Assembly: GCA_964016885.1 (NCBI GenBank)
Contig: OZ024765.1
Location: 22,630,001-22,694,000, forward strand
Source of the DNA: Eledone cirrhosa
Lineage: Eukaryota
Direction: 5' to 3'
Length of the DNA: 64,000 nucleotides
Shown in pieces: positions 1 through 64,000 of this stretch. The position numbers and the translations under genes were made by a program. Under the pieces are notes generated by a model. That model was not told the DNA's origin, ran no database searches, and worked only from the letters and a program-made list of their open reading frames with translations. The stretch's first letter is position 1. Each line of letters starts with the position of its first letter.

Positions 1-40
1 ATATAAATATACACACATGTAGGTGTATATATATATATAT

Positions 41-380
41 CATCATCATCATTTCATTTTATGTCCGCTTTTTCTCTGCTTGCAAGGGTGGGACGGGAAC
101 TGATTCTGGCTTGATTTCTACAGCTGGATGCCCTTCCTAACACCAACCTCATTTACAGTGAGTGCTGGGTGCTTTTTTGCCGTGTCACCTGCACGACCAC
201 TTTGCAGTGGAATGATAGGGACTCCAGTCCCTATCACCTCATTTCTACAGCTGAGTAAACTGGAGCAATGTGAAATAAAGTGTCTTGCTCAAGGAAACAA
301 CACATCACCCGGTCTGAGAATTGAACTCACAACCTTTCGATTGCAAGGCCAATGCTCTAACCACTAAGCCATGTGCCTTC
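41..380 (-). mobile_element. tRNA-derived SINE family A (CORE-like body, RTE-type 3' tail ending in (ATG)n)
   Basis: A-box TGGCTTAGTGG and B-box GAGTTCAATTC; TCCTTGAGCAAGACACTT core; near-identical copies at 4047-4340(+), 15764-16033(-), 37881-38184(+), 42564-42925(+), 43946-44163(+), 54104-54430(+). Confidence 0.9.
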
Positions 381-659
381 AGTTATATATATATATATAT
401 TTAAAGAATTCCTGTTAACAGGGAGATGGAATCATGTTGCAATGCAACACAATATCATTGCTGTTTCATCTCGTTGCATTTGACTGCACACATAGGTGCA
501 TTACACAGCGATAAGGTTGCAGTGCAACTGGTCACACTTGCCTACACACTTTGTAGTAGCGGAGCCACTGTAAGAACCACTGCAGGCTTTCTCCTCTGCT
601 AGAAATAGCAGTCAGTTTCACTCAAGTTAGAGAATATAGTTTATATTGGATATACAGTG

Positions 660-1007
660 GAACCTAACCTCAACCCTATACCTAACCCTAAACCTAACCC
701 TAAACCTAACCCTAAGCCTAACCCTAAGCTCAACCCTAAACCTAACCTCAACCCTAACCCTAACCCTAACCCTAAACCTAACCTCAACCCCAACCCTACA
801 CCTAACCTTAACCCTATACCTAAACCTAACCCTAACCCTAACCCTAACCTCAACCCTAAACCTAAACCTAACCCTAACCTCAACCCTAACCCTAACCCTA
901 ACCTCAAGCCTAACCCTAAACCTAACCCTAACCTCAACCCTAACCCTAAACCTAACCCTAACCTCAACCCTAACCCTAACCCTAACCTCAACCCTAACCC
1001 TAACCCT
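660..1007. repeat. Degenerate telomere-like (TAACCC)n/(CCTAAA)n array, interstitial
   Basis: Hexamer variants CCCTAA, ACCTAA, CCTCAA read directly. Confidence 0.85.
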
Positions 1008-1139
1008 TTGTGATCCTGTGTCTATTTTTGTACTCCCGAAGAAGGGCTTAAGTCTGACATCTCCAACTTTCTTTCCTCTTTTCAATATCAAGCATGAAAC
1101 TAATAAGACTTTGTACCTCTGTTTGTTGTCTCCTTCAAC

Positions 1140-1216
<77 letters not shown>

Positions 1217-1251
1217 GAGAGTAAAACAAAGAATCCTTTAATACATCAAAA

Positions 1252-1308
1252 GTTTTTATTAGCCGACAATGTTTCGTCCTATTAAGGACTCATCAGGGCA
1301 ATCAAAAC
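1252..1308 (-). ncRNA. Minimal type-I hammerhead ribozyme
   Basis: Minus strand GTTTTGATTGCC-CTGATGA-GTCCT/TAAT/AGGAC-GAAAC-ATT-GTC-GGCTAATAAAAAC: full core, stems I-III, GUC cleavage site (between 1265 and 1264). Confidence 0.85.
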
Positions 1309-1600
1309 AACAAGAAGTAATATCGGCAGATACAAGCCGGAAACTCTGAAGAATATGGAGTGTGCATATACTAAAGTCTTACAAAAATATATAATAATAA
1401 AAATGAAAATAAAAATAAAAATAATAAAAATATATAATAATAAGAATAACTAAGGATGTAGATAACATTAAGAACCATATTACAAATATAGTCCAAAGCA
1501 ACTAACCTAAATCTAAACAAAGGTGGTTATATAGAGCAGGAATTATATATAACACAATGCAATAAACATAATACATTATAATAATATCCAGTATTCTAAT

Positions 1601-1649
<49 letters not shown>

Positions 1650-1736
1650 AAAGTTTTATTTAAATTGTTGGGATACAACAAGCAAATATTTTTATAACTG
1701 ATATAAAGCACTCAACAAGTATTTGGAGTAGATATA

Positions 1737-2059
1737 CGATATTAATAAATGGAAACTATATTTATAAAACCATATTTATTTCATTATATATATTTCAAGG
1801 ATACCAAGTTACATTATGGTGTGCCTTCATCAGACAAAATACAATATATAACAGTTATATAAATAGACATTGACGTACCCCTTTAAAAATTGACCGTTGT
1901 TTTTGGAGGCCATCAGGGGTACGTCAATGTCTATTTATAAAACTGTTATATATTGTATTTTGTCTGATGAAGGCATACCATAATGTAACTTGGTATCCTT
2001 GAAATATATATAATGAAATAAATATGGTTTTATAAATATAGTTTCCATTTATTAATATC
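1737..2059. mobile_element. Fold-back (about 145-bp arms) Penelope-like non-autonomous element with a hammerhead motif in each arm
   Basis: Arms 1737-1881 and 1916-2059 are reverse complements; CTGATGA at 1964, stem II AGGCATACCA/TGGTATCCTT, GAAA at 2001; a third, minus-strand copy at 2228-2269. Confidence 0.75.
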
Positions 2060-2754
2060 ATATATATATATATATGTAGATGTAGAGGTTATATTTAATT
2101 TGTTGGGATACAAGCTAAATATGTTTATAACTAATATAAAGCACTCAACAAATTATTGGATTAAATATACAATATATTAACAAATGGAAACTATATTTAT
2201 AAAACCATATTTATTTCATTATACATATTTCAAGGGCTACCAGAGCAAACTATGGTGCGCTTTCATCAGATAAAATATAATATAGGTTAGTTTTATAAAT
2301 AAATATTGACATACCCTTAAAAAATGCAACCATTCTGGTTGGAATCTCCTGGATATATATAAATATATATATATATATATATCTATATATATATATATAA
2401 TATATATCTATATATATATATATATAATATATATATATATATATAATATATATATATATACAGAGAGAGAGAGAGAATTTGAAGTTTGAAAGCCACAACA
2501 ATGTGAAATGAATGACTAAATCATCGTCACCGTCATATTTTATCATAATCACCATCATCATCATCACTACCACCACCACCATTATCATCATCAACACCAT
2601 CACCACCAGCATCTTCACCACCATCACCACCATTATCATCTTCACCACCACCACCGCCGCCAACACCACCACCACCACCATCATCACCATCACCACTACC
2701 ACATTTATTTCTATGTAACTCATGTATTTACTAAATATATAAATATATTGTTAT

Positions 2755-3008
2755 AAATATATTGTTATACTTGGGGAGGGTCATATTGTTGTAATAATAT
2801 TGCCAGAAATAATAACAGAACACACTCACTGTTTGGTTGGTTTTCACTTCTGTATCTTTTATATCTCCACAGTTAATTCATTCGGTCCTCAATGATAAAC
2901 ATGTGTTCTGTTATTATTTCTGGCAATATTATTACAACAATATGACCCTCCCCAAGTATAACAATATTTGTTTTGACACACGATTTCATATCAAAAACCT
3001 CGCAAAAC

Positions 3009-3012
<4 letters not shown>
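2755..3012. mobile_element. Fold-back copy of a Penelope-associated terminal repeat
   Basis: 2757-2825 is inverted against 2900-2969; the same sequence flanks the GIY-YIG relic at 9097-10583 and recurs at 30481-30575. Confidence 0.65.
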
Positions 3013-3043
<31 letters not shown>

Positions 3044-3452
3044 GTTTAACGTCCATGTTCCACGCTTGCATGGGTTTGGACGGGAGTTTTCCCACTTGAG
3101 GCAAGAGTGGTTATCTTGCTCGCATAGGACTGTCTGGCGGGTTTTCTACAGCTGGATGCCCTTCCTAACACCAACCACATTTACAGTGTGGCCACATTAC
3201 AGCGTGAACTGTGTGTTTTTTTGTCGTGACACCTACACGACCTCATTTGTTTCGGCCTGGATGTTGTGGCACCAACATAACTTTACACCGAAAGGGGCAG
3301 TGTGGATGGGGGGGGGGGGGGTATTTTGTTAGAGATGCCTACTGACTGTAGTAGGTTTTACTTTGTATTTAGGTAAGGTGGGTCTTCTCTATTACTGAGT
3401 ACCGCCAAAGATCTTGGTCCAGTGACATTGTCTTGGAGAGGTGTAAGTGTGT

Positions 3453-3503
<51 letters not shown>

Positions 3504-4354
3504 TTGCAGGATGTAAACCTCACCACCACCATCACCACCTTTATTTTTATGTAACTCATGTATTTATTATATATATGTATATATATATATATATATATAT
3601 TTGCAGGACGCAACCCTTGCCACCAAAACCACCGAAATCCACTGAAAAAGCAAGAACAAGTAAGTATATTTCCCCTCCCCCACCACCTCAATATATACCA
3701 CATCTATTCTCTCTTATTTTTCTTATTCTCATCCCCCACACACACACACCCCACCCCACTTAAATATATATTAAACATTTTGAAGGGCTAATTAATGCTG
3801 GGCCGGCAAACCGTTCTGTATGCAAATGAGTTTCAACAGTTCATAAACATAATTGGAATTCTATAGGAATCCAACTTCTATAGCTTACCGCAAAGGCAAA
3901 CGGATATGTAGTCTTGACGACCACTAAAAAGTGAAAAACGATTGACGATTACTTCCCTTTGTTTCTACTGAAGCTAGGTACAAGATGGTAGTCACTTCTT
4001 TAAATTCACAGTGAAAGGCCTTCAAAATGTTTTTAAATAAACATACAGTTCAATTCTCAGACCGGGTGATGTGTTGTTTCCTTGAGCAAGACACTTTATT
4101 TCACATTGCTCCAGTTTACTCAGCTGTAGAAATGAGATGATAGGGACTGGGGTCCCTATCATTCCACTGCAAAGTGGTCGTGGAGGTGCCACGGCAAAAA
4201 AGCACCCAGCACTCACTGTAAATGAGGTTGGTGTTAGGAAGGGCATCCAGCTGTAGAAATCAAGCCAGAATCAGTTCCTGTCCCACCCTTGCAAGCAGGG
4301 AAAAGCGGACGTAAAATGATGATGATGATGATGATGATGATACAGTATATTATA

Positions 4355-4523
4355 GGGTCGGACGCCATGCTTTACAGCATAGTGTTACGGCTCTTTATGG
4401 TCTGAGTTCAAATCCCACTGAGGTTAACTTTGCCTTTCATTCTTACAGATACAATAAAATAAAGTACCAGTAATGTACTGGGGGTAATTGCTGGCCTTGT
4501 GCCAAAAGTAAAAACAATTATTA
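4355..4523 (+). mobile_element. tRNA-derived SINE family B ((ATT)n tail)
   Basis: GAGTTCAAATCCC B-box followed by a diverged copy of the family block GCCTTTCATCCTTACGGGGTCGATAAAATAAAGTACC; many copies in the window. Confidence 0.85.
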
Positions 4524-4689
4524 ATATACAATACGTACATTCATATATTTTCCAAGGAAAATAAAGGACCTATTCCAGTGTCCAATGTGGCTTGCTATAA
4601 AACCACTTCTGGCCAACAACATGGTATAGCAAACCACATCGGACACTTGAATAGTTCTTTAAGTTTCCCCAGAAGAAGAGATATGGCTG

Positions 4690-5531
4690 TGGACAAATGT
4701 ACCACCATGCATTTTGGGAGGAAAAATCCAGCGTCCACATACTCCCTCCACAACACTGATATCAAGAAGTCCTCTTGTGAACGTGACCTGGTTATTACTG
4801 TCAGCAGCGATTTGCGTTGGATAAAGTATGTCTCTAAGATTGTCAAGAACCCGAGGGTGTCTTGGCATCACTCAGCAAGACCTTTGTTAGCCGCTCTCCA
4901 GCCATCTATTTAAAACTGTATACAGCTATGGTACGACCACACTTGGAATTCACATCATCAGTCTGGAACCCCTATCTCAGAACATTGACTGCCTGGAAAC
5001 TGTTCAGAGACGTGCAACCAAGCGCATACCCTCCATCAGACACCTACCATACTCTGAACGCCTTGCTTCCCTGGGCATGGATTCATTGAAGCTCCGACGT
5101 CTGGCAATGGACTTGGTAAAGACCCACAAAGTTATTAACCATCTCGCCAACAACAACCCTGAGCACCTTTTTGATCTCCATGTGTCTAACACACGTGGAC
5201 ATGCCTACAAAATCAGAAAACAGCACAGCTCCCATGACTTTCGTAAACATTTTTTCATGCTTAGAGTTGCTGAAGCATGGAACAAACTACCTGCATCAGT
5301 TGTTAGCTGTCAAGACACTGCATCCTTTAAGACACTCATGCTTCCCGAAATTCACCAAAACTACACCTGATGTACCCCTTCCATGCACATGCACACATGT
5401 GTATATCATGACTCATGCACTGTTCATTTTCCTGACGTTTGTACATTACCCTATGTACTATACATACACTTTTTGATGAGTTGTAGTGCACCTGAGCACT
5501 GTATACAATATTTCATTATTATTATTATTAT
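4690..5531 (+). mobile_element. CR1/L2-group LINE 3' fragment
   Basis: Peptides KLYTAMVRPHLEF..VWNPY, RRLAMDL, NTRGH..K, FFMLRVAEAWNKLP; (ATT)n tail. Confidence 0.88.
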
Positions 5532-5891
5532 ATTAATCTTGAAATATCAGAACATATGAATAAATTAAGGTAAAAAACAAGCCGTGTTTCTTACAATTCA
5601 ATTATTCTCCATCCAAACCCATATTGTCGTGGCTTTCAAACTTCGAATTTCTTTATATATATTATATCATTTACTTATGTTCCTACATGGAACAAAAGCG
5701 CTACCTGAGGTTTCAAGGCCTAGTATTGACCATATCTTCAAATAGATAACGCTTTTGTTCCCTGTATGAACATAAATAAATGATACAATATATCTGCTCC
5801 CTTCCCATTTCATACCGATGTATATTTTCTTTATACAATGCTTCAAATAAACTACGAATTCCTTCTTTTATTTATGTTTTACTTTATTTAG

Positions 5892-5987
5892 CCACCGATG
5901 AAACTCAAGAAAGTAACGTTCCAGTTGGTCTGATTGCAGCTTTAATATTGCTCTGCGTTCTCATAGCAGCATTGATATTTCTTTGGG
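5892..5987 (+). CDS. Host gene exon: transmembrane helix of a single-pass membrane protein (xTDETQESNVPVGLIAALILLCVLIAALIFLW)
   Basis: Polypyrimidine tract then ttatttAG acceptor and G|GTGAGT donor; 96 nt, phase 1-1; about 22 hydrophobic residues. Confidence 0.88.
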
Positions 5988-6092
5988 GTGAGTAACACGT
6001 CTTCATTACACATTAACCACACTACATACCAATAACACGTCTTCATTACACATTAACTACACTACATACCAATAACACGTCTTAATTACACA

Positions 6093-6365
6093 TTAACCCT
6101 TCAGCATTTAAACCAGCTGTAACTGGCCAGAATTCTCTCACCTCTTTCTGTTCAAATCAGCCATATCCGGCCAAAATTCTCTCACCTTTTTCTGTTCAAA
6201 CTGGCCATAACTGTCTGTTCATACTTATGTTAAGGTATTGTCCTCAAAATAAATAATATCAAAATCTCATAGATTCAATATCATGTGGAAAAATTAGGTG
6301 AAATAAAGGGTTTACCTTGATAATACAATAGTAAATATAGAGTCATGTAAATGCTAAAGGGTTAA
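6093..6365. mobile_element. piggyBac-type MITE
   Basis: TTAA-CCCTTCAGCATTTA ... TAAATGCTAAAGGG-TTAA termini. Confidence 0.8.
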
Positions 6366-6430
6366 CTACATCACATACCAGTAATACGTCTTCACTACAC
6401 ATTAACTACATTACATACCAGTAATATCTA

Positions 6431-7198
6431 TTAACCCTTTAGCACAGCGGTCTCCATTTTTTTATACCACGGACTGACTTCATGGCGGCAATCTTTGCCA
6501 GGACCGGTAGTTACACATATCTGTTATTTAAGTGTATTCGATAAAGAGAACAATAATAGAAACAGCAATTTATTAAAGAAGATGAATATTGAATATCTCA
6601 ACAAATTTTTTTAATTAAAGTCCAATATTCAATTTATCTTTAATATAATTTTAAACAAATTAATTATTTCTTTGTGGCCCGGTAACGAATGATCTATGGA
6701 GCAGCAGCGGTCCAAGGACTGGTGGTTGGGGACCTCTGCTTTAGCATTTAAACCGGCTGTAACTGGTCAGAATTCTCTCACCTCTTTCTGTTCAAACCAG
6801 CCAGAATTCTCTCGCATCTTTCTTTTCAAACCCGCCATAACTGGCTGCTCATAGTTATGTTAAGGTATTGTCCTCAAAATAAATAATATCAAAATCTCAT
6901 AGATTCAATATTATGTGAGGTAAAGTCTTTACTGTGAAAATACAATAGTATATATAGAGTAATGTAAATGTTATGTGAGATATTATGTGAGGTAAAGTCT
7001 TTACTGTGAAAATACAATAGTATATATAGAGTAATGTAAATGTTATGTGAGATATTATGTGAGGTAAAGCCTTTACTGTGAAAATACAATAGTATATATA
7101 GAGTAATGTAAATGTTATGTGAGATATTATGTGAGGTAAAACCTTTACCATGAAAATACAATAGTATATATATAGTAATGTAAGTGCTAAAGGGTTAA
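6431..7198. mobile_element. piggyBac-type MITE with internal 72-bp repeats, interrupted by a hAT MITE
   Basis: Same TTAA-CCCTTTAGCA termini; about four 72-bp units at 6910-7185. Confidence 0.8.
6445..6738. mobile_element. hAT-type MITE
   Basis: CAGCGGTCTCCA...TGGGGACCTCTG TIRs with an exact 8-bp TSD CTTTAGCA (6437-6444 and 6739-6746). Confidence 0.85.
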
Positions 7199-7306
7199 AG
7201 ACACTTAATGTAACAATTATAAAAATATTTATTCTCGTATTAAAGAAAAAAAATCTTTAAATATACCCTCGTCCTTTTTCACTTTTACTTATATATATAT
7301 ATATAT

Positions 7307-7780
7307 CATCATCATCATCATCATCATTTTACATCTGCTTTTCCCTGCTTGCAAGGGTGGGACGGGTCTTATTCAGCACAGCATCTCTCCACTCGTCACA
7401 GTCCTTCGTCATCTCCACCGTGAGCTTCAGTGATCTGAGGTCTGTTCTCACCACCTCTGCCCATGTTTTTCGTGGTCTACCTCTACCACGTCTTCCTTCA
7501 ACTGGCATTTCCTGGCATTTCTTCACCCATCGCTCATCCTCCATGCGCATCACATGTCCATACCACCTCAGTCCCCTCTCCCGTACACTACATTCTATCC
7601 CTCTCAGACACAGTTTCTCTCTCAACACATCCATGCTGTGTCGTTCACGCACATTTACACTGCACACCCAATGGAGCATGCTTGCCTCATTTCTCTCCAG
7701 CCGTCGCATATCCTCTGCAGTTACTGCCCATGTCTCACTACCATGCAGCATCGCACTCCTCACACAGGCATCATATAACC

Positions 7781-7782
<2 letters not shown>
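7307..7782 (-). mobile_element. RTE-clade LINE 3' end
   Basis: LHGSETW, LRWYGHVMRM, RGRGRPRKTW; (ATG)n tail. Confidence 0.9.
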
Positions 7783-7838
<56 letters not shown>

Positions 7839-7864
7839 TATAACTGTATGTATATATATATATA

Positions 7865-8750
7865 CAGGGTGTGGATGATATTTGTTCGCAATTTTAAACT
7901 GGTAATTTTATGCAAATTCTTTTTACTTCCGTTGTCACTCTTGTCCTCATAAAAACAGTGACTATATTTCCATTATTTATTTTCAGAATAATTGATTATG
8001 AATAATTTTGAACCTCCAAATTTGTGGAAGAGACACAGAGTTCTTGGAATCTGCGCCGGAAGGACAAATAAGGACCAGAAGATCAACTCCCAGAACAACA
8101 GGTGGCTCACTGTCTCATCCAAAGACGTGCCTAGAGTCATGCAGACAAAGTTTCCAGTGACAACATTGGTCTTAGGTGTCGTCAGCAGTCAAGGTGACGT
8201 AATGTCACCTCACTTCTTCCCTGAGGGCCTCAAGCTGAACACCAATGGCTACATCCGCGTTCTGAGCGAGGTAGTAAAGCCCTGAAACGACCAGGTAGCT
8301 GCAGGTAGGCCGTATGTGTGGCAGCAAGACTCAGCGCCCTGCCATACCAGCTGAAAGACCCAAGCCTGGCTGTCAGAGAACTTCGTCGACTACACTTCAC
8401 CTGACATCTGGCCTCCCAGCTCGCCTGACTGCAACCCCCTCAACTTCTTTGTGTGGGGTGCAGTGGAACAAGACACCAACAGATCTGGCTGCAATACGAA
8501 AGACGATCTGAAGGCCAGGATCACAAGTGCCTTTAGGGGCATAAGTCGGGGGACAGTGATGAAGGCCTGTAGCCAGCTCCGATGCCACCTTGAAGCCGTC
8601 ATCAAAGCTAATGGTGGGTTTATCGAGTGAGATCGAAAGAAGAAGTCATGAAGACAAACTGACCCAAGTTTGATAAATAAATCTTAAAAAATAAAACTAC
8701 TGTTATTTTTTCCTAGACAGTAAACTTGCAAACAAATATCGTCCGCACCC

Positions 8751-8752
<2 letters not shown>
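7865..8752 (+). mobile_element. Internally deleted Tc1/mariner maT (DD37D) transposon
   Basis: TIR CAGGGTGYGGAYGATATTTGTTYGCAA at both ends within (TA)n; QQD-x37-N (D mutated to N) with WPPSSPDCNPL; stop codons. Confidence 0.85.
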
Positions 8753-8822
<70 letters not shown>

Positions 8823-9096
8823 TTAAGGGTGAAAGCTGAAATTATTTGCTTAAACTTTTAATCTGTACTAATAATAAATATTTGCTCTACAGGTTTATAT
8901 ATTCTCATATATATTATATATACAACCCTTATCGAGTCCTCTCTGGATTTGTGTCTTTGTATTTGTTGTTACTATATATATATACACACATATATATATA
9001 TACATATGTATATATATATATATATCATCATCATCATCATCATTTTACGTCCGCTTTTCCCTGCTTGCAAGGGTGGGACAATATATATATTTATAT

Positions 9097-10579
9097 ATTT
9101 GTTTTGCAAGGTTTTTAATATGAATTGTGTGTCGAAACAAATATTGTTATACTTGGGGAGGGTCATATTGTTGTAATAATATTGCCAGAATTAATAACGG
9201 AACTCACTCACTGTTTGGTTGGTTTTCGCTTCTGTATCTTTTATATCAGTTAAGTCATTCGGTCCTCAATGTTTACCATTGCCTGACCAACGGTCAAAAA
9301 TACAGATATAATATAGACACAAACACATATATATATAGTCTAGCAAAGTTCTTTCGTTGCACATCTGCAACATCATCAGTGGTACTATTATGTTCCTCCT
9401 GTTGTATTGTATATCTACGCCATTTTTATTTTGTCTGTTTATTTATTTATTTATTTATTTTTGTCTGCGCATGCATTTGCGTGTGTGTATAGTGTTTGGT
9501 GTGTGTTCGCGTTTGGGTGACTGTGTTTTGGTTATTGTATTCTATCTTAGTTTACTAGTGTGTGTTTATATGTGTTTGTTGTTATTGTGCTTGTGTATAT
9601 ATTTATTTACTTATATTTCTCTTAGGTCAGTATTGTTTGTTTGGGTGTTGTTATTCCATTCATTTTTTTCTGTTTAGCTTTGGCTTTCTAAGTTCTATTT
9701 CACTGACCTCTCTGATTTGCCTCTCTGCTGGGTCATTTCTATGTTTAGATATTATTCTAATTTCTATGTTGTCTATGTTACTGTCCTGTTGTTGTCTGGT
9801 GTGTTTGTATAGTACTGAACCGTTTTTTCGTCCTTTTAGTTCCCCCCAGTGTTGGTCTATCCTTTCACCTATGCTACGAGCTGTCTCGCCTATGTATGTT
9901 GTTGTCATGTTTCTGCAAGTACCCTCTGTACATCTTATGCTATAGATTACGTTTCTAGTTTTACAATTTATCCGGGGGGTTTACTTTACATATAATACAT
10001 TTCCTATTAGTACAGTGGGTTTTCTTAAAACAGTATGTTTTGCTGATCAGGGATTTTATGGTAGTTCCTGGCTTTTCTACCACTTTAATCTTTAAGTGGG
10101 TCTTTTTCAGGGCCTTTCTACATTTCCCTCCAGGGGTAGCGTCCACAAACATGACACTCTGGTATTTCTTGTTGTCGTACCATGAGGTGGCTTTCCCTAT
10201 CTTATGTCTAGCCCTATCTAAGCTATTCCATGATTTGCTCCGGTTGATGAAGTGTCGGATGTGTCTTTCCATTTCTGTTGGGTCGCACATGTGGGACACG
10301 TTCTTCATTACTCAAGGAGATATTTCAGTCTCCTTTCCCACCATACCATAAAAAGGTTGGCAACATCACCAGCTAAGCTGACACCAATGGCTTTGTTAGA
10401 CTATATATCTGTATTTATATCTGTATTTTTGACCGTTGGTCAGTCAGTGGTAAACATTGATGGCCAAATGAATTAACTATGGAGATATAAAAGATACAGA
10501 AGCGGAAACCAACCAAACAGTGAGTGTGTTCTGTTATTATTTCTGGCAATATTAGAACAATATGACCCTCCCCAAGTAT

Positions 10580-10583
<4 letters not shown>
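9097..10583 (-). mobile_element. Penelope-like retroelement 3' relic (GIY-YIG endonuclease) between inverted terminal repeats
   Basis: CIICK linker, YIGETARSIGERIDQH...KH...RQIRE...PKLNRK; 9144-9310 inverted at 10415-10583; hammerhead-like motif at 9345-9385 on the minus strand in the 3' UTR. Confidence 0.8.
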
Positions 10584-10620
<37 letters not shown>

Positions 10621-10869
10621 AAATAAATAGAGATGATATAAAGTATATATCTTTCGTTTATTACTATTATTATCATCATTATTATATATATATATATATA
10701 TAGTTACATAACTATTAAGCTCTGTTAGCTACATAGAGCACTCTTTTTTCTTGGACTTTTCCGACGGAATTACTTCATATATATATATATATATATATAT
10801 ATCATTGGTCGTTTGTTCAATACAAAGCTTGACCACTCCAGTGTATAATATGCTCAGTTCTGGCATAGA

Positions 10870-11160
10870 GAGATCGTATGTGACTTTTTAGACCAGATGA
10901 CATACTTATGAAAAGCTGTCCTTATAAATTACATATTAATTTTGGTGCAGTTTGGACAGCCTCTGTATCTTGATGAACCTTGAAAGGTCTCTTTAGACCT
11001 TCTTAAGATTTGCAGATCTTTTGGCATATGTGACATTGGTAAGGCTGAACTGGTTGGTACATTCTATAATCAGTAGAGAGTGACATGTTGTGTGATCTGA
11101 TGTGAGACTGAAGCCCAGCCTCTGACAGTCAGATTCTGCCACAAACTGTATCACAGTAGA
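10870..11160 (-). pseudogene. Decayed triple C2H2 zinc-finger segment (probably a LINE C-terminus)
   Basis: One frame reads VCGRI*LSEAGLQSHIRSH...YQCHICQKICKS*EGLKRPFKVH...ICNL*GQLFISMSSGLKSHIRS. Confidence 0.6.
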
Positions 11161-11431
11161 GAAAGTTCCAGTAATTTCATGTTCCCTTAGTGGCTGTTTT
11201 TTCTTATACTATAAATTTTTTCAACATTCTATACATGTGTTTATATGTGTGTGTATATATATATGTGTGTGTAGATTGCGCACACAAGTGTAGTGGATAT
11301 TAGATGCTGTTTTCTGTAGTTTTTCGTGACCCCTTCCTTCCTCAATCATCTCTAGTCTGTGACAGAAGGACGAACGAACAGAAGTCACTCAAATTTATAT
11401 ATAGATTCCTCTTAATATTTACTTGCATTAA

Positions 11432-12690
11432 CAGTCCACTCTGTAATGTGGTCATGTAGGTGTCACAACAAAAAGCACCCAGTCCACACTGTAATGTGGT
11501 CATGTAGGTGTCACAACAAAAAGCACCCAGTCCACACTGTAATGTGGTCATGTAGGTGTCACAACAAAAAGCACCCAGTCCACACTGTAATGTGGTCATG
11601 TAGATGTCACAACAAAAAGCACCCAGTCCACACTGTAATGTGGTCATGTAGGTGTCACAACAAAAAGCACCCAGTCCACACTGTAATGTGGTCATGTAGG
11701 TGTCACAACAAAAAGCACCCAGTCCACACTGTAATGTGGTCATGTAGGTGTCACAACAAAAAGCACCCAGTCCACACTGTAATGTGGTCATGTAGGTGTC
11801 ACAACAAAAAGCACCCAGTCCACACTGTAATGTGGTCATGTAGATGTCACAACAAAAAGCACCCAGTCCACACTGTAATGTGGTCATGTAGGTGTCACAA
11901 CAAAAAGCACCCAGTCCACACTGTAATGTGGTCATGTAGGTGTCACAACAAAAAGCACCCAGTCCACACTGTAATGTGGTCATGTAGGTGTCACAACAAA
12001 AAGCACCCAGTCCACACTGTAATGTGGTCATGTAGGTGTCACAACAAAAAGCACCCAGTCCACACTGTAATGTGGTCATGTAGGTGTCACAACAAAAAGC
12101 ACCCAGTCCACACTGTAATGTGGTCATGTAGGTGTCACAACAAAAAGCACCCAGTCCACACTGTAATGTGGTCGTGTAGGTGTCACGACAAAAAGCACCC
12201 AGTCCACACTGTAAAGTGGTCATGTAGGTGTCACAACAAAAAGCACCCAGTCCACACTGTAATGTGGTCGTGTAGGTGTCACGACAAAAAGCACCCAGTC
12301 CACACTGTAATGTGGTCATGTAGGTGTCACAACAAAAAGCACCCAGTCCACACTGTAAAGTGGTCATGTAGGTGTCACAACAAAAAGCACCCAGTCCACA
12401 CTGTAATGTGGTCATGTAGGTGTCACAACAAAAAGCACCCAGTCCACACTAATGTGGTCATGTAGGTGTCACAACAAAAAGCACCCAGTCCACACTGTAA
12501 TGTGGTCATGTAGGTGTCACAACAAAAAGCACCCAGTCCACACTGTAATGTGGTCATGTAGGTGTCACAACAAAAAGCACCCAGTCCACACTGTAATGTG
12601 GTCGTGTAGGTGTCACGACAAAAAGCACCCAGCACACACTGCAAAGTGGTCATGTAGGTGTCATGACAAAAAGTACCTAGTCCACACTGT
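11432..12690 (+). repeat. 48-bp tandem array (about 26 units) amplified from a SINE internal segment
   Basis: Unit CACACTGTAATGTGGTCATGTAGGTGTCACAACAAAAAGCACCCAGTC runs directly into the SINE 3' part at 12690-12845. Confidence 0.92.
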
Positions 12691-13180
12691 AAATGAGGTT
12701 GGCATTAGGAAGGGCATCCAGCTGTAGAACTCAAGACAAAATCAGTTCTGTATGAGCAAGACATGGTCACCTGACCTAGCATTTCTCACAACAGGATAAC
12801 TCGTCTAACCCATGGAGATTTGACATTAAACAGTGTTGATGATGATATATATATATATAATTAGAATTTGATATTTTTAATTTTCGGCAAGGCGAGCCGT
12901 AAAATTGCTCGGTATGAAAATGAGGCTATTCAGTCGATCTATACTTTAGCAAATACTATATATTTTCAACAGTTCACTTGAGTAGCATAGAGGTGCTGAT
13001 GAAGGGTAATGACCCAGAAACATGTTGATTGTTCCTTGGTGCTACTGTTGAATGGATGGTTGGCGATAGCCATCAGGGCACAGCATAGCTTTGTAAGGTT
13101 CTTTGCTTGCAAACAAATCGAATATTATTATTATTATTCAATATAACCTATACTTACATATATATATATGTATATATATG

Positions 13181-13254
<74 letters not shown>

Positions 13255-13509
13255 AATAAATGTATTCTCTTTTCTCCTAGTTTATTTTACACCTAATTCT
13301 GTATATCTGGGCGATTACGCTGTCGAAATATTTGATAAATATTCCGTTGCAGCCAGCGCGAAGGGCTGGTTTCGGTTATTTGTTGGAGATTTCTTCATAG
13401 AAGCCTTATTCTTATAGCCTGGTCTATTCGATTTTTTATATGGTTAATTATGCTAATTGGGAGAGGAAATGGTATATATTTTATCTGGTGATTCTATAGA
13501 CATGTTTTA

Positions 13510-13579
<70 letters not shown>

Positions 13580-13816
13580 GAAAGGTATAGAAAGTATTTT
13601 AGCAAGAAGCCAACAGTATTCCATAATATATAAGTGACTATAGCGTCAAAATGGGAAAATAGTTAACATAAGATGTGGGAAAAATAATTCAAACTCAATT
13701 CAAAAAGAATCAGGATATAGATTTATCCAACAGAAATTAGTGAAATCCAGGTAAAAATCAATAGAGCCTTAACTCATGATAAAATAAAGTTTTAAATACT
13801 CATATATATATAGAGA

Positions 13817-13974
13817 GAATTCACAAGAATCAAAGCTATGTTCAAAGCATTTATTCACTTACAATTGTTTCATCCAAACCTAGGCTTGGAGTCTTCGGAG
13901 CATTTTTCAATTATGTGTACAAACATTGTAAGTGAATAAATGCTTTGAACATAGCTTTGATTCTTGTGAATTCT
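13817..13974. repeat. Fold-back with a degenerate minus-strand hammerhead
   Basis: About 49-bp perfect inverted arms; minus strand CCGAAGA-CTCCAAG/TTTGGAT-GAAACAATTGTA. Confidence 0.55.
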
Positions 13975-14200
13975 ATATAACTGCTCTGTAGAACAACTGA
14001 TGTTATTACATTGAGCTATTTATCTTACTGGTAATAAGGTAGTAATAAATTACTGACCTTCACTGTTTAGGGTTTAAAATATACATAACTATAAAAAGTT
14101 TTAGTATATACATAACCATAAATAGTATCCTTAATATTATATATATATATATATACACACATACATACTTATATACACACGCACACACATACTTATATAT

Positions 14201-14269
<69 letters not shown>

Positions 14270-14270
<1 letters not shown>

Positions 14271-15046
14271 GAGGGCAATCCCAAAAGTAAGGTCTCCTTC
14301 CGATATTGCAACTTTTCCATTAAAATCCTGTGGATGGGGCTTCGGGAAACCTCAGGAACCAAAATGCAGAGAGCATCCAGAGTGATCCGCCGATCTTTAC
14401 ACATGTTTTCCTTGGAAGGAGACCTTACTTTTTGTATTGCCCTCGTATATAATAACTGTGCGAATTTCGCACTTGGTTGCGGTAGCGTTCAACGGGAGCT
14501 CCATTCTCAATGGCTGCCAAGCCAAGATGGAGCATCCCAGCGAAGCGCGCACATGCTTGTTGGGGAGTGAAGGAAGCACCAATCGCAACAGTGTTGCCAA
14601 CAGCCGTACGAACAGTTTCTCTGCGTCCCCATCGCTTTGGAGACCTTACTTTTGGGATTACCCTCGTATATATAGGATTGAGGGAAGACTTACTGATTCA
14701 CGGTTATACACACACACATACACACATATATATATATACACATACATATATATATACATAAATCTATATGCATATACACATATATATGCACACTCACACA
14801 CATATACATACACATATATATATATATATACACATACATATATATATACATAAATATATATGCATATACACATATATACATACACATATATATGCACACT
14901 CACACACACACATATACATACACATATATATATGCACACACACACACATATATATACACATATATATATGCACACACAAACAGCCGTACGAACAGTTTCT
15001 CTGCGTCCCCATCGCTTTGGAGACCTTACTTTTGGGATTACCCTCG
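14270..15046 (-). mobile_element. Rearranged mariner relic with four TIR copies
   Basis: TIR CGAGGGYAATCCCAAAAGTAAGGTCTCC at 14270(+), 14445(-), 14666(-), 15046(-); transposase N-terminal pieces MELPLNATATKCEIRTVI and DRRITLD..VSRS.IH.IL.EKLQYRK. Confidence 0.75.
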
Positions 15047-15075
15047 TACATATATACATATATATACATATATAC

Positions 15076-15151
<76 letters not shown>

Positions 15152-16077
15152 TCATCATCATCATCATCGTTTAACGTCCATTTTCCACGCTAGCATGGGT
15201 CTATATGTACACATTCAAAACTTGGTAGCCAGGTAGATAGATAAATGGATGTAGAGATAGAAAGACATTTAGACAGTGATAGATGGAGAGACAGACAGAC
15301 AGATCAATAAGTTATCAGTAAGATTTATAGGAAGTTGATTTTGCAGTTGAAAGCCAATAAAAACTTATAATTACTTTCATCTTCACATTTAAATTATACA
15401 TGTTCAAGGGCCTTTGCCTTCCATACTTGTTCCAGAGTAGATCAAAACAAGAATCACCTTTACATTAATTCAATAGATAATCAATAACCACCCTTCAACC
15501 AGGTCTGATTGGTTTGTCTGTTTAATCAAATGAAATCAATATAAAAAAAGCCCCCCAAAAAACAAAATCAACGAGGAATCAAATCAATAAATTTTATTGA
15601 GATCAATGTTTGTTGTGTGATTTTGAGACTTTGGGGCCTTGAACTGGTGATTAAGTAGTTCAATACCTGAGGGAAATCAACAATATATCTATCTTTATAG
15701 CTTTTGTAGCAGTGTGTGTGTCTATATATATATATGTGTGTGTGTGTGTGTATATATATATATCATTTTCATCATTTTCATTTTATGTCCGCTTTTCCCT
15801 GCTTGCAAGGGTGGGACAGGAACTGATTCTGGTTTGATTTCTACAGCTGGATGCCCTTCCTAACACCAACCTCATTTACAGTGAGTGCTGGGTGCTTTTT
15901 TTTTGCCGTGGCACCCCCACGACCACTTTGCAGTGGAATGATATGGACCCCAGTCCCTATCATCTCATTTCTACAGCTGAGTAAACTGGAGCAATGTGAA
16001 ATAAAGTGTCTTGCTCAAGGAAACAACACATCACATATATATATATACGTGAAGGCACATGGCTTAGTGGTTAGAGC

Positions 16078-16118
<41 letters not shown>

Positions 16119-16154
16119 GGTTTGTATGTATGGATAGAAGTTTGTATATATGTA

Positions 16155-16620
16155 TGTGAAAGTGTATGCCACATGTGTACTGTCAGCTTTGCTGTATACA
16201 TGTGAGACATGGGATGTCTACAAATGGCATATCCACAGACTGGAACGGTTTCACCAGCAGTGTCTCGGAAAGATGCTCAGTATCAAGTGGCAGATGCATG
16301 TGAGTGATGTTGAGGTCCTTGAGAGAAGTGAGTGTCGGAGCATTGAGAGTATCATCCACCAACGGCGTTTGCGATGGACCGGACACCTCTGCAGAATGGA
16401 GGATGATCAAATCCTGAAACAACTTTTGTATGGTGAGGTGAGCTTTGTGAAGGTAAGGGACCAACTCACAAGCCAAAGCTCTGACTCAAGGATTGTGTAA
16501 AGGACTCGTTGAAAAAAATGGTTTGATGATGGCTGACTGGGAGATAGAAACTCTTGAAAGAGAAACTTGGTGTGGAATGGTGAATGATGGGGTCCATAAT
16601 TTTGAGGACAGACGCATAGA
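16155..16620 (+). mobile_element. RTE-clade LINE fragment
   Basis: LLYTCETW, LERFHQQCL, RLRWTGHLCRM, KQLLYGE. Confidence 0.88.
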
Positions 16621-17712
16621 GTACTTCTTCCATTTCAGTATCCCGGAAGAGTCCATGTATGATGAAGGGGTGTGAAGCCTGCTCTTGGTGGTTCACTTCC
16701 CGTCTACAATCACAGCTGAGGAATTCTGGGAAGTTTATCAAACCCTCCATCACATATCAAACATTGTCACATGACTATTTACACCAATCACGCTGCTCCT
16801 TTTATTCAAACTCAGTTATTATTTTTTTCCTCACTCACACTCACAGACATCACTCACAGACATCACTCACAGATATACTCACACACAGAGACACTCACAC
16901 ATATACACACACATACAGAGGCAGTCACACATATACTCACATACAGAGGCAGTCACACATATACACACACATACAGAGGCAGTCACACATATACTCACAT
17001 ACAGAGGCAGTCACACATATACTCACACATACCAGCCACACTCACAGGCATCACTCACAGATACACACACTCATACAGAAACAAGTACACACACACACAC
17101 ACAGAGATACACACACATACTAACTACACACACACACACACATATCCACACGCAGAGACACACAAACACACTCACACACACATACACATACACAGACACA
17201 CACACACACACACAGACACACAAACACACACACAGAGACACACAAACACACACACTCAGACACACAAACACACACACTCAGACACACAAACATACACACA
17301 CACTCACACAGACATACACACACACACAGAGACACACAAACACACAAACACACACAGACATACACAGACATACACACACACACACACACACAAACGCACT
17401 CACACAGAGACACACAAACGCACTCACACACATACACACATACACACAGAGACATACACACAAACACACACACCCAGACATACACACACACACTCAGACA
17501 CACAAACATACACACACACTCACACAGACATACACACACACACACACACAGAGACACACAAACACACACTCAGACACACAAACATACACACACACTCACA
17601 CAGACACAAACACACTCACACAAACACACTCACACAAACACACACACACATCATCATCACCACCATCATCATCATCGTTCAGTCAAACAGTCGTTATTTT
17701 TCTTTCTTCTAG

Positions 17713-17775
17713 TGAAATATCGAAAGCGTGAGAAAAGACGCCTGAGTCGTCGGATGATGAAGGAGGCCTTAGAAG
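17713..17775 (+). CDS. Host gene juxtamembrane exon, variant A (VKYRKREKRRLSRRMMKEALE)
   Basis: ttttctttcttctAG acceptor, AAG|GTGTGT donor; 63 nt, phase 1-1; basic stop-transfer sequence in frame with the TM exon. Confidence 0.72.
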
Positions 17776-17857
17776 GTGTGTAGCAACTCCCGGGTTTCGA
17801 ACTCGGCGGACATCTTGTGTAATGTTCATTGTTTTTCTCTTTTGCAATATTTTGCAG

Positions 17858-17926
17858 TAAAATACAGGGAACACAAACGGAAAATACAGGAGCGAGTCGT
17901 TGAACGAATGATGAGACGAACTCAAG
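17858..17926 (+). CDS. Host gene juxtamembrane exon, variant B (VKYREHKRKIQERVVERMMRRTQ)
   Basis: ttttgcAG acceptor, AAG|GTCAGT donor; 69 nt, phase 1-1; paralogous to variant A (VKYR...RMM). Confidence 0.8.
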
Positions 17927-18439
17927 GTCAGTTAGTTAGTTGGTTAATGAGTGAATGCCTTCTACTCCTCATCAGCAGCAGCCAGCCAGCCAATTTGTTT
18001 TTTTTTTTGTTTTTTTTTTGCTTGACAACAGCTAATTTTTTTTAATTTACAAACATTTTTTCTAATTTCTTTTTTTTTTTTTTATTTGTTTTGAATTTAA
18101 AAAAAATTTTTTTGAATTTAAAAAAAAATTTTTTTAATTAAATAATTTTTTTTTTTTAATTTAAAAGAAAATTTTTTTGAATTTAAAAAAAATTTTTTTT
18201 AATTAAATAATTTTTATTTTAATTTAAAAGAAAATTTTTTTTAATTTAAAAAAAATTTTTTTTAAATAATTTTTTTTTTTAAAAGAAAAATTTTTGAATT
18301 TAAAAAAAATTTTTTTTGAATTTTTATTTTTATCTTTTCTTCTTGCCTTGCTTTAAAGCATGCAAATAACTGGACTTCGTTTCTATCATTGCCTTGTGCA
18401 TGGCTTTTAATTATTATCATTATCATTATTGTTATTATA

Positions 18440-19595
18440 AGGGCGGTGGATTGGCAGTATCGGTGGAGGGTCGGACACCATGCTTTGACGCATAGAGTTA
18501 CGGCCCTTGCCATTCTGTGTTCAAATCCCGCCGAGGTTAACTTTGCCTTTCATCCTTACGGGGTCGATAAAATAAAGTACCAGTAATACACTGGGGTAAT
18601 TGCTGGCCTTGTGCCAAATAGTAGAAACAATTATTATTGTTATTATTATTGTTGTTGTTTCTTTCAGCATGTTTGTCAACTTTTGTAAATATTATTTTCA
18701 TTTATTACTATTATTATTATTATCAGTATCGGTAGAGGGTCGGACGCCATGCTTTGCAGCATGGAGTTACGGCCCTTTACGTTCTGAGTTCAAATCCCAC
18801 CAAGGTTAACTTTGCCTTTCATTCCTTACGGGGTCGATAAAATAAAGTACCAGTAATACACTGGGTTAATTGCTGGCCTTGTGCCAAAAAATAGAAACAA
18901 TTATTATTATTAAGAGCGGTGGATTGACAGCAGAATCGGTAGAGCGTCAGTCAAAATGCTTTGCAGCATAGAGTTATGGCCTTTTACGTTCTGAGTTCAA
19001 ATCCCGCTGAGGTTAGCTTTGCCTTTCATCCTTCTGGGATCGATAGAATAAAGTACCAGTAATGTACTGGAGTCGGTTTAATCGACTTTCCTCCTCCCCC
19101 TCCCTGAATTGCTGGCCTTGTGCCTATATCGGAACCCATTATTGTTATTATTATTATTATCATTGTCCTTATTATTATTATTATCATGTCGGCCCTTGTG
19201 GCCAATAAATGAAATCATTATTATTATTATTATTAGAGAGTCGGACGCCATGCTTTCCAGCATAGAGTTACGTCCCTTTACGATCTGAGTTCAAATCCCG
19301 CCGAGGTTGACTTTGCCTTTCATCCTTACGGGGTCGAAAAAATAAAGTACCAGTAATGCACTGGGCAATTGCTGGCCTTGTGCCTAAAGTAGAAACAATT
19401 ATTATTATTATTAGAGGGTCGGACACCATGCTTTCCAGCATAGAGTTACGTCCCTTAACGATCTGAGTTCAAATCCCTCCGAGGTTAACTTTGCCTTTCA
19501 TCCTTAGAGGGTCGATAAAATAAAGTACCAGTAATGTACTGGGTATTTGCTAGCCTTGTGCCAAAAGTAGAAACAATTATTATTATTATTATTAT
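18440..19595 (+). mobile_element. Head-to-tail cluster of about six SINE B copies
   Basis: Repeated body separated by (ATT)n tails; similar clusters at 20240-20930 and 39020-39690. Confidence 0.85.
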
Positions 19596-21589
19596 AAAGC
19601 ATTGTGGGATATGTAATAAAAGAAAGCCATTATAAATCGGTAGAGATATATAAAGGATGACAAGTAATATTTTTACCCAATATATTTCAACATGATATTT
19701 CAGGGTAAACTCCCTCTTTTCAAATGTGAAAAAGAAATTGCGCAAAACAAAAACAAATGATCAATGTCTCAGAAATCTAGATCAGTTTAGGAAAAACACA
19801 TCAATTGTTTGCTTTTCACGTGTAAGGAATGATTATTTTTGCTTACACACACACAAATACACACTCTCTCTCTCTCACACACGTTTACACATACCATATA
19901 CATACACACACACACACACACCAAACGATGTTTCCTCGGGTGGACCAGCAGTATCGTTGGTAGGGGTCGAAACTTCCCAAGTTCATCTCAACGGCCGATG
20001 CCCAAGGAGTTCTCTGTCTTTCATTTGTATATTTGATTTTTTTAAATAATGTTTTAAGGTTTCCCTTTAACACACACACAGACATTGCCAAAACAAAAAC
20101 AAATGATCAATGTCTCAGACATCTAGATCAGTTTAGGAAAAACCCATCAATTGTTTGCTTTTGTTTTGAACAGTTTCTGCTTTTTATTTGAAAAGAGGGT
20201 GCTTTCCCTGAAATATTATGTTAAAATATACTTATTTAATCAACTTCCTCTCTCCCAAAATTGCTGGCCTTGTGCCTGAATCAGAAAGCATTATTATTAT
20301 ATTATATTAGAAGGGTGGTAGATTGGCAGAATTGGTAGAGGGTCGGACGCAATGCTTTGCAGTATAGAGTTACGGCTCTTTATGATCTGAGTTCAAATCC
20401 CACCGAGCTTAACTTTGCCTTTCATCCTTATGGGGTCGATAAAATAAAGTACCTGTCATGCACTGGGGTTGATTTAATCGACTTTCCCTCCACCGATATT
20501 GCTGGTCTTCTACCTATATAAGAAACCATTATTATTATTATTAAGGGTTCGGACGCCATGCTTTCCAGCATAGTTACGTCCCTTTACGATCTGAGTTCAA
20601 ATCCCGCCGAGGTTGACTTTGCCTTTCATCCTTACGGGGGTCGATAAAATAAAGTACCAGTAATACACTGGGTAATTGCTGGCCTTGTGCCTAAAGTAGA
20701 AACAATTATTATTATTAAGGGTGGTAGATTGGCAGTATCAGTAGAGGGTCAGACACCATGCTTTGCAGCATAGAGTTACGACCCCCTTATGTTCTGAGTT
20801 CAAATCCCGCCAAGGTTAACTTTGCCTTTCATCTTTACGGGCTCGATAAAATAAAGTACCAGTAAAATACTGATTTAATTGCTGGCCTTGTGCCAAAAGT
20901 AGACACATTATTATTATCATTATTATTATCATAAGCTCTATATATATCGAGCTACCCCTCTCTATGCAAATGAGTTTCATCAATCAGCTCATAAACAGAA
21001 ATCCATAAGAATCTAGCTTCTTTTATCTTCAGCAAAGGCAGGGAGATGTGTAGTCTTGACAACCACTTATAAGTGAGAACCGGTGGCATTGTTGATTACT
21101 TCCCCCTGCTTTTGCTGAAGCTAGGTATGTGACGATCGTCACAGCGAGGTCAACTTTGCCTTTCATCCTTTCGAGGTTGATAAAGATAAGTACCAGTTTA
21201 GTACTGGGGTCGATTCTTCCTCTATATCTCTTTCTTAGTTCCTCTCTCTCACTTTCTATCTTTCTCTGGGAGAAATCTGCTGTACTCAGGCCTGGGGAGG
21301 GATGGGCTTCGCCAGGTTTAAAATGCCCAAGAATTCATATATTATTAAATATACAATACATACATTCATATATTGCTATGTGGTGGTGGAAAGTCAGTAG
21401 TTTTTCTAGGTTGTCTCCCTTGATTTAAATTAACAAAAACAATTAGTCGTTTAGTTTACATATTGAGACACCAATGGATGTGAGTTCAGTTCATGTCCCA
21501 TGTTTGTCAATACTCATCCTTTTTTCCATTCAGAGGATTTTTTTTTAAATCGCAACTAACAGACTAATTCTAATATATATGGCTCTGAA

Positions 21590-21915
21590 CATTAATCAGT
21601 ATACACTGAGGATGAAAAACTCAGAGCTGTATGGGAGCATCCCAAAAGTCAGCTCAAAAGTGACACAGAGGAGACTGAGGTTAGCTGGACATGCTCACCG
21701 ACATCCAGAGTTGACATTGCACTCAGTACTCCTTTGGGAGCCCCTACATGGACACACTAGAAGAGGAAGACCAAGGTTAACGTATGTTGAGGCCCTAAGG
21801 ACAGACACTGGTCTGTTGGAGACGCAGGACATGGCAGCGATAATGAGGGACAGAGACCGCTGGAGAGAACTCGTCCATGGATCTCGGGAATTTTACCCGC
21901 CTTAGATAGATAGAT
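21590..21915 (+). mobile_element. RTE-like LINE 3' fragment
   Basis: RRLRLAGH..RH, LLWEP.HG..RGRP, DRDRWR. Confidence 0.85.
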
Positions 21916-21977
21916 ATATATATCAAGATAAGCAGAACAAGTAAAATTCAACCAATTTTTCAAAATAAATCAAAATA

Positions 21978-22010
<33 letters not shown>

Positions 22011-22016
<6 letters not shown>

Positions 22017-22090
22017 GCAAAGGTGTTGCTCTGAGGATCGCCAACAGCGTGAAACAGATTCTGTCAGCTTCTCTCCCTTCTTTTGCCGAA
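22011..22090 (+). ncRNA. Type-I hammerhead ribozyme
   Basis: GCT-CTGAGGA-TCGC/CAACA/GCGT-GAAACAG-ATT-CTGTC-AGC; GUC site at 22063-22065; inverted degenerate copy at 22771-22842. Confidence 0.75.
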
Positions 22091-22199
22091 AAAAGAAGTA
22101 AGTGACATAGTCACTACTTTAAAAATGATAGCGCAATGTCTTCAAAATGTTTTTAATTAAACATACGGTATATTGCCAAATATACTATACATACATTCA

Positions 22200-22232
<33 letters not shown>

Positions 22233-22253
22233 TTATATATATGTGTGTATATA

Positions 22254-22288
<35 letters not shown>

Positions 22289-22422
22289 CATGTATCGATG
22301 TATGGATATATATATATATATATATTAAAGTGTTAAACAAGATTCAATGAGTATGTCAAAGAAAGAGTTTTACAGTAGATTGGAAGCACTCTACAGTAAA
22401 AAAAATATTTTCGGGAGTTATT

Positions 22423-22746
22423 AATATTAAAATACAAATATTAATAAAATAGATGTTCTTTTGATCAATTACATTTTATTATACATATTTCGGATGTACA
22501 TCAGTACGTCCTCATCAGACAAAATATAATGATACATGACGTACCCTGAGATGTTAAATAGTTAAGATTTAATCAAGGTAGACTCAAACTACCTTGATTA
22601 AATCTTAACCATTTAACATCTCAGGGTATGTCATGTATCATTATATTTTGTCTGATGAGGACGTACCGTTGTACATCCGAAATATGTATAATAAAATGTA
22701 ATTGATCAAAAGAACATCTATTTTATTAATATTTGTATTTTAATAT
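22423..22746. mobile_element. Near-perfect fold-back element (about 158-bp arms, 7-nt loop) with a hammerhead in each arm
   Basis: Plus copy CTGATGA(22652)-GGACGTAC/GTACATCC-GAAATATGTA; minus copy at 22488-22518. Confidence 0.8.
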
Positions 22747-22897
22747 ATATATATATATGAATGTATAAAAGAAGGGAGAGAAGCTAACAGAATCTGTTTC
22801 ACGCTGTTGGTGACCCTCAGAGCAACACCTTTGCCGAAAATTATATATATATATATATATATATTAGGTAGTAACATGTGTTTACACTGTATGTCTG

Positions 22898-22961
<64 letters not shown>

Positions 22962-23026
22962 CGCTCATGTATTTATATGTTTGAATGGCTATATATCATT
23001 TATCTCTCCCATTCTCCACACTGCAG

Positions 23027-23095
23027 CTGATACGGAAAGCAACAGTCAAACCATATCACCAGACACCAGTAAAGATCTTAATAAATCGGAATCAG
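23027..23095 (+). CDS. Host gene cytoplasmic exon (ADTESNSQTISPDTSKDLNKSES)
   Basis: ctgcAG acceptor after a pyrimidine tract, CAG|GTATGT donor; 69 nt, phase 1-1; unique sequence among repeats. Confidence 0.8.
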
Positions 23096-23150
23096 GTATG
23101 TAACTACTAAAGAAATCTGTATGAGCTTCCTGGGTTTATTTTCCGTCACG

Positions 23151-24836
23151 TTAACCCTTTAGCATTTAAACTGGCTGTATCTGGCCAGTTTTCTCTCACC
23201 TCTTTCTGTTCAAACTGTCCGTAACTGGCCATTCATACATATGTTAAGGTATTGTTCTCAAAATAAATAATATCAAAATTTCATAGATTCAATGTTATGT
23301 GAGATATTATGTGAGGTAAAGACTTTACTGTGAAAATATAATAGTATATATAGAGTAATGTAAATGGTATGTGAGATATTATGTGAGGTAAAGACTTTAC
23401 TGTGAAAATATAATAGTATATATAGAGTAATGTAAATGGTATGTGAGATATTATGTGAGGTAAAGACTTTACTGTGAAAATACAATAGTATATATAGAGT
23501 AATTTAAATGTTATGTGAGGTAAAGCCTTTACTGTGAAAATACAACAGTATATATAGAGTAATGTAAATGTTATGTGAGATATTTTGTGAGGTAAAGGCT
23601 TTACTGTGAAAATACAATAGTATATATAGAGTAATGTAAATGTTATGTGAGATATTATGTGAGGTAAAGACTTTACTGTGAAAATACAATAGTATATATA
23701 GAGTAATGTAAATGTTATGTGAGATATTATGTGAGGTAAAGACTTTACTGTGAAAATACAATAGTATATATAGAGTAATGTAAATGTTATGTGAGATATT
23801 ATGTGAGGTAAAGACTTTACTGTGAAAATACAATAGTATATATAAAGTAATGTAAATGTTATGTGAGGTATTATGTGAGGTAAAGCCTTTACTGTGAAAA
23901 TACAATAGTATATATAGAGTAATGTAAATATTATGTGAGGTATTATGTGAGGTAAAGCCTTTACTGTGAAAATACAATAGTATATATAGAGTAATGTAAA
24001 TAGTATGTAAGATATTATGTGAGGTAAAGCCTTTACTGTGAAAATACAATAGTATATATAGAGTAATGTAAATGGTATATGAGGTATTATGTGAGGTAAA
24101 GACTTTACTGTGAAAATACAATAGTATATATAGAGTAATGTAAATATTATGTGGGATATTATGTGAAGTAAAGACTTTACTGTGAAAATACAATAGTATA
24201 TATAGAGTAATGTAAATGTTATGTGAGGTAAAGCCTTTACTGTGAAAATACAATAGTATATATAGAGTAATGTAAATGTTATGTGAGATATTATGTGAGG
24301 TAAGGCCTTTACTGTGAAAATACAATAGTAAATATAGAGTAATGTAAATGTTGTGTGAGATATTATGTGAGGTAAAGACTTTACTGTGAAAATACAATAG
24401 TATATATAGAGTAATGTAAATGTTATGTGAGATATTATGTGAGGTAAAGTCTTTACTGTGAAAATACAATAGTATATATAGAGTAATGTAAATGTTGTGA
24501 GATATTATGTGAGGTAAAGCCTTTACTGTGATAATACAATAGTATATATAGAGTAATGTAAATGTTATGTGAGATATTATGTGAGGTAAGGCCTTTACTG
24601 TGAAAATACAATAGTAAATATAGAGTAATGTAAATGTTGTGTGAGATATTATGTGAGGTAAAGACTTTACTGTGAAAATACAATAGTATATATAGAGTAA
24701 TGTAAATGTTATGTGAGATATTATGTGAGGTAAAGTCTTTACTGTGAAAATACAATAGTATATATAGAGTAATGTAAATGTTGTGAGATATTATGTGAGG
24801 TAAAGCCTTTACTGTGATAATACAATAGTATATATT
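23151..24836. repeat. piggyBac-type MITE left end expanded into a 72-bp tandem array (about 21 units)
   Basis: TTAACCCTTTAGCATTTAAA start as at 6431; unit equals the MITE internal repeat; right TIR absent. Confidence 0.85.
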
Positions 24837-24859
24837 GTATATATGCAGTACATGTGCTG

Positions 24860-25282
24860 GGGCTTAAGAAGTCCTGCAATTGCAGAGACCCATCACCATG
24901 CCCCCTTAGTAATGAATGCATGACGAAAAACGTAGTCTACAGGTGCAAGGTCACAACCCCTAACTTGGAGCACCACTACATAGGATCCACAGCGACGAGT
25001 TTCAAAGATAGGTGGTATAGCCATTGCCATTCCTTTAACAGAATAGAAAAGAGGAAATGTACGGCCCTTTCTGAATTGATCTGGAAGCTCAAACTTGAAA
25101 AGACCCTGCACTCTCTGGTCTGGTCCATGGTTAGAAAGGTTCCCCCAGACAGAGGCGGGTCTGGTATTTGCAACCTCTGTCTTAGTGAGACACTCGAGAT
25201 ACATCATGGCGGAACCAAGCTATTAAGCAGAAGGACCTGCAGACACCTAAGGATGGGAACTTTCCTCAAGCTATATGGATAG
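24860..25282 (+). mobile_element. Penelope-like GIY-YIG endonuclease fragment (second family)
   Basis: CNCR..CPL..C..NVVY...YIGST..FKDRW..H..SF...LSELIW.LK...CNLCL.E. Confidence 0.8.
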
Positions 25283-26172
25283 ACCCTGGTTATGGCCTCC
25301 CACAACGTCCTCCCCCCCTCCCATGTAGGTCCCCTACACCCCGTACCAATGACCAATGGGCAACAACACCCACCCATAGTTTGTAGTCCCTACGGTGGAT
25401 TGTCCACCGGATCCTCTACTGGTTAGGAGTCAGCAAAACCACGTTTATTGAACCTGAGGACCCCCCACCCCCCACCCCCGGGAGTGGCCCACACAGGAAG
25501 TACAATTATTCTAAGGTACTAACCCTATACACATGAATGTGTGCCCGCAACCGTGCGTTGTGTGTGTATACTGGGATTACGTGAATTGAGGTTTATAGTA
25601 TGAGATTCGATACTACAAGTCATTCTTAAATTGGGGGAATTTATGTGGGGTGGTACTACTGAAAATTATGGTTAGAGTAGAATACTAGAAAATTTACAAA
25701 TAGAAAGACTTATGTAGGTTGACTTGCACATACACTTACACCCACCCCCACAGACATATACACACATCCACACATACAAATATACTCTTAAGCATACACT
25801 CGAACATTTATCAATCCAACCTGGGGTATTAGTATTTCGTTGCGTTCACATAAATTCCTCAATTTAAGAATGACCTGTAGTATCGAATCTCATACTATAA
25901 ACCTCAATTGAATATATATCTGACCAGGAATGCTTTTTGTGAAAATCAGTCATATGGAACTATTGTCATCTTGCCTGACGGTTTGAACTTTACAACACCA
26001 CCTGCCCCTTTGAGGTCAAATACCAACCCTACTAGCATCTACAAACTGACCAATGAGAATTAAGATTATTCCTGCTGACAACAGTAAATTATTCCTAACA
26101 AGCTCCTATGTCCCAAGGCTCTGATACCATCAACACCATAAACACAGAGCTGGCATATCTAAGAACTGACTA

Positions 26173-26228
26173 ACTGCCTGATGAGGTCATAGCCATTCAA
26201 TGGCTATCATCGAAATATATATAGCAGT
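26173..26228 (+). ncRNA. Minimal type-I hammerhead ribozyme
   Basis: ACTGC-CTGATGA-GGTCATAGCCAT/TCA/ATGGCTATCATC-GAAATATATATA-GCAGT; perfect 5-bp stem I and a palindromic stem III. Confidence 0.78.
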
Positions 26229-26569
26229 AAATAAAGGATTATGAGTTCATGCATGCAATTGACTTATGTTTCGTCACTATATATATATATATATGGTACC
26301 ACAACATCCAGCCCGAAACAAATGAGGTCATGTAGGTGTCACGACAAAAAAAAACACACAGTCCACGCTGTAATGTGGCCGTGTAGGTAACACAGTAAAA
26401 ACCTCCCAGTCCACACTGTAAACGTGGTTGGTGTTAGGAAGGGCATCCAGCCGTAGAAAACCAGCCAGACAGTCCTATACGAACAGGACAACCAATCTTG
26501 CCTCAGGTGGGAAAACTCCCGTCCAAACCCATGCTAGCGTGGAAGATGGACGTTAAACGATGATGATGA

Positions 26570-26644
<75 letters not shown>

Positions 26645-26649
<5 letters not shown>

Positions 26650-26866
26650 TGGATCGATCGACTTTCGTCAAATCGGACCGAGGAAACAATGTTTTCGTCG
26701 GTCTTTCCAGTTGCTAATACTATCTATCGGTCGCAACTCCAGGTAGAAGGAGCAACGTGAAATAAAGTGTCTTGCTCAAGGACATAACGCATCGCCCGGT
26801 CCAGGAATCGAACTCACTATCTCAAGATTGTGAATCCAATTCTCTAACCACTCAGCCACACGCCTA
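26645..26866 (-). mobile_element. tRNA-derived CORE-like SINE variant
   Basis: TGGCTGAGTGGTTAGAG A-box, GAGTTCGATTCC B-box, TCCTTGAGCAAGACACTT; related copy at about 54440-54715(-). Confidence 0.75.
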
Positions 26867-27170
26867 TATATAAAGTATATATTGAGTTAAAAACTCACAT
26901 TAGTTCCTTGTAGTCAAAGTAGCTCAAGGAAAACATTTTCCGAGCTTTATAATTCAATAAAGAACACAGATATATACATATATGCGTTCAAATCAATTAT
27001 GATAGTTATCATAATCGGTTTGTAAATCTTAATTTATTCTTTTGAGTCTTGTGAACCGGATTATCTTTAGTCAGCATTTGTTTAGTCAGGTTTTGTCCCT
27101 TGGGATTTGAATGTATATATGTATATATCTGTGTTTGTCTCTCTTTATTGATATGTATCTTCTTGTGACA

Positions 27171-27485
27171 CTAAACTCCGCCAGTTGCAGACTGCGTATT
27201 GACATGTGATATCTCTCTCCTCAAAGTTCGATCACCAACAGCAGGGTTTAAAGAGCAAAGATCAAGTCCAGTCCATAGGTTGACATTATCAAGCCATCGT
27301 TTTGGCTGCCGGCCTCTGCTTCTCTTACCAGCCAACCTTCCTTCCAGGCATAACCTACTCACACCACGAGTTAATCTTTTTATATGGCCGCATAGATTGA
27401 GTACTCTTGACTTAACAATTGATGTAATTGGTCTAAGTTTGGTAATGTTGAGCAGCTCACTGATACAGATACGGTTGCTGAGCCG
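27171..27485 (-). mobile_element. RTE-like LINE 3' fragment
   Basis: LEGRLAGKRSRGRQPKRWLDNV. Confidence 0.8.
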
Positions 27486-27494
27486 TGAAATATA

Positions 27495-27556
<62 letters not shown>

Positions 27557-27863
27557 CGGGTTGTCCCGTTATTAGACAAACCAGATCAGATGACAGTGAC
27601 CTATTCATACAGAAATGTTTTTGGCTTCGTTTCTATGGTTGGATGCCTTTCCTAATTCCAGCCACATTTACAGTGTGGACTGAGTGCCTTTTGTCATGAC
27701 CTACATGGGGTAGGCTGCCCCTAAATCAAATATCTCCAACTTTATTTTTTATTTTTTATTTTTTATTTTTTATTTTTTTTTTTTTTATTTTATTTTTTTT
27801 TTTTTTTTTTTTTTTTTTTGTCTCCGTGTACTCAGCTTGATTCCTTTATGATTGTTATATAAT

Positions 27864-27918
27864 ACACCTGATGATGTCACTGGAATTTTGCTGGCCGCCA
27901 TTGAAATATATATAGTGT
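27864..27918 (+). ncRNA. Hammerhead motif with degenerate stem II
   Basis: ACAC-CTGATGA...GAAATATATATA-GTGT. Confidence 0.55.
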
Positions 27919-28066
27919 CTGCAGAAATAAATACTTTAAAGGAATCTCAACTGTCCGGCCTCTTATCACTTTATTCAATAATATATATATTATATATAAT
28001 ATAATAAGGGTCCAGAAATAGCTGTCAAAAGGGCTTGAGCTCTGCCGTCGGGGTCCTGAACCTTTT

Positions 28067-28132
<66 letters not shown>

Positions 28133-28443
28133 CATACATATATATATTTATATATATATATATGTATATATATATATACATATATATATATACATATATA
28201 TATTTATATATATATATGTATATATATATATACATATATATATATACATATATATATTTATATATATATATTTGTTCTGGTTTCAAATCCCGCCAAAGTT
28301 AGCTTTGCCTTTCATCCTTATGGGGGTCGATAAAATGAAGTACCAGTAATGTACTGGGTCGATTCATCAACTCCCCCCCCCCTCCCCTCCCCCCAAATTG
28401 CTGGCCTTGTGCCTATATTAGAAACCATTAATTTTTTTTTCAT

Positions 28444-28929
28444 TTATCTTGCTTTATGTTCATACAAGTTATCACCAAGTCACAACCAGTGACCTTAAGA
28501 GACAACAAGGTCCGCCCTGTTCAAGAAAGAACACATACACACACACACACATACACACACATACACACACACATACACACACACACATACACACACGCAC
28601 ACATACACACACACATACACACACACACATACAAGTTATCACCAAGTCGCAACCAGTGACCTTAAGAGACAACAAGGTCCGCCATGTTCAAGAAAGAACA
28701 CATACACACACACACACATACACACACATACACACACACATACACACACACACATACACACACGCACACATACACACACACATACACACACACACATACA
28801 AGTTATCACCAAGTCGCAACCAGTGACCTTAAGAGACAACAAGGTCCGCCATGTTCAAGAAAGAACACACACATACACATACACACACATATACACACAC
28901 ATACACACACACACACATACATACACACA

Positions 28930-28961
<32 letters not shown>

Positions 28962-29091
28962 TACATACACACACACACACACACATACACACATACACAC
29001 ACACACACACACATACACACACACACACACATACACACACATACACACATACACACACCCACATACACACACACACACACATACACGCACA

Positions 29092-29157
<66 letters not shown>

Positions 29158-29889
29158 TGCATGTATATTTAGCTGTTTAGACTTGTGATGTATTTATATT
29201 GACAGAATCTTCCTTAGTATATGGGCAATTACCATTAGTACTATCTGTTATATTTCTTTATTATTATTATTATTATTATTATTATTCCTTGAATCTCAGT
29301 CATTGATGTTAGTTAACTGGAAAGTCCGTTGGAATGAATATCAAGCCACTACCTGCAGCCTCAGATATTCAGGACGTATCGGAGGGTTCTTGCTGTTCCC
29401 AGCAAGCATGCCTTTTGAAGCGTTCCAAAAAGCGTGGAGGGGCCGATTTTCTTTAACCATCCCTGGAAACTTTTGGAGATAGTACCTAGTGCGCCTATGA
29501 CAATCGGGATCACTTTGACTTCATAGCAGTTCCAAATCCTTTTTACCTCCCACTTTAAGTCCTGGTATCGGTTAATTTTCTCCCTCTCCTTCTCTTGCAC
29601 TCTCGTGTCGAATGGGCAGGCCACATCCACAACCAGACACGATCTTTTTTCTTTGTCCACAACCACCAGGTCAGGTCTATTGTGTTCCAGTTTCTTGTAT
29701 TATTATTATTACTATTATTATTACAGTTGAATTTATCTTGCTTTATGTTCATACGAGTTATCACCAAGTCACAACCAGTGACCTCAAGAGACAACAAGGT
29801 CCGCCATGTTCAAGAAAGAACATACATATTCACACATGCATCTTTAGTGTTTAGACTTGTGATGTACTTATATTGACAGAATCTTCCTT

Positions 29890-29895
<6 letters not shown>
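28444..29895 (-). mobile_element. Three stacked 3' ends of restriction-like-endonuclease (R4/Dong/NeSL-type) LINEs separated by (TAA)n
   Basis: 29361-29690: VVDVACPFD..EKINRYQDL..IPIVIGALG..LQKACLLGTARTLRYVL; 28444-29255 and 29732-29895 end in ILRKILSI* with a shared 3' UTR, internally triplicated with (CA)n in the first copy. Confidence 0.75.
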
Positions 29896-29924
<29 letters not shown>

Positions 29925-29963
29925 TATTATAGCAGTTGTTGTTAATGTCTTTTTCTATTTCAG

Positions 29964-30011
29964 AAAACTTGCTCTATCCTCCATCTGGACATAGTAATTC
30001 AGTAGAAGAAA
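29964..30011 (+). CDS. Host gene cytoplasmic microexon (ENLLYPPSGHSNSVEE)
   Basis: tttttctatttcAG acceptor, A|GTTAGT donor; 48 nt, phase 1-1. Confidence 0.68.
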
Positions 30012-31177
30012 GTTAGTGGTAATTCTCACAGTTGTTAGTAGTATCAGCAGCAGTAGTAGTAGTAGTAACAATAGTAGTAGTATTTGTAGTAGTAATAGTA
30101 GTAATGGTGGTGGTAATTGTTGTTGTTGTTTGTTGTTATTATTGCTGTTGTTATTATTGTTGTTGTTATCATCTATATGCTACTAAAACTCTGTGATTGT
30201 CTGTAATTTAAAACAGCGAAAAGAGCACAAAATGTGTGCCCGGTATATCAAAAAATCAGCATACCAACAACAAATGCATAAATTACATCATGGATTGCAT
30301 AAAGGAACCGTTAAAATAATCATTATGAATAAACGATTTATGTAACATCAGCATCTTAATGTTATTCTTATACTGGATCTCCATCGCAACTACAAGCTAC
30401 GAATGTAGAGAGCTTTCTCCTGCTTACTCCTGTTTTTTTACCAAAACAACTTCGACTGAAAACAGTATCTATATATATATATACTTTGGGAGGGTCATAG
30501 CAGCATGACCCTCCCAAAGTATAACAATATCTGTTTCAACAGACATTTTCAGATAAGAAATCTTGCAAAACAAATTCAAAAACGACGTATATATATTTAC
30601 ATATATATATATATATATATATTAATTTCAACAATGTCAGTATTCCGTGTCATAATTCTCGATTATCATTGGTTCATAGGTTTCAAACGATTCCGCCCAC
30701 CTCAACGACGCCAAACTGAAATTAATATGCATAATGCCAATGAGGGAGTGAGAGGGGAGAGTAAGAACGCTGTGTTGGATACACTATGTATATGTGTCAG
30801 TGTAGAGACATGTGTGTGTGTGATGTGTGTGGAAATAAATGGGGAAGGAAAGCAATAACTATTAACATATGTGCGTGTGTATGTACGTGCGCGTATGTTT
30901 ATGTGTGTGTGCGTGCGTGCAGCGTTCCACAGAAAGTAAAAACTATCAACATGTATGAGTATGTGCGTGTGTAAGTTTGCGTGCGTGTGCGCGTTTCCAT
31001 GCGTGTACGTGTGTGTACGTGCGACGTTCCACAATCGCAACGCAGTTTATCTGTCTGTGTGCCTGTCTGTTAGTCTAACATACACAGAGTTGAGAAGGGA
31101 GTAAATAGGGACCTTTTTTTACATTGACGGACATCTTTTATATTTATTATTGTGTAATTTTTTGACAATTGCTCGAA

Positions 31178-34100
31178 ATGAATACTGATAATAAGAGCAA
31201 TTCGACTTTATCAAACTGAACTACAGCGGTGACGGCGTGCAGCCAGGAATGAAGAAAAATGGGCCGAACAGCGCCATCAGAACGCCAAACTTCAGAGGCG
31301 AAGACGTGCCGCCATGAATGAAAAGGAGCTGGCTGAACAACGCCAACGAAACACTGAAGACGAACTGGCTGAGCATCATCATCAGATGGCCGGAATTCAG
31401 CTGCAACGGCGTGCTGCGATGGATGAAGAGGAGCTGGCTGAACAGCACCAGTGCAATACAGAAGTTCAGGGAATGTGTAGCCAAAGTGCTCCTCATTCCA
31501 GTAAAGAGGCTAGAAGGCGAACAGATGATATTAAAAATGGATCATGGCAACCGTGTCATTTTCAGATTGGTGGGCGATCAGAGTGTCCACATTGTGGAGC
31601 ATTGCTTTGGAGGCACGAAAGGACGTGGACCACAATGTGCTGTCATAAAGGAGCAGTTCAACTAGAACCCTTGCGAATGCCGGATGATGGGGAGTCACCG
31701 GAGTTTAAAATACTAAGTATGTGGGGTGATCAAGGAGACCGAGGTAGATTACTGCGCAAATATTCGCAGCAAATTAACAATCCATTAGCTTTAGCATCGC
31801 AGAGAGTTAGTGAGATGTTTGAGAGTGGAGCATGGCAACCGAATGTAGTCATTCAAGGCCGTTTGTATCATTGTATCGGTAATTTAGAAGTTACCCCAGG
31901 AGAGAGGCCTCGATTCGCTCAAATTTATTTTAACGATCCAGATTATAGTGAATCGGAGGAGGATATCAGGATCGGTTGGATGAAGTTGCCAGGAAATATA
32001 ACTGAATTTGAACGGCAAAGGTTAAATGATTTGATCCGTGATTTGCAATCATGGTTTAGACAGTGTAATCCTTATGTTATGGATTTCATGTTGGTGGCTG
32101 AACTGCAAAATGTTCAGCAGAAAACATTGGTGATTAAGGCTGACGCAGTGCCAAGGAATCAACACAAACGGCAATATAATGCCCCTGGAGTATTTCGTGA
32201 AGTTGCTGTGTTGATGGACGATAAGCCTGAATCGATAGATATTGTCCTCAATTGCAGGGATGGTGGTCTCAAGAGTATCAATGAGTCAAATAGGACATAC
32301 CATCCATTGTATTATGTTCTTTTATTCCCAAAAGGTGAAAATGGATGGAACATGTCTGTTCATTTAGATGATCATGAGAATCAGCATCAACAGGGAGGTG
32401 GCAATAGACACAATAATTCGATTCGCGACTTTTACGCGTTCCATTTGAACGAGAGGAATCAACAGAGAAATGCGCTATTTCAAGCCAGCAGATTGTTCCA
32501 GGAATACTGTTGTATGGCATACGCAAAGATCGAAAATCAAAGGCTAAATTATATAGCTACACATCAGCAACATATCAGAGCTGAATTGTATAATAATATA
32601 CAGGATGCGATAACAGCCGATGATGCCAATTACAAGCAAATTGGTCGACGCATCATTTTGCCATCGTCGTTCATCGGCGGCCCGAGATATATGAACATTC
32701 GCTATCAAGATGCAATGGCTATTGTCAGAAAGTTTGGAAAGCCATATTTGTTTATAACGGTTACATGCAATCCTGAATGGACTGATATTAAGGATGCACT
32801 TTTGCCAGGACAACAGCCAAAGGACCGTCCTGATATTGTGGCAAGAGTATTCAAAGGATATCTAAAAAAGATAATGGAAGATGTGGAAAAAGAGGGAATC
32901 TTTGGAGGTATAGTTGCTTTTACATACGTAATTGAATTCCGAAAAAGAGGATTGCCACATGCACATTTGCTGATAACTTTACATAGAGATTGTAAATTGA
33001 GATGTGCTGAGGATGTCGACAGCATTGTGTGTGCTGAACTGCCGGAGAGTGAGGCACTACGCAACTTGGTGGCAAAGTCAATGCGAAGTGGCAAATCGGA
33101 AAGCGCCTTGCATGAAAAATGGCCAATGCAGTAAGCACTTTCCGAAATCTTTTGTCACGAGCACTTCCTGGAACGATGGGGATGCTCATCCCTCATACAG
33201 AAGACGGTCGCCTGCAGATGGCGGTTTGGTCGAAAATGTAAACGGTCGACAGGTTACAAATCAATGGGTTGTGCCATACAATCCATATTTGATTATGAAA
33301 TATCGTTGTCATATTAATGTGGAAATTTGTAGCTCAGTGAAAGCTTGCAAATATCTATTCAAATATGTTTACAAAGGTCATGATCGGGCAATGATCAATG
33401 TCAGGAATGAGGAAGCGAACCAAGGAGATGAAGTTGGCAGGTTCCAGGATGTTCGCTCGATTGGATCTAGCGAAGCTTGCTGGAGATTGTTTGATTTTGA
33501 TCTCAATGAACGCAAACCCAGCGTTCAGAAACTGACGGTTCACTTAGAGAATAGGCAAATGGTCTGTTTTCAGGACACTAGAAGAGGTATCGAAAGAATT
33601 GCTAACGCACCACCTCCTAAGACGGAATTGACTGAGTGGTTCAAGCATAATAGGGAACATGCTTTGAACCCGGATCAAAAGCAACTCTACTGCGATTTCC
33701 CTTCGCACTATACGTGGGATAAGAAGGGAAAGAAATGGAATGATAGAAAACAAAAGTTGAGATTCATGACTATTGGACGAGTTTGTAATGTCCATCCAGC
33801 ATCTGGTGATGTGTTTTATCTCCGAATTCTGTTGCATAATGATATTTCGAGAGGTAAACAGAGCTTCGCTGATTTGAAAACAATCAATGGCGTGGAATAT
33901 GAAACATACCAGGCTGTGTGTCAGCATCTGGGACTCCTTCAGGATGACGCTGAATGGAATAACGCCATGGAAGTGCAGGAACAACACAGACGCCAACTCA
34001 AATAAGGCAGTTGTTTGTCATGATTCTAGGATTCTGCAATCCTGCCGATCCAAGAGAGTTATTTGAACACCATTGGGGAATTATGGCTGATGATTTTAGG

Positions 34101-35706
34101 CATCATTTTCAGGTCGATGATGAAAATTTGATGAAACTATTGTTTTGCTCAATATTGAGCAACTGCTTGAAGTTCATTTCAAATGTTTAAGAGATTTCAA
34201 TTTGCGAATTCCTGATGAAGAAATGCGGCAACGTGTCTTAGCATTGAACATGAGATTGCAGCTTAGACGGTTGCCACTCGATCGGAGGGAACTATTCCAG
34301 TTTGATCCACTGGAACAGCAACGTATTGTGGATGAACGTATGCCAATGTTGACCCAATCTCAGAGAGAATTGGTCGATGGCGTTCTCCACTCAATTTCCA
34401 CTAATGAGCAACTTTGTGCTTTCATAGATGCTCCAGGAGGCACCGGAAAGACATTCTGTTTCAACACTATGTTATCGGCAGTCAGAGCTCAGAGGAAGAT
34501 TGCTCTCCCTGTGGCCACCAGTGGGATCGCTGCCACTTTGCTGAGTGGTGGAAGGACCTTCCACTCATGCTTCAAGGCTCCATTGGCTCCGGATGAGTTG
34601 AGTGTCTGTAACATTACAGGACAAAGTGAACTCGCGGGCCTTATACGCAATACGTCTCTGATTATTTGGGACGAGGCTCCAATGGCACACAGATATTTGC
34701 TGGAGGCATTGGACAGAACTTTGAGAGATATCTGCGGTAGTGACCTGCCATTCAGTGGTAAGACTATCGTTGTTGGTGGCGATTTCAGACAGGTGCTACC
34801 AATTGTTAGGAATGCTCAAAGAGCGCAAATTGTCGATGCATGTCTGAAAAAGTCCCCGTTGTGGCGCCATTTCAGAGTATTGCGATTACACGATAATATG
34901 CGACTTCGTATGTTCGGGCAAAACGAAGAGGCTGAGACATACGGCCGATGGTTGATGCAGTTGGGAAACGATGAATTGCCACACGTTGGTGATAATCAGA
35001 CTAAGAATCCCAGACCATTTGGTCATGCCACTGGACCGCCAAGCATTGATTGACTGGGTGTTCCTTAATTTGAATGTTTTTTGGCAGAATATCTCCTGGA
35101 TATCAGAACGCGTTATTCTAACTCATTCGAATGCAACGGTCGATGAAATATATTCGTAAGTAACTGGAATGTTTCCTGGAGAGGAATGGTTGACCGTCAG
35201 TGCGGATGCAATGGAGCCTAATCAGCAGAACATATTGTTCCCACTGAATATCTGAATTCACTTCAAATACCCGAATTTCCCCCACATATTTTGAGGTTGA
35301 AAAGAGTTTGCCGATTATATTGCTTAGAAATATCAATCATAAAATGGGTCTTTGCAATGGTACCAGATTGATTGTTGAGAGATTGATTAACGGAAGAGTT
35401 TTAGAAGCTAAACTCCCAGGCAGAGAGGAATCGGTTCTCATTCCGAGGATCATGCTGAGACCAAGTGAAGATCTGCTGCCATTTATTTGGCAAAGGAGAC
35501 AGTTTCCCGTCAATTTGGCCTTCTCCATGACTGTCAACAAGGCACAGGGACAGACTTTCAAGTGAGTTGGTGTCTACTTGAATGATCCAGCATTCAGCCA
35601 TGGGCAACAGTATGTTGCTGCATCTCGAGTGTGCGATCCTGATGGTATAAAATTTGCAATTGATACCACTAACAGAGGAACAAACCTAAATATTGTCTAT
35701 AATTAA
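31178..35706 (+). mobile_element. Helitron RepHel transposase, pseudogenised by several frameshifts and stops
   Basis: Rep motifs PYLFITVTCNPEW, VIEFRKRGLPHAH (HUH), KYLFKYVYKG; PIF1 motifs DAPGGTGKT, ATSGIAA, IIWDEAPM, GDFRQVLP, LCNGTRL, RRQFPVNLAFSMTVNKAQGQT, FSHGQ.YVA.SRV. Confidence 0.95.
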
Positions 35707-36568
35707 GCTTTGAGCTGATGTATGCATATCTTTAATGCTATCAATAAGCGACGTAAATGATTCGGACATTGGTGTTCTTTGATCAGTATTGTGAGCTTTG
35801 ATAGAGTTATCATTTATGTTCAATGTCATTTAATGTCGTTATGAGCAATAAAAACAAACAAGTATTGGTAAAAATTGCTTTCACTGCTATGTTGCGCATT
35901 AAATACCAACAAGTATTGGTAGAAATTGCCTTCACTGCTGTGAATATTCGACGTAAATGATTCAGACATTAGTGATCTTTGACAGAGTTATCATTTCTGT
36001 TCAATGTCATTTATCGTCGATAATGAACAATAAAACCAACAAGTATTGGTAGAAATTGCCTTCAAATGTATCGCTTCTGATAGCGGTGGTAATAAAACCT
36101 CATCATATGCTGAGTCTGGTAAAAAGATTGGATCCTATGGCCGGCCAGGGCTAGAGTAATATTGAAAAACCATTCTATTTTCGAAGTAGAAGGATCCGCC
36201 ATTTTGGAGTTCAAACCAGGGGACACCTCCCCGAGTTGAACTCTGGGCAACATTGACTGTCTATTACTCATTGGCTAAGATCCTGGAAATTACTGATATA
36301 ATAAATGTTTGTGTCATATAATTTGTTGTTTTATTATTATAGCTGAGAAGTTAACTTTGCCTTTCATCCTTCCGGGGTCGATAAAATAAAGTACCAGTAA
36401 TGCACTGGGTAATTGCTGGCCTTGTGCCTAACGTAGAAACAATTATTATAGCTGACCACTTATAGATAAGCATGTTATCCATATCCATATTAATTTGGCA
36501 TTTGTATAAACCATTTCAAGTAAATAGGGACCTTTTTTTACATTGACAGACATCTTTTATATTAATTA

Positions 36569-37257
36569 TCTATATCTATATCTACATATAATATAAAAGA
36601 TTGGAACTTCCATCATCCTTTTGAGAAACGTGGAACAACCACGTCTATGCAATGATACACATTTTACAGTCAGGCAGAAGATGAACTATCTCCTAGAGGT
36701 CACTATTCTAGGTGGGAGCACCTAGAACCATTCACATACTATGCACAAACGGTACAACGAAGAATCTGGTATATCTGGAGGATTTTTCTTACTGTTTTTT
36801 GTATCACACAGACACACGGACTCGCCTCATACTGTCACCAAACATCCAATACAGTCATTTTCTCTTTTACCTGTCTTCTCTTATCATCTGTTTACCCAGG
36901 CGGTAGATTGGCAGTATCGGTAGAGGGTCGGACGCCATGCTAGGGTGGTAGATTGGCAGTATCGGTAGAGGGTCGGACGCCATGCTAGGGTGGTGGATTG
37001 GCAGTATCGGTAGAGGGTCGGACGCCATGCTAGGGTGGTGGATTGGCAGTATCGGTAGAGGGTCGGACGCCATGCTTTCCAGCATAGTTACGTCCCTTTA
37101 CGATCTGAGTTCAAATCCCGCCGAGGTTAACTTTGCCTTTCATCCTTACGAGGTTGATAAAATAAAGTACCAGTAATGTACTGGGTGATTGCTGGCCTTG
37201 TGCCAAAAAGTAGAAACAATTATCTGTTTACCCAGGTGAAGCTGGGTACGTCAGCTA

Positions 37258-37258
<1 letters not shown>
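36569..37258 (+). mobile_element. Non-autonomous Helitron of a second family
   Basis: 5' A|TCTATATCTATATCTACATATAATATAAAAG; helicase relics IILLRNVEQPRLCND and GTTKNLVY; 3' hairpin TACCCAG/CTGGGTA then CTAG|T. Confidence 0.8.
36901..37221 (+). mobile_element. SINE B insertion with quadruplicated 45-bp head and 15-bp TSD
   Basis: ATCTGTTTACCCAGG at 36886-36900 and 37222-37236. Confidence 0.88.
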
Positions 37259-37304
<46 letters not shown>

Positions 37305-37506
37305 CATAGCGAATGGTCTTCAAACAAAATGTGTTTAAATAAACATACAGTATATTATCAAATATACTATACATACATTCATGTATACATCACTATTTCA
37401 GAGCACCAATACTAATATATAATTTTTGCTGGACCGGCAACGGTTCTGTTTAATCAGCTCTTAAACATCACTGGAGTTCTATAAGAATCCAGCTTCTATA
37501 AATGTC

Positions 37507-37588
37507 GGCAGAAGTGAAGGGATATGTAACCTTGACAACCGCTAATGAGCAAGAAACGGCCGTCGGTTGCTTCCCTTTGCTTTTGCCG
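37507..37588 (+). ncRNA. Variant-core hammerhead-like motif with long stem I
   Basis: GGCAGAAGTGAAGGGA..GTAACC-TTGACAA-..-GAAACGGCCGTC-GGTTGCTTCCCTTTGCTTTTGCC; homologs at 3890-3965 and 21025-21122; shares downstream sequence with the canonical motif at 22011. Confidence 0.5.
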
Positions 37589-37692
37589 ATACCAAGTAAG
37601 TGACTTAGTCACTACTTTAAAACTCATAGCGAATGGTCTTCAAAATGTTTTAAAATAAATATACAGTATATTATCAAATATACTATACATAC

Positions 37693-37736
<44 letters not shown>

Positions 37737-37765
37737 TTATGTAATAAACAACATAATATAATTAT

Positions 37766-37834
37766 TTCATTTACCAAAGGTTTCACGAAGACAGACGAGC
37801 TTGGCACAGATCTGCCTTCAATCATCAGAATGAA
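37766..37834 (-). ncRNA. Type-I hammerhead ribozyme
   Basis: Minus strand TTCATT-CTGATGA-TTGAAGGCAGA/.../TCTGTCTTCGT-GAAACC-TTT-GGTA-AATGAA; 6-bp stem I, 10-bp stem II, GUA site. Confidence 0.8.
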
Positions 37835-38433
37835 TTTTATTTAAAATAGAAGTGAGATATGGATTTCAAAACAGAGTCTAGTGAGTTCAATTCTCAGACC
37901 TGGTGATGTGTTGTTTCCTTGAGCAAGACACTTTATTTCACATTGCTCCAGTTTACTCAGCTGTAGAAATGAGATGATAGGGACTGGGGTCCCTATCATT
38001 CCACTGTAAAGTGGACGTGGAGGTGCCACGGCAAAAAAGCACCCAGCACTCACTGTAAATGAGGTTGGTGTTAGGAAGGGCATCCAGCTGTAGAAATCAA
38101 GCCAAAATCAGTTCCCGTCCCACCCTTGCAAGCAGGGAAAAGTGGACGTAAAATGAAATGATGATGATGATGATGATGATGATGAGTCTAGGACAATTGA
38201 AATCCATATCTCACTTCCATTTTAAATAAAATGTGCCAAGCTCCTCTGTTTTCGTGAAACCTTTGGTACGGGAAATGAAATAATTGTCTTTTGTTGTTTA
38301 TTACATAACTAAAAAGCTCTGTAGCCTCCATAGAGCACTCTCTTTTCCTTTACCTTTCCTACGGAAATACTTCAACTATATATATATAGTCAAGTAGACA
38401 TAATGACCAATCTCTCTCCATTGTTTTCCCCAG

Positions 38434-38478
38434 GTTTGCCTTCGCCAATATCTGATACATACGATGAAACTTCTGAAA
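38434..38478 (+). CDS. Host gene cytoplasmic microexon (SLPSPISDTYDETSE)
   Basis: ttttccccAG acceptor, A|GTAAGT donor; 45 nt, phase 1-1. Confidence 0.82.
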
Positions 38479-39698
38479 GTAAGTTTTCCTCTAATTCTAT
38501 CATTCTTTCACATATTTTATTCCAAGAATAATTGTTTCTACTTTTGCCAGAAACGTAACTCTATGCTGAAATTCTTCATTAATTAATAGAAATATGATCA
38601 CAAAAATGATAAGTCATTATTATTAGCAGAATCAGTAGAGTGACAATATGTCTTGTGATATTTAGGTACATCTCTTTATATCTGAATTAAAATCCTATCA
38701 AAGATCAACTTTGCCTTTCATCCTTCCCAACTTGACAAGATAAAATACCAGTCAAGTACTGGGTTGGATAAATCCCAATAAAAGAAAGAAAAAAATGTAT
38801 ATGAGTGCCTTTGAGTACACCTGGTTTCAATAACTAATGAGTGGCATACATAGTTATGTACTGGTTCTTTATTTTATCAGCTTAGGTTGGTGACATTGGA
38901 ATACTGTTAGTATTTTCTTAGATTTTCTGTCTAAGCTCTTCAATTTGTTTGACTTCCAATTTATTTTATTCCAAGAATAATTGTTTCTACTTTTGCCAGA
39001 AACGTAACTCTATGCTGAAAAGCATGAGGTTGATAGAATAAAGTACCAGTAATGCACTGGAGTCAATTTAATCGACTTTCTCCTCCCCCAGAATTGCTGG
39101 CCTTGTGTCTATATAAGAAACTATTATTATTAGGGTGGTGCATTGGCAGTATTGTAGAGAGGGTCGGACCCATGCTTTGACGCATAGAGTTACGGCCCTT
39201 GCCATTCTGAGTTCAAATCCCCGCCGAGGTTAACTTTGCCTTTCATCCTTACGGGGGTCGATAAAATAAAGTACCAGTAATGCACTGGGGTAATTGCTGG
39301 CCTTGTGCCTAACGTAGAAACAATTATTAGGGTGGTGGATTGGCAGTATTGTAGAGAGTCCACCATGCTTTACAGCATAGAGTTATGGCCCTTTACGTTA
39401 TGAGTTCTAATCCCTCTGAGGTTAACTTTGCCTTTTATCCTTACGGGGTCGATAAAATAAAGAACCAGTAATATTCTGGGGTCGATTTAATCGACTTACC
39501 CCTCCCCCAAAATTGCTGGCCTTGTGCCTATATAAGAAACCATTATTATTAGCCGAGGTTAACTTTGCCTTTCATCCTTACGGGGTCGATAAAATAAAGT
39601 ACCAGTAATGTACTGGGTAATTGATGGCCTTGTGCCAAAAGTAGAAACAATTATTATTATTATTATATTAATAATTATTATTATTATTATTATCATAG

Positions 39699-39743
39699 CT
39701 AAAAAATGTCTTGACCCAATTGAAGAGGATGGAAACCAAGATG
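39699..39743 (+). CDS. Host gene cytoplasmic microexon (TKKCLDPIEEDGNQD)
   Basis: catAG acceptor after an (ATT)n tract, ATG|GTAAGT donor; 45 nt, phase 1-1. Confidence 0.72.
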
Positions 39744-39859
39744 GTAAGTGACATTTTAAGTATTGTCATATATATGGATGGTCATGGTAGGGTTGGTGGT
39801 TCAGTTGGTGGTTGGGGTTGGTGGTGGTATTGGTAAAAGGTATGTAAAATAGAGGTGTG

Positions 39860-41133
39860 ACTTATCTCCTGGACCTACAAAACCTCCTCTTCTTTGCCCA
39901 CTTATTCCTGGGAAGGTCGTGAGGTCAGAGTCCTCAAACACTCCTTCCAACTGATCAGGCTGGGCCCCAAGCGAGACCAGCCAAGCTCAAGGATGTTATC
40001 CAGCCACCTTGCTCAATGTCTACCCCAGGGCCTCCTGCCAGTTGGTTTTTACCTGTAAAATCTGTCCAGTGATTCTTTCCTGAGACGTTCTAACCACAAG
40101 TCCATAGTATGAGAGCTGCGATCTCTCAATTCAGAGAAGTAGTGGCTCTATCTGGAGTGACTCTCTGATCTCCCAGCTACAAATCTATCCAGAGATTCTT
40201 TCCTGAGACATTCTAACCACAAGTCCATAGTATCACAGCTGTGATCTCTCAATTCAGAGAAGTAGCAGCTCTACCTGGAGTGACTCTCTGATCTCCCAGC
40301 TACAAATCTATCCAGAGATTCTTTCCTGAGACATTCTAACCACAAGTCCATAGTATCACAGCTGTGATCTCTCAATTCAGAGAAGTAGCAGCTCTACCTG
40401 GAGTGACTCTCTGATCTCTGAGCTACAAATCTGTCCAGTGATTCTTTCCTGAGACATTCTAACCACAAGTCCATAGTATCACAGCTGTGATCTCTCAATT
40501 CAGAGAAGTAGCAGCTCTACCTGGAGTGACTCTCTGATCTCCCAGCTACAAATCTATCCAGAGATTCTTTCCTGAGACATTCTAACCACAAGTCCATAGT
40601 ATCACAGCTGTGATCTCTCAATTCAGAGAAGTAGCAGCTCTACCTGGAGTGACTCTCTGATCTCCCAGCTACAAATCTATCCAGTGATTCCTTCCTGAGA
40701 CATTCTAACCACAAGTCCATAGTATCAGAGCAGTGATCTCTCAATTCAGAGAAGTAGCAGCTCTACCTGGAGTGACTCTCTGATCTCCCAGCTACAAATC
40801 TATCCAGAGATTCTTTCCTGAGACATTCTAACCACAAGTCCATAGTATCACAGCTGTGATCTCTCAATTCAGAGAAGTAGCAGCTCTACCTGGAGTCACT
40901 CTCTGATCTCCCAGCTACAAATCTGTCCAGTGATTCTTTCCTGAGACATTCTAACCACATGTCCATAGTATCAGAGCTGTGATATCTCAATTCAGAGAAG
41001 TAGCAGCTCTACCTGGAGTGACTCTCTGATCTCCGAGCCACAAATCTGTCCAGTGATTCCTTCCTGAGACATTCTAACCACATGTCCATAGCAGCAGCTC
41101 TCCCTGGAGTGACTCTCTCATCTCCAAGCTACA
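39860..41133 (-). repeat. RTE LINE 3' end with a 123-bp tandem array (about 9 units, 40061-41133)
   Basis: Period 123 (CTAACCAC at 40090, 40213, 40336...); unit translates IRESLQVELLLL*IERSQL*YYGLVVRMSQERI. Confidence 0.85.
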
Positions 41134-41171
41134 CACTCTATCGAGTAACATTAAATATGTGGTACATTGCA

Positions 41172-41900
41172 AATAATAATAATAATGAAATTATTGTGTA
41201 AAGTGCTCAGGTGCACTACAACTCGTCAAAGGTGTATGTATAGTACATAGAATAATACAAAAATGTCAGGGAAGTACATGTGTGTATGTGTTAGCTGTAG
41301 TATTGGCGGATCTCGGGAAGCATGGAGGCCTTAAAGGATGCAGTGTCTCGACAGCTAACAACTGATGCAGGTAGTTTGTTCCATGGAGGTTTTAAAGGAT
41401 GCAGTGTGTCAACAGCTAACAACTGATGTAGGTAGTTTGTTCCATGGAGGTTTTAAAGGATGCAGTGTCTCGACAGCTAACAACTGATGTAGGTAGTTTG
41501 TTACATGGAGGTTTCAAAGGATGCAGTGTCTCGACAGCTAACAACTGATGCAGGTAGTTTGTTACATGGAGGCCTTAAAGGATGCAGTGTCTCGACAGCT
41601 AACAACTGATGTAGGTAGTTTGTTCCATGGAGGTTTTAAAGGATGTAGTGTCTCGACAGCTAACAACTGATGTAGGTAGTTTGTTCCATGGAGGCCTTAA
41701 AGGATGCAGTGTCTCGACAGCTAACAACTGATGCAGGTAGTTTGTTCCATGCTTCAGCAACTCTGAGCGTGAAAAAAGGTTTCAGAAAGTCATGGGAACT
41801 GTGCTGTTTTCTTACTTTGTGGGCATGTCCATGTGTGTTAGACACATGGAAATCAAAAAGGTACTCAGGGTTGTTGTTGGCAACATGGTTAACAATTTTG
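41172..41900 (-). mobile_element. CR1-type LINE 3' end with a 61-bp tandem array (7 units, 41321-41750)
   Basis: Same family as 4690-5531 (RVAEAWNKLPASVVSC.DTASFK). Confidence 0.88.
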
Positions 41901-43624
41901 TGTATGTTAAATGGAGGTGTCACTGATCTACTGAATCTACAAAACCTCACATAGTGGCTTTTCATATTTTCATGAAGATATAATTAAATATATAGAATAT
42001 AATATATACAATATTATATATACAATATAATATATACAATATAATATATACAATATAATATATACAATATAATATATACAATATTATATATACAATATAA
42101 TATATACAATATAATATATACAATATAATATATACAATATAATATATACAATATAATATATAAACATATATACAAAATATAATTTATAAATAAATATACA
42201 CAGTGCAATATATACAATATAGTATATAAATATATACAGTACAATATATACAATATAGTATATACAGTACAATATATACAATATAGTATATAAACATATA
42301 TATACAATACAATATATATATAAATATATACAATATATAGATATAAATATATACAGTACAATATATACATAAATATATACAATATCTATATATAGATTTG
42401 AGCGACTTCCGTCTGACTGTGTTTACACATTTATATTTATATACACATACATATAAATGTATGTATATGTACATACACACACGCACACACATATATACAC
42501 ATATGCATCAGTGTGTTGAAAACAATTCTAGTAATATATAAATAAGTATATAGAATATAATATGGAGGCACATGGCTTAGTGGTTAGAGCATTGGCCTTG
42601 CAATCGAAAGGTTGTGAGTTCAATTCTCAGACCGGGTGATGTGTTGTTTCCTTGAGCAAGGCACTTTATTTCACATTGCTCCAGTTTACTCAGCTGTATA
42701 AATGAGATGATAGGGATTGGGGTCCCTATCATTCCACTGCAAAGTGGTCGTGGAGGTGCCACGGCAAAAAAGCACCCAGCACTCACTGTAAATGAGGTTG
42801 GTGTTAGGAAGGGGCACCCAGCTGTAAAAAAACCTGCCAGAGACACTTCCGTGTGAACGAGACATGGTCTCCCGACCATGCTAGCATCAAAGATGGACGT
42901 TAAACAATGATGATGATGATGATGATATGCATATATATAATACAATATATAAACATACATATACAATACAATATATATATAATACAATATATAAACATAC
43001 ATATACAATATTTATATAATACAATATATAAACATACATATACAATACAATATATATATAATACAATATATAAACATACATATACAATATTTATATAATA
43101 CAATATATAAACATACATATACAATATATATATAATACAATATGTAAACATACATATACAATATTTATATAATACAATATATAAACATACATATACAATA
43201 CAATATATATATAATACAATATATAAACATACAATATATAAACATACATATACAATACAATATATATAATACAATATATAAACATACATATACAATACAA
43301 TATATATATAATACAATATATAAACATACATATACAATACAATATATATATAATACAATATATAAACATACATATACAATACAATATATATATAATACAA
43401 TATATAAATATACATATACAATACAATATATATATATAATACAATATATAAACATACATATACAATATATATACTTATATATACAATATAATATATATAC
43501 AACTATATACAATATATATACAAAGGTGCTAATTCAATATATATATACAATATAATACATAAACACATATATATACAATATATATATATATATATACAAT
43601 ATAAATACACAATACAATATATAA

Positions 43625-43920
43625 GCATGAGAGAGACTGAGATTAAGAGGAATCAAATGCTGTGTGTAGGAGAGGAGGTTGTGTTGGTTTGGACATGTGA
43701 TGGGTATGAAGGATGACAGCTGCATAAAAAGGTGCAGAGCACTAGAAGTCGATGGAAACCGCGGAGTGGGGAGACCCAGGAAGACCTGGGATGAGGGGAT
43801 AAAAGCCAACCTTACCCAATTACACCTCTCAAAGGCGATGACACATGACCATGACCTCTCGCGTCACGCAGTAATACAGAGTACCCGACCCCCCATGGGT
43901 AAAAGTCGAAGCTGAAGCAT
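43625..43920 (+). mobile_element. RTE LINE fragment
   Basis: WFGHVMGM, GVGRPRKTWDE. Confidence 0.8.
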
Positions 43921-45342
43921 ATAGACAATATGCCCCCACACCCTCCCACTGCAAAGTGGTCGTGGAGGTGCCATGGAAAAAAAGCACCCAGCACTCACTG
44001 TAAATGAGGTTGGTGTTAGGAAGGGCATCCAGCTGTAGAAATCAAGCCAGAATCAGTTCCTGTATGAGCAAGACAAGGTCAGCCGACCGGACACTGCCCA
44101 CAACAGGACAACCAGTCTAACCCATGCTAGCGTGGAAGAACGGACGTAAAACGGTGATGATGATATATATATATATACAATATATAAGCATATATATATA
44201 CAATATATAGACATATATATACAATATAATATATATAATCATATATATATATAATATAATATATATACACATATATATATACAATACACATATATACAGT
44301 ACAATATACATATATACACATGTATACAATACAATATAATATATATATACAACTATATACAATACAATATATATACATATATACAATATAATATATATAC
44401 AACTATATACAATATAATATAAATACATATAAATATACAATACAATATATATACACATAGAATTATATACAACACAATATATATACAATATATACACACA
44501 ATTATATACAATATAATATATATACAAAGATGTTAATTCAATATTTGCATAATTTGTTTAAATATTTTCATGGTTATTGATAATCAGTTTTATTGGAAAT
44601 TTCCAAAGGAAATTTCTTTTTCCTTTCAAATATTTATTATTTATTGTTCAAAATAAAATTATCAATATTTGTTTAAATTTAATATAGAAAAAAAATATAT
44701 AAAAAAATCAATATCTAATCACCAAGATATGTACTTTTAAACTTCTAACAATTTTTTTTAAATTGATTTCTGGTTTTAATTGATGAGAGATAAACTTCAA
44801 AAGAACACAGTATGTTCACTCAGTCACTGTTTAGTAGAGGGTGGGGTGGGTTTGGGGTGGAGTGGGGGTGAGTTGGGAGTGGAGTGGGGGTGGGTTTGTG
44901 GTGGGTGGAAAAGGGGTCTGGGGATAATCTCACCTTACCCACACACATATTTTTTTTTTAAAGTGTGCTGCTGGTTGTTTAGTTGTTATAGATTGTCAAA
45001 GTTCTTTCGTCACACATTCTGTAACCTCCTTAGTGATTGCCCTTTGATATTATTTTGTGTCTCTCCTTTGTTCTATCCTACACCATCTTCTGTGTTGTGA
45101 GCTGTATACAATAATATCTGTTTCAACACACATTTTCACATTAGAAGTCTTGCAAAACAAATTTTAAAATGAAATATATATATATATAGACAGTATATAT
45201 ATATATATATATATATATATTGTCTATATATATATATATATATATTGCTAGAGATGTCAACATGATTAGACCTGTTATTTTTATCTAAAGACATTTTGTC
45301 CAATTCCATCCCGCCTATCAATCTACCTTATTTCCCATTCTT

Positions 45343-45378
45343 TCTTCTGATGAAGGACTAGCGTCTGAAACGTTAAGA
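45343..45378 (+). ncRNA. Minimal hammerhead motif of Penelope type
   Basis: TCTT-CTGATGA-AGGAC/TAGC/GTCT-GAAACGTT-AAGA with palindromic AACGTT stem III. Confidence 0.6.
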
Positions 45379-45483
45379 CCATCTTCCTGCTATATCAAAG
45401 GTTAACCTAATATATCCCTTCCATATACTGTACTAATTGTGTTGTTATTTCTGTTTACCTTTTACATACATACATATACAATA

Positions 45484-48400
45484 TCTGTATGACATCACAC
45501 CTGTAATCAACACACCACACCACACCTGTATGACATCACACCTGTAATCAACACACCACACCAGACATGTCTGACATCACACCTGTAATCAACACACCAC
45601 ACCAGACCTGTCTGACATCACACCTGTAATCAACACACCACACCACACCTGTATGACATCACACCTGTAATCAACACACCACACCTGTCTGACATCACAC
45701 CTGTAATCAACACACCACACCTGTCTGACATCACACCTGTAATCAACACACCACACCAGACCTGTCTGACATCACACCTGTAATCAACACACCACACCTG
45801 TCTGACATCACACCTGTAATCAACACACCACACCAGACCTGTCTGACATCACACCTGTAATCAACACACTACACCTGTCTAACATCACACCTGTAATCAA
45901 CACACCACACCAGACCTGTCTGACATCACACCTGTAATCAACACGCCACACCAAACCTGTCTGACATCACACCTGTAATCAACACACCACACCACACCTG
46001 TCTGACATCACACCTGTAATCAACACACCACACCAGACGTGGCTGACATCACACCTGTAATCAACACACCACACCACACCTGTATGACATCACACCTGTA
46101 ATCAACACACCAGACCTGTCTGACATCACACCTGTAATCAACACACCACACCTGTCTGACATCACACCTGTAATCAACACACCACACCACACCTGTCTGA
46201 CATCACACCTGTAATCAACACACCACACCTGTCTGACATCACACCTGTAATCAACACACCACACCAGACATGTCTGACATCACACCTGTAATTAACACAC
46301 CACACCTGTCTGACATCACACCTGTAATCAACACACCACACCTGTCTGACATCACACCTGTAATCAACACACCACACCAGACATGTCTGACATCACACCT
46401 GTAATCAACACACTACACCTGTCTGACATCACACCTGTAATCAACACACCACACCAAACCTGTCTGACATCACACCTGTAATCAACACACCACACCACAC
46501 CTGTCTGACACCACACCTGTAATCAACACACAACACCACACCTGTCTGACATCACACCTGTAATCAACACACCACACCAGACATGTCTGACATCACACCT
46601 GTAATCAACACACCACACCAGACCTGTCTGACATCACACCTGTAATCAACACACCACACTACACCTGTCTGACATCACACCTGTAATCAACACACCACAC
46701 CAGACCTGTCTGACATCACACCTGTAATCAACACACCACACCAGACCTGTCTGACATCACACCTGTAATCAACACACCACACCAGACCTGTCTGACATCA
46801 CACCTGTAATCAACACACCACACCAGACCTGTCTGACATCACACCTGTAATCAACACACCACACTACACCTGTCTGACATCACACCTGTAATCAACACAC
46901 CACACTACACCTGTCTGACATCACACCTGTAATCAACACACCACACCAGACCTGTCTGACATCACACCTGTAATCAACACACCACACCAGACCTGTCTGC
47001 AATCACACCTGTAATCAACACACCACACCTGTCTGACATCACACCTGTAATCAACACACCACACTACACCTGTCTGACATCACACCTGTAATCAACACAC
47101 CACACCAGACCTGTCTGACATCACACCTGTAATCAACACACCACACCAGACCTGTCTGACATCACACCTGTAATCAACACACCACACCTGTCTGACATCA
47201 CACCTGTAATCAACACACCACACCACACCTGTCTGACATCACACCTGTAATCAACACACCACACCTGTCTGACATCACACCTGTAATCAACACACCACAC
47301 CAGACCTGTCTGACATCACACCTGTAATCAATACACCACACCTGTCTGACATCACACCTGTAATCAATACACCACACCTGTCTGACATCACACCTGTAAT
47401 CAACACACCACACCTGTCTGACATCACACCTGTAATCAACACACCACACCACACCTGTCTGACATCACACCTCTAATCAATACACCACACCTGTCTGACA
47501 TCACACCTGTAATCAACACACCAAACCACACCTGTCTGTCATCACACCTGTAATCAACACACCACACCAGACCTGTCTGTCATCACACCTGTAATCAACA
47601 CACCACACCACACCTGTCTGACATCACACCTGTAATCAACACACCACACCACACCTGTCTGACATCACACCTGTAATCAACACACCACACCTGTCTGACA
47701 TCACACCTGTAATCAACACACCACACCAGACCTGTCTGACATCACACCTGTAATCAATACACCACACCTGTCTGACATCACACCTGTAATCAATACACCA
47801 GACCTGTCTGACATCACACCTGTAATCAACACACCACACCTGTCTGACATCACACCTGTAATCAACACACCACACCACACCTGTCTGACATCACACCTGT
47901 AATCAATACACCACACCTGTCTGACATCACACCTGTAATCAACACACCAAACCACACTTGTCTGTCATCACACCTGTAATCAACACACCACACCAGACCT
48001 GTCTGTCATCACACCTGTAATCAACACACCACACCACACCTGTCTGACATCACACCTGTAATCAACACACCACACCAGACCTGTCTGACATCACACCTGT
48101 AATCAACACACCACACCAGACCTGTCTGACATCACACCTGTAATCAACACACCACACCTGTCTGACATCACACCTGTAATCAACACACCACACCACACCT
48201 GTCTGACATCACACCTGTAATCAACACACCACACCTGTCTGACATCACACCTGTAATCAACACACCACACCAGACCTGTCTGACATCACACCTGTAATCA
48301 ATACACCACACCTGTCTGACATCACACCTGTAATCAATACACCACACCTGTCTGACATCACACCTGTAATCAACACACCACACCTGTCTGACATCACACC

Positions 48401-50180
48401 TGTAATCAACACACCACACAACACCTGTCTGACATCACACCTGTAATCAATACACCACACCTGTCTGACATCACACCTGTAATCAACACACCAAACCACA
48501 CTTGTCTGTCATCACACCTGTAATCAACACACCACACCAGACCTGTCTGTCATCACACCTGTAATCAACACACCACACCACACCTGTCTGACATCACACC
48601 TGTAATCAACACACCACACCAGACCTGTCTGACATCACACCTGTAATCAACACACCACACCAGACCTGTCTGACATCACACCTGTAATCAACGCACCACA
48701 CCAGACCTGTCTGACATCACACCTGTAATCAACACACCACACCAGACCTGTCTGACATCACACCTGTAATCAACACACTACACCAGACCTGTCTGACATC
48801 ACACCTGTAATCAACACACCACACCAGACCTGTCTGACATCACACCTGTAATCAACACACCACACCAGACCTGTCTGACATCACACCTGTAATCAACACA
48901 CCACACCAGACCTGTCTGACACCACACCTGTAATCAATACACCAGACCTGTCTGACATCACACCTGTAATCAACACACCACACCACACCTGTCTGACACC
49001 ACACCTGTAATCAACACACCAGACCTGTCTGACACCACACCTGTAATCAACACACCAGACCTGTCTGACACCACACCTGTAATCAACACACCACACCAGA
49101 CCTGTCTGTCATCACACCTGTAATCAACACACCACACCACACCTGTCTGACACCACACCTGTAATCAACACACCAGACCTGTCTGACACCACACCTGTAA
49201 TCAACACACCAGACCTGTCTGACACCACACCTGTAATCAACACACCAGACCTGTCTGACATCACACCTGTAATCAACACACCACACCAGACCTGTCTGAC
49301 ATCACACCTGTAATCAACACACCACACCACACCTGTCTGACATCACACCTGTAATCAACACACCACACCAGACCTGTCTGACATCACACCTGTAATCAAC
49401 ACACCACACCACACCTGTCTGACATCACACCTGTAATCAACACACCACACCAGACCTGTCTGACATCACACCTGTAATCAACACACCACACCAGACCTGT
49501 CTGTCATCACACCTGTAATCAACACACCACACCAGACCTGTCTGTCATCACACCTGTAATCAACACACCACACCACACCTGTCTGACACCACACCTGTAA
49601 TCAACACACCACACCACACCTGTCTGACATCACACCTGTAATCAACACACCACACCAGACCTGTCTGTCATCACACCTGTAATCAACACACCACACCAGA
49701 CCTGTCTGTCATCACACCTGTAATCAACACACCACACCACACCTGTCTGACACCACACCTGTAATCAACACACCACACTACACCTGTCTGACATCACACC
49801 TGTAATCAACACACTACACCTGTCTGACATCACACCTGTAATCAACACACCACACCACACCTGTCTGACACCACACCTGTAATCAACACACCAGACCTGT
49901 CTGACACCACACCTGTAATCAACACACCACACCACACCTGTCTGACATCACACCTGTAATCAACACACCACACCACACCTGTCTGACACCACACCTGTAA
50001 TCAACACACCACACCACACCTGTCTGACACCACACCTGTAATCAACACACCACACCAGACCTGTCTGACACCACACCTGTAATCAACACACCACACCACA
50101 CCTGTCTGACACCACACCTGTAATCAACACACCACACCACACCTGTCTGACACCACACCTGTAATCAACACACCTGTCTG
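45484..50180. repeat. 36/41-bp minisatellite (about 4.7 kb)
   Basis: Unit ACACCTGTCTGACATCACACCTGTAATCAACACACC with or without an extra ACACC. Confidence 0.95.
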
Positions 50181-50193
50181 TTTATATTTTCAG

Positions 50194-50238
50194 GACACCT
50201 CAACACCAAAGAGAATCAATACTCCCAAATGTACGAAG
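50194..50238 (+). CDS. Host gene cytoplasmic microexon (GHLNTKENQYSQMYE)
   Basis: atattttcAG acceptor, AAG|GTAAAC donor; 45 nt, phase 1-1; a unique island between two repeat arrays. Confidence 0.8.
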
Positions 50239-50295
50239 GTAAACAACAACTGTTGATATTTAACTGTTACAACATTTCTCTATGTCCAGATGTGT

Positions 50296-51875
50296 TGCAA
50301 CACCTCCTCCCCCACCAACACCTCCTCCCCCTCCAACACCTCCTCCCCCACCAACACATCCTGCCCCCACCAACACCTCCTCCCCCACCAACACCTCCTC
50401 CCCCTCCAACACCTCCTCCTCCTCCTCCAACACCTCCTTCCCATACAACACCTCCTCCCCCTCCAACACATCCTTCCCCCTCCAACATCCCCTCCCCTCC
50501 AAAATATCCTGCCCCCACCAACACCTCCCCCACCAACACCTCCCTCTCCAACACCTCCTCCCCCTCCAACACCCCACTCCAACACCTCCTCCCCCTCCAA
50601 CACCTCCTCCACCTCCAATACCTCCCCCCTCCAACACGTCCGGCCCCTCCAAAACCTCCCCCTCCAACACCTCCACCCCAACACCTCCACCTCCAACACC
50701 TGCTCCCCCTCCAACACCTCCCCCCTCCAACACCGCCCCCATTTCCAACCCTCCTCCCCCTCCACCACCAGTACTTCACCACACCATCATCCTCACCACC
50801 ACTACCACCACACCACCCACACCACCACCACCAACACCATCACCACACCATCAACACCCACACCACCAACACCACCACTCCCCCGCACCCCCACCTCCAC
50901 CACCACCACCACCACCACGTTCTCCACCAACACAACCCCACCACCATCACCACCACCACCACCTCCACCACCACCACCACCATCACCACCACCACCACCA
51001 CCTTCTCCACCAACACAACCCCACCACCACCACCACCACCACCACCTCCACCACCACCACCACCATCACCACCACCACCACCACCTTCTCCACCAACACA
51101 ACCCCACCACCACCACCACCTCCACCAACACAACCCCACCACCATCACCACCCCCACCCCCACCCCCACCACCACCACCACCACCACCACCAACACAACC
51201 CCACCACCACCATCACCACCACCACCATCACCACCACCACCTTCTCCACCAACACAACCCCACCACCACCACCACCACCACCACCAACACAACCCCACCA
51301 CCATCACCATCACCACCACCACCACCACCACCACCTTCTCCACCAACACAACCCCACCACCATCACCACCCTCACCCCCACCACCACCACCACCACCACC
51401 ACCACCACCAACACAACCCCACCACCACCATCACCACCATCACCACCACCACCACCACCAACACAACCCCACCACCACCATCACCACCACCACCATCACC
51501 ACCACCACCACCACCATCACCACCCCCACCACCCCCACCACCACCTCCTCCACCAACACAACCCCACCACCACCACCACCACCATCATCACCACCACCAC
51601 CACCATCATCACCACCACCACCACCATCACCACCACCACCACCACCACCAACACAACCCCACCACCATCACCACCACCATCATCACCACCACCACCACCA
51701 TCACCACCACCACCACCACCATCACCACCACCACCACCACCACCAACACAACCCCACCACCATCACCACCACCATCATCACCACCACCACCACCATCACC
51801 ACCACCACCACCACCATCACCACCACCACCACCACCACCAACACAACGCCACCACCACCACCACCCCCACCACCG
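50296..51875. repeat. C-rich compound (CCT/CCA)n repeat
   Basis: Extreme strand skew; lies wholly in the intron between exons 50238 and 51930. Confidence 0.85.
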
Positions 51876-51929
51876 GCCTTCATCATTTCCCCAGAATTCA
51901 ATGCAGTTTCCTTCCTTTCTATCTTTCAG

Positions 51930-51965
51930 CAGCAGAAGCTGAAGAAGACGAAGACAAAGAACGAG
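51930..51965 (+). CDS. Host gene acidic microexon ([12 protein letters not shown])
   Basis: Strong pyrimidine tract then tcAG, GAG|GTGAAC donor; 36 nt, phase 1-1; tandem CAGCAGCAG acceptors. Confidence 0.72.
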
Positions 51966-52082
51966 GTGAACTTTCTTTTCACTTACTCCTAGATAGACGT
52001 AGACACACATACATGTTTCTACTTACACTCACACACACACACACACACAGACATAGAGTGATACATAACCAAAACTTCAAGA

Positions 52083-52122
<40 letters not shown>

Positions 52123-52209
52123 AAAATGTATGAACCCCGACGGCAGAGCTCAAGCTGTTTCGACTCTGATGCGTTATGGTCCATCTGGTTCCTTACCACA
52201 ACTCCGTCG

Positions 52210-52251
<42 letters not shown>

Positions 52252-53050
52252 ATATATATGTATGTATATATATATATATGTATGTATATATATATGTATG
52301 TATGTATATATATATATGTATGTATATATGTATGTATATATATATATGTCAGGTCACCACTTGGTGCTACTGGTAACATGTATCCCAGTACAACCTGTCT
52401 CATGGTCGGGTCGTTGGCGACTAAACTGGCAACCCCACTAAGGTTTCTTGGTGAGGAGGGTGACTTTGGACATCCTGCAGGACTAAAAACAAAACCTGTC
52501 AAAGGGCAAAGGAGCTCTTAAGAGTCAATGGCCATCCAAAATCACTGGGAGAGATGACCCCTTAGCCTTTGTCAAGGCAGAATTCTAGGAGAAGGAAAAC
52601 TCTGATATAACACCTGCAACCCTGATGGTATCCAATGATGTTGACTTGTTCTTCTTTTTGGTAAATATCATCTTGGTTAAGAGAGTGGGACTGGCTTTGT
52701 GCAGTGCCTTTGCTCACTATAAAAGCTTCACGGCACAGGCATTGCTTTATATCTGGAGATCTCTCTGCACTTGCCGTCACATGGTACCATGGGCCCAGCA
52801 CTATGTGTCAATAATTGTCACAAGTGTAGTGTTTGTACCAGAGTTTTCAAGTCGCTGACTGGACTAAAAAGTCACACTCGTTCAGCGCATCGGTAGGGGT
52901 TCTCCTACATGGATATAAAGTAGTGGCCGTACTCGAAAACGAGTTGGCAGCCACCATATATATATATATGTATGTATATATATATGTATGTATATATATA
53001 TATATGTATATATATATATGTATATATATATGTATATATATATGTATATA

Positions 53051-53095
<45 letters not shown>

Positions 53096-53122
53096 GTATA
53101 TATATATATATGTATATATATG

Positions 53123-53172
<50 letters not shown>

Positions 53173-53190
53173 TATATGTGTGTATATATA

Positions 53191-53237
<47 letters not shown>

Positions 53238-53266
53238 TATATATATATATATGTATATATATATAT

Positions 53267-53316
<50 letters not shown>

Positions 53317-53324
53317 ATATGTAT

Positions 53325-53596
<272 letters not shown>

Positions 53597-53722
53597 CAAA
53601 AATGAGTATGGTTTGTTGATTACTCAACGAATGCAATATTACAATAGATTAGAAGCACTCAACAGTGATTTTTCTGGAGTTTTAATATTATTCAAAATGT
53701 TAACAAATGAAAAATATACACA

Positions 53723-54105
53723 TAATCAAAATATATATTTTATTATATATATTTCAAATGTACTGGTGGTGTTTCAGTACGTTTTCATCAGACAAAATAT
53801 ATGATTTGATATATGACATACTGCTACTGTCTTGATTATTCAATTCCAGTATTGGCAGTGATTTATTTCATCAAATCTCACTGCATCCTTTAAAACTTCC
53901 ATGCTTCCTGAGATTCACCAACACTAAGGAAGTTTTAAAGGATGCAGTGAGATTTGATGAAATAAATCACTGCCAATACTGGAATTGAATAATCAAGACA
54001 GTATCAGTATGTCATATATCAAATCATATATTTTGTCTGATGAAAACGTACTGAAACACCACCAGTACCTTTGAAATATATATAATAAAATATATATTTT
54101 GATTA
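53723..54105. mobile_element. Fold-back element (about 178-bp arms) with a hammerhead in each arm
   Basis: Arms 53723-53900 and 53928-54105; CTGATGA(54037)-AAACGTACTG/CAGTACCTTT-GAAA(54073); same family as 1737 and 22423. Confidence 0.8.
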
Positions 54106-54823
54106 GTGGTTAGAGCATTGGCCTTGCAATCGAAAGGTTGTGAGTTCAATTCTCAGAGCGGGTGATGTGTTGTTTCCTTGAGCAAGACACTTATTTCACA
54201 TTGCTCCAGTTTACTCAGCTGTAGAAATGAGATGATAGGGACTGGGGTCCCTATCATTCCACTGTAAAGTGGTCGTGGAGGTGCCACGGCAAAAAAGCAC
54301 CCAGCACTCACTGTAAATGAGGTTGGTGTTAGGAAGGGCATCCAGCTGTAGAAATCAAGCCAGAATCAGTTCCCGTCCCACCCTTGCAAGCAGGGAAAAG
54401 TGGACGTATGATGATGAAATGATGATGATGTTTTATATATATATAAAAGTCTAAAGTCTGTCTTAAGCCAGAAGGCTCATTTGGCCGGTGTTTATCCCTG
54501 TTTCATGGTGTGAAGGGACTGTTCGTACAAGACTTCCCCCTGGACAGGACACCAGTCCATTGCAGGGTTAAACTCCAGATATTACTGGTACTCATTTTCA
54601 GCAGAGTATACTGGAGCAACGTGAAATGAAGTGTTTTGCTCAAGAACACAACACACAACCCAGGAATTATGATCGTAAATCCATCACCCTTACCACTAGG
54701 CCACGTACCTCCACTATATATATCAGAAATCTATAATAATACTAATAACAACAACAACAACAACAACAATAATAATGGTAACAATAAATATTGGTCACTT
54801 GAACAGTCTTTGATGTTGTCTAG

Positions 54824-54937
54824 ATTTCAGCATGCTCCAGCAGACCCCTGAAAACACATACCGTAACCATCGCTATTCCAGAAGATACAATAGCTATGGT
54901 GGTAGTTACAGATCTTATCACACGCGATACCACGACG
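54824..54937 (+). CDS. Host gene Tyr/Arg-rich cytoplasmic exon (DFSMLQQTPENTYRNHRYSRRYNSYGGSYRSYHTRYHD)
   Basis: gtctAG acceptor, ACG|GTGAGT donor; 114 nt, phase 1-1; overlaps ORF 54832..55089. Confidence 0.78.
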
Positions 54938-54977
54938 GTGAGTTGTATCACACCACCACCATTGCTGCCAACCCACC

Positions 54978-57900
54978 ATCCTGCAAGCTCTGGAATGTAC
55001 TCTACCCCCATCATCTTAGTTGTCTAGTCCACCTTGGAGTACATCGAGTCCTGCAAGCCTTAGAATGTACTCTACACCCATCATCTTAGTTGTCTAGTCC
55101 ACCTTGGAGTACATCGAGTCCTGCAAGCCTTAGACTGTACTCTACACCCATCATTTGTGCTCGATTACACTGTCTAGTCCACCTTGGAGTACATCCAGTC
55201 CTGCAAGCCTTAGACTGTACTCTACACCCATCATTTGTGCTCGATTACACTGTCTAGTCCACCTTGGAGTACATCCAGTCCTGCAAGCCTTAGACTGTAC
55301 TCTACACCCATCATTTGTGCTCTATTACACTGTCTAGTCCACCTTGGAGTACATCGAGTCCTGCAAGCCTTAGACTGTACTCTACACCCATCATTTGTGC
55401 TCGATTACACTGTCTAGTCCACCTTGGAGTACATCCAGTCCTGCAAGCCTTAGACTGTACTCTACACCCATCATTTGTGCTCGATTACACTGTCTAGTCC
55501 ACCTTGGAGTACATCGAGTCCTGCAAGCCTTAGAATGTACTCTACACCCATCATCTTAGTTGTCTAGTCCACCTTGGAGTACATCCAGTCCTGCAAGCCT
55601 TAGACTGTACTCTACACCCATCATTTGTGCTCGATTACACTGTCTAGTCCACCTTGGAGTACATCGAGTCCTGCAAGCCTTAGACTGTACTCTACACCCA
55701 TCATTTGTGCTCGATTACACTGTCTAGTCCACCTTGGAGTACATCCAGTCCTGCAAGCCTTAGACTGTACTCTACACCCATCATTTGTGCTCGATTACAC
55801 TGTCTAGTCCACCTTGGAGTACATCCAGTCCTGCAAGCCTTAGAATGTACTCTACACCCATCATCTTAGTTGTCTAGTCCACCTTGGAGTACATCCAGTC
55901 CTGCAAGCCTTAGAATGTACTCTACACCCATCATTTGTGCTCGATTACACTGTCTAGTCCACCTTGGAGTACATCGAGTCCTGCAAGCCTTAGAATGTAC
56001 TCTACCCCCATCATCTTAGTTGTCTAGTCCACCTTGGAGTACATCCAGTCCTGCAAGCCTTAGAATGTACTCTACACCCATCATCTTAGTTGTCTAGTCC
56101 ACCTTGGAGTACATCGAGTCCTGCAAGCCTTAGAATGTACTCTACACCCATCATCTTAGTTGTCTAGTCCACCTTGGAGTACATCCAGTCCTGCAAGCCT
56201 TAGAATGTACTCTACACCCATCATCTTAGTTGTCTAGTCCACCTTGGAGTACATCCAGTCCTGCAAGCCTTAGACTGTACTCTACACCCATCATTTGTGC
56301 TCGATTACACTGTCTAGTCCACCTTGGAGTACATCCAGTCCTGCAAGCCTTATAATGTACTCTACACCCATCATCTTAGTTGTCTAGTCCACCTTGGAGT
56401 ACATCCAGTCCTGCAAGCCTTAGAATGTACTCTACACCCATCATCTTAGTTGTCTAGTCCACCTTGGAGTACATCCAGTCCTGCAAGCCTTAGACTGTAC
56501 TCTACACCCATCATTTGTGCTCGATTACACTGTCTAGTCCACCTTGGAGTACATCCAGTCCTGCAAGCCTTAGAATGTACTCTACACCCATCATCTTAGT
56601 TGTCTAGTCCACCTTGGAGTACATCCAGTCCTGCAAGCCTTAGAATGTACTCTACACCCATCATCTTAGTTGTCTAGTCCACCTTGGAGTACATCCAGTC
56701 CTGCAAGCCTTAGAATGTACTCTACACCCATCATCTTAGTTGTCTAGTCCACCTTGGAGTACATCGAGTCCTGCAAGCCTTAGAATGTACTCTACACCCA
56801 TCATCTTAGTTGTCTAGTCCACCTTGGAGTACATCCAGTCCTGCAAGCCTTAGACTGTACTCTACACCCATCATTTGTGCTCGATTACACTGTCTAGTCC
56901 ACCTTGGAGTACATCCAGTCCTGCAAGCCTTAGAATGTACTCTACACCCATCATCTTAGTTGTCTAGTCCACCTTGGAGTACATCCAGTCCTGCAAGCCT
57001 TAGAATGTACTCTACACCCATCATCTTAGTTGTCTAGTCCACCTTGGAGTACATCGAGTCCTGCAAGCCTTAGAATGTACTCTACACCCATCATCTTAGT
57101 TGTCTAGTCCACCTTGGAGTACATCCAGTCCTGCAAGCCTTAGAATGTACTCTACACCCATCATCTTAGTTGTCTAGTCCACCTTGGAGTACATCCAGTC
57201 CTGCAAGCCTTAGACTGTACTCTACACCCATCATTTGTGCTCGATTACACTGTCTAGTCCACCTTGGAGTACATCCAGTCCTGCAAGCCTTAGAATGTAC
57301 TCTACACCCATCATTTGTGCTCGATTACACTGTCTAGTCCACCTTGGAGTACATCCAGTCCTGCAAGCCTTAGAATGTACTCTACACCCATCATCTTAGT
57401 TGTCTAGTCCACCTTGGAGTACATCGAGTCCTGCAAGCCTTAGAATGTACTCTACACCCATCATTTGTGCTCGATTACACTGTCTAGTCCACCTTGGAGT
57501 ACATCCAGTCCTGCAAGCCTTAGAATGTACTCTACACCCATCATCTTAGTTGTCTAGTCCACCTTGGAGTACATCGAGTCCTGCAAGCCTTAGAATGTAC
57601 TCTACACCCATCATTTGTGCTCGATTACACTGTCTAGTCCACCTTGGAGTACATCCAGTCCTGCAAGCCTTAGAATGTACTCTACACCCATCATCTTAGT
57701 TGTCTAGTCCACCTTGGAGTACATCCAGTCCTGCAAGCCTTAGAATGTACTCTACACCCATCATTTGTGCTCGATTACACTGTCTAGTCCACCTTGGAGT
57801 ACATCCAGTCCTGCAAGCCTTAGAATGTACTCTACACCCATCATCTTAGTTGTCTAGTCCACCTTGGAGTACATCGAGTGCTGCAAGCCTTAGAATGTAC

Positions 57901-60900
57901 TCTACACCCATCATTTGTGCTCGATTACACTGTCTAGTCCACCTTGGAGTACATCCAGTCCTGCAAGCCTTAGAATGTACTCTACACCCATCATCTTAGT
58001 TGTCTAGTCCACCTTGGAGTACATCCAGTCCTGCAAGCCTTAGAATGTACTCTACACCCATCATTTGTGCTCGATTACACTGTCTAGTCCACCTTGGAGT
58101 ACATCCAGTCCTGCAAGCCTTAGAATGTACTCTACACCCATCATCTTAGTTGTCTAGTCCACCTTGGAGTACATCCAGTCCTGCAAGCCTTAGAATGTAC
58201 TCTACACCCATCATTTGTGCTCGATTACACTGTCTAGTCCACCTTGGAGTACATCCAGTCCTGCAAGCCTTAGAATGTACTCTACACCCATCATCTTAGT
58301 TGTCTAGTCCACCTTGGAGTACATCCAGTCCTGCAAGCCTTAGAATGTACTCTACACCCATCATCTTAGTTGTCTAGTCCACCTTGGAGTACATCCAGTC
58401 CTGCAAGCCTTAGAATGTACTCTACACCCATCATCTTAGTTGTCTAGTCCACCTTGGAGTACATCGAGTCCTGCAAGCCTTAGAATGTACTCTACACCCA
58501 TCATTTGTGCTCGATTACACTGTCTAGTCCACCTTGGAGTACATCCAGTCCTGCAAGCCTTAGAATGTACTCTACACCCATCATCTTAGTTGTCTAGTCC
58601 ACCTTGGAGTACATCCAGTCCTGCAAGCCTTAGAATGTACTCTACACCCATCATTTGTGCTCGATTACACTGTCTAGTCCACCTTGGAGTACATCCAGTC
58701 CTGCAAGCCTTAGAATGTACTCTACACCCATCATCTTAGTTGTCTAGTCCACCTTGGAGTACATCCAGTCCTGCAAGCCTTAGAATGTACTCTACACCCA
58801 TCATCTTAGTTGTCTAGTCCACCTTGGAGTACATCGAGTCCTGCAAGCCTTAGAATGTACTCTACACCCATCATTTGTGCTCGATTACACTGTCTAGTCC
58901 ACCTTGGAGTACATCCAGTCCTGCAAGCCTTAGAATGTACTCTACACCCATCATCTTAGTTGTCTAGTCCACCTTGGAGTACATCGAATCCTGCAAGCCT
59001 TAGAATGTACTCTACACCCATCATCTTAGTTGTCTAGTCCACCTTGGAGTACATCGAGTCCTGCAAGCCTTAGAATGTACTCTACACCCATCATCTTAGT
59101 TGTCTAGTCCACCTTGGAGTACATCCAGTCCTGCAAGCCTTAGAATGTACTCTACACCCATCATCTTAGTTGTCTAGTCCACCTTGGAGTACATCCAGTC
59201 CTGCAAGCCTTAGAATGTACTCTACACCCATCATCTTAGTTGTCTAGTCCACCTTGGAGTACATCCAGTCCTGCAAGCCTTAGAATGTACTCTACACCCA
59301 TCATCCTAGTTGTCTAGTCCACCTTGGAGTACATCGAGTCCTGCAAGCCTTAGAATGTACTCTACACCCATCATCTTAGTTGTCTAGTCCACCTTGGAGT
59401 ACATCCAGTCCTGCAAGCCTTAGAATGTACTCTACACCCATCATCTTAGTTGTCTAGTCCACCTTGGAGTACATCGAATCCTGCAAGCCTTAGACTGTAC
59501 TCTACACCCATCATCTTAGTTGTCTAGTCCACCTTGGAGTACATCCAGTCCTGCAAGCCTTAGACTGTACTCTACACTCATCATTTGTGCTCGATTACAC
59601 TGTCTAGTCCACCTTGGAGTACATCCAGTCCTGCAAGCTCTGGAATGTACTCTACACCCATCATCTTAGTTGTCTAGTCCACCTTGGAGTACATCCAGTC
59701 CTGCAAGCCTTAGACTGTACTCTACACTCATCATTTGTGCTCGATTACACTGTCTAGTCCACCTTGGAGTACATCCAGTCCTGCAAGCTCTGGAATGTAC
59801 TCTACACCCATCATCTTAGTTGTCTAGTCCACCTTGGAGTACATCGAATCCTGCAAGCCTTAGACTGTACTCTACACCCATCATCTTAGTTGTCTAGTCC
59901 ACCTTGGAGTACATCCAGTCCTGCAAGCCTTAGACTGTACTCTACACCCATCATTCGTGCTCGATTACACTGTCTAGTCCACCTTGGAGTACATCGAATC
60001 CTGCAAGCCTTAGAATGTACTCTACACCCATCATTCGTGCTCGATTACACTGTCTAGTCCACCTTGGAGTACATCGAATCCTGCAAGCCTTAGAATGTAC
60101 TCTACACCCATCATTTGTGCTCGATTACACTGTCTAGTCCACCTTGGAGTACATCGAGTCCTGCAAGCCTTAGACTGTACTCTACACCCATCATTTTAGT
60201 TGTCTAGTCCACCTTGGAGTACATCGAGTCCTGCAAGCCTTAGAATGTACTCTACACCCATCATCTTAGTTGTCTAGTCCACCTTGGAGTACATCGAGTC
60301 CTGCAAGCCTTAGAATGTACTCTACACCCATCATCTTAGTTGTCTAGTCCACCTTGGAGTACATCGAGTCCTGCAAGCCTTAGAATGTACTCTACACCCA
60401 TCATCTTAGTTGTCTAGTCCACCTTGGAGTACATCGAGTCCTGCAAGCCTTAGAATGTACTCTACACCCATCATCTTAGTTGTCTAGTCCACCTTGGAGT
60501 ACATCGAGTCCTGCAAGCCTTAGAATGTACTCTACACCCATCATCTTAGTTGTCTAGTCCACCTTGGAGTACATCGAGTCCTGCAAGCCTTAGAATGTAC
60601 TCTACACCCATCATCTTAGTTGTCTAGTCCACCTTGGAGTACATCGAGTCCTGCAAGCCTTAGAATGTACTCTACACCCATCATCTTAGTTGTCTAGTCC
60701 ACCTTGGAGTACATCGAGTCCTGCAAGCCTTAGAATGTACTCTACACCCATCATTTGTGCTCGATTACACTGTCTAGTCCACCTTGGAGTACATCCAGTC
60801 CTGCAAGCCTTAGAATGTACTCTACACCCATCATCTTAGTTGTCTAGTCCACCTTGGAGTACATCGAGTCCTGCAAGCCTTAGAATGTACTCTACACCCA

Positions 60901-62225
60901 TCATCTTAGTTGTCTAGTCCACCTTGGAGTACATCGAGTCCTGCAAGCCTTAGAATGTACTCTACACCCATCATCTTAGTTGTCTAGTCCACCTTGGAGT
61001 ACATCCAGTCCTGCAAGCCTTAGAATGTACTCTACACCCATCATCTTAGTTGTCTAGTCCACCTTGGAGTACATCGAGTCCTGCAAGCCTTAGAATGTAC
61101 TCTACACCCATCATCTTAGTTGTCTAGTCCACCTTGGAGTACATCGAGTCCTGCAAGCCTTAGAATGTACTCTACACCCATCATCTTAGTTGTCTAGTCC
61201 ACCTTGGAGTACATCGAGTCCTGCAAGCCTTAGAATGTACTCTACACCCATCATCTTAGTTGTCTAGTCCACCTTGGAGTACATCGAGTCCTGCAAGCCT
61301 TAGAATGTACTCTACACCCATCATTTGTGCTCGATTACACTGTCTAGTCCACCTTGGAGTACATCCAGTCCTGCAAGCCTTAGAATGTACTCTACACCCA
61401 TCATCTTAGTTGTCTAGTCCACCTTGGAGTACATCGAGTCCTGCAAGCCTTAGAATGTACTCTACACCCATCATCTTAGTTGTCTAGTCCACCTTGGAGT
61501 ACATCGAGTCCTGCAAGCCTTAGAATGTACTCTACACCCATCATCTTAGTTGTCTAGTCCACCTTGGAGTACATCGAGTCCTGCAAGCCTTAGAATGTAC
61601 TCTACACCCATCATCTTAGTTGTCTAGTCCACCTTGGAGTACATCGAGTCCTGCAAGCCTTAGAATGTACTCTACACCCATCATCTTAGTTGTCTAGTCC
61701 ACCTTGGAGTACATCGAGTCCTGCAAGCCTTAGAATGTACTCTACACCCATCATCTTAGTTGTCTAGTCCACCTTGGAGTACATCCAGTCCTGCAAGCCT
61801 TAGAATGTACTCTACACCCATCATCTTAGTTGTCTAGTCCACCTTGGAGTACATCCAGTCCTGCAAGCCTTAGAATGTACTCTACACTCATCACCTTAGT
61901 TGTCTAGTCCACCTTGGAGTACATCGAATCCTGCAAGCCTTAGACTGTACTCTACACTCATCACCTTAGCTATCTAGTTCACCTTGGAGTACATCCAGTC
62001 CTATGAGCTCTAAAATGTACTCTAAACCCATCATTTGTGCTTGATTACACTGTCTAGTCCATCTTGGAGTACATTGAATTTTGTGAGCCTTAGTCTGTAC
62101 TCTACACCCATCATTTCAGCTGTCTAGTTTACCTTGGAGTACATCGAATCCTGCAAGCCCTAGACTGTACTCTACACCCATCACCTGTCTACACTTGGTT
62201 TCACTGTCAAGTCCACCTTGGAGTA
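54978..62225. repeat. 70/80-bp satellite (about 7.2 kb)
   Basis: Unit TGTCTAGTCCACCTTGGAGTACATCCAGTCCTGCAAGCCTTAGAATGTACTCTACACCCATCAT plus CTTAGT or TTGTGCTCGATTACAC. Confidence 0.95.
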
Positions 62226-62584
62226 TAGTGTGTACAATGTGCCTTGCGTTGTAGTTTTTAGTCTACACTGTCGACCTTACTCTGTAATCTCCACTGTAAC
62301 ACGTTATATTGAATATTTACACTGTTAGTCGCATGTAGCCTACACATGTAGCCTACACATTTAGCCTACACATGTAGACTACACATTTAGCCTACACATG
62401 TAGCCTACACATATAGTGTTTTCCCTCCACTGTATTGTATATTTACTCTTTCAGCCACATGTAGCATTCATTTTGGTGTAGAGGTTTCATTACACTGTAT
62501 TGTATATTTATACTGTCAGTCACATGTAGCATACACATGTAGTGTAGAGTTTTCACTACACTGTAATATATATTCTACACTCTA

Positions 62585-62852
62585 TAGTATTGTATTGTAT
62601 TGTATAGTCTTGTATAGTATAGTACTGTGTAGTATAGTACTGTATACTATAGTACTGTATACTATAGTACTGTATACTATAGTACTGTATAGTATAGTAC
62701 TGTATACTATAGTACTATATACTATAGTACTGTATAGTATTGTATTGTATAGTATTGTATAATATAGTACTGTATAGTATAGTACTGTATAGTATTGTAT
62801 ACTATAGTACTGTATACTATAGTACTGTATAGTATAGTACTGTACTGTATAG
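62585..62852. repeat. 10-bp (TATAGTACTG)n minisatellite
   Basis: Read directly. Confidence 0.85.
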
Positions 62853-63274
62853 TGTTTTATATCTACATTGGTTTGCCATCCTTAGTCTACACTTGTAGTA
62901 TAGAATCTATGCTATGTACATAATACATAATATACAAGTTTAGTGTAGTGTAGTGTAGTGTGATGTAGTGTAGTGTAGTGTGATGTAGTGTAGTGTAGTA
63001 TGATGTAGTGTTGTGTGATGTAGTGTAGTGTAGTGTAGAGTTTTTTTACTGCATGATGAACTTTTATGTAGTTTCCATTTCACAGTAGTGTAGAGTCTAC
63101 ATTTCACAGATGTGTAGAGTCTACATTTCACAGTAGTGTAGAGTCTACATTTCACAGTAGTGTAAAGTCTACAGTTTATAGTATACTGTAGCGTAAAGTT
63201 TACATTTTACAGTATACCGTGGTGTATTGTCTCCCTTAGAATGTAGTGTAGTTTGTAGTATTCCTTTTGGATAC

Positions 63275-64000
63275 AATATATTTATCACATAATAAATATA
63301 TTTATCACACAGTCAATATATTTATCACACAGTCAATATATTTATCACACAGTCAATATATTTATCATACAGTCAATATATTTATCACATAATCAATATA
63401 TTTATCATATTATCAATATATTTATCACATAATAAATATATTTATCACACAGTCAATATATTTATCTCATTGTCAATATATTTATCATGCAGTCAATATA
63501 TTTATGACATAATATATATATTTATCACACAGTCAATATATTTATCTCATTGTCAATATATTTATCTCATTGTCAATATATTTATTTCATTGCCAATATA
63601 TTTATCTCACAGTCAATATATTTATCTCATTGTCAATATATTTATCTCATTGTCAATACATTTATCACATAATAAATATATTTATCACATAATAAATATA
63701 TTTATGACACAGTCAATATATTTATCACACAGTCAATATATTTATCACACAGTCAATATATTTATCACACAGTCAATATATTTATCACACAGTCAATATA
63801 TTTATCACACAGTCAATATATTTATCACACAGTCAATATATTTATCACACAGTCAATTTATTTATGACACAGTCAATATATTTATGACACAGTCAATATA
63901 TTTATCACACAGTCAATAATTTATCTCATTGTCAATATATTTATGACACAGTCAATATATTTATCACACAGTCAATATATTTATCACACAGTCAATATAT
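63275..64000. repeat. 20-bp minisatellite (TCAATATATTTATCACACAG)n
   Basis: Read directly; continues to the window end. Confidence 0.9.

What the first reader, a model, noticed from the sequence alone, without database searches (positions are those of the whole stretch)
17713..17926. Tandem paralogous juxtamembrane exons, probably mutually exclusive through steric hindrance
Seen: two phase 1-1 exons, VKYRKREKRRLSRRMMKEALE and VKYREHKRKIQERVVERMMRRTQ, each continue the TM exon in frame. The intron between them is only 82 nt, while every other intron here is over 1 kb. It has a candidate branch A at 17822 (47 nt from the donor) and a GC-rich hairpin CCGGGTT-TCG-AACTCGG (17790-17806) between donor and branch point. 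Known: a short donor-to-branch distance plus a hairpin enforces mutual exclusion in alpha-tropomyosin. Both exons are multiples of 3, so NMD could not enforce it. Inference: a switch between two polybasic membrane-proximal helices, which are possible calmodulin, ERM or lipid-binding segments.
Basis: partly seen in the sequence, partly recalled or inferred. Interest (0 to 1): 0.75.

Follow-up and report, generated by a model that had tools for sequence, protein, structure and literature searches.

The report
Duplicated juxtamembrane exons in octopus receptor
An octopus membrane-protein gene carries two anciently duplicated short exons, only 82 bases apart, each coding a positively charged stretch just inside the membrane; they are likely used one at a time, which would let cells swap a version with a predicted kinase site for one without.

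Summary
Observation confirmed. Exon A (17713-17775) and exon B (17858-17926) are phase 1-1, 3n, GT-AG and 82 nt apart; the nine other introns are 1.2-11.7 kb. The gene is an uncharacterised octopod single-pass protein. An Argonauta model joins TM-A-next exon and an Octopus sinensis model joins A's end to the next exon; none of five models contains B. A and B are old paralogues (8 of 20 aligned residues identical, 5 by different codons; neutral-drift p about 0.004), more diverged than A is from Argonauta A, so B is probably functional. Mutual exclusion is likely but unshown: no RNA was available. The steric mechanism is only partly supported: two branch candidates lie 47 and 53 nt from the donor, which impairs but does not block splicing in human cells; the branch point is conventional, not tropomyosin-like; the hairpin is no better than shuffles. 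New leads: only A has a conserved RRxS kinase-site motif, and upstream CA/CAT microsatellites are predicted to pair over A's branch region and donor. No IQ motif. New member of a known kind; interest 0.4.

The parts
3607..3659 (+). predicted extracellular stalk exon (phase 2-1), Pro/Lys/Thr-rich
   Evidence: splice scan; no orthologue covers it
5892..5987 (+). transmembrane exon (96 nt, phase 1-1)
   Evidence: 21 of 31 residues identical to Argonauta P0001
16832..17675 (+). CA-rich then CAT microsatellite tract upstream of A; holds most of A's branch candidates; 17660-17673 predicted to pair with 17753-17766 in exon A, and CA letters with A's donor
17713..17775 (+). juxtamembrane exon A (63 nt, phase 1-1), net +7, RRxS motif
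   Evidence: 16 of 20 identical to P0001; its end matches the start of P0004 in 4 of 6 residues
17776..17857 (+). 82-nt GT-AG intron, no AG in the last 72 nt before the acceptor
17790..17806 (+). 7-bp hairpin (-6.5 kcal/mol), not beyond chance
17822..17822 (+). branch candidate 1, 47 nt from donor, 36 from acceptor
17828..17828 (+). branch candidate 2, 53 nt from donor, 30 from acceptor, better consensus fit
   Evidence: consensus recalled
17858..17926 (+). juxtamembrane exon B (69 nt, phase 1-1), net +6, no RRxS; paralogue of A; not seen in any model
23027..23095 (+). next cytoplasmic exon (69 nt, 1-1)
   Evidence: 20 of 22 identical to Octopus models
29964..30011 (+). 48-nt tail exon; present in P0003, absent in P0005 (cassette in O. 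bimaculoides models)
38434..38478 (+). 45-nt tail exon
   Evidence: 14 of 14 identical to Octopus models
39699..39743 (+). 45-nt tail exon
   Evidence: 14 of 14 identical to Octopus models
50194..50238 (+). 45-nt tail exon with a YxxM-type motif (motif name recalled)
   Evidence: 11 of 14 identical to P0003
51930..51965 (+). 36-nt acidic tail exon
   Evidence: 8 of 11 identical to P0003
54824..54937 (+). 114-nt Tyr/Arg-rich tail exon; in the Argonauta model, absent from O. bimaculoides models
   Evidence: 30 of 37 identical to P0001

Best explanation
A and B are tandem-duplicated first cytoplasmic exons of an octopod single-pass membrane protein and are likely spliced one at a time, A by default and B when A is silenced, with the minimal 82-nt intron likely making A-to-B joining inefficient rather than impossible. 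How it would work: U1 on A's donor and U2 on a branch point 47-53 nt away compete for space, so each donor prefers the distant 23027 acceptor (inferred). A is transcribed first and has the stronger sites, so it wins by default (scores shown; outcome inferred). Silencing A, by proteins or by base-pairing of the upstream CA/CAT tract over A's branch region and donor (fold predicted, function inferred), frees B's branch point. The protein keeps a VKYR-led polybasic membrane anchor in both forms, with a predicted PKA/PKC site only in A.
For: Same phase, 63 and 69 nt, both open. 8 of 20 aligned residues are identical and 5 of these use different codons; random drift to the same 46% DNA identity keeps 8 or more residues without a stop in 0.4% of 100,000 runs, and keeps VKYR in 0.07%. 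Both copies keep the TM-adjacent VKYR, as expected if each must follow the TM (inference). A matches Argonauta A 16 of 20, B only 8 of 22, so the duplication probably predates that split. Of 5 orthologous models, 2 reach the region and both join A to the next exon without B. Only 2 branch candidates lie in the intron, at 47 and 53 nt; human constructs show about 50% or more impairment at 47-50 nt and rising constraint under 56 nt, most where a competing site exists (PMC11291888, abstract and passages). This intron alone stayed minimal among 10. Site scores A 7.4+5.2, B 4.2+4.4. A with 70 nt upstream folds at z -3.84, lowest of 11 exons.
Against: B is in 0 of 5 models, and no junction read was seen; the models are predictions, and I could not see whether B exists in those genomes. 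Human short introns peak at 85 nt (PMC4463651 abstract) and nematode introns splice from about 40 nt (PMC4165533 passage), so 82 nt may be freely spliced in octopus. The better-fitting branch candidate is above the 50-nt rule of PMC5740500. The hairpin is not beyond chance. The A-masking fold weakens with other windows (z -2.07 and -1.66, second to exon 3607) and rests on microsatellites, which dinucleotide shuffles overrate. The tail has at least two in-frame exons that orthologous models skip, so simple cassette behaviour is normal in this gene. The codon test used an alignment chosen for protein similarity. Steric clash does not explain why skipping both exons, also in frame, is avoided. 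In C. elegans only 29 clusters were confirmed from 55 putative events.
Confidence: 0.55

Rival explanations
1. B is an additive cassette: isoforms are TM-A-next and TM-A-B-next, the 82-nt intron being an ordinary minimal intron, giving a short or a doubled polybasic segment.
For: A+B is in frame. Both informative models contain A and none has B alone. Other tail exons are skipped in orthologous models. 82 nt is near the human short-intron peak of 85 nt, and the 53-nt branch candidate fits the consensus best.
Against: B keeps the TM-adjacent VKYR under apparent selection, which has no obvious need 21 residues from the membrane. 47-53 nt is a constrained distance in human cells.
Confidence: 0.24
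2. A and B are mutually exclusive, but enforced by splicing proteins or long-range competing RNA pairings, with the short intron and hairpin incidental.
For: All the paralogy evidence. Only 57 (9%) of human clusters showed potential steric interference (PMC5740500 passage). YCAY and CA repeats lie upstream of A, two GTTAGT motifs directly after B (factor assignments recalled).
Against: No docking/selector-like partner clearly better than shuffled probes: 24 probes of 20 nt, each against 3 shuffles, over 5988-23026. YCAY occurs 27.6 times per kb across the window, so it is not specific. The intron stayed minimal in an otherwise expanded gene.
Confidence: 0.1
3. B is a dead or almost unused duplicate and A is constitutive.
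For: B is in 0 of 5 orthologous models; its splice sites score lower than A's.
Against: Open frame, intact GT-AG, a 72-nt AG-free zone and synonymous-biased divergence despite 46% DNA identity. The two searches that could have found B also missed P0001, which was in their length range, so their blank is weak.
Confidence: 0.08
4. Both exons are constitutive.
For: A+B is in frame.
Against: Two models from two other genera or species join A directly to the next exon.
Confidence: 0.03

Closest known systems
Drosophila Dscam1 exons 17.1/17.2 (TM1/TM2)
   Same: Two mutually exclusive exons at the membrane of a single-pass receptor, separated by a short intron (252 bp) beside a long upstream one (PMC7685093 passages). 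A paper titled as showing steric hindrance plus RNA structure for this cluster appears in reference lists; I saw only its title.
   Different: Here the TM helix is in a shared exon and only the cytoplasmic juxtamembrane segment is duplicated; the intron is 82 nt; no sequence relation to Dscam was found; exclusion is not shown.
alpha-tropomyosin (Tpm1) exons 2/3 and OGDH exons 4a/4b, distant-branch-point steric exclusion
   Same: Homologous tandem exons with a short donor-to-branch distance and an intervening intron that resists expansion (PMC7969005 passages).
   Different: There the distance is 41 nt (Tpm1) or 25-41 nt (OGDH) and the branch point is mapped and distant from the acceptor. Here it is 47 or 53 nt, unmapped, and 30-36 nt from the acceptor in a minimal intron.
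C. elegans too-short-intron clusters (egl-15 5B/5A, let-2 9/10, bet-2 3a/3b, gly-5, gly-6)
   Same: Exclusion by intron shortness itself rather than a distant branch point (PMC4165533 passages).
   Different: Those introns are under the species minimum of about 40 nt; 82 nt is not known to be under the octopus minimum.
Tandem duplicated exon substitution events (human and Drosophila)
   Same: Old homologous exon pairs, enriched in membrane proteins (PMC9741552 passages).
   Different: Substitution is not yet shown here; the host gene has no known family.

Membership tests
Homologous mutually exclusive exons (criteria of PMC5740500) | neighbouring exons of similar length with the same reading frame and phases | tested here: met
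   63 and 69 nt, both phase 1-1
Homologous mutually exclusive exons (criteria of PMC5740500) | sequence similarity of the encoded peptides | tested here: met
   194 of 20,000 shuffles reach the global score; first four residues identical
Homologous mutually exclusive exons (criteria of PMC5740500) | junction reads linking each exon to both flanking exons | not testable with these tools
   no RNA run listed; only gene models, and only for A
Homologous mutually exclusive exons (criteria of PMC5740500) | absence of reads joining the two exons | not testable with these tools
   no RNA data
Tpm1/OGDH-type steric exclusion | donor-to-branch distance under about 50 nt | tested here: inconclusive
   candidates at 47 and 53 nt; branch point not mapped
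Tpm1/OGDH-type steric exclusion | distant branch point with a long polypyrimidine tract before the acceptor | tested here: not met
   candidates lie 36 and 30 nt from the acceptor
   60 of 400 shuffles as good, z 0.07; forms at 0.67-0.99 in the wider context; conservation untested
Dscam-type docking site/selector exclusion | conserved competing long-range base pairings | tested here: inconclusive
   no clear partner above shuffled probes; no orthologous intron DNA for a conservation test
NMD-enforced exclusion | double inclusion shifts the frame | tested here: not met
   A+B is open and in frame
U2/U12 incompatibility | a U12-type donor flanking one exon | tested here: not met
   donors GTGAGT, GTGTGT, GTCAGT are U2-like (U12 consensus recalled)
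IQ-type calmodulin-binding segment | IQ or IQ-like consensus | tested here: not met
   no match in A, B or Argonauta A; 1-5-10 patterns appear only with Met allowed and are absent from Argonauta A (consensus recalled)
ERM/FERM- or lipid-binding polybasic juxtamembrane segment | binding to FERM domains or anionic lipids | not testable with these tools
   only net charge +7 and +6 was computed

The most novel reading that the evidence does not exclude
A two-part RNA switch in a cephalopod-specific receptor: intronic CA/CAT microsatellites act as an antisense arm that masks exon A's branch region and donor, while a minimal 82-nt intron bars A-to-B joining, so that repeat length or repeat-binding proteins toggle a kinase-switchable membrane anchor (A, RRxS) against a kinase-blind one (B).
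Probability: 0.13. Interest if true: 0.68.

Novelty: new member of a known kind. Interest (0 to 1): 0.4.

Why it matters
If shown, it adds an unannotated mutually exclusive pair in cephalopods, where my search found little (4 papers hold both 'cephalopod' and 'mutually exclusive exons'; I saw only their listings, none on a cephalopod gene by title). It swaps only the membrane-proximal basic segment, with or without a predicted phosphorylation site, like a narrower Dscam TM1/TM2 choice. It also gives a natural test of the octopus spliceosome's minimal donor-to-branch distance, for which I found no value. The mechanism class itself is known, and the host gene has no known function.

Tried and rejected
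No own genome was held. Sequencing runs: no RNA holder listed, 3 runs of one sample; 0 contigs laid in 3 of 3 runs, which the tool says can be false; neither is evidence. Word-indexed protein searches with the TM exon (14 candidates, 0 hits) and the A/B alignment (24 candidates, 0 hits) missed even P0001. P0002 was dropped: a repeat protein at 35% identity. Metagenome scans: 157 and 253 pattern matches, 0 confirmed. Pfam: nothing at the curated cut-off for 6 window peptides or P0001. PDB sequence search: 0. ESM Atlas: best scores 0.89 and 0.88, leads only. Rfam: 1 weak match on the AT-rich minus strand, far under its threshold; the intron does not fold as an end-to-end mirtron hairpin. No third copy of A/B in six frames of the window. 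A U2-duplex energy test of branch candidates was uninformative. The B peptide model is all helix at pLDDT 90, but it is a 40-mer with intron-read flanks, so weak; in the P0001 model the helix covers the TM and only the first 8 residues of A. Earlier scan notes: 0 in 3 look-ups. Locus identifiers: 0 papers. PMC3917985 was not held. PMC13644364, PMC5534336 and PMC7404189 gave nothing usable. No supplements were read; those of PMC5740500 or PMC7969005 may bear on thresholds.

Full report
Observation. A 96-nt transmembrane exon (5892-5987) is followed 11.7 kb later by exon A (17713-17775, 63 nt), an 82-nt GT-AG intron, exon B (17858-17926, 69 nt) and, 5.1 kb on, an exon at 23027-23095. All are phase 1-1. 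The four splice forms I translated (A, B, both, neither) are all open, so nonsense-mediated decay cannot police the choice. With the gene refined to 11 exons, the other 9 of 9 introns are 1,220-11,725 nt. A crude splice-site scan, with its cut-off set just under B's score, passes 4 phase 1-1 candidates on the plus strand, 3 of them orthologue-supported and the fourth B, and 0 on the minus strand.

The gene. A search of 1.84 billion cluster representatives with the tail exon 54826-54936 gave 2 hits. P0001 is a partial hypothetical protein of Argonauta hians; P0002 is a repeat protein and was dropped. P0001 retrieved 4 of 447 candidates: itself, two Octopus bimaculoides models and one O. sinensis model; a cluster look-up added a third O. 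bimaculoides model. These confirm the TM exon, A and seven tail exons. The product is a single-pass protein with a mostly disordered, tyrosine-bearing tail (model). It has no Pfam, PDB or confident Atlas family, and its identifiers occur in 0 papers of the library. The ectodomain and the last exon lie outside the window, so the gene remains unnamed.

Is each exon real? A is 16 of 20 identical to P0001, where it follows the TM and joins the next exon. The O. sinensis model starts with six residues that match A's end in 4 of 6 and B's in 1 of 6, then enters the next exon. The three O. bimaculoides models start in what looks like intron sequence and are uninformative (inference). So 2 of 5 models show A without B and 0 of 5 show B. 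These are predictions, not reads. B's support is internal. A and B share 8 of 20 aligned residues, 5 through different codons, at 46% DNA identity. Random mutation of A to that identity keeps 8 residues without a stop in 0.4% of 100,000 runs, and keeps the splice-anchored VKYR in 0.07% (the alignment was chosen by protein similarity, the VKYR test is independent of that). Composition shuffles reach the A/B score in 194 of 20,000. B matches Argonauta A at only 8 of 22, so the duplication is probably older than that split and B probably exists in those genomes too, which I could not check. The two searches aimed at the TM and at A/B found nothing, but they also missed P0001.

Mechanism of exclusion. 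In human constructs, 47-50 nt gives about 50% impairment or more, constraint rises under 56 nt, most where a competing site exists, and over 60 nt is safe (PMC11291888, abstract and passages). Surveys use a 50-nt rule, met by 57 (9%) of human clusters (PMC5740500 passages). So both candidates are in a biasing, not forbidding, range. Against this, human short introns peak at 85 nt (PMC4463651 abstract), nematode introns splice from about 40 nt (PMC4165533 passages), and I found no octopus value (searches; passages 64, 69). The geometry is not that of Tpm1 (41 nt) or OGDH (25-41 nt), whose branch points are distant from the acceptor (PMC7969005 passages); here they are 30-36 nt from it. The hairpin at 17790-17806 is -6.5 kcal/mol; 60 of 400 shuffles do as well and the region's z is 0.07. 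It pairs at 0.28-0.43 in one context and 0.67-0.99 in a wider one. I found no passage confirming a hairpin in alpha-tropomyosin. No long-range docking partner stood clearly above shuffled probes (24 probes, 3 shuffles each).

A new lead. An inverted repeat pairs 17660-17673, in the CAT tract that holds most of A's branch candidates, with 17753-17766 inside A. In the fold, upstream CA letters also cover A's donor while both of B's branch candidates stay unpaired. With 70 nt upstream A folds at z -3.84 (0 of 100 shuffles), the lowest of 11 exons. With two other windows z is -2.07 and -1.66, second to exon 3607. The window was chosen after seeing the repeat, the arm is microsatellite (7 such CAT tracts in the window), and shuffles overrate repeats. 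It is a testable way to silence A, not a finding.

Protein consequence. Net charges are +7 and +6. A carries RRxS, kept in Argonauta; B has none (kinase assignment recalled). Neither has an IQ motif. The single-sequence model of P0001 extends the TM helix through only the first 8 residues of A; the all-helix model of B is weak evidence. A phosphorylation-switchable versus fixed membrane anchor is therefore my preferred functional reading, by inference only.

What was not obtained. No RNA run was listed and nothing was laid, so no junction was seen. The tail has other in-frame exons that orthologous models skip, which keeps the additive-cassette rival alive.

Comparison. The closest analogue is Dscam1 exon 17.1/17.2 (PMC7685093 passages; the steric-hindrance paper on it seen only as a title), then Tpm1/OGDH and the too-short-intron clusters of C. 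elegans. The pair meets the sequence criteria for homologous mutually exclusive exons; the read criteria are untestable here. It fails the distant-branch-point feature of the Tpm1 type, so it should not be filed there, though it may work like it. PMC13762713, PMC6027157 and PMC9741552 were seen as passages; no supplements were read.

Verdict. Real, old, probably functional duplicated juxtamembrane exons. Mutual exclusion by any route about 0.65, with the short intron as a partial barrier 0.55; additive cassette 0.24; B dead 0.08; both constitutive 0.03.

Noticed in passing
window 3471-3536: Degenerate tandem duplicate (85% over 66 nt) of the acceptor and start of the exon at 3607-3659, about 100 nt upstream of it; a possible second, younger exon duplication in this gene.
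   Followed up: no
window 29964-30011 and 54824-54937: In-frame tail exons present in some orthologous models and absent from others: the tail looks modular by cassette splicing.
   Followed up: partly
window 31233-35565: Broken Helitron-type element in an intron: Helitron_like_N (E 1.8e-59) and PIF1 helicase (E 2e-69) in separate frames.
   Followed up: partly
window 53723-54105 and 1729-2068: Near-perfect inverted repeats with 178-nt (99%) and 154-nt (97%) arms inside introns; would form long double-stranded RNA, possible A-to-I editing substrates (inference).
   Followed up: partly
window 661-1007: Degenerate 6-nt array resembling an interstitial telomeric repeat (resemblance recalled).
   Followed up: no
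window 45485-50174 and 54979-62183: Large minisatellites (41 nt x 119, 70 nt x 98) ending or starting within about 40 nt of the exons at 50194 and 54937.
   Followed up: no
window 17790-17806: The hairpin is built on a TTCGAA palindrome and on the minus strand resembles a tRNA T-arm or B box (recalled); blastn found no match to the window's SINE copies.
   Followed up: partly
window 17927-17945 and 18358-18402: Two GTTAGT motifs directly after B's donor and two GCATG motifs about 450 nt downstream; possible splicing-factor sites (assignments recalled), not tested.
   Followed up: no
window 29964-30011 and 50194-50238: Tyrosine motifs NLLY and Y-S/T-QM are kept in Argonauta and Octopus models, suggesting a signalling tail.
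   Followed up: no
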